Below, in pieces: positions 1 through 64,000 of a stretch of DNA of 64,000 bases. Location: IMG/VR virus record IMGVR_UViG_3300004806_000019, positions 1 through 64,000 of that record; one strand, 5' to 3'. Position 1 is the first letter of the stretch; the number at the start of each line of letters is the position of its first letter. The notes under the pieces were generated by a model. The model was given only the letters and a program-made list of their open reading frames with translations. It was not told the DNA's origin and did no database searches. This DNA is from a virus. The position numbers were made by a program, and so were the translations under genes.

Positions 1-29
1 ATATCTCATAAGCCAGCGCGGCGGCGGGG

Positions 30-242
30 TTAGTCATCTTGTGAACTCCGTAAATATATTGGCGGGGCTATCGTCATGTTGGCCGCGTCAACTGCCACTT
101 TGTAAGCCTCGGTAGCCCCAGCTTTGTAAAGGTCATGGGCAATACGCAAAAAGCAAACAGTGGCTTCAACGGCTTCTTTGTTGATGGCGGCGGGGGTTTG
201 TTGGGTCATTTCAATCTCCTTTTCCAATGTTCCTGCCGACAC
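30..242 (-). CDS. hypothetical protein
   Basis: Small ORF co-oriented with the leftward operon; no recognisable motif. Confidence 0.5.
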   Translation of the reverse strand: MSAGTLEKEIEMTQQTPAAINKEAVEATVCFLRIAHDLYKAGATEAYKVAVDAANMTIAPPIYLRSSQDD

Positions 243-348
243 ATCAGACCGTCGTAGCAGGGCCGAAATATCAGCTTCCGGGGGCGGGTTCCGTGCCTGG
301 ACCAGTAGCCATAGGTACGGAAATCCATCTGTCGCCAGTAGGGGCGGG

Positions 349-549
349 TCATAGCGTCATCCCCAACAGCAAGTCAACTTCTGCAAAACAATCGGCAAGC
401 GATACCTTTGTCACTTGTTGGCGTGGCCCGTTTGGGCCAACTGCATAGACGACTACTACACACCCGTCTGGGTCAATGTCGATATCATCGGCAATCATCC
501 CAACAACCGTTCTGAATCGTTTCAAAACCGCGCGTTCTGCTTCTGTCAT
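349..549 (-). CDS. hypothetical protein
   Basis: 66 aa ORF packed 2 nt from the upstream ORF. Confidence 0.65.
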   Translation of the reverse strand: MTEAERAVLKRFRTVVGMIADDIDIDPDGCVVVVYAVGPNGPRQQVTKVSLADCFAEVDLLLGMTL

Positions 550-551
550 GG

Positions 552-767
552 CTAAAAGCTTACATTAGAGAGTTGCTGCAACGTCATAGCTAAGATACTG
601 GCAGGGTCAGCCAGGATAGCGTCGATGAGATCCAACTCTTTTTGCAGTTTTGCGCGGCGCTTCTCAAGGTTTTCCTTCAGAGTTATTGATAACTCTTGAG
701 GATAGGTGCCGAATTGCCCATAAGAATTAGCTTGTTGAGCAAAAGAAGAAGCTTGTTCACTCGTCAT
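552..767 (-). CDS. hypothetical coiled-coil protein
   Basis: 71 aa; 4-nt overlap with the methyltransferase stop; LKENLEKRRAKLQKELDLI helix. Confidence 0.7.
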   Translation of the reverse strand: MTSEQASSFAQQANSYGQFGTYPQELSITLKENLEKRRAKLQKELDLIDAILADPASILAMTLQQLSNVSF

Positions 768-1348
768 TTTACAGCCCTCATCTTAATAATCGTGTTCAAA
801 GCCACATTGTTCCCCTCTCTCATGAGACGTTGGAACGTAAAGGCGTCGTCATCTTTGAGAGTTCCAGCCTTACGAAGAGCCTCAATCCTGTCGATCAATG
901 GCTTGTAAAAAGGATCAGGCTCAAACTCGTAATGCTCAAGGTCAAAATCTATGCCGAACTTCAAGGCCAACCCGTTAGAAGAATTGTTATCAGCAATGTG
1001 CTTGATGTTCGATTTCTTTGAAAACAAGTCCATACCAGAGACGGTGATTGGACGTTTATGAGTTGGATCTCCATAGAAGTTGTCATGGAAATGATGCGGC
1101 ACCAGGATATCCAGAAGACACCCATGCTCACTCACCCGCCATAACTCAATCATCAAAGGAATAAAGCCAGAGCCGATATGCTCTAAAATATGGTGGGCCT
1201 TGATCTCAGACACCGACGAGTCGTCAAACGGCAGCTTAACCTTCGGATCATCCAGGTTAATGACATAGTCGGGGCTTACCCCAGGATCAGAGTCTATATT
1301 CAGAAACCCCTCTATCCGTTTGAACCCAGACCCGATGTTAATTTTCAT
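764..1348 (-). CDS. class I SAM-dependent methyltransferase (Methyltransf_11-like)
   Basis: N-terminal INIGSG glycine motif, FLNID, LPFDDSSV, HILEH; the short type usually found in glycan-modification clusters. Confidence 0.8.
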   Translation of the reverse strand: MKINIGSGFKRIEGFLNIDSDPGVSPDYVINLDDPKVKLPFDDSSVSEIKAHHILEHIGSGFIPLMIELWRVSEHGCLLDILVPHHFHDNFYGDPTHKRPITVSGMDLFSKKSNIKHIADNNSSNGLALKFGIDFDLEHYEFEPDPFYKPLIDRIEALRKAGTLKDDDAFTFQRLMREGNNVALNTIIKMRAVK

Positions 1349-1377
1349 GTCTATAAACTTTCAAATAAGGAATCCGT

Positions 1378-1770
1378 TTATCTCTTATGTGCATCTTCAG
1401 GATGAGGCAGGAATATCCCAAGGGTTGTCCCCGCAAAGGCAGATACTTTGGTCATAAACTCAGACATCTGAATGGTGTTCATCTCATGTGTACCCATCGG
1501 CTCAAAAGTTTCTTCGCCATTAATCTTGGATACGCGCTCTACCTTTGGGGAAAACATTCTCTTGAAGTCAGACTTCACACTCTCCGGATCGTCTCCAAGC
1601 TCATTGGCAATAATCTCAAACCAAGAATGCAGAAGGTTATTTTGGTTGAGAGAGCGTTTCTTGACATACTTCTGAAGAGTAATCTTCCAAGGCTTGGTAA
1701 GGTCTAGGGCGCTTATGGCACGAATTGCCATTCTGCGTTGGTCTTCCCCTCTTATAATGACCTCGATCAT
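1378..1770 (-). CDS. ninB: NinB/Orf-like recombination mediator
   Basis: KRSLNQNNLLHSWFEIIA and T..M...QMSEFM motifs; lies in an exonuclease/annealase operon. Confidence 0.75.
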   Translation of the reverse strand: MIEVIIRGEDQRRMAIRAISALDLTKPWKITLQKYVKKRSLNQNNLLHSWFEIIANELGDDPESVKSDFKRMFSPKVERVSKINGEETFEPMGTHEMNTIQMSEFMTKVSAFAGTTLGIFLPHPEDAHKR

Positions 1771-2102
1771 TTCTTAATCCTTGGACGATGTGGGCTGACC
1801 CTTCCAAGAGTCTCAGCTTCTTTCTTTAGGGAAATTCCAGCTTCCTTTTCCATTTCCTCCCACCCCTTAGTGTGTCCACGATCATGGTGTTTTGCACATA
1901 TGGGGGCCGTTAGGAAGTCTGAGCATTTTTTCCCCATGCCACCATTCTCTACATGATGGGCATGATTTGGGCCTTCACAGTCTCCAAGAGAGTAAAAGGC
2001 ACAGACGAAAGACCTCCGCACCCAACCCATATGGGCGGGAGATCTTTCCGGATCTGCGGCAATCTTGGCCCGTTTCCGAAGCTCAGACTTCCTAGGGATC
2101 AT
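1767..2102 (-). CDS. DUF968 / HNH-like zinc-binding putative nuclease
   Basis: HMGWVR, C..C, HAHHV, GMGKKCSD, APICAKHH pattern. Confidence 0.7.
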   Translation of the reverse strand: MIPRKSELRKRAKIAADPERSPAHMGWVRRSFVCAFYSLGDCEGPNHAHHVENGGMGKKCSDFLTAPICAKHHDRGHTKGWEEMEKEAGISLKKEAETLGRVSPHRPRIKK

Positions 2103-2950
2103 TGGCTGAACTTACCAAGGACAGCTTTGCACTTCCCTCTGAGTTCTGCCGCTATGGCCTTATCGAGAGAAGCAACTTCTTGGAGCTTAGGTGTCATCGC
2201 AGCGATGTAATCGTTGACATCCTTCTTGGTTTTGCATTTGTCCAAAATGAATTTGAACCCTTCTGCAAACTCTTTTGGGTTAAACGGTCCATCGACATTA
2301 AGGGGATGCTCGTCAAAATCTGGTTCAAAGATTTCCCCTGTATCATTATCAAAGTTTACAGGCTCCTCAACAGGCGTTGGTTCTTCTGCCTTTGTCTTTT
2401 TAGCAGGAGGCTGAATAATATTGGTTTCAGGGAGCGGAATGACGACAGCCTGCCGTACAGGTTCATCACGCCTTACATGCTCTCGTGGAATTGTCTCAAT
2501 CTCAAGTTCATCAAGGATCCCAAGGCCGCAGATTGATAACGTCGCCCTACGCTTGGATTTTGTCTCAGCCTTCATTATGGCATTTCCAAGGGCCTCTCCC
2601 TTTAACCCGGAAATGTTAACCGCACCCTTGGAGACATCTGTTCTCCCAGCAGCATTCCGGACCTTGCAGGTAACGATGAATACGCCATCCCGCTCACTCT
2701 CAGAGAGTTCTTCAACAGAGATATTGTGGATGGTCCGAAGCTGATCTGTGCAGTCTTTACGGGCATACAGCGTAAGCTTTCCATTCAGAGTGATGTATTC
2801 AAGCGGCTTTGTTAGAGGATTAAGGCCAACACTCTGACAAACTGCGGTGTAGTAATGAGATTTTTCATCTGGGGAAAGTTTGGACAGATCACCTTTAATG
2901 ATAACCTGTTCCATTAACTCTCCAGGGGAGAGCCGTACAACTTCATTCAT
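2099..2950 (-). CDS. putative single-strand annealing protein (Red-beta/RecT-like)
   Basis: CQSVGLNPLTKP and MKAETKSKRRA motifs with an acidic/Pro-rich C-terminus; immediately downstream of the YqaJ exonuclease. Confidence 0.65.
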   Translation of the reverse strand: MNEVVRLSPGELMEQVIIKGDLSKLSPDEKSHYYTAVCQSVGLNPLTKPLEYITLNGKLTLYARKDCTDQLRTIHNISVEELSESERDGVFIVTCKVRNAAGRTDVSKGAVNISGLKGEALGNAIMKAETKSKRRATLSICGLGILDELEIETIPREHVRRDEPVRQAVVIPLPETNIIQPPAKKTKAEEPTPVEEPVNFDNDTGEIFEPDFDEHPLNVDGPFNPKEFAEGFKFILDKCKTKKDVNDYIAAMTPKLQEVASLDKAIAAELRGKCKAVLGKFSQ

Positions 2951-2953
2951 GTT

Positions 2954-3784
2954 CTATTTCTCCTCTTTAATGGTGATAGATAGGCTTTTTGAGCGAGTTG
3001 CAATAATGCCATAGCCTGTGGCTTTTCTGGCATTGTCAGGAACAAGCTCTTTAATGGCTTTAACGGCAGCATCAAAAGCCTTAGCTGCATTTTTGTTGGC
3101 TTTCCAATCTTCAGCAGCATTAGCAAATTGATTGTTGCCGGTCATATCCACTTCGATCAGATCGTCAAACTTAATTTCGACCTTTGGCTCTGCCGCGACA
3201 AGAGATGGTGGAGCAACGTTGGATTCAACGTGGCTCCAAAACTCTTCTTCTTTATCAATGAGACGGTCGATAAAGTCATTGTCCCTAGGGACTTCAAACT
3301 TCTGCCATGAAGACCCGCCGAAAATAACAGACAGGTAGGCCATGTCTCCTCCAGCTACAGCCATATTGTGCTGTAATTGGGTATAAGCCTTCGACACAGC
3401 CTCTTCTGGCTTGGTGAAACCATTATAGCTTTTGGCTTCCCACACATTTCCACAGCATCTGCCGTCGAGATTGCAACGCATGAAATCATGCACAGGGTGA
3501 ATGAGTGGTTCATTGACGAGATCAACGACAAGGCCCGTCTGTTTCCAAAAGAACCAGCGATTGAGCGGCTCATTCCATGTCCCATTTTGCACAGGAAGAT
3601 TTAGAGAAAGGTCATCTCCTGGGTCAATCCCCACCTTAACTTTCCACAGCGCAAGCCAATCACCGGACATAATCTTTTCAGCATCACTGCCGCCGATCCC
3701 AAGGAGTCGGTTGCTGCTAAAGGTCGCAGGCTTCTTTAGAAGTTCTTCAATGTCGTAAATGGTAAGTTCTGAAATCTGCTTCAT
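2954..3784 (-). CDS. YqaJ/lambda-exonuclease family recombination exonuclease
   Basis: GIGGSDA, LW..K.G, FMRCNLDG, WEAK, QLQHNMAV; start placed at ATG 3784 behind GAGG (ORF track extends to 3886). Confidence 0.9.
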   Translation of the reverse strand: MKQISELTIYDIEELLKKPATFSSNRLLGIGGSDAEKIMSGDWLALWKVKVGIDPGDDLSLNLPVQNGTWNEPLNRWFFWKQTGLVVDLVNEPLIHPVHDFMRCNLDGRCCGNVWEAKSYNGFTKPEEAVSKAYTQLQHNMAVAGGDMAYLSVIFGGSSWQKFEVPRDNDFIDRLIDKEEEFWSHVESNVAPPSLVAAEPKVEIKFDDLIEVDMTGNNQFANAAEDWKANKNAAKAFDAAVKAIKELVPDNARKATGYGIIATRSKSLSITIKEEK

Positions 3785-3893
3785 GGCAGCAACCTCACTA
3801 CGTAGCTTGTAGCAATGCTGATCAAGACGTAAATAGCAGGAAGCGTAATCATGCAAATGATATGCACCAAACTTCCATGAAGACATTTCTCTT

Positions 3894-4049
3894 TCACAGC
3901 AACACTCCTATCAAAACACCACTCAGGAAAACACAGGCATATTTCAAAGCTAAAACCTTCTTTGTCTTTAAGCGAATTGTATTCCTATCGATGTTGTGAA
4001 GGATAACCCGCGCTGTAAAGGAATCTGCTATATCGTAATAGCTTTCCAT
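3894..4049 (-). CDS. small membrane-anchored hypothetical protein (not in ORF track)
   Basis: 51 aa MESYYDIADSF...ACVFLSGVLIGVLL; TAATG coupling with the upstream ORF; hydrophobic C-terminus. Confidence 0.55.
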   Translation of the reverse strand: MESYYDIADSFTARVILHNIDRNTIRLKTKKVLALKYACVFLSGVLIGVLL

Positions 4050-4429
4050 TAGGAATACTCCCCTTGAGCTTTTCTCAGATCTTCGATTAATTTCTCAGGC
4101 TCATCGTTCATATATGCTTCTATATAAGGAACAAGCCCATCATCACCACCTGAGCAGCCTAAGCGCGAATCACGCCATTTAAGGACATATCTTCCATCTT
4201 CACTTTTGATATATTCACCGACTTCAAAGCTTGTAAGCATGTAATCTGCTTCAGGATCGTCTCCTGGTTGCCAGCATCCCAACGAGGTAGAAAAATAATC
4301 CCGACTACCTTCTGAATAGCTGCCAACAAGATTTAAACGGACATCAATACATATCCATTCTACCTCATCCGTTCCACTAATTGGGACCGGAACCTCAAGC
4401 TCAATATCATGGCTGAAACTAACCCCCAT
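4049..4429 (-). CDS. acidic hypothetical protein, first gene of the leftward operon
   Basis: ATG at 4429 preceded by GGAGG; ORF track start at 4489 lacks an RBS. Confidence 0.65.
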   Translation of the reverse strand: MGVSFSHDIELEVPVPISGTDEVEWICIDVRLNLVGSYSEGSRDYFSTSLGCWQPGDDPEADYMLTSFEVGEYIKSEDGRYVLKWRDSRLGCSGGDDGLVPYIEAYMNDEPEKLIEDLRKAQGEYS

Positions 4430-4523
4430 AATCCGCCTCCCAGCGAAAAATTGAAAGCATATGTTAGGCTGCCTAATAGGTTCGGTCAATGAAAAGTTTT
4501 AAGTCTAGCTAATAGATAATTGG

Positions 4524-4553
4524 TTGACCAATTTTGTCATGTCAGGCTAGAAT
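4524..4553 (+). promoter_or_regulatory. sigma70-type promoter for the cro-like gene, probably leaderless
   Basis: TTGACC-18 nt-TAGAAT; ATG at 4561 falls at the expected +1 and has no Shine-Dalgarno. Confidence 0.6.
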
Positions 4554-4560
4554 GCTGCCC

Positions 4561-4770
4561 ATGAAAGATACGGGACTTAGAAAAGCGATTAAAGCTGCCG
4601 GAAGTCAGAGTGAATTAGCCAGATGGCTAGGCTGCACTCCTTCCGCTGTTTGTCAGTGGACAAAAGTTCCACCGGAACACGTTGGTCCGATTGAAACAAG
4701 GACGGGTATTCCATCGTATGAACTGCGTCCTGATTTGTTTTCCAAGCCTATAAAGAAGACGGGATCTTGA
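4561..4770 (+). CDS. cro: Cro/YdaS-like HTH regulator
   Basis: AIKAAGSQSELARWLGCTPSAVCQW...VP...IE..TG....LRPDLF signature. Confidence 0.85.
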   Translation: MKDTGLRKAIKAAGSQSELARWLGCTPSAVCQWTKVPPEHVGPIETRTGIPSYELRPDLFSKPIKKTGS

Positions 4771-5007
4771 TGAGGACATTGATACTTCTTCTAGGAATGG
4801 GGGTTGGAGGCGTTTTCCTTCTTCTCGCGGTTTGGAAAGTGTGGGAGTGTTTTGAGCTATTTATGGAGGGGATCCATGATGACGAGGGATTTGATTAGCC
4901 AAATATCGCTTTACACTGCTGGTTTTGTGCTATTTTCTATGGCCCTGTCTTTAATTCCCAGACGACGGAAATGCGCTCCAGATGCCCCCTCGTCTGTTGA
5001 GCGCAAA

Positions 5008-5054
5008 GCGGGGGGGAGGTTGTCCTCCCCTGTCCTTCCCCCCGCGCCCTTTTT
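5008..5054 (+). terminator. intra-operon intrinsic terminator
   Basis: GCGGGGGGGAGG...CCTTCCCCCCGC stem followed by GCCCTTTTT. Confidence 0.55.
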
Positions 5055-5059
5055 CTAAA

Positions 5060-5431
5060 ATGAAACGCCCTGAACAAGCCCTTCATAAGGCTTGCGCCGA
5101 TTTTGCACGTCTAACCGTCAGCAATGATGTTCTGTGGTTTCATGTTCCAAATGGCGGGGGAAGGTCAGCCATTGAAGGCGCCATTTTAAAAGGACTCGGA
5201 ACCTTGGCTGGCGTTCCAGACTTGACATTCATATGGCGTGGTAATAACGAGGAAGGGGTAAAGGTTGGCTTTATAGAGTTTAAAGCTCTTAAAGGTAAAC
5301 TAACAGAGTCCCAGAGTGTCTTTAGGTGTCGTTGTACATCCGTTGGCGTCCAATGGGAAGAGTGCCGATCAGTAGATCGATTTAAAGAGATCCTCAAGGA
5401 GTGGGGTGTACCGATGAAACGGGGGAAGTAA
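5060..5431 (+). CDS. VRR-NUC domain nuclease (putative resolvase)
   Basis: EQALH, FHVPNGG.R, GVPDL, FIEFK...G.LT..Q: PD-(D/E)xK VRR-NUC motifs. Confidence 0.85.
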   Translation: MKRPEQALHKACADFARLTVSNDVLWFHVPNGGGRSAIEGAILKGLGTLAGVPDLTFIWRGNNEEGVKVGFIEFKALKGKLTESQSVFRCRCTSVGVQWEECRSVDRFKEILKEWGVPMKRGK

Positions 5432-5899
5432 ATGCTTGAAGGACAGCACGATAGATTTCTTGAAAGAGTGAGGTCTTCATCTGAGGCTGTCCTTGCTGTA
5501 GCTGCTTGGCTTAATCGTGGAGGTTATGACCTTGAGATTCCTGGGTTAAACTTTGCTCCAACAGCAGCAGAGAGCAAAAACTATGTAGATAATGGTGACA
5601 TTGTTATTGTTGAAAGGAGGATAGTTGAGGTTAAGCAGCTTGGGGTGGAATTTACAGGGCCGCATGATTGGCCTTTTAAAGAAGTCTTTGTTTCAAACAA
5701 AGCCACAGTAGACAGAAAAATTAATAAAAATGTGACTTATATTTCATTAAATAGTTCAATGACCGTCGCTGCAATAATAACTAATGAGACAAAAACGAAA
5801 TGGTATGTAGTTGAATCGGTTGCTAAAAATACAGGAAATAAAGAATTATTTATGGCGTGTCCAAAAGGGTTGGTTAAATTTAAGAGAATAGTTAAATGA
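5432..5899 (+). CDS. hypothetical protein, possible PD-(D/E)xK fold
   Basis: DNGD...VEVKQ motif; translationally coupled to its neighbours. Confidence 0.65.
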   Translation: MLEGQHDRFLERVRSSSEAVLAVAAWLNRGGYDLEIPGLNFAPTAAESKNYVDNGDIVIVERRIVEVKQLGVEFTGPHDWPFKEVFVSNKATVDRKINKNVTYISLNSSMTVAAIITNETKTKWYVVESVAKNTGNKELFMACPKGLVKFKRIVK

Positions 5900-6465
5900 A
5901 ATACAGGGTCATCCTTGCAGATCCTCCTTGGAGCTTTGCGACGTACTCTGACAAGGGTAAGGGAAAGTCTGCCGAACAACACTACTCAACCATGTCATTG
6001 GACGACATATGCAGCCTTCCTGTCAAAGAGTGGGTTGAAGATGATGCCGCATTATTCATCTGGGCGACTTGGCCCACGATCTTTCAGACAGAACGGGTGA
6101 TCAATGCTTGGGGGTTCAAATACAGTGGTTTGGCTTGGGAATGGATTAAGAAAAACCCTGTGACGGGGAAATTTGCTTTCGGATGCGGTTATGGCACTCG
6201 CAAAAATTGTGAACCTCTTTTATTGGCTCGTCGGGGAAAGCCATTTTTAAAGAGCCGTTCAGAGAGGGATTTTATGTTTTCTCCAAGGAGAGAGCATTCT
6301 AGGAAACCGGATGAAACGTATAGCCGGATTGAGAGAATGTTTGATGGGCCGTTTCTTGAATTATTTGCAAGACAGGAGAGGGAAGGATGGACAGCATGGG
6401 GCAATCAGACCAACAGGTTTACAATTCAGAACACAATTCCCTCGCTTGCTGGGAGCTTTGTATAG
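5896..6465 (+). CDS. MT-A70 family N6-adenine methyltransferase
   Basis: ILADPPW catalytic motif, REHSRKP, LELFAR, WGNQ. Confidence 0.92.
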   Translation: MKYRVILADPPWSFATYSDKGKGKSAEQHYSTMSLDDICSLPVKEWVEDDAALFIWATWPTIFQTERVINAWGFKYSGLAWEWIKKNPVTGKFAFGCGYGTRKNCEPLLLARRGKPFLKSRSERDFMFSPRREHSRKPDETYSRIERMFDGPFLELFARQEREGWTAWGNQTNRFTIQNTIPSLAGSFV

Positions 6466-6534
6466 CTGCTTTGAGGGCGCAAGCTGTCGCCGGAAAGAAG
6501 CTGTCTCCCCAGGAAATGCTTGAGAGGGTTGATA

Positions 6535-7422
6535 ATGAAGAGAGTTAAGCCTTGGCTCAATAAAGGCTTGGCTATTTGGACTGAGGGTGACACCGCTTAT
6601 TTCTCTGTGGCGTTCACTTGGCGTCTCGATGATGCCTACCAACAAGCCGTTTTCTATAAACAAATGGGTTACAAGATCCGGGCTGGTGGGCCGGGAATCT
6701 TTACAAGGAAGCATTACCTTGCCGATGTCGCTGAGATCGGAGGAGATATTCCTGATGCGGTAACACACCACCATCCCGATGCTACATTTGCCAGCAGAGG
6801 GTGTGATGTTGGTTGTTGGTTTTGTGTTGTGCCAAAGATGGAAGGCAAGACATATACGCTTTTGCCTGATTTCACGCCTAGGCCAATCCTTTGCGACAAT
6901 AATCTCTCAGCACTTCCTGAAGAGTATCAGCGGCATATCATCGAGAAATACAAAGGTGCAGGGGTTCCTCTGCTTGATGCTAACTCAGGATTTGAACCAA
7001 GGACATTTTCAGAGGACGTGTTTCTTAGGTGGAAAGAGATCAACAAGGGCGCTTGGCGGTTTGCCTATGACGACATGAATGATCGAGAGCATGTCGAACG
7101 GGTAATGGCAATGCTGAGAAAGTATGAAGTCTCTCCTGCAAGGATCCAGGTCTATACCTTAATCGGAAATGAGCCAATTGGTGTCTGCATGGGGCGGATT
7201 AAAGAGGTTATCCAATGGGGAGGCCAGCCTTACGCCCAGCCAGTAATGAAGCTTAATGCCTTGAAGAAAGAGCCAATGGTTCGTCACGATTGGAGCCGTC
7301 GAATGCTGATCGATGTCCAGAGATGGGCCAATGGTCGATATTGGAAATATGCTCCAGACTTTGCGGATTACCGTAGGTCAACATACACATCAAAACAGAT
7401 AGAACCGGGGATGTTAATATGA
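6535..7422 (+). CDS. radical SAM superfamily protein
   Basis: ASRGCDVGCWFCVVPKMEG contains the CxxxCxxC Fe-S motif; also GGPG and LCDNN. Confidence 0.8.
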   Translation: MKRVKPWLNKGLAIWTEGDTAYFSVAFTWRLDDAYQQAVFYKQMGYKIRAGGPGIFTRKHYLADVAEIGGDIPDAVTHHHPDATFASRGCDVGCWFCVVPKMEGKTYTLLPDFTPRPILCDNNLSALPEEYQRHIIEKYKGAGVPLLDANSGFEPRTFSEDVFLRWKEINKGAWRFAYDDMNDREHVERVMAMLRKYEVSPARIQVYTLIGNEPIGVCMGRIKEVIQWGGQPYAQPVMKLNALKKEPMVRHDWSRRMLIDVQRWANGRYWKYAPDFADYRRSTYTSKQIEPGMLI

Positions 7423-8351
7423 TTGAACCAACAGCAGTTGTGTCTTTTTCCGGAGGGAAAGACAGTACCGCAACAGCCATTCTGGCCATAGATCGATATG
7501 GATTAGGGAGAGTAAGACTTGTTTATGCAGACACAGGCAATGAACATGAACTTACCGAAGATTATGTCCGTAATTACATTCCAGAAAGACTTGGGGTCCA
7601 GGTCGAGGTTGTTAGAGCGGATTTGACGCAGGATATCGAGCGTAAGCGTAAATATGTGGCTGAAAAATGGCCAGCCAAAGGGGTTCCTTCTGAAGTTGTT
7701 TCAAGAGCAATGCAGGTTTTGGTTCCAACGGGCGTTCCATTTTTGGATTTGTGTCTGTTGAAAGGCCGGTTTCCTTCCAGGTTAGCGCAATTTTGCACCC
7801 AGTTCCTGAAGAGATATCCATTGGAGAAATATATGTTCTCCATGATTGACGATGGATTCAAGCCTGAGTCCTGGCAAGGGATCCGCAGGGATGAGTCACG
7901 AAACAGAGCCGATGCCAAAGATGAGGAATGGGTTGCAGAGGGATGGAAGGTTGTCAGACCTATTGCAGCCTGGACAGCAGAACAGGTCTTTGATCTTCTA
8001 AAGGAGCGTGGCGTCGATCCTAACCCGCTTTATAAGCTTGGCTGTGGCAGAGTAGGCTGTATGCCTTGTATCAATGCCACGAAAGGGGAAATCAGCGTTA
8101 TAGCGTCTCGCTGGCCTCATCACGTCGATAGAATCAGGGAATGGGAGCATCTGGTTGGGGAAGCCTCTAAAAGAGGGTTCTCTACCTTTTTCACGTTCAA
8201 GGATACTGAGATGTCTCCTGAAGAGGTCTGGAATGTAGGAAACATTGATGAAAGGGTTGCATGGTCTTTAACGGGCCATGGCGGAAAGCAGTTTGATCTG
8301 TTTTCTGTCGATGTTTCTGAATGCTCCTCAATCTATGGGTTATGTGAATGA
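7419..8351 (+). CDS. PAPS-reductase/adenine-nucleotide alpha-hydrolase family protein (phage type)
   Basis: VSFSGGKDS PP-loop, ADTGNE, QFCTQFLK, GIRRDES..RA, RVGCMPC, C-terminal CSSIYGLCE. Confidence 0.9.
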   Translation: MIEPTAVVSFSGGKDSTATAILAIDRYGLGRVRLVYADTGNEHELTEDYVRNYIPERLGVQVEVVRADLTQDIERKRKYVAEKWPAKGVPSEVVSRAMQVLVPTGVPFLDLCLLKGRFPSRLAQFCTQFLKRYPLEKYMFSMIDDGFKPESWQGIRRDESRNRADAKDEEWVAEGWKVVRPIAAWTAEQVFDLLKERGVDPNPLYKLGCGRVGCMPCINATKGEISVIASRWPHHVDRIREWEHLVGEASKRGFSTFFTFKDTEMSPEEVWNVGNIDERVAWSLTGHGGKQFDLFSVDVSECSSIYGLCE

Positions 8352-8527
8352 GCGTAAGAAGAAGGCGTATGCCGAAAGGTGAGGAGATTGAATCAGCGCC
8401 ATTTCTACCCTTGGTTCATGTCGGGTGGGACGGTCGGGGAGATGAGGTCTACCTATGGCTCTTTTGCCTCTGGGTAACTCCGGAGAATTTGGAGAGAGCT
8501 ATAGCTTATTGGGGAAAAGATTTCTGA
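8348..8527 (+). CDS. small hypothetical protein (not in ORF track)
   Basis: 59 aa ORF starting with an ATGA overlap and filling the gap. Confidence 0.45.
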   Translation: MSVRRRRMPKGEEIESAPFLPLVHVGWDGRGDEVYLWLFCLWVTPENLERAIAYWGKDF

Positions 8528-8537
8528 GGGGATAAGT

Positions 8538-9011
8538 ATGATTTCTGACAGAAGAATGGTTGAGTTGGCTCTACCGGCAGCAATGCTCTACAGGGTTTTC
8601 AATTCCTGTGTTGCCAGGATTGAAGAGAAGCCAACAGATGAGGAACTTAGTGCCGATCTTCAGGTTTTGGAGTGGCTAAGGGAGGCTGCTGTTGAACCTT
8701 TTACGGGTACAGACCGGGGGAAAATGAAGAAGCTGGCTTCCAGAACTTCCAGGGTTCAGAGGGAAATTCTTTTCCCATTGGAGGACCGACCGGCCATGAC
8801 AGCGTTCGTCGCGGTTCTTCATTGGCTCAAAAATAAGCTCGATTCTGATGAACTTGTCCTGGTTGAAGGGTCTAACTTCGATAAAGCCGTCTCGATGATT
8901 TTAGAAAATTTAGCAGCACATGAGGACATTTATAGTGCTGTTGAAAAGAGTGCAATAAAGGCTGCTAAACGTATTGATGAGCAGTTGAAAGCAAGGGGTT
9001 ATTTTGTGTGA
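8538..9011 (+). CDS. hypothetical protein
   Basis: 157 aa helical ORF with a GAGGGG RBS. Confidence 0.7.
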   Translation: MISDRRMVELALPAAMLYRVFNSCVARIEEKPTDEELSADLQVLEWLREAAVEPFTGTDRGKMKKLASRTSRVQREILFPLEDRPAMTAFVAVLHWLKNKLDSDELVLVEGSNFDKAVSMILENLAAHEDIYSAVEKSAIKAAKRIDEQLKARGYFV

Positions 9012-9047
9012 GATACATCTAGCAAGCTGCCAATATCGGAGGCAAAG

Positions 9048-9563
9048 ATGAACTCTGATTTAAGAATAACAATAGGTTTTTGTGACCATCCAAAGACAAA
9101 AAGGTTAATCCGAAAGTGTGGGGATAAAGCATTTAGGTGCTTAATCCGGCTTTTTGAGCATACTGCTAGGTATAAACATGACGGTGTGCTCAGTAACATG
9201 GATTGCGTTGACATTGCTATTGCCAGCGATTGGCAAGGCGATGAAAACGAATGGGTAAACGCACTGTGCGAAATTGGGTTTTTGGACATCGTTGACGATT
9301 ACTTTTGCGTTCACGATTGGTCTGCACATAATCCTTATGCGTGTGGTGCGGATAAAAGATCCGAGAAAGCCAGGAATGCTGCTAAAGCACGGTACAATAA
9401 GAAGAAATTAACTCCTGCTCGTAGCAGTGCTTCAAGCACGTTTAAGCAATGCTCTGAGCAAGAATTAGCAGTGCTAAACTCTGCTTGGAGTTATGCCCCA
9501 TCTCCAGATCCAAAGAGATCTTCAGAGGATAGTAAGATTGTTAGTAACAGTAAGACTCTCTGA
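9048..9563 (+). CDS. putative replication initiator N-terminal-like protein
   Basis: DHPKT..L...C...A...L..L, LCEIGFLD, VHDW..HNP, then a basic stretch; lies upstream of the helicase and primase. Confidence 0.6.
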   Translation: MNSDLRITIGFCDHPKTKRLIRKCGDKAFRCLIRLFEHTARYKHDGVLSNMDCVDIAIASDWQGDENEWVNALCEIGFLDIVDDYFCVHDWSAHNPYACGADKRSEKARNAAKARYNKKKLTPARSSASSTFKQCSEQELAVLNSAWSYAPSPDPKRSSEDSKIVSNSKTL

Positions 9564-9615
9564 GAGAGGTAAGTAGTGTTCCCGGTTGAGTGGAAAATCT
9601 TCAAGGAGTGCAACT

Positions 9616-11163
9616 ATGAGTGAGCGTAAGCTTAGAGACTACCAGATCAAGGCCATCCATGATCTTCGGGTATCTCTGCGGTCAGGAAAGAAGCGTCCAG
9701 TGCTGCAACTGGCGACGGGTGGAGGCAAGACCGTTATTGCAGGAGAAATCATTTCCTTGGCGAGATCGAAGGGTCACAAGGTTCTGTTTGTGGTTCCGGC
9801 TATCAGCCTGATTGATCAGACCATCAAAAGTTTTTGGGATCATGGGATCCGAGATGTTGGGGTTATTCAGGCTGATCATCCCCTGACAGATCCTAGCAAG
9901 CCAGTGCAAGTGGCAAGCATCCAGACGCTGATTCGTCGGAAAAAGCCAGAGTTCAACCTCGCCATTGTAGACGAGTGCCATCGCCAATTTGAAAAAATGA
10001 ACGATTGGCTGAAATCGGAAGAGATGCAGAAAATCCCTGTGATTGGGGTTAGTGCTACGCCTTGGGCCAAGGGGATGGCGAAGACGTGGGATGATTTGAT
10101 TGTTTGCGCGACGACGCAACAGATGATCGATGACGAATGGCTGTGCAAGTTCAGGGTTTTTGCTCCTACCCATCCTGATTTGTCTGGGGTGAAGGTCGTT
10201 GCGGGGGATTACCATGAGGGGCAATTAGGGGAAAGGATGAACAAGCCAAAACTCGTTGCCGATATCGTTGAAACCTGGATTCGGATGGGAGAGGGGCGCC
10301 CTACACTGTGCTTTGCCGTCAATTGCGCCCATGCCAAAGCCTTGCAGGACAAGTTTGAATCTTCTGGAATCCCGGCTGGTTACATTGATGCTTACACTGA
10401 TTCTGATGATCGTGAGATCATCCGTAAGAAGTTTCATTCAGGTGAATATAAAGTTGTCGTTAATGTTGGAACCCTTACTACTGGAGTGGATTGGAACATA
10501 TGGTGTATAATTTTGGCAAGACCTACAAAAAGTGAAATGCTTTTTTGCCAAATTATTGGAAGAGGGTTGAGGCTTGCTGAAGGTAAGGAAAGTTGCTTGA
10601 TTTTAGACCATAGCAATACTCATACGAATTTGGGGTTCGTTACGGATATAATCCATGAAGAGTTAGACGATGGTAAGCCCAAAGGTCCAGCTAAGAAATC
10701 TGAACGGTTGCCGAAGGAATGCCCAAAGTGTCAAAACCTGCGTCCTGTCGGGGTTGTGGTTTGTCCTGCCTGTGGTTTCAAGCCAGAGGTCAAAGACATG
10801 GTTCAGCAGGAGGAAGGAGAGCTTATTGAGATTTCTCGGAAGGGCAGAGAAAAGGGCGGTCCTGCGAATTGCATTCGGATGGGAGGCATTTGGGTTCCCT
10901 TTGGAGAATTTTACGGGATGCTCAAATTCTACGCTAGGGAGAAGGGCTACAAGGAAGGTTGGGCGTCCAACAAATATCGCTCTGTGCTTGGTGTTTGGCC
11001 AAATGCTTACAAGTTCAGTCCTGCAATACCGCCATCTTGGGAGGTCGAGGCGTGGATAAAAGCGGATCAGAGGAAATGGGCGAAACAGCAACCCAAGAGC
11101 GCATTGCCATCATCACCGTGGAAGCCAAGATCCCCGTCAAGTGGGCTGAATGGTTGGCGATGA
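9616..11163 (+). CDS. SF2 DExH helicase with C-terminal zinc finger
   Basis: LRDYQ, LATGGGKT Walker A, DECH, SATP, LTTGVD, QIIGRGLR, CPKC..CPAC. Confidence 0.95.
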   Translation: MSERKLRDYQIKAIHDLRVSLRSGKKRPVLQLATGGGKTVIAGEIISLARSKGHKVLFVVPAISLIDQTIKSFWDHGIRDVGVIQADHPLTDPSKPVQVASIQTLIRRKKPEFNLAIVDECHRQFEKMNDWLKSEEMQKIPVIGVSATPWAKGMAKTWDDLIVCATTQQMIDDEWLCKFRVFAPTHPDLSGVKVVAGDYHEGQLGERMNKPKLVADIVETWIRMGEGRPTLCFAVNCAHAKALQDKFESSGIPAGYIDAYTDSDDREIIRKKFHSGEYKVVVNVGTLTTGVDWNIWCIILARPTKSEMLFCQIIGRGLRLAEGKESCLILDHSNTHTNLGFVTDIIHEELDDGKPKGPAKKSERLPKECPKCQNLRPVGVVVCPACGFKPEVKDMVQQEEGELIEISRKGREKGGPANCIRMGGIWVPFGEFYGMLKFYAREKGYKEGWASNKYRSVLGVWPNAYKFSPAIPPSWEVEAWIKADQRKWAKQQPKSALPSSPWKPRSPSSGLNGWR

Positions 11164-11450
11164 TTACGACCATGCCAAAGCCGGTTGATTACATGGATGC
11201 TAGATGGCAAAGGATCAAGAATGATGCTTGCCTGTTGATCGACAAGTGGCACAATCAGATCACCAAAAATGGCTGGGGAGTGAACGATATTAAGGGTTTG
11301 ATTGTCGTTATTGACGGAAATCCGGTGATAAACGTTGGCAGGGGTGATGTGACCGTCAAGGTTCTAGCGACGGGAACTGAGGAAAAGATTTTCTGGCGTC
11401 CAAATCCGGGGAAGGTTGCCCGGTGGGATTTTGGAAGGAGGAAGGCGTGA
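11076..11450 (+). CDS. hypothetical Trp-rich protein in the replication operon
   Basis: WAEWL..P....RWQ...DA...D.W....GW; start uncertain (11076 or 11160); TGATG coupling to the primase. Confidence 0.6.
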   Translation: MGETATQERIAIITVEAKIPVKWAEWLAMITTMPKPVDYMDARWQRIKNDACLLIDKWHNQITKNGWGVNDIKGLIVVIDGNPVINVGRGDVTVKVLATGTEEKIFWRPNPGKVARWDFGRRKA

Positions 11451-12373
11451 TGGGTGTGTCAATCATCGAACGGGCAGCAGGCCGATGGGATGAAATTCTT
11501 CCCAAGCTTGGGTTTGGTTCTGATTGGATGAGAAAAAAGCACGGTCCCTGTCCCATGTGCGGCGGGAAAGATCGGTACAGATGGGGAAACAAAAAGGGAT
11601 TGGGGGAATATTACTGCTCTGGGTGCGGAAATGGTTCGGGGTTTGACCTTCTGATGAAAAGTTTCAATCAGGATTTCAAGACGGTTGTGAAGAAAGTTGA
11701 GGAAATCATCGGGGAGGCCCCGCCCCCGAAGATCAAGCCGAAAAAGGAAAATCCCTATTTGCAGCGGAAGCTGATGGTCAGCCTTTGGGAATCCGGTCGG
11801 ACAGTGCAGTGGGACTGTCCGGTTGGAATGTATCTTTCAGGACGGGGGATCTGGCGGGATCATTTCCATCACCTGCGTTCGGCAATGGACGTAAGGTTCT
11901 CAGGCTCTCCTCCTATGACTTTCCCGGCCATGCTTGCCAAGGTAATCTCGCCAGAGGGGAAAGCCGTAAACATTCATCGGACCTTCCTGACGACTGACGG
12001 TGAGAAGGCTCCTGTGGGGAATGAATGCAAAAAGCTCATGTCGGGGATGGTTCCCGCCGGATCTGCGGTCAGGCTTTCCCCGGTGAAGGATGAAATGGGA
12101 ATTGCTGAAGGGATTGAGACGGCGCTTTCTGCGTCGATCTTGTTCAACATTCCGGTCTGGAGCGTTCTAAACGCCAACAATCTGATGAAGTTTGTTGTCC
12201 CAGACGGTGTGAAGCGTCTGGTGATCTTCAGCGACAACGATGCAAGTTTCACAGGACAGTCTGCGTCCTTTGCCTTGGCGAGGGAATTAGCCCTGAAGGG
12301 TAAGCTTCAAATCGAGGTAATGGTTCCGGCCAGAAGCGGGGAAGATTGGAACGATGTTTTGGTGAGGAAGTAA
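11450..12373 (+). CDS. DNA primase (zinc ribbon + TOPRIM, P4-alpha/TraC-like)
   Basis: HGPCPMCGGKDR, CSGCG, IHRTFL, IAEGIETALS, IFSDND, DWND. Confidence 0.92.
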   Translation: MGVSIIERAAGRWDEILPKLGFGSDWMRKKHGPCPMCGGKDRYRWGNKKGLGEYYCSGCGNGSGFDLLMKSFNQDFKTVVKKVEEIIGEAPPPKIKPKKENPYLQRKLMVSLWESGRTVQWDCPVGMYLSGRGIWRDHFHHLRSAMDVRFSGSPPMTFPAMLAKVISPEGKAVNIHRTFLTTDGEKAPVGNECKKLMSGMVPAGSAVRLSPVKDEMGIAEGIETALSASILFNIPVWSVLNANNLMKFVVPDGVKRLVIFSDNDASFTGQSASFALARELALKGKLQIEVMVPARSGEDWNDVLVRK

Positions 12374-12587
12374 GCCATGGGATATGGGTGTGGTTTTAAA
12401 ATCGACGCTATGGCCGAAAATTTGACCGGAGAGGCTCGTTTGTGGTGTCTCCGCTACCCCTATAGCAGAGAGGTAAAAATAGGGGCTTCCTAGGTCAAAA
12501 AATCTCATTTGATAAAAAACCACCTAAACCCTTCTCTCAGGTGGGACTGATTGTTGATTATCGTGGTGGGTTTGGTAGAATGCTGTT

Positions 12588-12684
12588 GCTCAACCGAGTT
12601 GGATGGTTCTCGGTCTGAGTGCTTGCTGGAGAGTGCAAACTTAATCCCCCGGCGCGGGTTGAATCGCTGCCGGGGGATTTTTTT
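12588..12684 (+). ncRNA. candidate ~97 nt small RNA
   Basis: Extended -10 TGGTAGAAT (12573-12581); hairpin starting at the predicted +1; second small hairpin; strong terminator; no credible ORF. Confidence 0.5.
12643..12684 (+). terminator. intrinsic terminator between convergent operons
   Basis: Perfect 11-bp stem AATCCCCCGGC/GCCGGGGGATT followed by a T-run. Confidence 0.8.
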
Positions 12685-12855
12685 ATTCCTTAACGTAGCG
12701 TGTTATCAGGAAACACAGGATTTCTATGGTCCTGGGAATTTTCCGCTGTCCTGATTCCCATCGATAAACAGCGGAAGGTGTAACTCCCAAGTTAAAAGCG
12801 GCTTGACTCTGTGTGTAACTCATGGAATCCCGCCATGTCTTAAAATCATCGGCTG

Positions 12856-13266
12856 TCATATTTCAGGCGATGTGTTGAAGGCTTTGACATAATTGCGATA
12901 GGTTTTAAATCCTCCCATTTTGTACCAGAGGTCTACAAGCTGTTGGTCATGGAAGTGTCCTTGACCGGGATCGCTGTTAGATTTCCCCTTGATTTCTGAG
13001 TAGGTTTCTCCCTCCCAGAACTTTTTTAATACGAGTTTTGCCTTTTGCAAATCGCAAGTGAATTGCCCTTTGGCGTTAACGCACAGATCTCTTAAATCAA
13101 TGTCCCCGTCATCAGTGAGAAGGCGCCCATAGCCATCATAAGTTCCGATAACTGGTGGGTTATCAGGCCGAAGAAGAACGACTTCAAACTGATCTTTGTC
13201 GTTTCCAGAGCAGGAGTTCATAATCGGTAGGTTGGTTTTAGCGCAAGTCCAAGAGAAGAAACCCAT
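12856..13266 (-). CDS. hypothetical early-region protein
   Basis: MGFFSWTC...G.YDGYG...SDPGQG; GGAGG RBS. Confidence 0.75.
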   Translation of the reverse strand: MGFFSWTCAKTNLPIMNSCSGNDKDQFEVVLLRPDNPPVIGTYDGYGRLLTDDGDIDLRDLCVNAKGQFTCDLQKAKLVLKKFWEGETYSEIKGKSNSDPGQGHFHDQQLVDLWYKMGGFKTYRNYVKAFNTSPEI

Positions 13267-13275
13267 TTTTGCCTC

Positions 13276-13668
13276 CTAGGAATAGACGCATTCGCCAAAG
13301 AGAGCGAGTTGAAGCCAGATGTCGGCGTGGTCGGCGTCGAAATCCTCATTGCGGATATCTGCCCAGAGGTGAGGACGATATTTCAGCATAAGCTTCCAGC
13401 CTTGTTCTAGGGATGCTGGAGTAAGCTTGAATGTCCCATCGTCCTCCCCGGCGACAATGTCGATTTCAAAATCCTTGGTGTAGAGAGAAGGCTCTGCATA
13501 CCAAGGCCCCTCATACTTCTCCCCAAGCTCTGCCTCAAATTCTTTTCTGGTTGGTTTCATCAGATAAGCACCGTCAATCCAATAGTTTGAGCCTCCCTCA
13601 AAGCATGTGATCATCAGGTGCCGGATGGTGTCCGTATCAAAAGCCAGATCTTCCGTGACGATTGTCAT
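13276..13668 (-). CDS. hypothetical acidic early-region protein
   Basis: EGGSNYW...DADHADIWLQLALFGE; coupled to the upstream ORF. Confidence 0.75.
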   Translation of the reverse strand: MTIVTEDLAFDTDTIRHLMITCFEGGSNYWIDGAYLMKPTRKEFEAELGEKYEGPWYAEPSLYTKDFEIDIVAGEDDGTFKLTPASLEQGWKLMLKYRPHLWADIRNEDFDADHADIWLQLALFGECVYS

Positions 13669-13964
13669 TGTGTGATCCCCTTTGCGAATTTTTCATTGAT
13701 GCGAATAACATCCTTAAAGGTCTTGATTGAGACTAAGGCGAGATTTTCACCACCAAACTCTAGTGATTTTTCTGTTACGCCTTCGATTATCCCAATTGCA
13801 ACGCCCATAAGCAGTGTTAATTGCGCCCTAGCTATTTCATTTTCCCCTTTTTCACTTATCGCTAACTCTATCAGGTCGAATCCTTGACCTAATTTAAGGT
13901 TCACATCGTCTACGGTTTTAGCGATAATATCAGCGACAATTTTGTCCATTATCATGGCTCCCAC
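13665..13964 (-). CDS. hypothetical protein
   Basis: Packed in the leftward array. Confidence 0.6.
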   Translation of the reverse strand: MGAMIMDKIVADIIAKTVDDVNLKLGQGFDLIELAISEKGENEIARAQLTLLMGVAIGIIEGVTEKSLEFGGENLALVSIKTFKDVIRINEKFAKGITQ

Positions 13965-14323
13965 CTGTCATGGATTGGAATAGCTTGGTTAATACAGTTT
14001 CCGGTGAGCCTTCTAACGAGTTCACTAATGCGGCTATCGGATGAATAGGCGAAGTTTCCCCCGAACATCGGTCCAGATCCCTTCTTCCTTTGAAGAGGAA
14101 CTAGGAAGCAATATTCCGGGTGATGAGCGTGGTTTTTAAGTTCAACGGCTGGGGCATCTTCAGATGCGGTGAAGAGTTGCGGAACACCATCGCCAATAAG
14201 AGTTAGCTTTATGGCTTTCCCGCTGATTCCGTCATATGTGCAATCTCCGAAGTTCGGATCGGCATTGCGATAGACGTACAAGGTCATTCCTTTGTTCATT
14301 TTATCGATCCAACATGAGGCCAA
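13952..14323 (-). CDS. hypothetical early-region protein
   Basis: GPMFGGNFAYSSDSR...IPIHDRWE; true start probably near 14299. Confidence 0.7.
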   Translation of the reverse strand: MASCWIDKMNKGMTLYVYRNADPNFGDCTYDGISGKAIKLTLIGDGVPQLFTASEDAPAVELKNHAHHPEYCFLVPLQRKKGSGPMFGGNFAYSSDSRISELVRRLTGNCINQAIPIHDRWEP

Positions 14324-14368
14324 GAACGAAAAGGGCGATGGCTGGTATTAAAACGACGATATATGCAT

Positions 14369-14749
14369 TCATTCTTCAGTCCTTTCTGGCATTCTTTCAT
14401 TTTTGATTGCGGTGATAACGCAGGCGACATCGAGCGGAAATCTTCTGGCTTGGCGACTGCTAACCCCGTAATGGTCTAGGTCGCATTCCAAAATTCTCTT
14501 CATTTTTCCCTTTTCATGTTGCCAAAGCACAAAGCCATGCTCCCCGGTTTGGACATGAAACTCGTCTGGTTTGAAATTGCTGCTTTCAATCATAATCATG
14601 TCGTCCACCTGATCATCGCAGGTAGGAACGGGAACAAGCTTAACGTCTGGAATATTCATTATTGCGCGTTCCAGGCGTTGATAAATCCACCTGGATTCTC
14701 CGAAGAAGAGATTCTCAGGCTTTTGCTCCATTGGTGTCCATTCGGTCAT
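14369..14749 (-). CDS. hypothetical protein
   Basis: ATG at 14749 behind GGAGG. Confidence 0.65.
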   Translation of the reverse strand: MTEWTPMEQKPENLFFGESRWIYQRLERAIMNIPDVKLVPVPTCDDQVDDMIMIESSNFKPDEFHVQTGEHGFVLWQHEKGKMKRILECDLDHYGVSSRQARRFPLDVACVITAIKNERMPERTEE

Positions 14750-14839
14750 TTTGTCCTCCAAAGTCTTCCTGTGACTCCTAAACCCCAGCTTGGGCTTTCA
14801 CCAAGTCTGGGGTTGAAGTTTTGATGGTTGAAAAAAATA

Positions 14840-15079
14840 TCAAATGATCCTTTCGTATTGATAATCCGCCCATTCATTCAGTTGCTTCATAAAGCGGTCG
14901 TAGTCCTCCTGAGAGAGGTTTACGGATGACATGAAGGCTTTGTCGGCGGCATTGACGTACTGCTCGACGTAGCTTTCTATGGCATCTTCAGAGATTGGCG
15001 CTTGAGGATCCGGAAATTCCCATGGCAGGGTGTCCAGGTCTTCCAGGTAGCATTGATGCTCGATCTCTTCAAAGGTCAT
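14840..15079 (-). CDS. hypothetical acidic protein
   Basis: AGGAGG RBS; strongly acidic 79 aa. Confidence 0.7.
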   Translation of the reverse strand: MTFEEIEHQCYLEDLDTLPWEFPDPQAPISEDAIESYVEQYVNAADKAFMSSVNLSQEDYDRFMKQLNEWADYQYERII

Positions 15080-15088
15080 TTATGCCTC

Positions 15089-15403
15089 CTAATAGCCTGC
15101 GGCTTCAGCTTCATAGTCTCGTTGGCTTGTGCTGATTTCCTTCCAATCCGGAAATCCATATTCATTAAGGGTTTTTCCGTCCCAGGAAGATTCTCCAGAT
15201 CGATCAAGGCGGCCATCACAATCGTTTGCCCGGTCTATCCATTCCCGGTGTATTTTTCCGCCATCGTTATAAATGGTTGTGGATTCTGACACCCATCCCT
15301 CTTCTGTATCCTCGTAATCGTACCAAGAGAAACGCTCTCCAGGGGCAAGCCGCACTGTCCTGCGACGGCCATTCCGATAGAACGGAACTAGGATTGTTCT
15401 CAT
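15089..15403 (-). CDS. hypothetical protein
   Basis: TEEGW...DCDGR...QRDYEAEAAGY; GGGGG RBS. Confidence 0.7.
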   Translation of the reverse strand: MRTILVPFYRNGRRRTVRLAPGERFSWYDYEDTEEGWVSESTTIYNDGGKIHREWIDRANDCDGRLDRSGESSWDGKTLNEYGFPDWKEISTSQRDYEAEAAGY

Positions 15404-15568
15404 TTATTCCCCCTTCTTGCAGATTTTGATGGCCTTGGCGCGATGTTTGCCTTTGAGGTATTCCAGCGACTGTTCAAAGTCTGCCGATGGAACCATGACC
15501 TGGATTATCATAATTCCATTGGTGCTTTTGAGTGCGACATCGAGTGCCGCTTGGGTATCTTTCGTCAT
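15404..15568 (-). CDS. small hypothetical protein (not in ORF track)
   Basis: 54 aa MTKDTQAALDVALK...; GAGGAGG RBS; abuts the next gene. Confidence 0.6.
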   Translation of the reverse strand: MTKDTQAALDVALKSTNGIMIIQVMVPSADFEQSLEYLKGKHRAKAIKICKKGE

Positions 15569-15646
15569 CGAAACCTCCTCTGTTTCTGACTCCTTAACCC
15601 CGCCAGGGTTTCCCCTGGCAGGGCTTTGAATTGCCTGGTTTTTTTG

Positions 15647-15844
15647 TTATGAATGTGTGTATCCATCCTCCTCTATGCCTAACCACATGCCACCCCAATG
15701 CACCATTAAGCAGTCTCCGAAAGCTCGTTGTACGGTCTTGCGAAAGGCTTTGTAGGAAATGCCTAATGGAGTGCGGTCATAGACCCGCTTTAAGGCTTTG
15801 CGCTGTTCTTTGGTGATGGGCATGGCTATTCTCCTAGTGACCAA
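15647..15844 (-). CDS. small hypothetical phage protein
   Basis: ITKEQRKALKRVY...MWLGIEEDGYTHS; likely start at the internal MPITK. Confidence 0.7.
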   Translation of the reverse strand: MVTRRIAMPITKEQRKALKRVYDRTPLGISYKAFRKTVQRAFGDCLMVHWGGMWLGIEEDGYTHS

Positions 15845-16056
15845 TCGATGTTTTCCAGGTCATCAGCGGCTTGCTCGACAAGGTTAATCTTCTCTTGTAG
15901 GTCTTCGCCCTTCTGGCTTTCCTGCCAAGTTTCTGTCTTGCCATAATAATAGTCCTGAAGGCGTTCTTGTTCTTCTCTGAGCATTTCAAGAGCTTCTGTC
16001 ACAAGGTCTTGCGCCCTTGAGTAGATATCTTTGTCGATCTCTGTTGCCTTTGCCAT
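15826..16056 (-). CDS. hypothetical acidic helical protein
   Basis: WQESQKGE motif; coupled to the upstream ORF. Confidence 0.7.
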   Translation of the reverse strand: MAKATEIDKDIYSRAQDLVTEALEMLREEQERLQDYYYGKTETWQESQKGEDLQEKINLVEQAADDLENIDWSLGE

Positions 16057-16247
16057 TATTCATCGTCCTCTGCGTTGTGTTCCCAATGGCCTATAGTGTT
16101 GCCATTGGAGTCTTTGATTTTGCCCATTGTGTCGCCACGATGGACGAGTCTGATAATGTCACTCAGGATAAATTCAATTTCGTCACGGTCTTGGTCATCC
16201 GTGAAAGCGTCATTATCGGTTTGAAACTCGATAAGGAAGTGCATCAT
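16056..16247 (-). CDS. small hypothetical phage protein
   Basis: TDNDAF...IKDSNGNTIGHW. Confidence 0.7.
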   Translation of the reverse strand: MMHFLIEFQTDNDAFTDDQDRDEIEFILSDIIRLVHRGDTMGKIKDSNGNTIGHWEHNAEDDE

Positions 16248-16507
16248 GCGGCCCCGACAAGTTCGGCATTATCTGCGTTGACGTTTTCACAAATTTTCCG
16301 GCAATGGTCCCATCGACCCCAATTGATAGCTTCCTGGCCAGATAGAAAGGCAAGCTGATGAATGATTAGATAGACGGCTTCATCCTGGCTGGGTTGAATG
16401 CCGTCTTCCTGGGCATCGTCTTCCGCTTTGACTAAAGCTCTGGCGATAGCACGGACGTTACAGGCGCCATCGTTGATAAAAATTGCATCTCTGTGTCTTG
16501 AATACAT
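16244..16507 (-). CDS. hypothetical protein, first gene of the leftward early array
   Basis: ATG at 16507 behind GGAAGG; ORF track extends to 16576. Confidence 0.65.
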   Translation of the reverse strand: MYSRHRDAIFINDGACNVRAIARALVKAEDDAQEDGIQPSQDEAVYLIIHQLAFLSGQEAINWGRWDHCRKICENVNADNAELVGAA

Positions 16508-16603
16508 GGCCAAACCTTCCCTGTTTTGCCTTGGTGATAAAGAAATTGTATGCCATTGGCATAGCTGTTTCAACAAAAAAGTTCTCAGGTAATCCCTGAT
16601 AGT

Positions 16604-16625
16604 CCCATTGGATCAATTTAATCCC
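16604..16625. promoter_or_regulatory. repeated operator-like motif, copy 1
   Basis: CCCATTGGATCAATTTAATCCC matches 29987-30008 at 20/22 positions; both lie at divergent intergenic sites. Confidence 0.6.
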
Positions 16626-16660
16626 CGCCAATGTCTTTCGCTTGTCAAGGTATGGGTTTT

Positions 16661-16669
16661 TGGTACAAT
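16661..16669 (+). promoter_or_regulatory. extended -10 promoter for the terS operon
   Basis: TGGTACAAT with ATG at 16676 at the expected +1. Confidence 0.55.
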
Positions 16670-16675
16670 AAGCCT

Positions 16676-17056
16676 ATGGAATCCCTAGATATTCAGATTT
16701 TAGACCAAGAGGCTTTGGTCACTGTGCTTGGCGAGGCGCTTCATAGTGCCTTGTCGGCGCTATCTGGCACGGATTTATCCCGTCACGATGTAGCACAAGA
16801 GGTAATTTATGCACTGGAGGACGCAGTGGAGGACGACGAGGCGCAGATCCATAGGGTTAGCGAGGATTTGGCGCAGACATTGGTTGTATTGGATCGATTG
16901 TCTGGGGGAGGCTCTGGCATCCTGCAAGACATGCTTGAAAAGCGTGTTGAAGCGATTAATCGGAAGCTGGACGATCTAAGGCGGTACATTGCAGCGAGGA
17001 AGGAAGGCTTGCGTGTAATGGAAGGCGTGAGCTACCGGGTTGACTATGAGCAGTAG
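16676..17056 (+). CDS. hypothetical helical protein
   Basis: MESLDIQILD...; first gene of the terS unit. Confidence 0.65.
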   Translation: MESLDIQILDQEALVTVLGEALHSALSALSGTDLSRHDVAQEVIYALEDAVEDDEAQIHRVSEDLAQTLVVLDRLSGGGSGILQDMLEKRVEAINRKLDDLRRYIAARKEGLRVMEGVSYRVDYEQ

Positions 17057-17264
17057 CGAGGAAGCTGTTCTGATCGTATCTGAGTGTGAAAAAACGATGC
17101 GTTGCAGCCTGCGGTATCCTCCTTGTGAAAGTGATATGGCTCTTGATTGGTATGCTGGTTTGGTCCGTTTGGTAATGATTTGCATGGCAGATAGTTTGAA
17201 GGTGCCACCGGAGAGAATGTTTAGGGCGGTAATGATGCACGATATTGAGGGAGGGATTAATTGA
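17040..17264 (+). CDS. hypothetical protein
   Basis: Overlaps both neighbours in operon fashion. Confidence 0.55.
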   Translation: MTMSSSEEAVLIVSECEKTMRCSLRYPPCESDMALDWYAGLVRLVMICMADSLKVPPERMFRAVMMHDIEGGIN

Positions 17265-17884
17265 GCAGAGCGCAGCCTAACTTGCTTCCTGGCGGTCTGA
17301 CGATGCGGCAGGCTAATTTCGTTACGGAGTATCTACGGACAGGCGTTGCAATCGACGCTTTCAAGAGGGCCGGGTATTCTTGGAAAAATTCGTCACCTAA
17401 CACCTTGAAGACTGATGTTTACAAGCTCCTGCGTCATCCGAAGATTGTTGACGCCATTGGAAAGGCTCACCACAGGGCGGCAGAAAAGAGTGATCTCACT
17501 GTAGACAAGCTTCAAAGGGAATTGATGCGGATTGCTTTCTCGGATGTCTCTGAAATCTGCGATTGGACACAGAACAGGGTTATTTTGCGATCTTCGGTAA
17601 AGATGGGGAGGGACCAAACCGCAGCGATCGCTGAAGTTAAGAAGACCAAGGATGGGGTTGTGGTCCGTATGCACGACAAGCTTTCAGCGATTGACAAGCT
17701 CTGCAAGATGCTGGGTTTGGCGGAAGGTGCCAAGAAGGCGGGGGACGATGCGAAGGATGTCACGCCAGAGACGGATGAATTGAGGAAGAAGCTGTTTAAG
17801 CTTCTATCAGACAGGAACCGCTCGGATCCGATAGACGAGCCTGCGATTCCTGCTCTGATCGACCAGCCTAATGACAATGGCTAG
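17261..17884 (+). CDS. terS: terminase small subunit
   Basis: LTMRQANFVTEYL...A..RAGYS, LLRHPKI, ELMRIAFSDV, HDKLSAIDKL.KMLG; GGAGGG RBS before TTG. Confidence 0.9.
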   Translation: MSRAQPNLLPGGLTMRQANFVTEYLRTGVAIDAFKRAGYSWKNSSPNTLKTDVYKLLRHPKIVDAIGKAHHRAAEKSDLTVDKLQRELMRIAFSDVSEICDWTQNRVILRSSVKMGRDQTAAIAEVKKTKDGVVVRMHDKLSAIDKLCKMLGLAEGAKKAGDDAKDVTPETDELRKKLFKLLSDRNRSDPIDEPAIPALIDQPNDNG

Positions 17885-18123
17885 ATTGGACGTTTTGGTT
17901 TCTGAAAGGGTTCAAGGCCAAATGCTATCGCGGCACACGCCAAAGCAATTTGATTTGATATTGGGGTTAGTTCCCCTTTGGCGTTTGTGTACCCGGCTTC
18001 CAGTTGCCAATACCAGTTTTGGGATAGTTCAAGGAGACGAGCGGCTTTCGCTTTGGAGAGGCCCAGGCTTTCCCTCCAGGCTAAAAGTTCGGAATGGTGG
18101 AACGCCATTTTCAGCCCTCCCAA
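17881..18123 (-). CDS. XRE-family HTH protein
   Basis: LLAWRESLGLSKAKAARLLELS...QLEAG...IALACAA. Confidence 0.8.
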   Translation of the reverse strand: MGGLKMAFHHSELLAWRESLGLSKAKAARLLELSQNWYWQLEAGYTNAKGELTPISNQIALACAAIAFGLEPFQKPKRPI

Positions 18124-18347
18124 TCGGAAATGTTGATTTTGATGGTATCTGGGGCGCTGTGAGAGGCGAATCTTTCCGTCTTGACGCTACCGGCATACAC
18201 GAGCAGGCCATTAGCGATCTTCTCAGCCTCTTCGGCGCTGATGTAAACCGTTCCTCTGACGTTAAGGACGGACAAGGCGATTTGGTCGCAATAGCGATGC
18301 AGGCTTATCGCGGCATCCTTGTAGGAAACGGATTTTTCATTTTGCAT
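18111..18347 (-). CDS. hypothetical protein
   Basis: Member of the small leftward cluster between terS and terL. Confidence 0.6.
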   Translation of the reverse strand: MQNEKSVSYKDAAISLHRYCDQIALSVLNVRGTVYISAEEAEKIANGLLVYAGSVKTERFASHSAPDTIKINISDWEG

Positions 18348-18353
18348 GATGGA

Positions 18354-18761
18354 TTACCCCTTGATTCGTTTGCAGTGAATGATCTGGGTGTTGTCGCCGT
18401 AGGAGACGCCATGCCACGTCGCTTTGATGTCTCCATTGGAGTCTGGCCCAGCAAACCACACATCATAACGTTTGCCGGCGATGTTATGCCGACCGAGGCG
18501 CCGTTGTCCGACAGTGAATCGGAGTGTACCGGGCCAATTAGAGATTTCGACCTTGCCCCAAGAGTAGTCTTCCTCTCTCGGGCCATGGATGAGGTAGAGC
18601 ATAATTTTCCCTTCCTCGGCCATTTCCTGTCGATCTTGCAAGGCGCAGCAGGCGTAGCAGAACTTGTGGCCATCGGAATTGGTGGCGTAACCCGTTCCGC
18701 ATGTCCCTTCGGGCGTTTCGAGGTCTTGGTCGCATTGAAAGCAATGGAAAGTGTCGGTCAT
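18354..18761 (-). CDS. hypothetical zinc-binding phage protein
   Basis: CFQC...GTGYA...CYACCA...SNWPG. Confidence 0.7.
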   Translation of the reverse strand: MTDTFHCFQCDQDLETPEGTCGTGYATNSDGHKFCYACCALQDRQEMAEEGKIMLYLIHGPREEDYSWGKVEISNWPGTLRFTVGQRRLGRHNIAGKRYDVWFAGPDSNGDIKATWHGVSYGDNTQIIHCKRIKG

Positions 18762-18764
18762 GGT

Positions 18765-18980
18765 TCAGGCCCTCATATTCAGGTAAACGAGACGGGCGCC
18801 CGGTGTGGCGTTGGAAAAGGTTTCTTTCTCGGTCGCCATCGTGAAGCCTTGAGCAATCTTTCCCTCAACCCAGAGAGATGCAGCTTTAGAGTCTTCCCCA
18901 AAGTGCATGGTCGTAGAGCGGGTAACGCCTTCCCCATTCTCCCGGCAACCCGCCTCGAAAGTGTAAAGTTTGTCAGTCAT
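18765..18980 (-). CDS. hypothetical protein
   Basis: AGGAG RBS; 71 aa. Confidence 0.65.
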   Translation of the reverse strand: MTDKLYTFEAGCRENGEGVTRSTTMHFGEDSKAASLWVEGKIAQGFTMATEKETFSNATPGARLVYLNMRA

Positions 18981-19081
18981 AGCTCACTCTCCTGTTGTAG
19001 ATACATTGTAGATACCCCGAAGCTTGGCGCTTCACTCAGGACCGACCAAAGCCGGTCCTGGCTGAAAAACCAAACGGCGGA

Positions 19082-19300
19082 TCAGTCCTCAATCCAGAAC
19101 TGTACCCCTAGGTGATCCGATAGCTTCCTCCCATAAGCCTCAACAGCATCCATATCATCCCCCTCCGCTAACAAAACAGGATCACACCGGTCGTCATTGT
19201 ACAAACCGTACAACTCTAAAACCTCCCCACCACAACGCAGCTCAATCGCCTCAAAAACCCCACGAACCTCAGATACATCGATGTATTTAACTGTAGACAT
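19082..19300 (-). CDS. hypothetical acidic protein
   Basis: ATG at 19300 behind GAGGAG (MSTVKYIDV...). Confidence 0.6.
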   Translation of the reverse strand: MSTVKYIDVSEVRGVFEAIELRCGGEVLELYGLYNDDRCDPVLLAEGDDMDAVEAYGRKLSDHLGVQFWIED

Positions 19301-19520
19301 GGCGCTTACTCCTCTGTGAAACCTCAAACCAGCAACCCCGCAGCTTCCCTCAATACATAGACCAATCAAAAAACCCCGAAAACTCGCTGTGGACCTAGGT
19401 TTATCCTCTAATCTTTTCCGCCGCAGCATCGTTGCTGTTGCCCCTCTTATATCAGTCACTGAGAGGTTTGTCACGCGCCAATACCGCAATGACCAAGTTT
19501 TTTACCAATGACCGGTAGAT

Positions 19521-19605
19521 TTGACCTAAATCAAATAGGTATGGCGCCCTGACCTATTGATCTAAATCAATACGTCAGCCTTCCTGACCTATTGATCTAA
19601 ATCAA
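19521..19605. promoter_or_regulatory. three tandem FNR/FixK/Anr-type boxes
   Basis: TTGACCTAAATCAA (19521-34) and TTGATCTAAATCAA (19557-70, 19592-605) match TTGAT-N4-ATCAA; spacing 36 and 35 bp. Confidence 0.65.
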
Positions 19606-19606
19606 T
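19548..19606 (+). repeat. 24-bp perfect direct repeat
   Basis: CCTGACCTATTGATCTAAATCAAT at 19548-19571 and 19583-19606. Confidence 0.95.
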
Positions 19607-19848
19607 TGAAGCGGCCCTTCGGGGAACATCTAGACGGACCTGGGAGCGTTTCCCCTGGTTAGATGTCCTCCCGAAAAATCGCCCTGGTTGACTCACGTAT
19701 ATGAAACGAGTCCGGGCAAGCCTCCCCCGACGCGCATACATATATGAACGGACAGGACCATGACCTTTCTTCTGCCGATCCGCCCACCGACCTTCCCTTC
19801 TCCTCCTTCCCTACCCTGCACCACAGGACGGCCCCTGGCCGCAACAGT

Positions 19849-19885
19849 CCCCCCCGCCACCCGCCGCCCCCGGCCCCACACCCCC
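19849..19885 (-). other. G-quadruplex-type motif in the non-coding region before terL
   Basis: Five C-runs (7,3,5,4,5) with 2-4 nt loops on the + strand. Confidence 0.5.
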
Positions 19886-20057
19886 GAAAACGGGCGAAGG
19901 GGTGGGACTCCCCCCTAGTGTGCCCACACGGTGATTGTCGGGGTTTTTTTTTATAATTTGGAATCTGGTAGGAAAGTCCCCCCCCCGGTGGGGGTGGGGT
20001 TGGCACTGGTGGGATTAAGTTGATTGGAATGAATAGGGTGGTATCGTGTAGATTGTC

Positions 20058-20066
20058 TGGTATAAT
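20058..20066 (+). promoter_or_regulatory. extended -10 promoter for terL
   Basis: TGGTATAAT, a perfect TGn-TATAAT. Confidence 0.65.
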
Positions 20067-20072
20067 ATAGCC

Positions 20073-21662
20073 TTGTTGGGATTGGTTGAGACGATGAAAC
20101 TGCTTAAAAGACTAGAGAAGGAGGAATTGGATGCTCTTCAGGAGGAGGAGCGTATTGCGTTGGCGGCGAGGGCTGATTGGTTGGGAAGGGCAGATTCGCC
20201 GGATCGGAAGGGCAAGCAGCGTCTTCCTGGTGGTGATTGGACGATACTTTTGGTTAGGGCGGGAAGAGGGTTTGGCAAGACGGAGATGTTAGTACAGGCG
20301 GGGTGGTGGGACTGTTACGAGTTTCCGGGTTTGATTGTACATGCTTTGGCACCGACGCAGAGTGACGTTCGTGGGACATTGTTTGAGGGTCCGGTTGGTT
20401 TCTGCAATGTTGTACCGAAGGAGTTATTGCTTGGGTGTAGTTTAGACAAGGCATACAACAAGAGCACCCATGAGTTGAGGTTTAAGAACGGGAGTTTGAT
20501 TAGGGGGTTTAGCACGACGGAGCAGGCCAATCGGTTGCGTGGTCCTCAGTGTAATTTGATGTTGGGTGATGAGTTAGCGGCTTGGGATGTACCTGCGGGA
20601 AATTTGGAGACGGCATTTAACGTTAGTATGTTTGGTGTTCGGTTGCCTTATCCGAAGGGTTTGAACGGTGAGTTTTTGCCTGCGAGGGCTGTTTTGGGTA
20701 CGACGCCTAGACCTATTGGCTTCCTGAAGAGGTTAGAGAGGCGTGACGATGTTAAGGTTATTACGGGGAGTAGTTTTGAGAACATCAATAATTTGAGTGG
20801 TGCGTATCGCGCTCAGATTATGAATTTGGCTGGGACGAAAATTGGGAAGCAGGAGATTGAGGGGTTATACGTTGATGAGGAGAATGACCAGAGTATTTTC
20901 AAGCGGGGTTGGTTTCGGTTATGGCCGTGTGAGAAGAAGTTGCCTGAGTTTAGTTTTGTGATGGAGGTTTATGACACGGCTTTTACGGAGGAGACGTTTG
21001 ACAGGAAGCGTCAGGAGAGTGACCCGACTGCTTGTTTGATATTGGGGGTATTTAACATTAATGCGGCGTTTACGGAGAGTGAGCGTCGTCAGATGAATGT
21101 TCGTGCGAAGTACGGTGTTGTTATTTGCGATGCTTGGGCGGAGCGGTTGGGTTTTCCTGAGTTGATGGACAGGGCGAGGAAGCAGCATCGTCTGAAGTGG
21201 GGGGCGCAGGGAAAGCGGAGTGACATAGTCCTCATTGAAGAGAAGGGTTCGGGGATTTCGTTACGTCAGAGCTTGGGGAAGCACGGTGTACCGACATGGC
21301 CTTATAATCCGGGGCGGCAGAGTAAGTTAATACGGGCTAACGCGATTAGTCCGATTGTGGCGCAGGGAATGGTGTTTGTTCCTGAATCGATGCGCCCGGA
21401 GAGGAAGGGTTTGCCTAGAGATTGGGTTGAGCCTTTTTTGGAACAGGTCTGTGCATATTACGGTCCTGGCACTACCGAGCATGATGACTATGTGGACGTT
21501 CTGAGTTCTGGTCTTTTATACCTTCGGAACAGAAGTATGCTCGAGTCTACCACTGAGAATAAGTATTTAGATATGGATGAAAAAAGGGAACAAGATGAAC
21601 GCAAAGCTCAACAAATCTATTACAACCAAAAGTCCTCTAGCAGAGGTAATCCCTACGGCTGA
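20073..21662 (+). CDS. terL: terminase large subunit
   Basis: AGRGFGKT Walker A, LRGPQ, GDELAAW Walker B, TTPRP, YDTAF, IEEKGSG, HDDYVD nuclease motif; start may be ATG 20094. Confidence 0.95.
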   Translation: MLGLVETMKLLKRLEKEELDALQEEERIALAARADWLGRADSPDRKGKQRLPGGDWTILLVRAGRGFGKTEMLVQAGWWDCYEFPGLIVHALAPTQSDVRGTLFEGPVGFCNVVPKELLLGCSLDKAYNKSTHELRFKNGSLIRGFSTTEQANRLRGPQCNLMLGDELAAWDVPAGNLETAFNVSMFGVRLPYPKGLNGEFLPARAVLGTTPRPIGFLKRLERRDDVKVITGSSFENINNLSGAYRAQIMNLAGTKIGKQEIEGLYVDEENDQSIFKRGWFRLWPCEKKLPEFSFVMEVYDTAFTEETFDRKRQESDPTACLILGVFNINAAFTESERRQMNVRAKYGVVICDAWAERLGFPELMDRARKQHRLKWGAQGKRSDIVLIEEKGSGISLRQSLGKHGVPTWPYNPGRQSKLIRANAISPIVAQGMVFVPESMRPERKGLPRDWVEPFLEQVCAYYGPGTTEHDDYVDVLSSGLLYLRNRSMLESTTENKYLDMDEKREQDERKAQQIYYNQKSSSRGNPYG

Positions 21663-22197
21663 CCAAAACCAGATTGAGTTTGCCCAAGAGATTTTTGATA
21701 ACATCGATGGTCGGTATGACAGCAAGATTATCACCAAGGTAGAGCCGGGTGATGACATCGAGTGGACATCGATATCATCTGCATGGACAGATGACCCACG
21801 AGAGGCGGCAAATGAAGTCATGGAGAAGTTCAACGCTTATGCCTCGGGGAAAGGAGGCGTATTGCTGTGGAGACTTCTCCCCGCCATGTATGCACGGGAA
21901 GGTAAGATCCAGATTAGAACGGTGCTTTCGATTTCTAATTTAGGGAAGGCAATCGAGGTCAAGGAAGAGGCCGATGAGAAGCTGGCTTCCTTGAAGGATA
22001 TGTCCGTTGGACCTCTTACGCGCCGAAGCAAGGAAAGGAAATGCCCGACCTGCACTTTTTGGGATCGCAAAAGCGCAGAGCATAATGTCGGACTATGCCG
22101 CAAGAACCCCCCCGCATTCTGGCCAGAGACACCCTTGCAGAGGTGGGCCTATACAGCAGAAACCGATTGGTGCGGTGCCTATGAGGTGAAACCATGA
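21595..22197 (+). CDS. hypothetical protein with C-terminal Cys4 domain
   Basis: CPTCTFW...GLCRKNPP...DWCGAY. Confidence 0.7.
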   Translation: MNAKLNKSITTKSPLAEVIPTADQNQIEFAQEIFDNIDGRYDSKIITKVEPGDDIEWTSISSAWTDDPREAANEVMEKFNAYASGKGGVLLWRLLPAMYAREGKIQIRTVLSISNLGKAIEVKEEADEKLASLKDMSVGPLTRRSKERKCPTCTFWDRKSAEHNVGLCRKNPPAFWPETPLQRWAYTAETDWCGAYEVKP

Positions 22198-22412
22198 ACT
22201 TCGGAAAGATCATTAGCTGCACAGATTGCGCCTATGCCGTCCCGGTTAAACTCCAAAGCGGAGCTAACCAGTGCAGAAAGAACCCGCCAATAGCCGTTCC
22301 CGTGCAAGGCCACGGAGGGTTGGGGTCCGTGTCAATGTACCCTATAGTCGGAAAAGGAGACGGGTGCGGCGAAGGGTGGAGCATTCCCGATGTCGGCGGT
22401 CTGGGAAAATGA
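22194..22412 (+). CDS. small Cys4-domain protein, paralogous to the upstream C-terminus
   Basis: CTDCAY...NQCRKNPP...DGCGEG. Confidence 0.7.
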   Translation: MNFGKIISCTDCAYAVPVKLQSGANQCRKNPPIAVPVQGHGGLGSVSMYPIVGKGDGCGEGWSIPDVGGLGK

Positions 22413-22452
22413 TTCCAACAATAAAGAGTTTGAGGTAAAAGTATAAATTCTC

Positions 22453-25053
22453 TTGCGAAGGACACCCGTCTTGGCTGATGACAAGAACCCCATTCCACCT
22501 GATCGCCGCGCTCCTACCGGAAGTCCAGATGACCCCGTCTACCAAAAGACAGGAATGGATTCCGGCGTAGATGTCGGAGAGTATATGTCCGTCGATACAA
22601 GCGAAGACGGGCCGGAAATCATCGATAGCCCTGACGGGGGCGCCTTCGTCGTAATCGGAGAGGCAAAGGAATCAAACCCACCAGACCTGGAGTTCTACGC
22701 AAACCTCGCGGAAACACTCCCTGAAGACATCATGTCTAAACTCGCTTCCGACCTCCTGAAGAAGATTGAGAATGACAAAGAGTCCAGAAAGAAACGCGAC
22801 GAACTCTATGAAGAGGGACTGCGGAGAACAGGTCTAGGAAAAGACGCCCCCGGAGGCGCCGAGTTCGACGGAGCCTCTAAAGTCGTCCACCCAATGATGA
22901 CTGAAGCCTGCATAGACTATTGCGCCCGTATTATGAAGGAAATCTACCCCGTCGCAGGGCCTGTAAGAGAACGCCTCATTGGCGCCCCTACACAGGAAAA
23001 AGCCGATAGAGCCAAGCGCAAAGTCGAGCATATGAACTATCAGTTCACAACACAGATCAAAGAAGCTCGGGGTGTGCTGGAACAAACCTTTACTCAAACC
23101 CCGCTCTCAGGATCCGAATATATCCTCCTCTATCAGGATCACAGACTGAAACGCCCAAGAATGGAATGTATGCCCTCCGATAAGGTCTACATCCCAATCG
23201 CAGCAGCAGACTTCTATTCAGCAAATAGAAAGACGTGGGAAGAAAACCTGACCGACGTGGACTTCAAACAACGCGTCAACTCAGGTATGTACCGTGATCT
23301 GGAGTTGGGGAAATCAGACACAACACCAGAACCAAGTAAGGCCGAAGCCGCCAATATGAAAATCGAAGGTATGGAGGATACCGGAGAGAATATCGATGGA
23401 GAAAGAACCCTCTATACCTCTATGACCTATGTCGATGTCACAGAGGATATGGCTGACGAACTCGACGTGGAAGAAGCAGGGGAACTCTACCCGTACCTGA
23501 TCACAATTGATAAGACGACAAAGAAAGTCTTGGCCATCTATCGTGATTGGGAGAAAAACGATGAGGCAAGAGAACCAATCGAACACCTATTCGAGTTCGG
23601 ATTCATCCCATGGAGAGGAGCATACTCAATCGGGTTTGCACAAATTATTGGAGGACTTTCTGCTGCGGCTACTGGTGCTCTTCGTGCTCTACTCGATTCT
23701 GCTCATGCTAATAACGCTGTCACAGCCTTCGTCCTCAAAGGGTCTGGAATTTCGGGACAGTCTTCTCGTCCTCAAATCGGTGAACTCATCGAGATCGACG
23801 CAGGACTAGAAACAGACGATATCCGTAAACGGGTAATGCCCCCACCATTCAATCAGCCGTCACCCGTTCTGTTCCAGCTTCTAGGACTCCTCGTCTCCGC
23901 CGCTCAAGGCGTCGTCCGTACAACCATGGACGAAAACGCAACCAATATGAACTCACAGGTTCCCGTTGGAACCCAACTGTCCAGAGTGGAAGAAGGGCTG
24001 GTCGTCTTCTCACATATCCACGGACGCGCTCATGCCGCCTTCAATAGACTGATAAACGGACTCCATAGACTGAACCGACTCTACCTCCCCGAAACTCTCA
24101 GGGTGGACAGAGAAGGAAAGGAACTCATGGTCCGTAGATCTGACTATGATGGCCCCATCGACGCACAGCCCGTATCAGACCCGACACTCTATTCCGATCA
24201 GCAACGCTTCATGCAGATCACGGCTATCGAACAAGCCGCCGCTATGTTCCCGCAACTCTATAATATTCGGGAGATACAAAAGCGAAAGCTGAAGCTGTGG
24301 AAAGTTCCTGACCCCGATGCTCTCTTGAAGGATGAGCCTAAAGCAACCGAGATGAATGCCATTGCAGAAAACCTCGCAATGTCACTTGGAAAACCCGTGG
24401 TCGCCTTTCCAGAACAGGATCACCTCGCTCATCTGAAGTGCATCCTAGACTTCATTCAAAACCCCGTGCTGGGCGCAAACCCACTCATTGCACCCAAATA
24501 TCTCCCAATGGCATTGCAACATGCAGTCGAGCATATCGTGTTCTTCTATGTTAAACATGCCGTCGATACCGTGGAAAGCGCAGCAGGGGTTAAATCAATA
24601 ACCGAACTGATGAGCAATGATACCGGAGTAAAAGCGGAGTTCGATAAACTCCTGGCTAACGCCTCAACTGATGTCATGGGCGATATCACGCAAATCCTCC
24701 AACAGTACATGCCCGTCCTGCAACAGGCGCAGCAGATGATGCAGTCCTTTATGCCCAAACCCCCCATGGATCCGGCAGAGGCTGCACTCCAGGCACAACA
24801 GATGGAGACACAAAGACGTTCCGCCGCCGATCAGGCAGAGAACCAGATCGAACAACAACGCGTGGCTATCGAACAGCAAAACGCGCAAATCAATGCTCTC
24901 AAAGTGCAAAATGCAGAAAAATCAGCTACAATTACCGCTTTGACAAAGCTAAAAACTACGCAGATGGATAACGCTACCGCCAGACAATCTATTGTAGATA
25001 AAGCGATGGCAGGACAACAAAACCATATGGTCAATGGTGAAGGCTTGAAATAG
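22453..25053 (+). CDS. portal protein (podovirus-type head-tail connector)
   Basis: 866 aa directly after terL; HPMMTEAC, NYQF, LRALLDSAH, QPSPVLFQLL, QDHLAH and a long Gln-rich C-terminal coiled coil; likely start TTG 22471. Confidence 0.85.
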   Translation: MRRTPVLADDKNPIPPDRRAPTGSPDDPVYQKTGMDSGVDVGEYMSVDTSEDGPEIIDSPDGGAFVVIGEAKESNPPDLEFYANLAETLPEDIMSKLASDLLKKIENDKESRKKRDELYEEGLRRTGLGKDAPGGAEFDGASKVVHPMMTEACIDYCARIMKEIYPVAGPVRERLIGAPTQEKADRAKRKVEHMNYQFTTQIKEARGVLEQTFTQTPLSGSEYILLYQDHRLKRPRMECMPSDKVYIPIAAADFYSANRKTWEENLTDVDFKQRVNSGMYRDLELGKSDTTPEPSKAEAANMKIEGMEDTGENIDGERTLYTSMTYVDVTEDMADELDVEEAGELYPYLITIDKTTKKVLAIYRDWEKNDEAREPIEHLFEFGFIPWRGAYSIGFAQIIGGLSAAATGALRALLDSAHANNAVTAFVLKGSGISGQSSRPQIGELIEIDAGLETDDIRKRVMPPPFNQPSPVLFQLLGLLVSAAQGVVRTTMDENATNMNSQVPVGTQLSRVEEGLVVFSHIHGRAHAAFNRLINGLHRLNRLYLPETLRVDREGKELMVRRSDYDGPIDAQPVSDPTLYSDQQRFMQITAIEQAAAMFPQLYNIREIQKRKLKLWKVPDPDALLKDEPKATEMNAIAENLAMSLGKPVVAFPEQDHLAHLKCILDFIQNPVLGANPLIAPKYLPMALQHAVEHIVFFYVKHAVDTVESAAGVKSITELMSNDTGVKAEFDKLLANASTDVMGDITQILQQYMPVLQQAQQMMQSFMPKPPMDPAEAALQAQQMETQRRSAADQAENQIEQQRVAIEQQNAQINALKVQNAEKSATITALTKLKTTQMDNATARQSIVDKAMAGQQNHMVNGEGLK

Positions 25054-25059
25054 GAGTGT

Positions 25060-25284
25060 GTGATGGTAAAGAAAGCCAAAATGGAAAATGGTGGTCACTT
25101 GGACGTTGGCGCTTCTAAGCGTTTTGAAACTATGCGTGACTACAGTAAAGACGCTCCCATCCCCCAACATCGCCGTTTGGCAATGGGAGAGAAGGTAGAT
25201 GGGACAACCTACCCTGCTGAAGATAATATCTCCCTTAAACCGACGACAGGGGGAAATGGTCGTCATATTAAGGGAGCTTGGTAG
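25060..25284 (+). CDS. small basic protein with MENGG motif
   Basis: AGGAG RBS; follows the portal. Confidence 0.7.
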   Translation: MMVKKAKMENGGHLDVGASKRFETMRDYSKDAPIPQHRRLAMGEKVDGTTYPAEDNISLKPTTGGNGRHIKGAW

Positions 25285-25287
25285 AAC

Positions 25288-25455
25288 TTCTGGTGGCTGT
25301 CGCACTTTCAGTTTCTGGAACAGCCCACCAGAACGAAGCCGGGGATGTCACTCAACCTTAACCACCGTCTTTAGTCATTTGTGGTTGAAGTGATCAAGTG
25401 TCGCGGCAGCAGGGGTTTGGTCATTGGCCCCCTGGATTTGGACATCAATCCCCGG
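25288..25455. ncRNA. candidate structured RNA element between convergent genes
   Basis: Hairpin TTCTGGTGGCTGT/ACAGCCCACCAGAA, then a closing stem CCGGGGATGTC/GACATCAATCCCCGG enclosing two inner hairpins. Confidence 0.4.
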
Positions 25456-25462
25456 AACGGGC

Positions 25463-26704
25463 TTATCCTTTACGGATTGAGTCAACCCATAGATATGCCT
25501 TAGCGATACAATCACCCCATTCGTAAAGCCTCTCCTGACGAATAATCTTCATACGAGGATACCAAGGTGACTTATCGCCAGTAGTAACAAGCCAACGCCA
25601 ATCAGGAACGGCAGGAATAAGAAGGCAAACTGGAATATCCAATGCACCGGCAAGATGAGCAACTCCCGTATCACAAGTGACAAGAGCATCCATGGATTTT
25701 AAAAATGTCGCAGCAGCACTCCACTTGGCTTCAATCAACCCAGATAAATCTGTCACCAAAGCTTGCGCTCCAGCATTCGCTATAGCAGCGGAATGCTTGC
25801 CAACCTGAAAGCTGAACAAATCCCAATCAGGGGAATTAGCTAAAGGAAGAAACTCCTCAAAGAGGATGGACCTCCAGCTATCACGCAAATGACCCGTGCT
25901 TCCCGCCCAACAGATTCCAACATTGAACCCTGTGCGACTCTGAGGCTTGTCCATTTCAGCATAGGTAAGAAGACCAGGATCCGAAGGAAGCGTATCCGGC
26001 ATAATGTCAAAAAGCTTCGGAACACTATGAAGAAGGATCTCTTCATCAACTCCATCAACCGCATATCCCTTTAAGGAAATGTCTCCATATTCTTTATATC
26101 CCTGGAATAAGGAGTACATCGAAGCTGGGACGGAAAATGTAACCTTGCTTGCATGTTCAGCAATCAAAGGAACAAACCGGGCAAACTGAATAGCGTCACC
26201 CGCACCCTGTTCACTGGAAATAAGAATATGCTTTCCCTTCAGATCGTCCGGATATCCGCCAAAAGGTTGAGCAACAAACCTATGATCAATTATATTGATC
26301 CTATGTTCGTACTCATTCCACCCCTCATCCCACTCCCCTAGAAGCATCAGAGAGGCCGAATAATCAATATGAAAGGCCGTATTCTCAGGATTATATAAAA
26401 CAGAGGTTGCAAAAGAATCCCTCGATTCCTCAAACAACCCGATTGCACTCTGCGCTAAACCAAGGATGCTCCAAGCACCCCCAATATTCTGGTTCTTATC
26501 GAGAACCTCAGAAACCATAGAAATGGATTCTTCTGGCTTTCCAACGCGCAAAAGAGTGCTGGCCAAATTTAATTGATAGCTAATCTGACTAGGGTCAATC
26601 GATACAGCACGACGCAGACAAGCCTCTGCCGCATGATGATTGCCTGCATTAATCCGGATAATACCTAGGCTTGCAAGCTCACGGGCATAAATCAAAGGGT
26701 CCAT
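25463..26704 (-). CDS. TPR + GT-B glycosyltransferase (GT9-like, FlmG/FlbA-like architecture)
   Basis: N-terminal TPRs, GWNEYEHR, SEQGAGDAIQFARF, VGICWAGS, VTCDTGVAHLAGAL, DWRW, SPWYP. Confidence 0.88.
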   Translation of the reverse strand: MDPLIYARELASLGIIRINAGNHHAAEACLRRAVSIDPSQISYQLNLASTLLRVGKPEESISMVSEVLDKNQNIGGAWSILGLAQSAIGLFEESRDSFATSVLYNPENTAFHIDYSASLMLLGEWDEGWNEYEHRINIIDHRFVAQPFGGYPDDLKGKHILISSEQGAGDAIQFARFVPLIAEHASKVTFSVPASMYSLFQGYKEYGDISLKGYAVDGVDEEILLHSVPKLFDIMPDTLPSDPGLLTYAEMDKPQSRTGFNVGICWAGSTGHLRDSWRSILFEEFLPLANSPDWDLFSFQVGKHSAAIANAGAQALVTDLSGLIEAKWSAAATFLKSMDALVTCDTGVAHLAGALDIPVCLLIPAVPDWRWLVTTGDKSPWYPRMKIIRQERLYEWGDCIAKAYLWVDSIRKG

Positions 26705-26705
26705 G

Positions 26706-28469
26706 TTATTCCTTCACAGTAAAAGAGATGGGAGATTTCCCACTGATGTAGGAGAACCATGCAGAGGAAAAAACATTCTCCATGAGTTCTCCAAACTTTT
26801 TGATGTTGCAAAGCGGTGAGCTAAGAAGACGATCTCTCATTCCAAACCTTATCGCTCGTAAATAATTTGGATTCTCCGCAAGGGATATAGCCTTTTTGCG
26901 ATATTCAGCAGGAGAGGAAGCAATGAACTCATCAAGCCATATAGACTTTAAATAGGCTGATGAATGGCGGGAGGGGTAAGTGAACTTAGGAAGAGTGATA
27001 ACCGGCAACCCCATCCATAAGCATTCAGTCGTTGTAACCCCTCCTGCATAGGGAAAGCTATCAAGCGCAATGTCAACCTGACCCATTGCCTCTTGATGCT
27101 CCTCTGAAGAGGAATAGCCAAGAAAGGAAATCCTCTCAGGATTAATCCCCCGATCACTGAACATCTGGCGATAACGAGATACAGTGTCAGGACAGTCCAA
27201 AGCAGGAGACTTCATTAGAAGCTTAGACTTCGGAACAGAGGAAAGAATGTCAGACCACAACGTTATGACGTTAGAGCCAATCTTTTTCAGAACATTGAAG
27301 GATCCAAAGGTGATGTACCCATTCCTGTCAAAGGGTAAGGAAGGAAGAGGATCATAATAAGAAGGCTCAAAACATACCGTTGTATGAGGAAGCTTGATCA
27401 GCTTCTCAGTAAAATACTCGTCCAGGCCATCAAGCTCAGTCTTACTGGCAATCAGGTAATCCATTTGAGGGGAACCCGTAGTGCCAGGATACCCAAACCA
27501 AGTCATTTGAATCGGGGCAGGCTTTCTTGCAAAGACCTCGAGTCTATTCCCAGCCGTATACCCGGCGAGATCAACCAGAATATCAATTTCATCCAACATG
27601 ATACGTTTGTGAAGCTCATCGTCATCTAATCCATAAGCAGGAACAAAGGCCCCAACGTTCCTGAATCTCCTTGAGATATGATCCTCAAGTGGTGTTGTTG
27701 AATAGAAAAACAGGCTATAATTCATGTCAGAAAGGTACTCAGCAACCGGAGCAACCGCTAATCCAACAGGGTGCTTTCTAAGGTCGCCAGAGACAAATCC
27801 GATTGTTGGTCTTGTATGCTCCCGTTTCTGATGGAGCGTAATCGGGTAATTCAGATGACGACGGGCGACAAACTCAGACTGAGCAAGGACAAGAACAGGA
27901 TCATCCTGCCGATAAAGTTCTGAGAAGGCGATATTGAAAGAAGGGTTCTTAGCCATAGGGTCATGGCGCCCCGCTTCCGTAAAACACTGAATCGCTTCAT
28001 CAACCCGTCCCTGATCGAGATAAATATTGCCAAGATTGTTCCAGGCACTCGTAAAAAATGGGTTGAGTTCAAGTGCCTTCTTTAGGGAAACTTCCGCATC
28101 TCCAAGCTTGCGAAGGCTCTGAAGCGTAAGCCCAAGGTTGCTGTAAGACTCACTGCTGTTGGCATTCAAATGTATAGCCTCTCTGAAATGACGTTCAGCC
28201 TCCTCATACCTCATAAGAAGATGACAAAGCAGACCGCAATTAATGTTGGAAGGAAGGTTATCTTTGTTGATAAGGATAGAGCGGCGATAGTCCTCAATCG
28301 CCTTCTTGATGATACCCGTCTGATGCTCAATCATGGCAACATGGGCGTAAAGGTCAGACCGTTCAGGAGAGAGGCAGACGGCAGATCTGAATGTATCTGC
28401 CGCTGCTAAATATTCTCTCTTCATAAAATGACGGGTTGCCTTGGCGAAAAGAGTTACAGCATTCACCAT
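26706..28469 (-). CDS. TPR + GT41 protein glycosyltransferase (OGT/SPINDLY-like)
   Basis: About 5 TPRs, IGFVSGDLRKHPVG, DILVDLAGYT, PAPIQMTWFGYPGTTG, TFGSFN..KI, DIALDSFPYAGGVTTTECLWMGLPVITL. Confidence 0.93.
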   Translation of the reverse strand: MVNAVTLFAKATRHFMKREYLAAADTFRSAVCLSPERSDLYAHVAMIEHQTGIIKKAIEDYRRSILINKDNLPSNINCGLLCHLLMRYEEAERHFREAIHLNANSSESYSNLGLTLQSLRKLGDAEVSLKKALELNPFFTSAWNNLGNIYLDQGRVDEAIQCFTEAGRHDPMAKNPSFNIAFSELYRQDDPVLVLAQSEFVARRHLNYPITLHQKREHTRPTIGFVSGDLRKHPVGLAVAPVAEYLSDMNYSLFFYSTTPLEDHISRRFRNVGAFVPAYGLDDDELHKRIMLDEIDILVDLAGYTAGNRLEVFARKPAPIQMTWFGYPGTTGSPQMDYLIASKTELDGLDEYFTEKLIKLPHTTVCFEPSYYDPLPSLPFDRNGYITFGSFNVLKKIGSNVITLWSDILSSVPKSKLLMKSPALDCPDTVSRYRQMFSDRGINPERISFLGYSSSEEHQEAMGQVDIALDSFPYAGGVTTTECLWMGLPVITLPKFTYPSRHSSAYLKSIWLDEFIASSPAEYRKKAISLAENPNYLRAIRFGMRDRLLSSPLCNIKKFGELMENVFSSAWFSYISGKSPISFTVKE

Positions 28470-46716: not shown

Positions 46717-47289
46717 ATGCCAAGGTACATCTCCACACAAGGTCTTTCCCCTATAGCCATTGGCATATGTGGGAGGTGTTCGAGAAAATTCCCGCTTGCG
46801 GATCTGACGGAAGATGGAAACATTCCTGGGTTGTTAGTATGTCTTGAAGATTGGGATCGTATAGATCCGTGGAGATTGCCAGCTAGAGAGACAGAGGATA
46901 TCTCTCTTCAGAATCCCAGACCTGACGTATCACTTAGTGTCGGACCTATGAATGTCGCTATTAACCCAATGCAGCTTGTGTTAGAGGCTGACAATATGGG
47001 TAATACGGTTGAGACGAATGATACTCTTCAAGAGATCGGTTTTGGCAATTCAGTTTCTACAATTTATCCATCAACTCCATGGTTGGCAAACACGGTATAT
47101 TCAGAAGGTCAGCAAGTTACGCCAACCATAGCTACGGGGCTAACTGCTGCTGGTCAAAACATCTATATTTATGTATGTTTGTATGCCGGAACATCGGGGG
47201 TATCTGCGCCTAATTGGCCACCGAATGATGGCGCGTTGATCATTGATAATACCGTTCTTTGGAAAAATGCGGGGCTATATTTGCCATGA
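46717..47289 (+). CDS. zinc-binding neck-region protein with C-terminal carbohydrate-binding-like extension
   Basis: ICGRCSRKF...LLVCLEDWD..DPWRLP...PRPD; then W.ANT.Y..G...Y.C..AGTSG...P.WP. Confidence 0.7.
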   Translation: MPRYISTQGLSPIAIGICGRCSRKFPLADLTEDGNIPGLLVCLEDWDRIDPWRLPARETEDISLQNPRPDVSLSVGPMNVAINPMQLVLEADNMGNTVETNDTLQEIGFGNSVSTIYPSTPWLANTVYSEGQQVTPTIATGLTAAGQNIYIYVCLYAGTSGVSAPNWPPNDGALIIDNTVLWKNAGLYLP

Positions 47290-49025
47290 CATCGCCTGTT
47301 TTTATAAGCGCATTGCCAGCAGCGACTTCATGGGGGAGCGGTGATTATACGTTAGTTTCACAACAGGGCGGGATAACTAAGAAGATTGGCATAAGTGCCA
47401 TATTCACCGTTGGTACACCTGGATATACGCCAAGCGGATCTAATGCCGCACAATTCACCGGAAACTCTAATAGCTATTATCAGATATCAATTCAGAACAC
47501 GAACACAGGAACTTCTGCATCCTCAGACTTCGTGGCCACTTCTGACACTGGTAACGATGTAACTCATTATGCTGATTTTGGGATTAACAATAGTATCGGT
47601 GGCACGACGCCATTTCCCAATCCATATTCCGGATATCTCTATGTCACAGACTCTGAATTGGATTTCGGTGTTTTAGGTAATGCCGGGGTTATTAATTTCT
47701 ACGCAACCGGGGGAATGACTGCTCCTTATTATGTCGGGTCGATTAATTCTACCGGGCTTAATAATATGGCGATTGGTAATGCAACGCCATCCACAGGGAA
47801 ATTCACGACTCTTTCTGCATCTGGGAATGTTACGGGTAGCCAGCTTGTTTCAACGATCTCTGGTCAGCCGCCGCTGGTTGTTGGTTCTACCTCACAAGTT
47901 GCAAACTTAAATGCTCAATATCTTGGCGGATATCTTCCGTCGTCATTTGCCAACGTCACGCTTCCAAACACATGGATGCAAACGCAGACCTTTGCAGATG
48001 GCGGGGCTTGGAGTTCGACGGGGATACTTACGACCTATGCAGATATAGGTAACATGGGGACAGAAGGATCAAGCATCCTTCTAAATGGCGCGACTTATAC
48101 TGCCGTCCTTAAAGCCTCTGATATTGGGGCGATGAATCCTGTTCAAGAGATTCTGCATCGTCATTCGACTTCGTTAGAACCTATTTTCATGGGTGCTCGG
48201 AGTAACTCAGATACATCGGCTCATGCGAATGTAACGAATGGACAGAATGTTCTGACGTTTATGGGATCTGGGTATGCTGGAACTAACGGATATGAGCAAT
48301 TTGCCAGCATAAACTTTGCTGTATCCAGTACGGGATCTATCAGCAATTCGTCATCTCCTGGCGCGATTAAGTTCAATACGACGCCAAATGGCAATAACTT
48401 CCCTGTGACGGCGGTAACGATAGACCAAGATCAAAGCGTGACATTATCAGGGGCATTCAAACTTCCTGGTGGCACATTTTCTATTGGCGGCAACACGACC
48501 TTCTCTGGGGCATATACCTTTACTGGGACGGTGACGAATAATACGACGGTGACGTTCCCAACAACGGGGACATTGTTAACGACCACAGGCTCTGGTTCGT
48601 CTCTGACCTTCGGGACAGGTTCTCTGTCGCTTGCTGGAAACCTGACAACCTCTGGCGCTTACAACATCGGCTTTACGATGCCGGGGGCTTATACCTACAC
48701 GTTCCCATCATCGACAAGCACTCTTGCTATTCTTGGTGCTAACACGTTTACAGGGAAGCAAACGACGGTTGCCAGCGCCAGTGGTGCTGCTGGCCTTAAT
48801 CTTCCTCCTGGTGCGGCCCCATCGGCGCCAGTTAATGGCGACATTTGGACAACGACAGCGGGTATTTACGTACAGATAAATGGTGGTACAGTTGGCCCAC
48901 TTTCTGCGGGTGGAAGTGCTATCACTGCCCTTACCGGCGATGTGACAGCTTCTGGAAGTGGTAGTGTTGCGGCTGCATTGGCATTGACGCCACAGACAGA
49001 GTTAATATCGTTATGGTTGAGGTGA
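47286..49025 (+). CDS. putative tail fibre/spike protein
   Basis: S/T/G/N-rich, ASSDFVAT.D, V.ST.QVANLNA, P.APVNGDIW, LTGDVT modules. Confidence 0.7.
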   Translation: MTSPVFISALPAATSWGSGDYTLVSQQGGITKKIGISAIFTVGTPGYTPSGSNAAQFTGNSNSYYQISIQNTNTGTSASSDFVATSDTGNDVTHYADFGINNSIGGTTPFPNPYSGYLYVTDSELDFGVLGNAGVINFYATGGMTAPYYVGSINSTGLNNMAIGNATPSTGKFTTLSASGNVTGSQLVSTISGQPPLVVGSTSQVANLNAQYLGGYLPSSFANVTLPNTWMQTQTFADGGAWSSTGILTTYADIGNMGTEGSSILLNGATYTAVLKASDIGAMNPVQEILHRHSTSLEPIFMGARSNSDTSAHANVTNGQNVLTFMGSGYAGTNGYEQFASINFAVSSTGSISNSSSPGAIKFNTTPNGNNFPVTAVTIDQDQSVTLSGAFKLPGGTFSIGGNTTFSGAYTFTGTVTNNTTVTFPTTGTLLTTTGSGSSLTFGTGSLSLAGNLTTSGAYNIGFTMPGAYTYTFPSSTSTLAILGANTFTGKQTTVASASGAAGLNLPPGAAPSAPVNGDIWTTTAGIYVQINGGTVGPLSAGGSAITALTGDVTASGSGSVAAALALTPQTELISLWLR

Positions 49026-49029
49026 TAGC

Positions 49030-49383
49030 ATGGCTTCTTTAACTAAGATTGTTTTAAGTGGCGCGACTTACGGGGCGCCGATTCCTGTTGCGGGAACAAC
49101 GATAACATCGCCTACGACGATCCACACTTCGATTAATACGACAACTGCGGGGTTGGGTGATGAGGTCGTTCTCTACTGTGCAAACGTCGATACCGTTTCG
49201 CATACGTTGACGCTTGGAATCGGTGGGACGGTGACGGCTAACTTGGCTTATTTCATCGTTGCAGCGAATACAACGGCCCAAGTTCTTCCGGGGCATCTGC
49301 TTCTAAATGCACAGATTTTATATGCCGTGTGTGACGTGACAAATAAAATGAATGTGTTTGGCTACTGCATTAGGTCTTCGTGA
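49030..49383 (+). CDS. small tail-associated protein
   Basis: LSGATYG.PI.V, TTIHT, DEV.LY..N. Confidence 0.7.
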   Translation: MASLTKIVLSGATYGAPIPVAGTTITSPTTIHTSINTTTAGLGDEVVLYCANVDTVSHTLTLGIGGTVTANLAYFIVAANTTAQVLPGHLLLNAQILYAVCDVTNKMNVFGYCIRSS

Positions 49384-49454
49384 GTCATTATGGACGAACT
49401 CTCTCTACAATATGCGGCATCACGCCTTTATAGCAAACAATATGGGGGTTTGCT

Positions 49455-50114
49455 ATGGCTACTAGCGTAACCTACAATACTCTGGTTCAGGACGTTCAGG
49501 CATATCTGGAGCGTGGCGCATCCTCTACGACTGATGCAACGGTTACGGCGCAGATCCCAAGGCTTATCAACGCAGCAGAGCGCAAGCTGGCTCAAATCCT
49601 CAAGCTTCTAGGTCAGATTGAGGTTTTATCTGACGTAACAGGACTCACTCCGGGGAATCCCGTTATTCCAAAGCCTGACAGGTGGCGCCAGACTGTATCT
49701 ATGAATTATGGGGCAAGCTCGGATTCTAACTTTAGAACGCCCTTGTTTCCTAGAAGCTATGAATATTGCAGAACATATTGGCCGGATGACTCCCTGACTT
49801 CTCCGCCAAAGTTTTACGCTGACTATGGGTATACATCGTGGCTTATCGTCCCGACGCCTGATGTCACCTACCCCTTGGAGATCACTTGCTATATGCAGCC
49901 TCCTTTGTTGGATGCGAATAACCAATCTAACTTTTGGACGATATATTGCCCGAATGCTCTCCTTTATGGGACACTGGTTGAGGCAATGCCCTTCCTGAAG
50001 AATGATGAACGTATTCCTGTTTGGGAAAATATGTATAAGGCGGAGATCGCCACATTAAGCGGTCAGGATCTGCAACGGCAAATGGACCGGGCATCAGAGC
50101 GGAGGACCGTCTAA
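49455..50114 (+). CDS. tail tubular/adaptor protein (T7 gp11/P22 gp4-like role)
   Basis: TYNTL..DV.AYLER, IP..IN.AE, PKFYA, PTPD..Y, LLYGTLVEA.PFLK. Confidence 0.75.
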   Translation: MATSVTYNTLVQDVQAYLERGASSTTDATVTAQIPRLINAAERKLAQILKLLGQIEVLSDVTGLTPGNPVIPKPDRWRQTVSMNYGASSDSNFRTPLFPRSYEYCRTYWPDDSLTSPPKFYADYGYTSWLIVPTPDVTYPLEITCYMQPPLLDANNQSNFWTIYCPNALLYGTLVEAMPFLKNDERIPVWENMYKAEIATLSGQDLQRQMDRASERRTV

Positions 50115-50984
50115 ATGGCTGGGGGAAATTTTACAAATGTCTTCGGCGGTCAGGTAGTCCGACCTTCTCAATTGAGTTATCAGTCTATAACGATGTCGAG
50201 CAATACGACCTTGTTATGGCCTACAGAGAGTTTGGAAGGCGCGGTTTATGTTGCCTCTGAAATCGATGTGACTGCAACGGCAACGCATTTGGCTTTGCTA
50301 ATGCCGAGTGCTTTGATTGCAGCAACGGGACCGGCGACGACGATAACGAATGTCGGAACGAATACCTTCTCTGTTGCAGATAATACGGGGAACACAATCG
50401 TTAACATCGCTAGTGGTCAGGCTTGGATTATCACTCTCACGTCTAATACGACACAAGCGGGGACGTGGAGAACTTTACAGTTAGGATCAACGACGACTTC
50501 GGCGGTGGCTTCTCAGTTGGCCGATGGGATTACGACTCAAGCCACAACACTGAACACGCTTCAGGTAGCTGAGTTTGTAAATACGTATTCCAATAGTGCC
50601 TTGCTGACGGCGGCAGTAAGGGGTGGTTGTTCGGTATTGGCTTCTGGTTCTGCTGCATCGACTTTTCAGATGGATTTGATTTTTAACCTTGGGGCTGGCT
50701 GGTATCAGGACATCGTAAATTTGAGTGGCAATACGTTGACTTTGTCGGGGTCATCGGGGCAGTTATTAAACTCGGCGCCGACCTTTGCGATGAGTGCTGG
50801 ATCTTCAGCTAGGGTAATTGCGGGGGCATCATCGTTTACGGTTATCAACAATGTGAATGTGTCTGCGTTTGGTGTGGTAAATTCTGTTTTAGGGGGCAGC
50901 GGTATTCTTGCTTCAGGATCTACCGTGATAACTGTAAGTGTGATTGATAACTACATGGAGTTGGCGCCGATATGGTGGCGCTAG
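50115..50984 (+). CDS. putative tail fibre-associated protein
   Basis: FTNVFGG..V.PS..SY, L.WP; S/T-rich; C-terminal PIWWR resembles SLWLR of 47286-49025. Confidence 0.7.
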   Translation: MAGGNFTNVFGGQVVRPSQLSYQSITMSSNTTLLWPTESLEGAVYVASEIDVTATATHLALLMPSALIAATGPATTITNVGTNTFSVADNTGNTIVNIASGQAWIITLTSNTTQAGTWRTLQLGSTTTSAVASQLADGITTQATTLNTLQVAEFVNTYSNSALLTAAVRGGCSVLASGSAASTFQMDLIFNLGAGWYQDIVNLSGNTLTLSGSSGQLLNSAPTFAMSAGSSARVIAGASSFTVINNVNVSAFGVVNSVLGGSGILASGSTVITVSVIDNYMELAPIWWR

Positions 50985-51008
50985 GATAGATAGATAAAGG
51001 TAACGGTT

Positions 51009-51395
51009 ATGAGTGATCGTCAGATAGGTCTGAATGTAGTCTTAGGACAACCGATAGCCAGCGTTGGCGTCAACGGTGTCGGCTACCTGAGCATTCCCCA
51101 GAACTCTCAGAACGCCGGTTATACCTGTGTCCTTGGTGACGCGGGGTATCACATCTATATGGCGACGGCGGGGACATTCACGATCCCGTCAAACGCGAGT
51201 GTGGCCTATCCGATTGGAACGGTGATTGCCTTCGTTAACCTGTCAGCATCCTCCAGCATCGCCATCACATCCGATACGATGTACCTGATGGGGTCTGGGT
51301 CTACCGGTACACGTACTCTAGCCCAATACGGCTGTGCGACGGCGCTAAAGACCGGCACAACCACATGGATCATCTCTGGTACAGGGTTAACTTGA
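51009..51395 (+). CDS. tail fibre distal/connector protein
   Basis: IPQNSQ...YT.VL.DAG, TIP.NASVAYPIGT, W.ISG.GLT. Confidence 0.7.
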   Translation: MSDRQIGLNVVLGQPIASVGVNGVGYLSIPQNSQNAGYTCVLGDAGYHIYMATAGTFTIPSNASVAYPIGTVIAFVNLSASSSIAITSDTMYLMGSGSTGTRTLAQYGCATALKTGTTTWIISGTGLT

Positions 51396-51396
51396 T

Positions 51397-54300
51397 ATGT
51401 CAGGGGTAACTTCCGCATTACTCTGGGGCGGCAAAGCACCGGCAGCAGTGGGTCTGTTGGCGTGGGGGAATAATTCTTATGGTCAGCTAGGTCTTGGGAA
51501 TACGACTTATTATTCAAGTCCTAAACAAGTTGGAGCGTTAACAAACTGGTCTAGCATTGTTGGTGGCGCCTATCATGGTGTTTCTATAAAGTCTGATGGC
51601 ACTCTATGGGCGTGGGGATTAAATCAATATGGTCAATTAGGTTTAGGAAATAGAACTTATTATTCCTCTCCAAAGCAAATCGGCGCTTTAACGAATTGGT
51701 CAAAAGTTGCTTGTGGCGGAAGGTTTACGACGGCCATTAAAACTGACGGAACCCTATGGACTTGGGGGTTTAATAATAATGGTCAACTTGGTTTAGGAAA
51801 TAGAACTTATTATTCTTCTCCAAAGCAAATCGGAGCTTTAACTAATTGGTTAAAAGTCGCTTGTGGGTACTATCACACAATAGCGATAAAAACAGACGGA
51901 ACACTATGGACTTGGGGACTAAATCAATATGGTCAGTTAGGTTTAGGAAATATCACGAATTATTCTTCTCCGAAACAAGTTGGATTATTAACAAACTGGT
52001 CCAGTTGCGCTGGAGGGCAATCTCATACAATTGCCATTAAAACAGATGGGACTCTATGGACTTGGGGGTGGAACATTTTTGGTCAATTAGGGCTTGGAAA
52101 CATTACGAATTATTCTTCTCCGAAACAAGTCGGCTTATTAACAAACTGGTCCAGTTGCGCTGGAGGGCATTATCATATAGTGGCAATTAAAACAGACGGC
52201 ACCTTGTGGTCCTGGGGAAGAAACAATTTTGGTCAATTAGGGCTTGGAAACATTACGAATTATTCTTCTCCGAAACAAGTCGGCTTATTAACAAACTGGT
52301 CTAGTTGCTCTGGAGGGCAATATCATACAGTTGCCATTAAAACAGATGGGACTCTATGGACTTGGGGGTGGAACATTTTTGGTCAGCTTGGTTTAGGAAA
52401 TATAACTTATTATTCCTCTCCAAAACAAGTTGGATCTCTTACTTCATGGGTAAAAGTCGCTTGTGGTTTTAACCAAACCCTCGCCATAGGCCGCCCCGTC
52501 CCCGTTGGCCTGATGTCGTGGGGGTATAATGGTTCTGGGCAGTTAGGTTTAGGAAATACGACTTATTATTCCAGTCCTAAAGCTGTGGGACAGTTGACGA
52601 ACTGGTCAAAAATAGCAACAGGTAATACTTTTGTAGCTATAAAAACTGATGGGACACTTTGGGTTGGGGGATGGAATAATAATGGTCAATTAGGGCTTGG
52701 AAACATCACTTATTATTCTTCGCCTAAACAGGTTGGGGCATTGACTAACTGGTCTAGTGTGGCTTGCGGTCAATCCTCTACGGCAGCAATTAAAACTGAC
52801 GGCACCTTGTGGTCCTGGGGAGGGAATCAATACGGTCAACTTGGTCTTGGAAATACCACAAGCTATTCAAGCCCCAAACAGGTAGGTGGTCTAACTAACT
52901 GGTTGGCTCTCGCTTGTGGTGAATACTTTGCTATTGCCACCAAGACTGATGGCACATTATGGGCGTGGGGGCAGAATAATAGCGGTCAGTTAGGTCTTGG
53001 GAACAGAACCCATTATTCTTCTCCTAAACAAATAGGCGCTTTAACAAATTGGTTAAGTGTTGCCTGTGGGAACTATTACGTTTTATCAATTAAGACTGAT
53101 GGATCTCTATGGGCTTGGGGTCAAAATAACTATGGTCAATTAGGGCTTGGAAATCAGACTTATTATTCTAGTCCCAAGCAAGTCGGTGGCCTGACGAATT
53201 GGTTAAAAGCTGTCCCTGGTGGTGGATACTTTGCTATTGCCACCAAGACTGATGGAACTTTATGGGCTTGGGGAAACAACCGATACGGCTCGTTAGGTCT
53301 TGGGAACATTACGAATTATTCTTCTCCAAAGCAAATCGGAGCTTTAACTAATTGGTTAAAAGTCGCTTGTGGGAGCTATCACGTTTTATCAATTAAGACT
53401 GATGGATCTCTATGGGCTTGGGGATTAAATAATTATGGTCAATTAGGGCTTGGAAACATTACGAATTACTCCTCCCCCAAGCAAGTCGGCTCCCTCACCA
53501 CATGGCAGAACGTCGCCTGCGGGCATTTTTCTGTCCTCGCCACGATAGTCCCCGTATCGCCGGGGCTGGCGGCTTGGGGGCAGAATAATTATGGTCAGCT
53601 AGGTCTTGGGAATCGGACTTATTACTCTTCGCCTAAACAGGTTGGAGCGTTAACTAACTGGTCTAGCATTGCTGGCGGCATCTCTCATGTTGTTTCTATA
53701 AAGTCTGATGGAACCTTGTGGGCGTGGGGGGCTAATAACAATGGTCAGCTAGGTCTTGGGAATCGGACTTATTATTCAAGTCCTAAACAAGTTGGCGTTT
53801 TAACGAATTGGTCAAAAGTCGCTTGTGGGTACCTTAGCACAATGGCGATAAAAACTGACGGAACCTTGTGGGCATGGGGTCAAAATGCCCTTGGACAATT
53901 AGGGCTTGGGACCATTACGAATTATTCTTCTCCAAAGCAAATCGGAGCTTTAACTAATTGGTTAAAAGTCGCTTGTGGGTACTATCACACAATAGCGATA
54001 AAAACAGACGGCACTTTATGGACTTGGGGGTATAACTACTATGGTCAGTTAGGTTTAGGAAATATAACTTATTATTCCTCTCCGAAACAAGTCGGCTTAT
54101 TAACAAACTGGTCCAGTTGCGCTGGATGGCAGTATTTTACAGTTGCCACCAAAACAGATGGCACTTTATGGACTTGGGGTCAAAATGCCTATGGTCAATT
54201 AGGGCTCGGAAACATTACGAATTATTCTTCTCCAAAGCAGGTTGGAGCGTTAACTAACTGGTCTAGCATTGCTGGCGGCATCTCTCATGTTGTTTCTATA

Positions 54301-54618
54301 AAGTCTGATGGAACCTTGTGGTCCTGGGGGTATAATAACTTAGGTCAGTTAGGTTTAGGGAATCGGACTTATTATTCAAGTCCTAAACAAGTTGGCGTTT
54401 TAACGAATTGGTCAAGCGTTGCTTGTGGCGGAAGGTTTACGACGACCATTAAAACTGACGGAACCTTGTGGGCATGGGGTCAAAATGCCTATGGTCAATT
54501 AGGGCTCGGAAACATTACGAATTATTCTTCTCCAAAGCAAATCGGAGCTTTAACTAATTGGTTAAAAGTCGCTTGTGGTGGATATACTACCATCGCCACC
54601 TTTGGGGTAATGACGTAA
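51397..54618 (+). CDS. RCC1/BLIP-II repeat protein, three 7-bladed beta-propellers (putative receptor-binding protein)
   Basis: 21 repeats of about 50 aa (LW.WG.N..GQLGLGN.T.YSSPKQVG.LTNW......H..AIKTDG), broken after repeats 7 and 14 by Pro linkers. Confidence 0.92.
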   Translation: MSGVTSALLWGGKAPAAVGLLAWGNNSYGQLGLGNTTYYSSPKQVGALTNWSSIVGGAYHGVSIKSDGTLWAWGLNQYGQLGLGNRTYYSSPKQIGALTNWSKVACGGRFTTAIKTDGTLWTWGFNNNGQLGLGNRTYYSSPKQIGALTNWLKVACGYYHTIAIKTDGTLWTWGLNQYGQLGLGNITNYSSPKQVGLLTNWSSCAGGQSHTIAIKTDGTLWTWGWNIFGQLGLGNITNYSSPKQVGLLTNWSSCAGGHYHIVAIKTDGTLWSWGRNNFGQLGLGNITNYSSPKQVGLLTNWSSCSGGQYHTVAIKTDGTLWTWGWNIFGQLGLGNITYYSSPKQVGSLTSWVKVACGFNQTLAIGRPVPVGLMSWGYNGSGQLGLGNTTYYSSPKAVGQLTNWSKIATGNTFVAIKTDGTLWVGGWNNNGQLGLGNITYYSSPKQVGALTNWSSVACGQSSTAAIKTDGTLWSWGGNQYGQLGLGNTTSYSSPKQVGGLTNWLALACGEYFAIATKTDGTLWAWGQNNSGQLGLGNRTHYSSPKQIGALTNWLSVACGNYYVLSIKTDGSLWAWGQNNYGQLGLGNQTYYSSPKQVGGLTNWLKAVPGGGYFAIATKTDGTLWAWGNNRYGSLGLGNITNYSSPKQIGALTNWLKVACGSYHVLSIKTDGSLWAWGLNNYGQLGLGNITNYSSPKQVGSLTTWQNVACGHFSVLATIVPVSPGLAAWGQNNYGQLGLGNRTYYSSPKQVGALTNWSSIAGGISHVVSIKSDGTLWAWGANNNGQLGLGNRTYYSSPKQVGVLTNWSKVACGYLSTMAIKTDGTLWAWGQNALGQLGLGTITNYSSPKQIGALTNWLKVACGYYHTIAIKTDGTLWTWGYNYYGQLGLGNITYYSSPKQVGLLTNWSSCAGWQYFTVATKTDGTLWTWGQNAYGQLGLGNITNYSSPKQVGALTNWSSIAGGISHVVSIKSDGTLWSWGYNNLGQLGLGNRTYYSSPKQVGVLTNWSSVACGGRFTTTIKTDGTLWAWGQNAYGQLGLGNITNYSSPKQIGALTNWLKVACGGYTTIATFGVMT

Positions 54619-54636
54619 TTCAACGAAGGAGTTTTT

Positions 54637-56412
54637 ATGAACAAGACACTGCATTTCCTTAGTGGTATCCCCAGAAGTGGGAGCACTGTGTTAGCCGCCA
54701 TTCTTAATCAAAACCCGCTAACCCATGTCTCTACCACCTCTGGCCTAGTACACGCCTTGGATGGGCTTGCGAATACGTGGCACTCAGGTCCACTTCTTGT
54801 AGACAAAGACCCGGATCATAAGCAGCTTTGCGCGGCTATGCGGGGCGTGATTGACAATTTCTACACCGATACCGACAAGCCCGTCATTATCGACAAGTCA
54901 AGAGGGTGGCCGATACCGATTATTATGGGGGCGATGACGCAAGTGCTTGGGAGAAAGCCTCGTATCATTGCAACGGTCAGGTCGATCCCAGATTGCGCGG
55001 CGTCTTTCATTCGGGTTGCTAAACCCCAAGATCTGGACAAGTTCATCGCTGACGGTCAGTTGATGGAGCATCTGAAGGCGGCTTACATCTCTCTGCAAGA
55101 GGGCTGGCAGGCTGCACCAGAGAACTTCCTGATTGTTGAATATGAAGACCTGTTGGCTGATCCGAAAGAGGTCTTGAACAGGGTCCATGCTTTCCTTGGG
55201 CTTCCTGACTTCACCTATGACTTTGAGAATATCGACGGGGAGCCTGTTAAGGAAGACGACGAGAACCTTCACGGCTATGCTGGGATGCACGACATTAAGC
55301 CGAAGCTGGAACACCAGCATAAGCAGCATCCGAGAGATGTCCTGAAGGAGCATTATGGGAGCTTCTGCCAGCCTGAGTTCTGGTTGGATAAGCCCAGGAC
55401 GATCCCTGACATCTCTGATCTTGACCTCCAGCTTGTGGCGTCACGGACAGGGGACTTTGAAGAGGGTTGGCGTCTGGCGCAGAAGATGGAACGGGAGATC
55501 CCGAATAACCATCGTGCGGCTTTCAACCGTGGCTGGTATGCGCTTCGACAGGGCAAGATCCAAGAGGGCTATAAGCTGATGGAGCGCGGCAGATATGTAC
55601 AAGTCTTTGGAGATCCGCCACCGGATGCGCCAACGAAGCCTTGGGACGGTCTGGCGAAGGGCATTGTGCTATTGAACCTTGAGCATGGGCTAGGTGATCA
55701 GATCCACCAGATCCGCTTTGCCAAGCATATTGCCAAACGGGCTGGTCGGTGCGTTGTGTCTTGCGCGGGTCAATTGGCGTCCTTGTTTGTGGATGTTGAG
55801 GGGGTTTCTGCTGTCGTCCAGAAAGAGGCCAACTTCGGTATCTACCATGACTTCTACGTCCAGGGGATGAGTGCAATCCTGCCGCTTGGGTTTGAACTGC
55901 CTGACATTACGGGTGAGGCTTATATCAGGAAGCCGAATGTCATTCGTGGCAAGAAGTTCCGCATTGGCCTGCGCTGGCTTGGTTCCACTCGCTTTGAGCC
56001 GGATCATGTGAAGAGGTTCCCCCATGAACTGCTGTTCAATGCGGTCAAGGACATTCCTGACGTTGAGTTCGTAAGCCTCCAGAGGGATGAGGGTGCCGAG
56101 CATCGCCCCTATTGGTGCCGTGAGGTTCCGCTTCAGTCTTGGGAGGATACGCGCAATGCTGTCGCCTCCTGTGACTTGGTGATTTCGTCCTGCACCTCTA
56201 TCTCTCACTTGTCAGCAGCGATGGGCGTTGAGACTTGGGTTATCACGCCAATCATGCCATACCACTTATATGCGCTTGATGGCGAGAAGACTCCTTACTA
56301 TGACCATATGCGCCTGTTCAGGCAGGAAGTGTTTGGGGAGTGGGAGCATCCCTTCATCAACATAAACAAACGACTGATGGAACGGTTCAGTTCCAAGATG
56401 GCAGCGGAATAG
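54637..56412 (+). CDS. sulfotransferase fused to a GT9-like glycosyltransferase
   Basis: 5'-PSB loop SGIPRSGSTVL, IDKSRGW, 3'-PB TVRS...CAAS, VEYEDL; then a TPR-like helix, EHGLGDQI, VSLQ, DLVISSCTSISHLSAAMG, TPYY..MRLFRQ. Confidence 0.88.
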   Translation: MNKTLHFLSGIPRSGSTVLAAILNQNPLTHVSTTSGLVHALDGLANTWHSGPLLVDKDPDHKQLCAAMRGVIDNFYTDTDKPVIIDKSRGWPIPIIMGAMTQVLGRKPRIIATVRSIPDCAASFIRVAKPQDLDKFIADGQLMEHLKAAYISLQEGWQAAPENFLIVEYEDLLADPKEVLNRVHAFLGLPDFTYDFENIDGEPVKEDDENLHGYAGMHDIKPKLEHQHKQHPRDVLKEHYGSFCQPEFWLDKPRTIPDISDLDLQLVASRTGDFEEGWRLAQKMEREIPNNHRAAFNRGWYALRQGKIQEGYKLMERGRYVQVFGDPPPDAPTKPWDGLAKGIVLLNLEHGLGDQIHQIRFAKHIAKRAGRCVVSCAGQLASLFVDVEGVSAVVQKEANFGIYHDFYVQGMSAILPLGFELPDITGEAYIRKPNVIRGKKFRIGLRWLGSTRFEPDHVKRFPHELLFNAVKDIPDVEFVSLQRDEGAEHRPYWCREVPLQSWEDTRNAVASCDLVISSCTSISHLSAAMGVETWVITPIMPYHLYALDGEKTPYYDHMRLFRQEVFGEWEHPFININKRLMERFSSKMAAE

Positions 56413-56421
56413 GAGAAGAAA

Positions 56422-56991
56422 ATGGGTTTGTGGGTTCAGGTTCAAAACAACCAAGTGACGGCTTGCATCGACACGCCTCCGGTCACGACGAACGATCCGA
56501 ATTGGAAACCGGCTATTGAGATCAAGCCAGCTTTGAAGCCCTATGTTGAGTATTACGGGCAGGCTGTTTTTGATACGACGCAGAACCCGGTTACGATCAC
56601 CTATCCGGTTCTTGAGTGGGATTCAACGACGGCTGCAAGGAATGAGGCTGACGCGAAAGCACAGGAAGCGAAGCAGGCTTATGCGTCTGCTATTGCGAAT
56701 GGTCTGATTATTACGTCTGCTTCGACGCCTGCGATCAATGGGACTTACGCTCTTGAAGATAGCGATATTGCTAACCTCAATGCAGAGGCAAGCTTCATCA
56801 GCAATTTCCAAGAGTTCACGACGATGAACACGAACGCCCTGCCGTGGATCACCATGACGGGCGTTGTGACCTTCCCGTCCCTGCCGTCGTTCATGTCGGT
56901 TGCTAAGGCTGTGGCTCAGTACGTCTCTGCCTGCAAGCTGGCGGCGAATGGCATTGGGACGTTCCCGGCTAACACGGTACAAGTGCCGTGA
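56422..56991 (+). CDS. tail fibre assembly/chaperone-like protein (DUF4376-like)
   Basis: N-terminal W.PA.E..P motif, then P.INGTYA and helical C-terminus; follows the fibre module. Confidence 0.55.
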   Translation: MGLWVQVQNNQVTACIDTPPVTTNDPNWKPAIEIKPALKPYVEYYGQAVFDTTQNPVTITYPVLEWDSTTAARNEADAKAQEAKQAYASAIANGLIITSASTPAINGTYALEDSDIANLNAEASFISNFQEFTTMNTNALPWITMTGVVTFPSLPSFMSVAKAVAQYVSACKLAANGIGTFPANTVQVP

Positions 56992-56999
56992 TAGAAAGG

Positions 57000-57140
57000 A
57001 TGCGAAAGAGGCTTGGCCTTCTGTTTGAGGAGCATAAGAAGCTGGAGGAAGAAATCCAGCTTCTCCTTGAACAGATAAAAGCTCTGGAGCATGAAGAGTA
57101 TTCCCGTCGTCATCAGCTTGATGAACTCTGCCCGGACTGA
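57000..57140 (+). CDS. small coiled-coil protein (not in ORF track)
   Basis: 46 aa MRKRLGLLFEEHKKLEEEIQLL...; fills the gap. Confidence 0.5.
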   Translation: MRKRLGLLFEEHKKLEEEIQLLLEQIKALEHEEYSRRHQLDELCPD

Positions 57141-57145
57141 AGATT

Positions 57146-58738
57146 ATGAAGCTTGGAAAACTGCCTGCCGTTGTTGATCCGAAAGTCCCGGTATTTTCCA
57201 GAGCTTGCACTCCTCCTGTCCCTCCGGTAACGGCTGATTGGTGTTCAAAGGTCGCAGACTGGCCTTTGGATAAGAATGACACGGTGGGGGACTGCACGAT
57301 TGCGGCGGCTCAACACTTGATCCAGGCATGGACGACTTATGCCGGGAACCCGGTGATAGTGTCTGAGGCTGACGTGTTAGCAGCGTATTCTGCGATCTCT
57401 GGATATAACGGGACGCCTGCGACGGACGTTGGGTGTGTTGAGTTATCGGTTCTGAAATATTGGCAGGCGACGGGGATTGGGGGCCATAAGATTAACTCGT
57501 TTGCGGCTCTTAACATTGCCAACCTGAATGAGATCAAGGCTGCGATTAATTGGTTCGGGGGAATTTATATCGGGGTGAGGTTGCCGATTTCGGCACAGAC
57601 GCAACCGGCTGTCTGGGATGTCGTTCCGGGTTCAACGGGGATACCTGGATCGTGGGGAGGACATGCTGTTTGTGTCCAGTCTTATGATGCGACAGGCATA
57701 ACCGTCATCTCGTGGGGCAAGACGATCAAGATGACGTGGGCTTTCTGGCTGGCCTATGTTGACGAGGCGTATGCGGTTGTTTCGACGGATTTCTTGAATG
57801 CACAGGGTGTTGATCCGCAAGGGTTGACGCTGGCTAACCTCATCGCTGACGAGGCTCTCCTTGCTGCTAACGTGTCAGGACCGAGTGATGCCCTGGTGAC
57901 GTTTATCAATGCGGCGACTGCGCCTTCAAGTGGCGTGGGTGCTTTATTGGCTCCTAACCTTCTTCTGACTGCCGCGCCTGAGATGGCTCTTGGCGGGATT
58001 AACTTCCCTATCTTGGCGGGTGGGACTCAGGTTGATGGCGTGACGGCGGTTCAGGCTGGGACGAGGTATGCGCTTGGGTTGCTGTCCACTCCCTATATGT
58101 GCAGCGGATATCTTGGGTACATGTCAGGATGGAGCGGCGGTCAGGCGACGATAGCTTATGGGAACAACCAGTTTGCGAGTCAGGTGTTTGCGCCTGACTT
58201 TACGACGACGGTTCTTGCTAATAGCGCGGGTGGTCTGGTGATCGTTGGTACGTCTATAGTTGGCGTGATGATCACGACAAGTTCGGCTTATATCTTTAGC
58301 TCTGCCGACATTGACCAGATAGAGAGTTTCATCACGACCCTGACGGGGGCGGCTCCTGCGATAGTCAGGTTATATGGCGGGATCTTAGGGCGTTACCCGA
58401 CGATAGCTGAGAACCAGTGGTACACGAAGAACCTGTATCTTCCTGCCTATAACGCGTCACCAGGATCTGCGTTGCATGTGCTGGGAAACAATCTTGGTAT
58501 TCTTTACTGCTTTACGCACTCGCCAGAGTTCATGGGTGGGAGTAGTGGTTATGGCAAAGACCCAGTAGCCTATGTGACATATTTGTACCAGAATGCCTTG
58601 GGGCGCTCTCCTTCTACTAGTGAGCTTACTTGGTATGTGGCACAATTAAAAAGCCGTGATCTCTGGGATGTTGTCGCACTGAACATCACTCAGAGCGATG
58701 AGGCCAGAGCTTACAACGGTGTTTGGAATCAGCAATAA
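57146..58738 (+). CDS. papain-like cysteine peptidase with C-terminal DUF4214-like domain
   Basis: NDTVGDCTIA (Cys), WGGHAV...YD (His), VISWG; C-terminal RLYGGILGR.P, SPEF, YVTYLYQNALGRSP...L.WY. Confidence 0.75.
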   Translation: MKLGKLPAVVDPKVPVFSRACTPPVPPVTADWCSKVADWPLDKNDTVGDCTIAAAQHLIQAWTTYAGNPVIVSEADVLAAYSAISGYNGTPATDVGCVELSVLKYWQATGIGGHKINSFAALNIANLNEIKAAINWFGGIYIGVRLPISAQTQPAVWDVVPGSTGIPGSWGGHAVCVQSYDATGITVISWGKTIKMTWAFWLAYVDEAYAVVSTDFLNAQGVDPQGLTLANLIADEALLAANVSGPSDALVTFINAATAPSSGVGALLAPNLLLTAAPEMALGGINFPILAGGTQVDGVTAVQAGTRYALGLLSTPYMCSGYLGYMSGWSGGQATIAYGNNQFASQVFAPDFTTTVLANSAGGLVIVGTSIVGVMITTSSAYIFSSADIDQIESFITTLTGAAPAIVRLYGGILGRYPTIAENQWYTKNLYLPAYNASPGSALHVLGNNLGILYCFTHSPEFMGGSSGYGKDPVAYVTYLYQNALGRSPSTSELTWYVAQLKSRDLWDVVALNITQSDEARAYNGVWNQQ

Positions 58739-58742
58739 TGCC

Positions 58743-59225
58743 ATGGCAGATCCCGTATCCATTGATGTTGATCTCTTAGCCAAACAGATTGGTGGTTGGG
58801 CTGGGGCGATATTGGCGATGAGTGGTGCCTTGTATGGCATCCTCCGTATGCGGAATAATGACAAGCGGTCTGATGAGAAGAACTTTGAGATTGATCTGTT
58901 TTATCGGGGGATAACAGATCGGATTAAGGAGTTAGAGCGTCGGATTGATGAGGGGAACACCAAATACGCGGAGCTATTGAAGAGTGCGGCTGAAGAGAGG
59001 ATTCTGGCTCTTCAGGATAAAGTGAACCTAAGTAACAAGCTTCAAGTTATGACGGATGAGATTGATGAGCTTCGCATGAGCAATGCGATGCTGAGAAGTG
59101 AGGTTGAAGAGCTAAAAAAACAGGAGGTCGCCTTATTAGCTGAGAACGCTACATTGAAGGGGAAGACTCCAGGACGCAGGGCTGCTGATCCTCCTGCTGA
59201 AGAATGGTATATAACAGGGGGATGA
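58743..59225 (+). CDS. membrane-anchored coiled-coil protein (holin/lysis-accessory candidate)
   Basis: One N-terminal TM segment then a long coiled coil. Confidence 0.6.
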   Translation: MADPVSIDVDLLAKQIGGWAGAILAMSGALYGILRMRNNDKRSDEKNFEIDLFYRGITDRIKELERRIDEGNTKYAELLKSAAEERILALQDKVNLSNKLQVMTDEIDELRMSNAMLRSEVEELKKQEVALLAENATLKGKTPGRRAADPPAEEWYITGG

Positions 59226-59226
59226 C

Positions 59227-59589
59227 ATGAGCATGATCAATTTAATCCCCTGGCAGCATGGAGTTCTATGGACATTAACGTTGTTCTGCCTCTTTGTTCA
59301 TTCACAGGTTGTAATTGTTGGGGCGATTATTGCGTATAAGGCAATAGAGAATAAGGCCGCACGAGCAGCCAGAGATACAATTTATATATCTTGTCTCTCT
59401 TTGTTATTTGTTGCATTGCAAGCAGACTGGATTATCGAGGGGTATACTGTTACAAAGATAAAGGCTATTTCCGATATCGGGTGGCGTCTTTTCGATTGTG
59501 GTGTCGGTGTTGCTTTATTGAGGCATATGAATGTCAGACGATGCTTCGCATGTGCATACTGGGGGAAAGGACGCTCGAATGACTGTTAA
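59227..59589 (+). CDS. small multi-pass membrane protein (holin candidate)
   Basis: Two to three hydrophobic segments and a basic C-terminus. Confidence 0.55.
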   Translation: MSMINLIPWQHGVLWTLTLFCLFVHSQVVIVGAIIAYKAIENKAARAARDTIYISCLSLLFVALQADWIIEGYTVTKIKAISDIGWRLFDCGVGVALLRHMNVRRCFACAYWGKGRSNDC

Positions 59590-60286
59590 AGCTGTCGTTG
59601 CTGCTGTCTTTGTCTCGATTGGTCTTGGTTCTTTTATTGTCTGGCTTGATGTCATACGACCTATGAGACTAGTTACACAGATTCACCCTCCTTATCAGAC
59701 GCTGAGTGGAAACCGTGTTGGAGGCTCTCTTACTGAGATTGTGCTTTGTGCCGCAACGAAGGTCGGCCATCCATTCACATTAGAATGGGGTCCGTGGGCT
59801 GAGATGCAGGATAGAGTTTATAACAGTAAAGCAGACGCTTTCTTTGGGGCATTCAGGACAACGTGGCGGGACAGTTTTGCGACGGCCTCAAACCCTATTC
59901 TTCCTGCGCGGATCGTGAAGATCGTTGCTAATCACCTCCCTCATTACCCTCCTATCATTGGCGTCAAGATGGGTGCGGGAGTAAGTTCTCAAGCGATAAC
60001 ATCTGGGGCTGTTGCGATACGCCACGAGTTCATGGACAATTATGAGATCGTTGATGCTTTGCTTGATGATACGATTGATTTTGCATTCTTGGATATCGTG
60101 ATCTTAAATGAGATCCTGATGGAGAAGAGGCTTCCCCTGGACACCTTTAAGACAAGCTACATATACGATGAAAGCTATTCGGTGTATTTTTCCAATAAGT
60201 TTCTGGAAACCCATCCAGGGTTTTTGAGTTCATTTAATAAATCTTTGATAGAATGTAATCCTGCGTCTCAGGAGAGAGTTAAATGA
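59579..60286 (+). CDS. periplasmic substrate-binding (PBPb/SBP_bac_3-like) domain protein
   Basis: N-terminal TM, HPPYQ, PW.......KADA.F...T..R, IGV..G, L.D..ID, F...FNK.L. Confidence 0.7.
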   Translation: MTVKAVVAAVFVSIGLGSFIVWLDVIRPMRLVTQIHPPYQTLSGNRVGGSLTEIVLCAATKVGHPFTLEWGPWAEMQDRVYNSKADAFFGAFRTTWRDSFATASNPILPARIVKIVANHLPHYPPIIGVKMGAGVSSQAITSGAVAIRHEFMDNYEIVDALLDDTIDFAFLDIVILNEILMEKRLPLDTFKTSYIYDESYSVYFSNKFLETHPGFLSSFNKSLIECNPASQERVK

Positions 60287-60299
60287 ATGGTATTGTGAA

Positions 60300-61874
60300 G
60301 TGACAGCCATACCTATCGATATAAGCTTTGCTCCTGGTGTATCCAGAGACACCACATTATTTGATACGCAAACTGCGCTTGATGTGTTGTGGTGCAGATT
60401 CCGTAATGGTCGCCCTCGTAAGATGGGTGGATATCAACGTATTACGGATAATCTTTCAGGCGTCCCTAGGCGCATCCATATTTTCTATCAAGGTTCTCAG
60501 GCAATCATTCACATCGGAACGACAGCGGGGTTGCAGCAGGTCGTTATCGATTACAATGGTAACTTCATAAGTTCTGCGGATAGAACCCCTGTATCAGGGT
60601 TTACGCCTAGCGCGAATATCGGGTGGACCTTAGACTCGATCTTCGATACCAATACTGGCGTCGTGAACCTTATAGCTCACGCTACCGCTGATTCAAACGC
60701 TCCGTATAATCTGACCCAGACCGTTCCATTTATCGGGCAGATTACGCTGACTACTGTTCTGGTGAAGTTTTCAGATCCGGGGTCTTACGGTGGTGGGGCG
60801 TGGACTCAGCCTGATGTTGCTGGGGGTATCGTTTGTGTTCAGCCTTATGTCTTTGATTATGATGCTGCGGGATTGGTTGGGTGGAGCGCCCCAAACATCC
60901 CTCTCTATTTAGGGATAACCGGGGGAAGTTCTGGTGCTGGTCAAGCAAGGATTTCTTCTCAGAAGATTATGGCTGGCGCTCCTTTGCGAGGGGGTGGTGT
61001 TCAACAGCCATCGGTATTGTTCTGGAGTTTGTCCGAAGTTATAACCGGGACATTCGTTGGAAGTAATGCGGGTTATTTCGCTTTCTCCACGATTTCAAAC
61101 TCATCATCGATCATCTCGACAAAGGCCAATATTGAATATGACGGACTGCATTACTGGTGCGGGATCGACAGGTTTCTGGTTTACAACGGAACCGCTCAAG
61201 AAGTGGCAAATCCTCATAACCAGGATTGGTTTTTCAATAATCTCAATTGGACTTATGCGGGTAAAGTCCAGGCTTTTAAAGTTCCTCGTTATGGAGAGAT
61301 CTGGTGGTTAGCTCCGTTATTCGGGGCGACTGAATGCTCTCATGCGATTATCTACAATGTAAGAGAGGGAACTTGGTATGACACCGAGCTTCCCGATGGG
61401 GGGCGTTCCTGTGGTGCTTTTGCCCAAGGATTAAGATATCCGATTATGGGTGGCACGGCTCAGAACGCAAATGGATATAAGTTATGGCTGCATGAATCCG
61501 GTACGGATGAGGTCGATGGTAATGTGACTAATCCTGTACGGTCTTACTTTGAAACGCCATATATGGGTGGACCTAGGCAGCAACAACCAAACGATAAGGG
61601 GTTGTCTTATCAGCAGTTAGAGCCTGATTTCATCCAAACTGGAGATATGACGGTTTCTATTGTTGGTACGGCGAATGCCAGAAGCCCTGTGTCGAATGGA
61701 ACGGCTGTTCCTTTGAAGGCTGTCCCCGGAGTACCACAAGAGCAATTGGTTTCGTTTAAAGAAGGACATCGGTTAGGAAGCCTTCATATTGAATCAAATG
61801 TGTTAGGTGGGAGCTACATCTGTGGGAAAAACCTCCTTCATGTAGAGCCAGCGGAAGCAAGGATTGTATCGTGA
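60300..61874 (+). CDS. tail nozzle/DNA stabilisation protein (P22 gp10/T7 gp12-like)
   Basis: PGV.RD.T, RFRNGRPRKMGG, YW.G.DRF..YNG, PRYGEIWW, IIYNVRE..WYD, SYFET, EPDF.Q.G. Confidence 0.75.
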   Translation: MTAIPIDISFAPGVSRDTTLFDTQTALDVLWCRFRNGRPRKMGGYQRITDNLSGVPRRIHIFYQGSQAIIHIGTTAGLQQVVIDYNGNFISSADRTPVSGFTPSANIGWTLDSIFDTNTGVVNLIAHATADSNAPYNLTQTVPFIGQITLTTVLVKFSDPGSYGGGAWTQPDVAGGIVCVQPYVFDYDAAGLVGWSAPNIPLYLGITGGSSGAGQARISSQKIMAGAPLRGGGVQQPSVLFWSLSEVITGTFVGSNAGYFAFSTISNSSSIISTKANIEYDGLHYWCGIDRFLVYNGTAQEVANPHNQDWFFNNLNWTYAGKVQAFKVPRYGEIWWLAPLFGATECSHAIIYNVREGTWYDTELPDGGRSCGAFAQGLRYPIMGGTAQNANGYKLWLHESGTDEVDGNVTNPVRSYFETPYMGGPRQQQPNDKGLSYQQLEPDFIQTGDMTVSIVGTANARSPVSNGTAVPLKAVPGVPQEQLVSFKEGHRLGSLHIESNVLGGSYICGKNLLHVEPAEARIVS

Positions 61875-62107
61875 TTGATCCTAGAGGAATGACGTTTCAA
61901 TCATGGGCTTGTCAGACAGTTCCTAGGTTTATGCAATATGGTTTCATCCCCACTCCACAAGGGGAAAAAAACTGGAAGCAATGGGCGAGTTACATTGTTG
62001 GGTTGTCTCAACTTTCTGCGATAAATCCTCCTCGACCAGAAAGTTATAAAGAGTGGAGAGATTGGGCTGTGAGATTTAACGGGTCAGTCGTAGCTCTTGG
62101 ACTTTAA
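61871..62107 (+). CDS. small Trp-rich tail-region protein
   Basis: IDPRGM.F..WA...W.QWA...P.P..Y..W.DWA..F. Confidence 0.75.
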   Translation: MIDPRGMTFQSWACQTVPRFMQYGFIPTPQGEKNWKQWASYIVGLSQLSAINPPRPESYKEWRDWAVRFNGSVVALGL

Positions 62108-62155
62108 GAGAGTTTTTGGGTATTATCCGAAAGTTATGCTTGGAAGGCGCGGCAT

Positions 62156-64000
62156 ATGCAGTCCACCGATTTTCAGAACTTGACACAACCATCCATGGAT
62201 ATGGTGGATTTGGTTCGTCATGCTTATGAGAAAGGTGGGAAAGCAGAGAGGGAATCGCAGAAGGAAAAAGGCAAGAAGAGTGGCGTGACGATTGCGATTG
62301 TCCTTCCTCAGATGCCTCATCCTGCTGTGCTTGGTGCGTTATCCCAGCCGTTGCTAGAGCAACATATGGCGGAGCAACAAGGCCAGGAACAACCGAAGCA
62401 GATGGCCAAGGGCGGAGGGGTCCGTAAGCACTTTGCCAGCGGTGGTGCAAACGATCCGACATCTGCCACTAACCTTGCCGGGGATGCCATAACAGGTGGG
62501 ATGGCTGTATATAGTGGATCAACAGGTGCCGGTGCTGGTTTAGGTAATTGGATTGATACAAGCCAACTTGGTCAATCCGTTGGTTTAGGGACATCAACCG
62601 CTCCATCTGCTGATGCCATTGCTTCTGCCGCAGCAGCCCCAAATGCTGATATTGGTCCTTCATTAGCAGATGCAACATTGCCATCGGTTCCAACGGAAAC
62701 TGGAGCGGCTCTATCTTCAGCCATGGCTGATGCCGGTTGGGGTGGGATTGGAACTGTCATTGGAAATGTTGCCGGTCTTCCTTCTAATCAAAACCCTCTT
62801 GTAAATGCAGGAATGAATATTGCCGGGTCATTGGGTGGCGCGGCATTAGGTTCGGCTGCTGGTGGGGCTTTGGGAGGAACAATTGCGGGGATGGAGGCAG
62901 GGAGTGTTCTTGGCCCCATCGGAGCTATTGGCGGGGCTTTAATTGGAACACTTGCAGGGTCATTGTTCGGCCCTAATCCCTCTGTAGGTCCAGATGCCAA
63001 TACAACCATATCTGGTTGGGATTCAACCAATAACCAACCTACCTATGCTCAGGGCGCCGGAAATGGCGGAAGCTCTGCAATCTCAAATGCTTTGATGCAG
63101 CAAGCATATCAAAACGCAAACAATTATATCAGTAAATTAGGTGGGCAGATTACAAACACGGCTCCATTGTCTACGGGGTATTTCAAGGGGAAATACTTTG
63201 TATCAGACACAAATGCCGGTGGTAATGCTACATATACTGGAAATCAGTTTTCCGATCCAAATGCTGCTATTCAAGATCTTACTCAAAGGATCGTTGAGGC
63301 AAGCGTTATTAATGGTCTGACGCCAACTCAATTGGCTGGCATCGGAAATTATGCAACTCCGACATCGCCAAATTATTCAGGGGATTATACGTCAGGTCCA
63401 TTAAAGGGAGGCACAATAGATGCGTATAATCCAGCAACATATGCCAATGGAGTTCCGTCTATTGCGTCTTTAACGAATGGGGCAAATACCAGTGGTGGGA
63501 ACGGAAGTTCTGGTGGAACTGGGGGAACTGGGGCTGGTGCGACGGCTGCAAATCCAACGTTAGATCAGCAGATAACAAATGACTATTTAAGCACTCTAGG
63601 ACGCGCTCCATCATCGTCAGAGTTGTCTTATTATGAGTCTGATCCCAATTATGCGGCTCATATCGCTGCCTCACCGGAAGCATCTAGTTTAACGTCTAAT
63701 ATTCAAAAGACGTTTACAGCCGATACAGGGCGTCCAGCAGATGCTGCAACGTTGGCATATTACGCAGCGGATCCGAACTATGCCGCTCATATCGCCGCCG
63801 CTCCTGAATCTCAAAATTATACAGCGAATGCGACAACGATTAATAATGCAGCAAATACTGTCCTTGGACAGCCTGCCGATCCGGCAACAGTAGCGGCATT
63901 AAATACAGCCCTTAATAATGGTACATTAACGACTGCCGGTATTCCTGCTGCGTTAAAGGCAACCTCTCAATATACTAATAATGTCAATGCTGGAACGGTC
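62156..64000 (+). CDS. putative internal virion/DNA ejection protein, truncated by the window end (not in ORF track)
   Basis: Open for 615 codons from ATG 62156 (GGAAGG upstream); YEKGG, MAKGG, FASGG motifs; glycine zipper; DUF4214-like repeats near 63570-63980. Confidence 0.8.
   Translation, partial: MQSTDFQNLTQPSMDMVDLVRHAYEKGGKAERESQKEKGKKSGVTIAIVLPQMPHPAVLGALSQPLLEQHMAEQQGQEQPKQMAKGGGVRKHFASGGANDPTSATNLAGDAITGGMAVYSGSTGAGAGLGNWIDTSQLGQSVGLGTSTAPSADAIASAAAAPNADIGPSLADATLPSVPTETGAALSSAMADAGWGGIGTVIGNVAGLPSNQNPLVNAGMNIAGSLGGAALGSAAGGALGGTIAGMEAGSVLGPIGAIGGALIGTLAGSLFGPNPSVGPDANTTISGWDSTNNQPTYAQGAGNGGSSAISNALMQQAYQNANNYISKLGGQITNTAPLSTGYFKGKYFVSDTNAGGNATYTGNQFSDPNAAIQDLTQRIVEASVINGLTPTQLAGIGNYATPTSPNYSGDYTSGPLKGGTIDAYNPATYANGVPSIASLTNGANTSGGNGSSGGTGGTGAGATAANPTLDQQITNDYLSTLGRAPSSSELSYYESDPNYAAHIAASPEASSLTSNIQKTFTADTGRPADAATLAYYAADPNYAAHIAAAPESQNYTANATTINNAANTVLGQPADPATVAALNTALNNGTLTTAGIPAALKATSQYTNNVNAGTV

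Follow-up and report, generated by a model that had tools for sequence, protein, structure and literature searches.

We found that an uncultured freshwater (lake) phage with a genome of 84,223 bp (~84 kb) carries one gene for three tandem seven-bladed RCC1-like beta-propellers fused in frame, and that the 21 blades form a mosaic that very probably arose by recombination between blades. The gene lies within the window of 64,000 nt. An explanation that combines the triple propeller, recombination of its blades, and a tail-associated adhesin is the one we favor, and we consider it reasonably likely as a whole.

Three fused RCC1-like propellers

The sequence-only reading proposed exactly 3 x 7 repeats of about 150 bp, and this was borne out. 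Pfam PF00415 (RCC1) matched 21 stretches of a single open reading frame (E 4.2e-264), which holds all 21 PF00415 matches of the 84,223-bp genome, and PF25390 (RCC1-like domain) matched the same frame with E 1.4e-289. The anchor G[QS]LGLG occurs 21 times at a spacing of 50 aa, save for spacings of 52, 49, 51, and 52. Blades 1, 8, and 15 start with AVGL, PVGL, and SPGL in place of DGTLW. The ends of blades 7, 14, and 21 are GRPV, IVPV, and FGVMT. Thus, the special first and last blades indicate the 3 x 7 arrangement:

51397..54618 (+): RCC1 triple-propeller gene, 21 blades (ORF of 1073 aa; PF00415 x21 and PF25390; blade register)
51397..52500 (+): propeller 1, a 16-residue N-terminus plus blades 1-7 (blade table, AlphaFold2, Foldseek)
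52501..53556 (+): propeller 2, blades 8-14 (blade table)
53557..54618 (+): propeller 3, blades 15-21 (blade table, family tree, tract map)
52450..52539 (+): GC-rich in-frame junction of propellers 1/2 (60-nt windows, GC 0.58-0.65)
53470..53619 (+): GC-rich in-frame junction of propellers 2/3 (60-nt windows, GC 0.58-0.63)

Both junctions exceed the gene mean GC of 0.437, as had been noticed from the letters. TRF detected periods of 150, 300, and 303 nt, and propeller 2 contains a two-blade (303-nt) duplication, blades 10-11 and 12-13. In the family tree, propeller 3 is the sister of propeller 1; it also displays the most shared tracts of the three.

For residues 1-370 (propeller 1), AlphaFold2 gave a model with pLDDT 94.6 and pTM 0.91, and its best Foldseek matches were UVR8 (rmsd 1.3-1.6 Å, 35-36% identity), the HERC2 RLD, and RCC1. 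The full-length model was weak at the junctions (pLDDT 70, pTM 0.44). UVR8, the HERC2 and HERC1 RLDs, RPGR, and human RCC1 are likewise seven-bladed propellers, whereas the phage protein has three propellers per chain. The phage protein presented no sign of the GEF or photoreceptor functions of RCC1-like domains with solved structures.

Shared tracts and chimeric blades

Counting from 35 nt upward, the gene contains 16 exact direct tracts, the longest of 91 nt. Three tract pairs quoted in the sequence-only reading had 0 mismatches in 81, 55, and 89 nt, with maximal extensions of 84, 58, and 91 nt. These and other tracts are:

51809..51899 (+): 91-nt tract that runs from blade 3 into 4 and recurs exactly at 53921-54011 (from blade 17 into 18); blades 13 and 21 share its core
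53921..54011 (+): partner copy of the 91-nt tract, blade 17 into 18, identical to 51809-51899
53638..53721 (+): 84-nt tract in the 3' part of blade 15, repeated exactly at 54238-54321 in blade 19
54238..54321 (+): second copy of the 84-nt tract, in blade 19, overlapping the 65-nt blade 19/21 tract by 2 nt
52077..52151 (+): 75-nt tract in blade 5, repeated exactly at 52227-52301 in blade 6
53305..53372 (+): 68-nt tract in blade 13, repeated exactly at 54511-54578 in blade 21
54175..54239 (+): 65-nt tract in the 5' part of blade 19, repeated exactly at 54475-54539 in blade 21
53758..53815 (+): 58-nt tract in blade 16, repeated exactly at 54358-54415 in blade 20
54418..54444 (+): 27-nt tract of the GGRFTT loop in blade 20, repeated exactly at 51706-51732 in blade 2
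53722..53757 (+): loop-1 patch of blade 16, with 10 differences from the blade 20 patch (54322-54357)

Several blades are chimeric. Tracts from blades 18, 21, and 15 cover 147 of the 150 nt of blade 19, with a donor switch at 54238/54239, and blade 17 is composed of blades 21, 13, and 3. Blade 20 joins a 5' part that matches blade 16 to the GGRFTT loop of blade 2, as had been suggested (58 and 27 identical nt), and switches donor between 54415 and 54418 (near 54416). Pairwise nucleotide identity between blades is 51-89% (mean in the 60s per cent), and their synonymous difference is ~0.70 in scaffold and variable codons alike. Since exact tracts stand on this background, they represent recent copies on old blades.

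Statistical tests rejected a single tree for the blades. In a GENECONV-like test, nine blade pairs presented runs of 40-64 consecutive identical polymorphic sites, a length reached in none of 300 global site-order permutations (mean permuted maximum 23, highest 39). No permutation out of 1000 reached the observed value of a PHI-like test, at each of three window sizes. When the blades were divided into three contiguous segments, each segment rejected the trees built from the remaining ones (AU p <=3e-6, delta lnL 97-195), and the mean cross-penalty was 124 lnL, compared with 32 (highest mean 40) in eight random-column controls. The incongruence of per-segment trees expected by the sequence-only reading was therefore found, and its claim of a recombinational mosaic rather than a simple tandem-duplication series stands on the tracts, these tests, and chimeric blade 19.

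At the population level, we used Logan contigs (k=31 graph) from four lake runs of 2017 (X1-X4). The contigs are interrupted at the repeated tracts, and the RCC1 gene is not covered end to end by any of them; 107 of 118 were at least 99% alike (36/37, 28/30, 24/28, and 19/23 in the four runs). Run X3 displayed one ambiguous variant contig at depth 4, which joins unique blade 14-15 sequence to the loop-1 patch of blade 20, so that the blade 16 patch at 53722..53757 carries blade 20 letters in all 10 changed positions. Besides, single-contig joints skip 450, 440, and 2179 nt.

Three other origins of the pattern were weighed. Plain tandem duplication with divergence by point mutation, and no gene conversion, would be in line with the TRF periods, with the colinear similarity of blades 15-17 to 19-21 (offset 600) and of 10-11 to 12-13, and with the 73-84% between blades 1-4 and 15-18. 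However, it is extremely unlikely when best partner blades lie at offsets of 1, 2, 4, 14, and 18 blades, the segment trees reject each other far beyond the controls, a patch with 10 differences in 36 nt sits between 0-difference flanks of 84 and 58 nt, some patches match a third blade (the blade 20 loop and blade 2), and each propeller has exactly seven blades. An assembly artefact, in which wrong paths through the repeat graph made the blade order and the chimeric blades, deserves attention because the record is a metagenome-assembled contig whose interleaved repeat families allow alternative paths, and also in view of the lack of gene-spanning contigs and of the X3 contig, which continues differently after the 84-nt tract. 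Still, a de Bruijn mis-join requires k-1 shared letters, and the switches in blades 19 and 20 overlap or leave a gap of only 2 nt, so the assembler should not have been able to make them. Against this origin, too, no exact repeat is longer than 91 nt, which is below the read length assumed for the 2017 runs; the frame is clean and open, with exactly 3 x 7 blades, and every propeller begins and ends with the appropriate blade; pieces recur with 0 differences in the independent runs X2 and X4; and contig depth is ~2-fold higher over shared tracts, which fits sequences that truly exist in several copies. We regard the artefact as very unlikely.

Tracts might also have been imported from RCC1 genes of co-occurring phages instead of being copied within the gene. 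Contigs of X1, X2, and X4 follow the gene to 53447 and then present the same 30 other letters, and the X2 contig rejoins at 51526 after 34 other letters; these divergent stretches indicate that another lake sequence has words of at least 31 nt in common with blades 14 and 1. For every long tract, however, the two copies are found inside the RCC1 gene, and the longest exact tract that it has in common with any of 79 related loci is 30 nt, which points to an origin within the genome. The protein had no relative above 63% aa identity in IMG/VR and none above 53% among the 120 matches listed from the protein collection. Import is thus clearly unlikely, and recombination between the blades of this gene is the origin we retain.

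Variable loops and the propeller face

The most variable alignment columns are 9, 11, 12, 20, 22, and 43-47. The sequence-only reading had confined the variation to three positions of each blade; it is concentrated there, but columns 6, 31, 36, 38, and 39 vary too (entropy 1.4-2.1 bits). Across the 21 blades there are 17 variants of loop 1, 8 of loop 2, and 19 of loop 3. All 21 loop triples differ, and each recurring loop variant has differing partners.

In the propeller 1 model, DSSP placed columns 9, 11, and 12 after strand 2, columns 20 and 22 before strand 3, and columns 43-45 in the turn from strand 4 to strand 1'. Given the beta-meander topology, these columns would lie on one face. The variable columns aligned to W94/D96, D107, and W285/R286 of UVR8, which we take to be its dimer interface; the tryptophan and arginine positions of UVR8 are hypervariable in the phage protein. 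Model topology and alignment thus agree with the earlier suggestion that the variable residues share a single propeller face, at least for the main columns. Column 31, on the opposite face, still varies (entropy 2.14 bits).

The same columns are variable across 98 propellers of the family. Between blades, with synonymous sites saturated, pN/pS is 0.71 for the variable columns, compared with 0.15 for the scaffold. The blade scaffold is kept constant by purifying selection, and the differences fall mainly in three loops of one face, a putative binding surface.

Genomic context, recombination genes, and role of the protein

The genes around the propeller gene and the recombination genes of the phage are:

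49455..50114 (+): head-tail adaptor of the SU10 adaptor family (PF24175, E 1.3e-25), 1.3 kb upstream of the RCC1 gene
51009..51395 (+): 128-aa ORF that stops 1 nt before the RCC1 start codon (weak phrog_8780 match, E 6.3e-8)
54637..56412 (+): 591-aa protein whose N-terminal part is a sulfotransferase domain (PF13469, PF00685)
56422..56991 (+): DUF4376 protein, also found after the RCC1 cluster in 30 related loci
2954..3886 (-): YqaJ-type recombination exonuclease (PF09588, E 1.6e-14)
1378..1770 (-): NinB/Orf recombination mediator (phrog_72, E 7.2e-26)

The SU10-type adaptor, syntenic in 15 related loci, places the RCC1 locus in the tail module. Syntenic relatives (L013-L015, L018, L030-L070) share the order of adaptor, RCC1 genes, sulfotransferase fusion, and DUF4376, as well as the constant scaffold and the variable columns. 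In the relatives each propeller has a gene of its own: genes of ~470 and ~380 aa usually lie before the enzyme gene and one of ~410 aa after it, whereas in this phage three propellers are fused upstream of the sulfotransferase gene and none lies downstream. Moreover, position in the cluster determines how the propellers of the relatives group, whereas in this phage propeller 1 is sister to propeller 3.

Position in the tail module suggests a receptor-binding role, and the chances that the RCC1 protein is a tail-associated adhesin are about even. The first RCC1 gene of the relatives encodes, at its N-terminus, a segment of the 'minor tail protein' type (phrog_6977, 2e-11). BFVD matches included tail-fiber proteins of the Pseudomonas phages Littlefix (rank 29) and PollyC (rank 30) at 22-25% identity; these short-tailed phages have an RCC1-like propeller in a protein annotated as tail fiber, a function given by annotation only, and, unlike the protein here, it combines a T7-type N-terminal fiber domain with one propeller. 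In phage GAP32, an RCC1-domain protein was detected in virions by mass spectrometry (PMC5259590).

The protein could instead be a substrate or partner of the sulfotransferase, a non-specific capsid or tail decoration, or an intracellular effector, its loop variation reflecting relaxed constraint. We consider this possible, albeit rather doubtful. Its conserved neighbor is an enzyme, which leaves room for such a role: RCC1 genes of single propellers adjoin the sulfotransferase fusion in 41 IMG/VR loci (64-72% aa identity for the enzyme). An N-x-S/T sequon is present in 20 of 21 blades, and the pN/pS of 0.71 in the variable columns does not exceed 1. Since only 16 residues precede blade 1, the protein lacks an N-terminal anchor domain, and the 128-aa upstream ORF, which weakly resembles the C-terminal end of a 'minor tail protein' in PHROG, showed no similarity to the N-terminal segment of the relatives (BLASTP E >=1.1). 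Both points count against an adhesin. In favor of the adhesin are the place in the tail module, the tail-like N-terminus in relatives, the tail fibers of this fold, and variability in the same columns across the family, as expected for a surface in use.

Regarding the machinery, the sequence-only reading invoked the phage's own exonuclease, annealase, and NinB. The exonuclease and NinB are encoded; no annealase was identified, and the 282-aa ORF between NinB and YqaJ had no Pfam or PHROG match. That YqaJ and NinB have to do with the blade tracts is conjecture. Diversification free of reverse transcriptase, as it also proposed, agrees with our data: no reverse transcriptase, invertase, resolvase, or integrase was found in the phage genome, a genome search retrieved 0 inverted repeats, and the differences among blades had no adenine-biased pattern.

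A stronger version, active and selected diversification with frequent blade exchange through a Red-like module and loop variants that change host range, seems improbable. Identical tracts of up to 91 nt on the ~0.70 synonymous background imply very recent events, the 21 blades all keep different loop triples, two recombination genes are present, the X3 contig and the skipping joints could be such variants, and RCC1 arrays of other phages have many long tracts (L009 38, L021 23, L023 41, L024 22). However, the X3 variant and each joint come from one contig apiece, at depth 3-5 in a k=31 graph, and can be coverage artefacts, whereas pieces from X1 and X2 match with 0 differences. Relatives sampled repeatedly present no RCC1 hypervariation: near-identical ones from different samples have 0-5 differences in 16.8 kb (L009 = L011 and L024 = L025 = L026 are identical; L009 and L010 differ by 5 nt), and tracts of at least 35 nt are absent from 31 of 55 distinct related loci. 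The idea of ongoing conversion is therefore not upheld by these almost invariant lake contigs and stable relatives.

Similar principles are known in other phages. In the gp38 adhesins of T4-superfamily phages, conserved glycine-rich motifs are recombination sites that swap variable binding loops between phages, and the receptor-binding role is proven. The fold is unrelated, exchange here is between repeats of one gene, and the receptor role is inferred. Diversity-generating retroelements target a phage binding protein with variation at few surface positions; unlike them, this phage has no RT, no template repeat outside the gene, and no adenine-specific pattern.

A fungal parallel is given by the NWD/HNWD WD40-repeat genes (het-d, het-e) of Podospora anserina, which undergo concerted evolution with reshuffled repeats (Paoletti, Saupe and Clavé 2007, PMC1805685). 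Propeller blades swap DNA within the array in both cases, no dedicated enzyme is involved, and variation falls on few residues per repeat, there on the interaction surface. The phage gene differs in its fold (RCC1, not WD40) and organism (phage, not fungus), and in far lower internal conservation (51-89%, pS ~0.70), being far less homogenized than classical concerted-evolution arrays. It also differs in having no RIP and no demonstrated repeat-number polymorphism or positive selection.

In the explanation we favor, the 21 blades are old paralogues on which ordinary homologous recombination, as short-tract gene conversion and unequal exchange, has very probably acted. Tracts of ~25-91 nt, with breakpoints in the conserved scaffold, were recently copied from blade to blade, putatively by the phage genes (YqaJ exonuclease, NinB) or by those of the host, and the copying has left several chimeric blades with new combinations of loops 1, 2, and 3. 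Because a propeller needs seven blades, the events would be replacements, not expansions. This is repeat shuffling of the concerted-evolution type: a real mosaic and a known way to reshuffle binding loops, not a new diversity machine. Blade shuffling of this kind can create binding diversity.

A triple propeller inside a tail module

The IMG/VR record belongs to an uncultured tailed phage. It has 84,223 bp, is classed as linear and 100% complete (CheckV estimate), and the window covers its first 64 kb. Helicase and primase genes lie in the early region, and the genes that frame the RCC1 gene are the following.

20073-21662, large terminase
22453-25053, portal
49455-50114, SU10-type head-tail adaptor
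51009-51395, 128-aa ORF, ending 1 nt ahead of the RCC1 start codon
51397-54618, + strand, RCC1 gene, a single ORF of 1073 aa
54637-56412, 591-aa protein with an N-terminal sulfotransferase domain, downstream of the RCC1 gene

At the gene level, the RCC1 ORF matched Pfam PF00415 with 853.7 bits (cut-off 21.7) in 21 stretches, and PF25390 with 959.4 bits (cut-off 150). It contained 21 of the 21 PF00415 matches above cut-off in the genome. The blade anchors recur with a period of 50 residues, except at two in-frame junctions and two single-residue indels. The first strand is deviant in blades 1, 8, and 15, and the end is deviant in blades 7, 14, and 21. Thus, with its 21 repeats, the protein forms three closed seven-bladed propellers, in agreement with the 3x7 organization initially read from the sequence. 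The N-terminus ahead of blade 1 is only 16 residues long, and AlphaFold2 gave its residues 1-13 a pLDDT below 50.

The inter-propeller junctions had been described as GC-rich, and we confirmed it: both junctions and the N-terminus present a GC of 0.55-0.65, compared to 0.437 for the gene. GC3 is 0.37 in the RCC1 gene, 0.60 and 0.62 in the flanking genes (51009-51395 and 54637-56412), and 0.42-0.62 in nine other genes checked. The RCC1 genes of relatives have a GC3 of about 0.15-0.5, irrespective of their flanks. We considered a foreign origin for the low GC3 of the RCC1 gene and kept it as an observation only.

In protein sequence, the blades have an almost constant scaffold. Variability is highest in alignment columns 9, 11, and 12 (WG-x-N-x-x-G), in 20 and 22 (GN-x-T-x), and in 43-47 (after A-C/G-G). 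Variation had been proposed to be confined to these three positions, which is right for the most variable columns but too strict overall, since columns 6, 31, 36, 38, and 39 vary too. We found 17 variants of loop 1, 8 of loop 2, and 19 of loop 3, combined in 21 different triples over the blades, and each repeated loop variant was found with different partner loops.

For structure prediction, we gave AlphaFold2 residues 1-370 together with 98 aligned propellers taken from the window and from related loci. The resulting propeller model had a pLDDT of 94.6, a pTM of 0.91, and 28 strands. Its Foldseek matches were UVR8 (E 1.9e-38, TM 0.85, rmsd 1.3-1.6 A, 35-36% identity), HERC1/2 RLDs, RPGR, and RCC1, and both analyses assign it to the seven-bladed beta-propeller fold. 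The full-length model was weak (pLDDT 70, pTM 0.44, junctions below 50), so it gives nothing reliable on the packing or mutual orientation of the three propellers.

In the propeller model, a repeat consists of four strands. Columns 9, 11, and 12 come right after strand 2, columns 20 and 22 right ahead of strand 3, and columns 43-45 in the turn that links strand 4 to the following strand 1. From these beta-meander positions (DSSP topology) and the UVR8 alignment, rather than from measured distances, we infer that all these columns lie on the same propeller face. By the same topology, the conserved K-T-D-G turn and the variable column 31 would lie on the opposite face. The expectation that the variable residues share one face would hold for columns 9, 11, 12, 20, 22, and 43-45 but not for column 31. 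A phmmer alignment paired columns 9 and 11 with UVR8 W94 and D96, column 22 with D107, and columns 43 and 44 with W285 and R286, and this numbering agrees with the mutant names in the PDB titles of the Foldseek matches. We take these UVR8 residues to be its dimer and partner interface. These columns are also the ones marked 'x' when a consensus is drawn from 98 propellers of the family or from 24 three-propeller proteins.

An N-x-S/T sequon occupies the GN-x-T place in 20 of the 21 blades, and the same blade place in 230 of 482 blades of relatives. The RCC1 protein has 44 sequons, whereas 500 shuffles gave 16 on average and 27 at most; with non-independent repeats, this comparison does not serve as a significance test. 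The sequons, together with the conserved sulfotransferase-fusion neighbor, raise the question of whether the propellers are modified.

Exchange of DNA tracts between blades

Blades share exact direct tracts of 91, 84, 75, 68, 67, 66, 65, 59, 58, 58, 55, 48, 43, 39, 35, and 35 nt. The three tract pairs quoted in the sequence-only reading were identical (0 mismatches). Its composite blade was confirmed too: blade 20 has the same 58 nt as blade 16 and the same 27-nt GGRFTT loop as blade 2. Pairwise nucleotide identity between blades is 51-89%, and the synonymous difference (pS) is about 0.70, alike in scaffold and variable codons. With pS saturated, pN/pS was 0.15 in the scaffold versus 0.71 in the variable columns; tree-based selection tests on the blades are invalidated by recombination. 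This pS together with the scaffold pN/pS indicates that the constant scaffold is kept by protein-level selection and not by DNA homogenization. Since the blades are old and diverged, the identical tracts represent recent events.

Several tests detected recombination. Nine blade pairs presented runs of 40-64 identical polymorphic sites, a length reached in none of 300 site-order permutations (permuted maximum 39). For a PHI-like statistic, 0 of 1000 permutations reached the observed value at three window sizes. When the blade alignment was cut into three contiguous thirds, the tree of each third was rejected by the other two (AU p at most 3e-6, delta lnL 97-195), as predicted for per-segment blade trees. 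Because segment-tree tests favor the tree from their own data, we used random column partitions as controls: the mean cross-penalty was 124 lnL for contiguous segments versus 32 for random partitions (highest mean 40, 8 controls).

We painted the blades in register with exact tracts of at least 18 nt, which covered 54% of the RCC1 gene. Blade 19 is a chimera of blades 18, 21, and 15 (147 of 150 nt covered), blade 17 of blades 21, 13, and 3, blade 5 of blades 7, 6, and 4, and blade 20 of blades 16 and 2. Tracts of 18-26 nt are explicable by conservation alone, and the mosaic argument rests on the long ones. Colinear similarity was found between blades 15-17 and 19-21, 10-11 and 12-13, and 1-4 and 15-18. 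It is interrupted by patches in which 10 of 36 nt differ, with perfect identity on both sides. Seven blades are kept per propeller, so the net process is replacement and not expansion. The longest exact match of the RCC1 gene to any of 79 related loci was 30 nt; thus, as far as the sampled relatives show, the long tracts arose within this genome.

Which machinery could produce such a pattern? For a diversity-generating retroelement (DGR), the genome offers neither enzyme nor template: a PF00078 search of all 84,223 bp gave 0 matches at E <= 0.1, and no RCC1 match was found outside the RCC1 gene in the genome. Adenine bias was lacking as well, with A on either side in 54% of 339 differences, in both directions, among 13 close blade pairs. 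The absent reverse transcriptase and the lack of an adenine-specific pattern rule out a DGR target. Invertible-segment or shufflon switches of tail fibers are known from Mu Gin, P1 Cin, and R64 Rci. Such a switch is ruled out here by the absence of inverted repeats (for 50000-57500, the count of inverted pairs with 18 nt or more was 0) and of a site-specific recombinase (0 matches each in the genome to PF00239, resolvase/invertase, and PF00589, tyrosine recombinase). The array is neither a DGR nor an invertible switch, and general homologous recombination remains. Taken with the permutation, PHI-like, and tree tests, the proposal of a recombinational mosaic free of reverse transcriptase held up. 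The phage encodes a recombination module (1378-3886) and, in the early region, three further genes (4982-8351), as follows.

1378-1770, - strand, NinB/Orf
1767-2102, - strand, HNH-like small ORF
2099-2950, - strand, 282-aa ORF with no match
2954-3886, - strand, YqaJ-type exonuclease
4982-5431, VRR-NUC nuclease
5896-6465, MT-A70 methyltransferase
7419-8351, PAPS-reductase-domain protein

The YqaJ-type exonuclease and NinB of the phage may make the tracts. No annealase was identified, the ORF between NinB/Orf and YqaJ being without a match; this 282-aa ORF could be the annealase. The sequence-only reading had described the exchange as 'ongoing', its product as a 'receptor', and the process as possibly driven by recombination proteins of the phage, three points that we infer rather than observe.

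Probable stability in lake metagenomes and related loci

Words of the region were found in 13 freshwater or lake metagenome runs, eight of which hold at least half of the sampled words. Our population evidence comes from the Logan contigs of lake runs. Each stops short of covering the whole RCC1 gene, with breaks at the repeated tracts, so the contigs neither prove nor disprove the blade order; stretches that lacked cover in X2-X4 were left out of the evidence. Contig pieces from two runs (X1 and X2) had 0 differences to the RCC1 gene, and contig depth was roughly 2x over shared tracts.

A variant was found in a third run. The X3 contig (53439-53815, depth 4.3) has 10 changes at 53722-53757, 10 of 10 being the letters of blade 20, and it links unique sequence of blades 14-15 to the loop patch of blade 20. 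It may be a real variant or else a low-coverage graph path. Three single-contig joints that skip 450, 440, and 2179 nt have a depth of 3-5 and are as weak as this contig.

The mosaic itself might be suspected of being an assembly artefact, and blocks may be mis-ordered at the longest tracts. Two points speak against an artefact. All exact repeats are at most 91 nt. Moreover, the donor switch of blade 19 has a 2-nt overlap at 54238/54239 and that of blade 20 a 2-nt gap at 54416-54417, and neither offers the long common word on which a de Bruijn mis-join depends. The chimeric blades would thus not be producible by de Bruijn mis-joining.

In X1, X2, and X4, another of these runs, a contig tracks the gene to 53447 and then continues with the same 30 other letters; in X2, the contig leaving at 53447 returns to the gene at 51526, with 34 other letters in between. 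Since such a contig shares words with blades 14 and 1, a related RCC1 sequence, or a variant, co-occurs in the lakes. Overall, the scant population evidence points to stability of the RCC1 gene.

Close orthologues of the RCC1 protein were not found: identity was at most 63% (aa) in IMG/VR, and at most 53% among the 120 matches listed from the protein collection, in which at least 7778 multi-propeller RCC1 proteins were found at E <= 1e-30. The upstream 289-aa protein reached at most 38% identity in IMG/VR and at most 38% in JGI metagenome contigs. The exact 36-nt junction pattern had 0 matches in IMG/VR, and a nucleotide search of the phage collection with 44000-51400 gave no match. The searched collections may omit records of, or very near, the window's genome, and these low identities do not prove the absence of close relatives.

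The sulfotransferase-domain protein is far better conserved, with 41 IMG/VR relatives (L030-L070) at 64-72% aa identity versus at most 63% for the RCC1 genes around it. According to a blade HMM, the sulfotransferase gene of relatives lies almost always between separate single-propeller RCC1 genes, typically two on its upstream side (about 470 and 380 aa) and one on its downstream side (about 410 aa). A DUF4376-like ORF comes after the downstream one, and the adaptor lies further upstream. In the window, by comparison, three propellers are fused upstream of the sulfotransferase gene and none is downstream. In a tree of the family, most of the relatives' propellers cluster according to position; propellers 1 and 3 of the window are sisters, nearest to those of three related loci (L013-L015).

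Tract sharing is unevenly distributed among related loci. Of 55 distinct loci, 31 had no tract of at least 35 nt, and the tract-rich ones were L009/L010 (38 tracts, up to 90 nt), L021 (23), L023 (41, up to 101 nt), and L024 (22). In repeatedly sampled phages the RCC1 genes are stable: L009 and L011 are identical, and so are L024, L025, and L026. L009 and L010 differ by 5 nt in 16.8 kb, 5 of 5 inside RCC1 genes, while L018 differs from L019/L020 mostly outside them. Three of the differences between L009 and L010 fall within 20 nt (4816, 4826, and 4835). L009-L012, one phage from four samples, carry 51 RCC1 blades in four adjacent ORFs (20 + 7 + 17 + 7) at 2444-11129. Open frames of 3324 aa with 31 blades, running off the locus (L016), and of 2510 aa with 28 blades (L029) show that viral contigs can carry far larger fused RCC1 arrays.

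A possible binding role and biological meaning

Our best guess is that the RCC1 protein has a tail-associated binding role. Its gene lies within the tail module, with the adaptor upstream, PHROG tail-type neighbors, and conserved synteny. Moreover, the first RCC1 gene of relatives has a 'minor tail protein' N-terminal segment (phrog_6977, 2e-11), and BFVD matches include tail-fiber proteins of Pseudomonas phages PollyC and Littlefix. A study on phage GAP32 reports an RCC1-domain protein in virions by mass spectrometry (PMC5259590). Against this role, no N-terminal virion-anchor domain was found in the 16 residues before blade 1, and the conserved partner gene of RCC1 propellers is an enzyme, the sulfotransferase fusion. 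The 128-aa ORF just upstream matches weakly to the C-terminus of a PHROG minor tail protein, but it has no similarity to the relatives' N-terminal segment, which also counts against binding. Its last ~20 residues bear a faint likeness to the strand 4-strand 2 part of a blade (BLASTP E 1.1-3.6, not significant).

The gp38 adhesins of T4-type phages swap loops at conserved motifs, and the array resembles them in this logic. Another parallel is in fungi. In Podospora, NWD WD40 repeats are exchanged within and between genes, few residues of the interaction surface vary, and reshuffling creates diversity, according to a published study (PMC1805685). The mechanism here matches this concerted evolution of the Podospora repeats. 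Like the fungal NWD arrays, this one has DNA tracts exchanged between repeats and incongruent segment histories. Unlike them, its internal nucleotide conservation is low (51-89% identity, pS about 0.70), and it differs from Podospora NWD in fold and in being from a phage instead of a fungus. On positive diversifying selection, a trait of the NWD type, the counts here gave a pN/pS of 0.71 in variable versus 0.15 in scaffold columns, with pS saturated. On surface grouping, topology and alignment placed most of the variable columns on one face, with column 31 on the other. On polymorphism of repeat number or order between alleles, the contigs gave one variant and three single-contig joints, all of depth 3-5. 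In this array, selection and repeat polymorphism are putative traits.

We consider it improbable that the 21-blade array is a recombination-driven library, in which frequent patch copying by the exonuclease and NinB would supply many variants of a multivalent tail adhesin in lakes. If it were, the X3 contig, with the loop of blade 20 in blade 16, would be one such variant, and the phage would have host-range plasticity without reverse transcriptase or invertase. On the present evidence, the locus is a well-documented case of repeats evolving in an ordinary way. Our literature search found no paper describing blade shuffling for phage RCC1 genes.

RCC1 propeller genes are very common in uncultured phages, and they lie beside tail genes in 41 related IMG/VR loci. 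Within this family, the locus is a clean example of how an array evolves: a selected scaffold, loops on what is predicted to be one face, and recent short-tract copying that yields new combinations. If shuffling were frequent in populations, it would provide environmental phages with a simple route to host-range change, with no dedicated enzyme needed.
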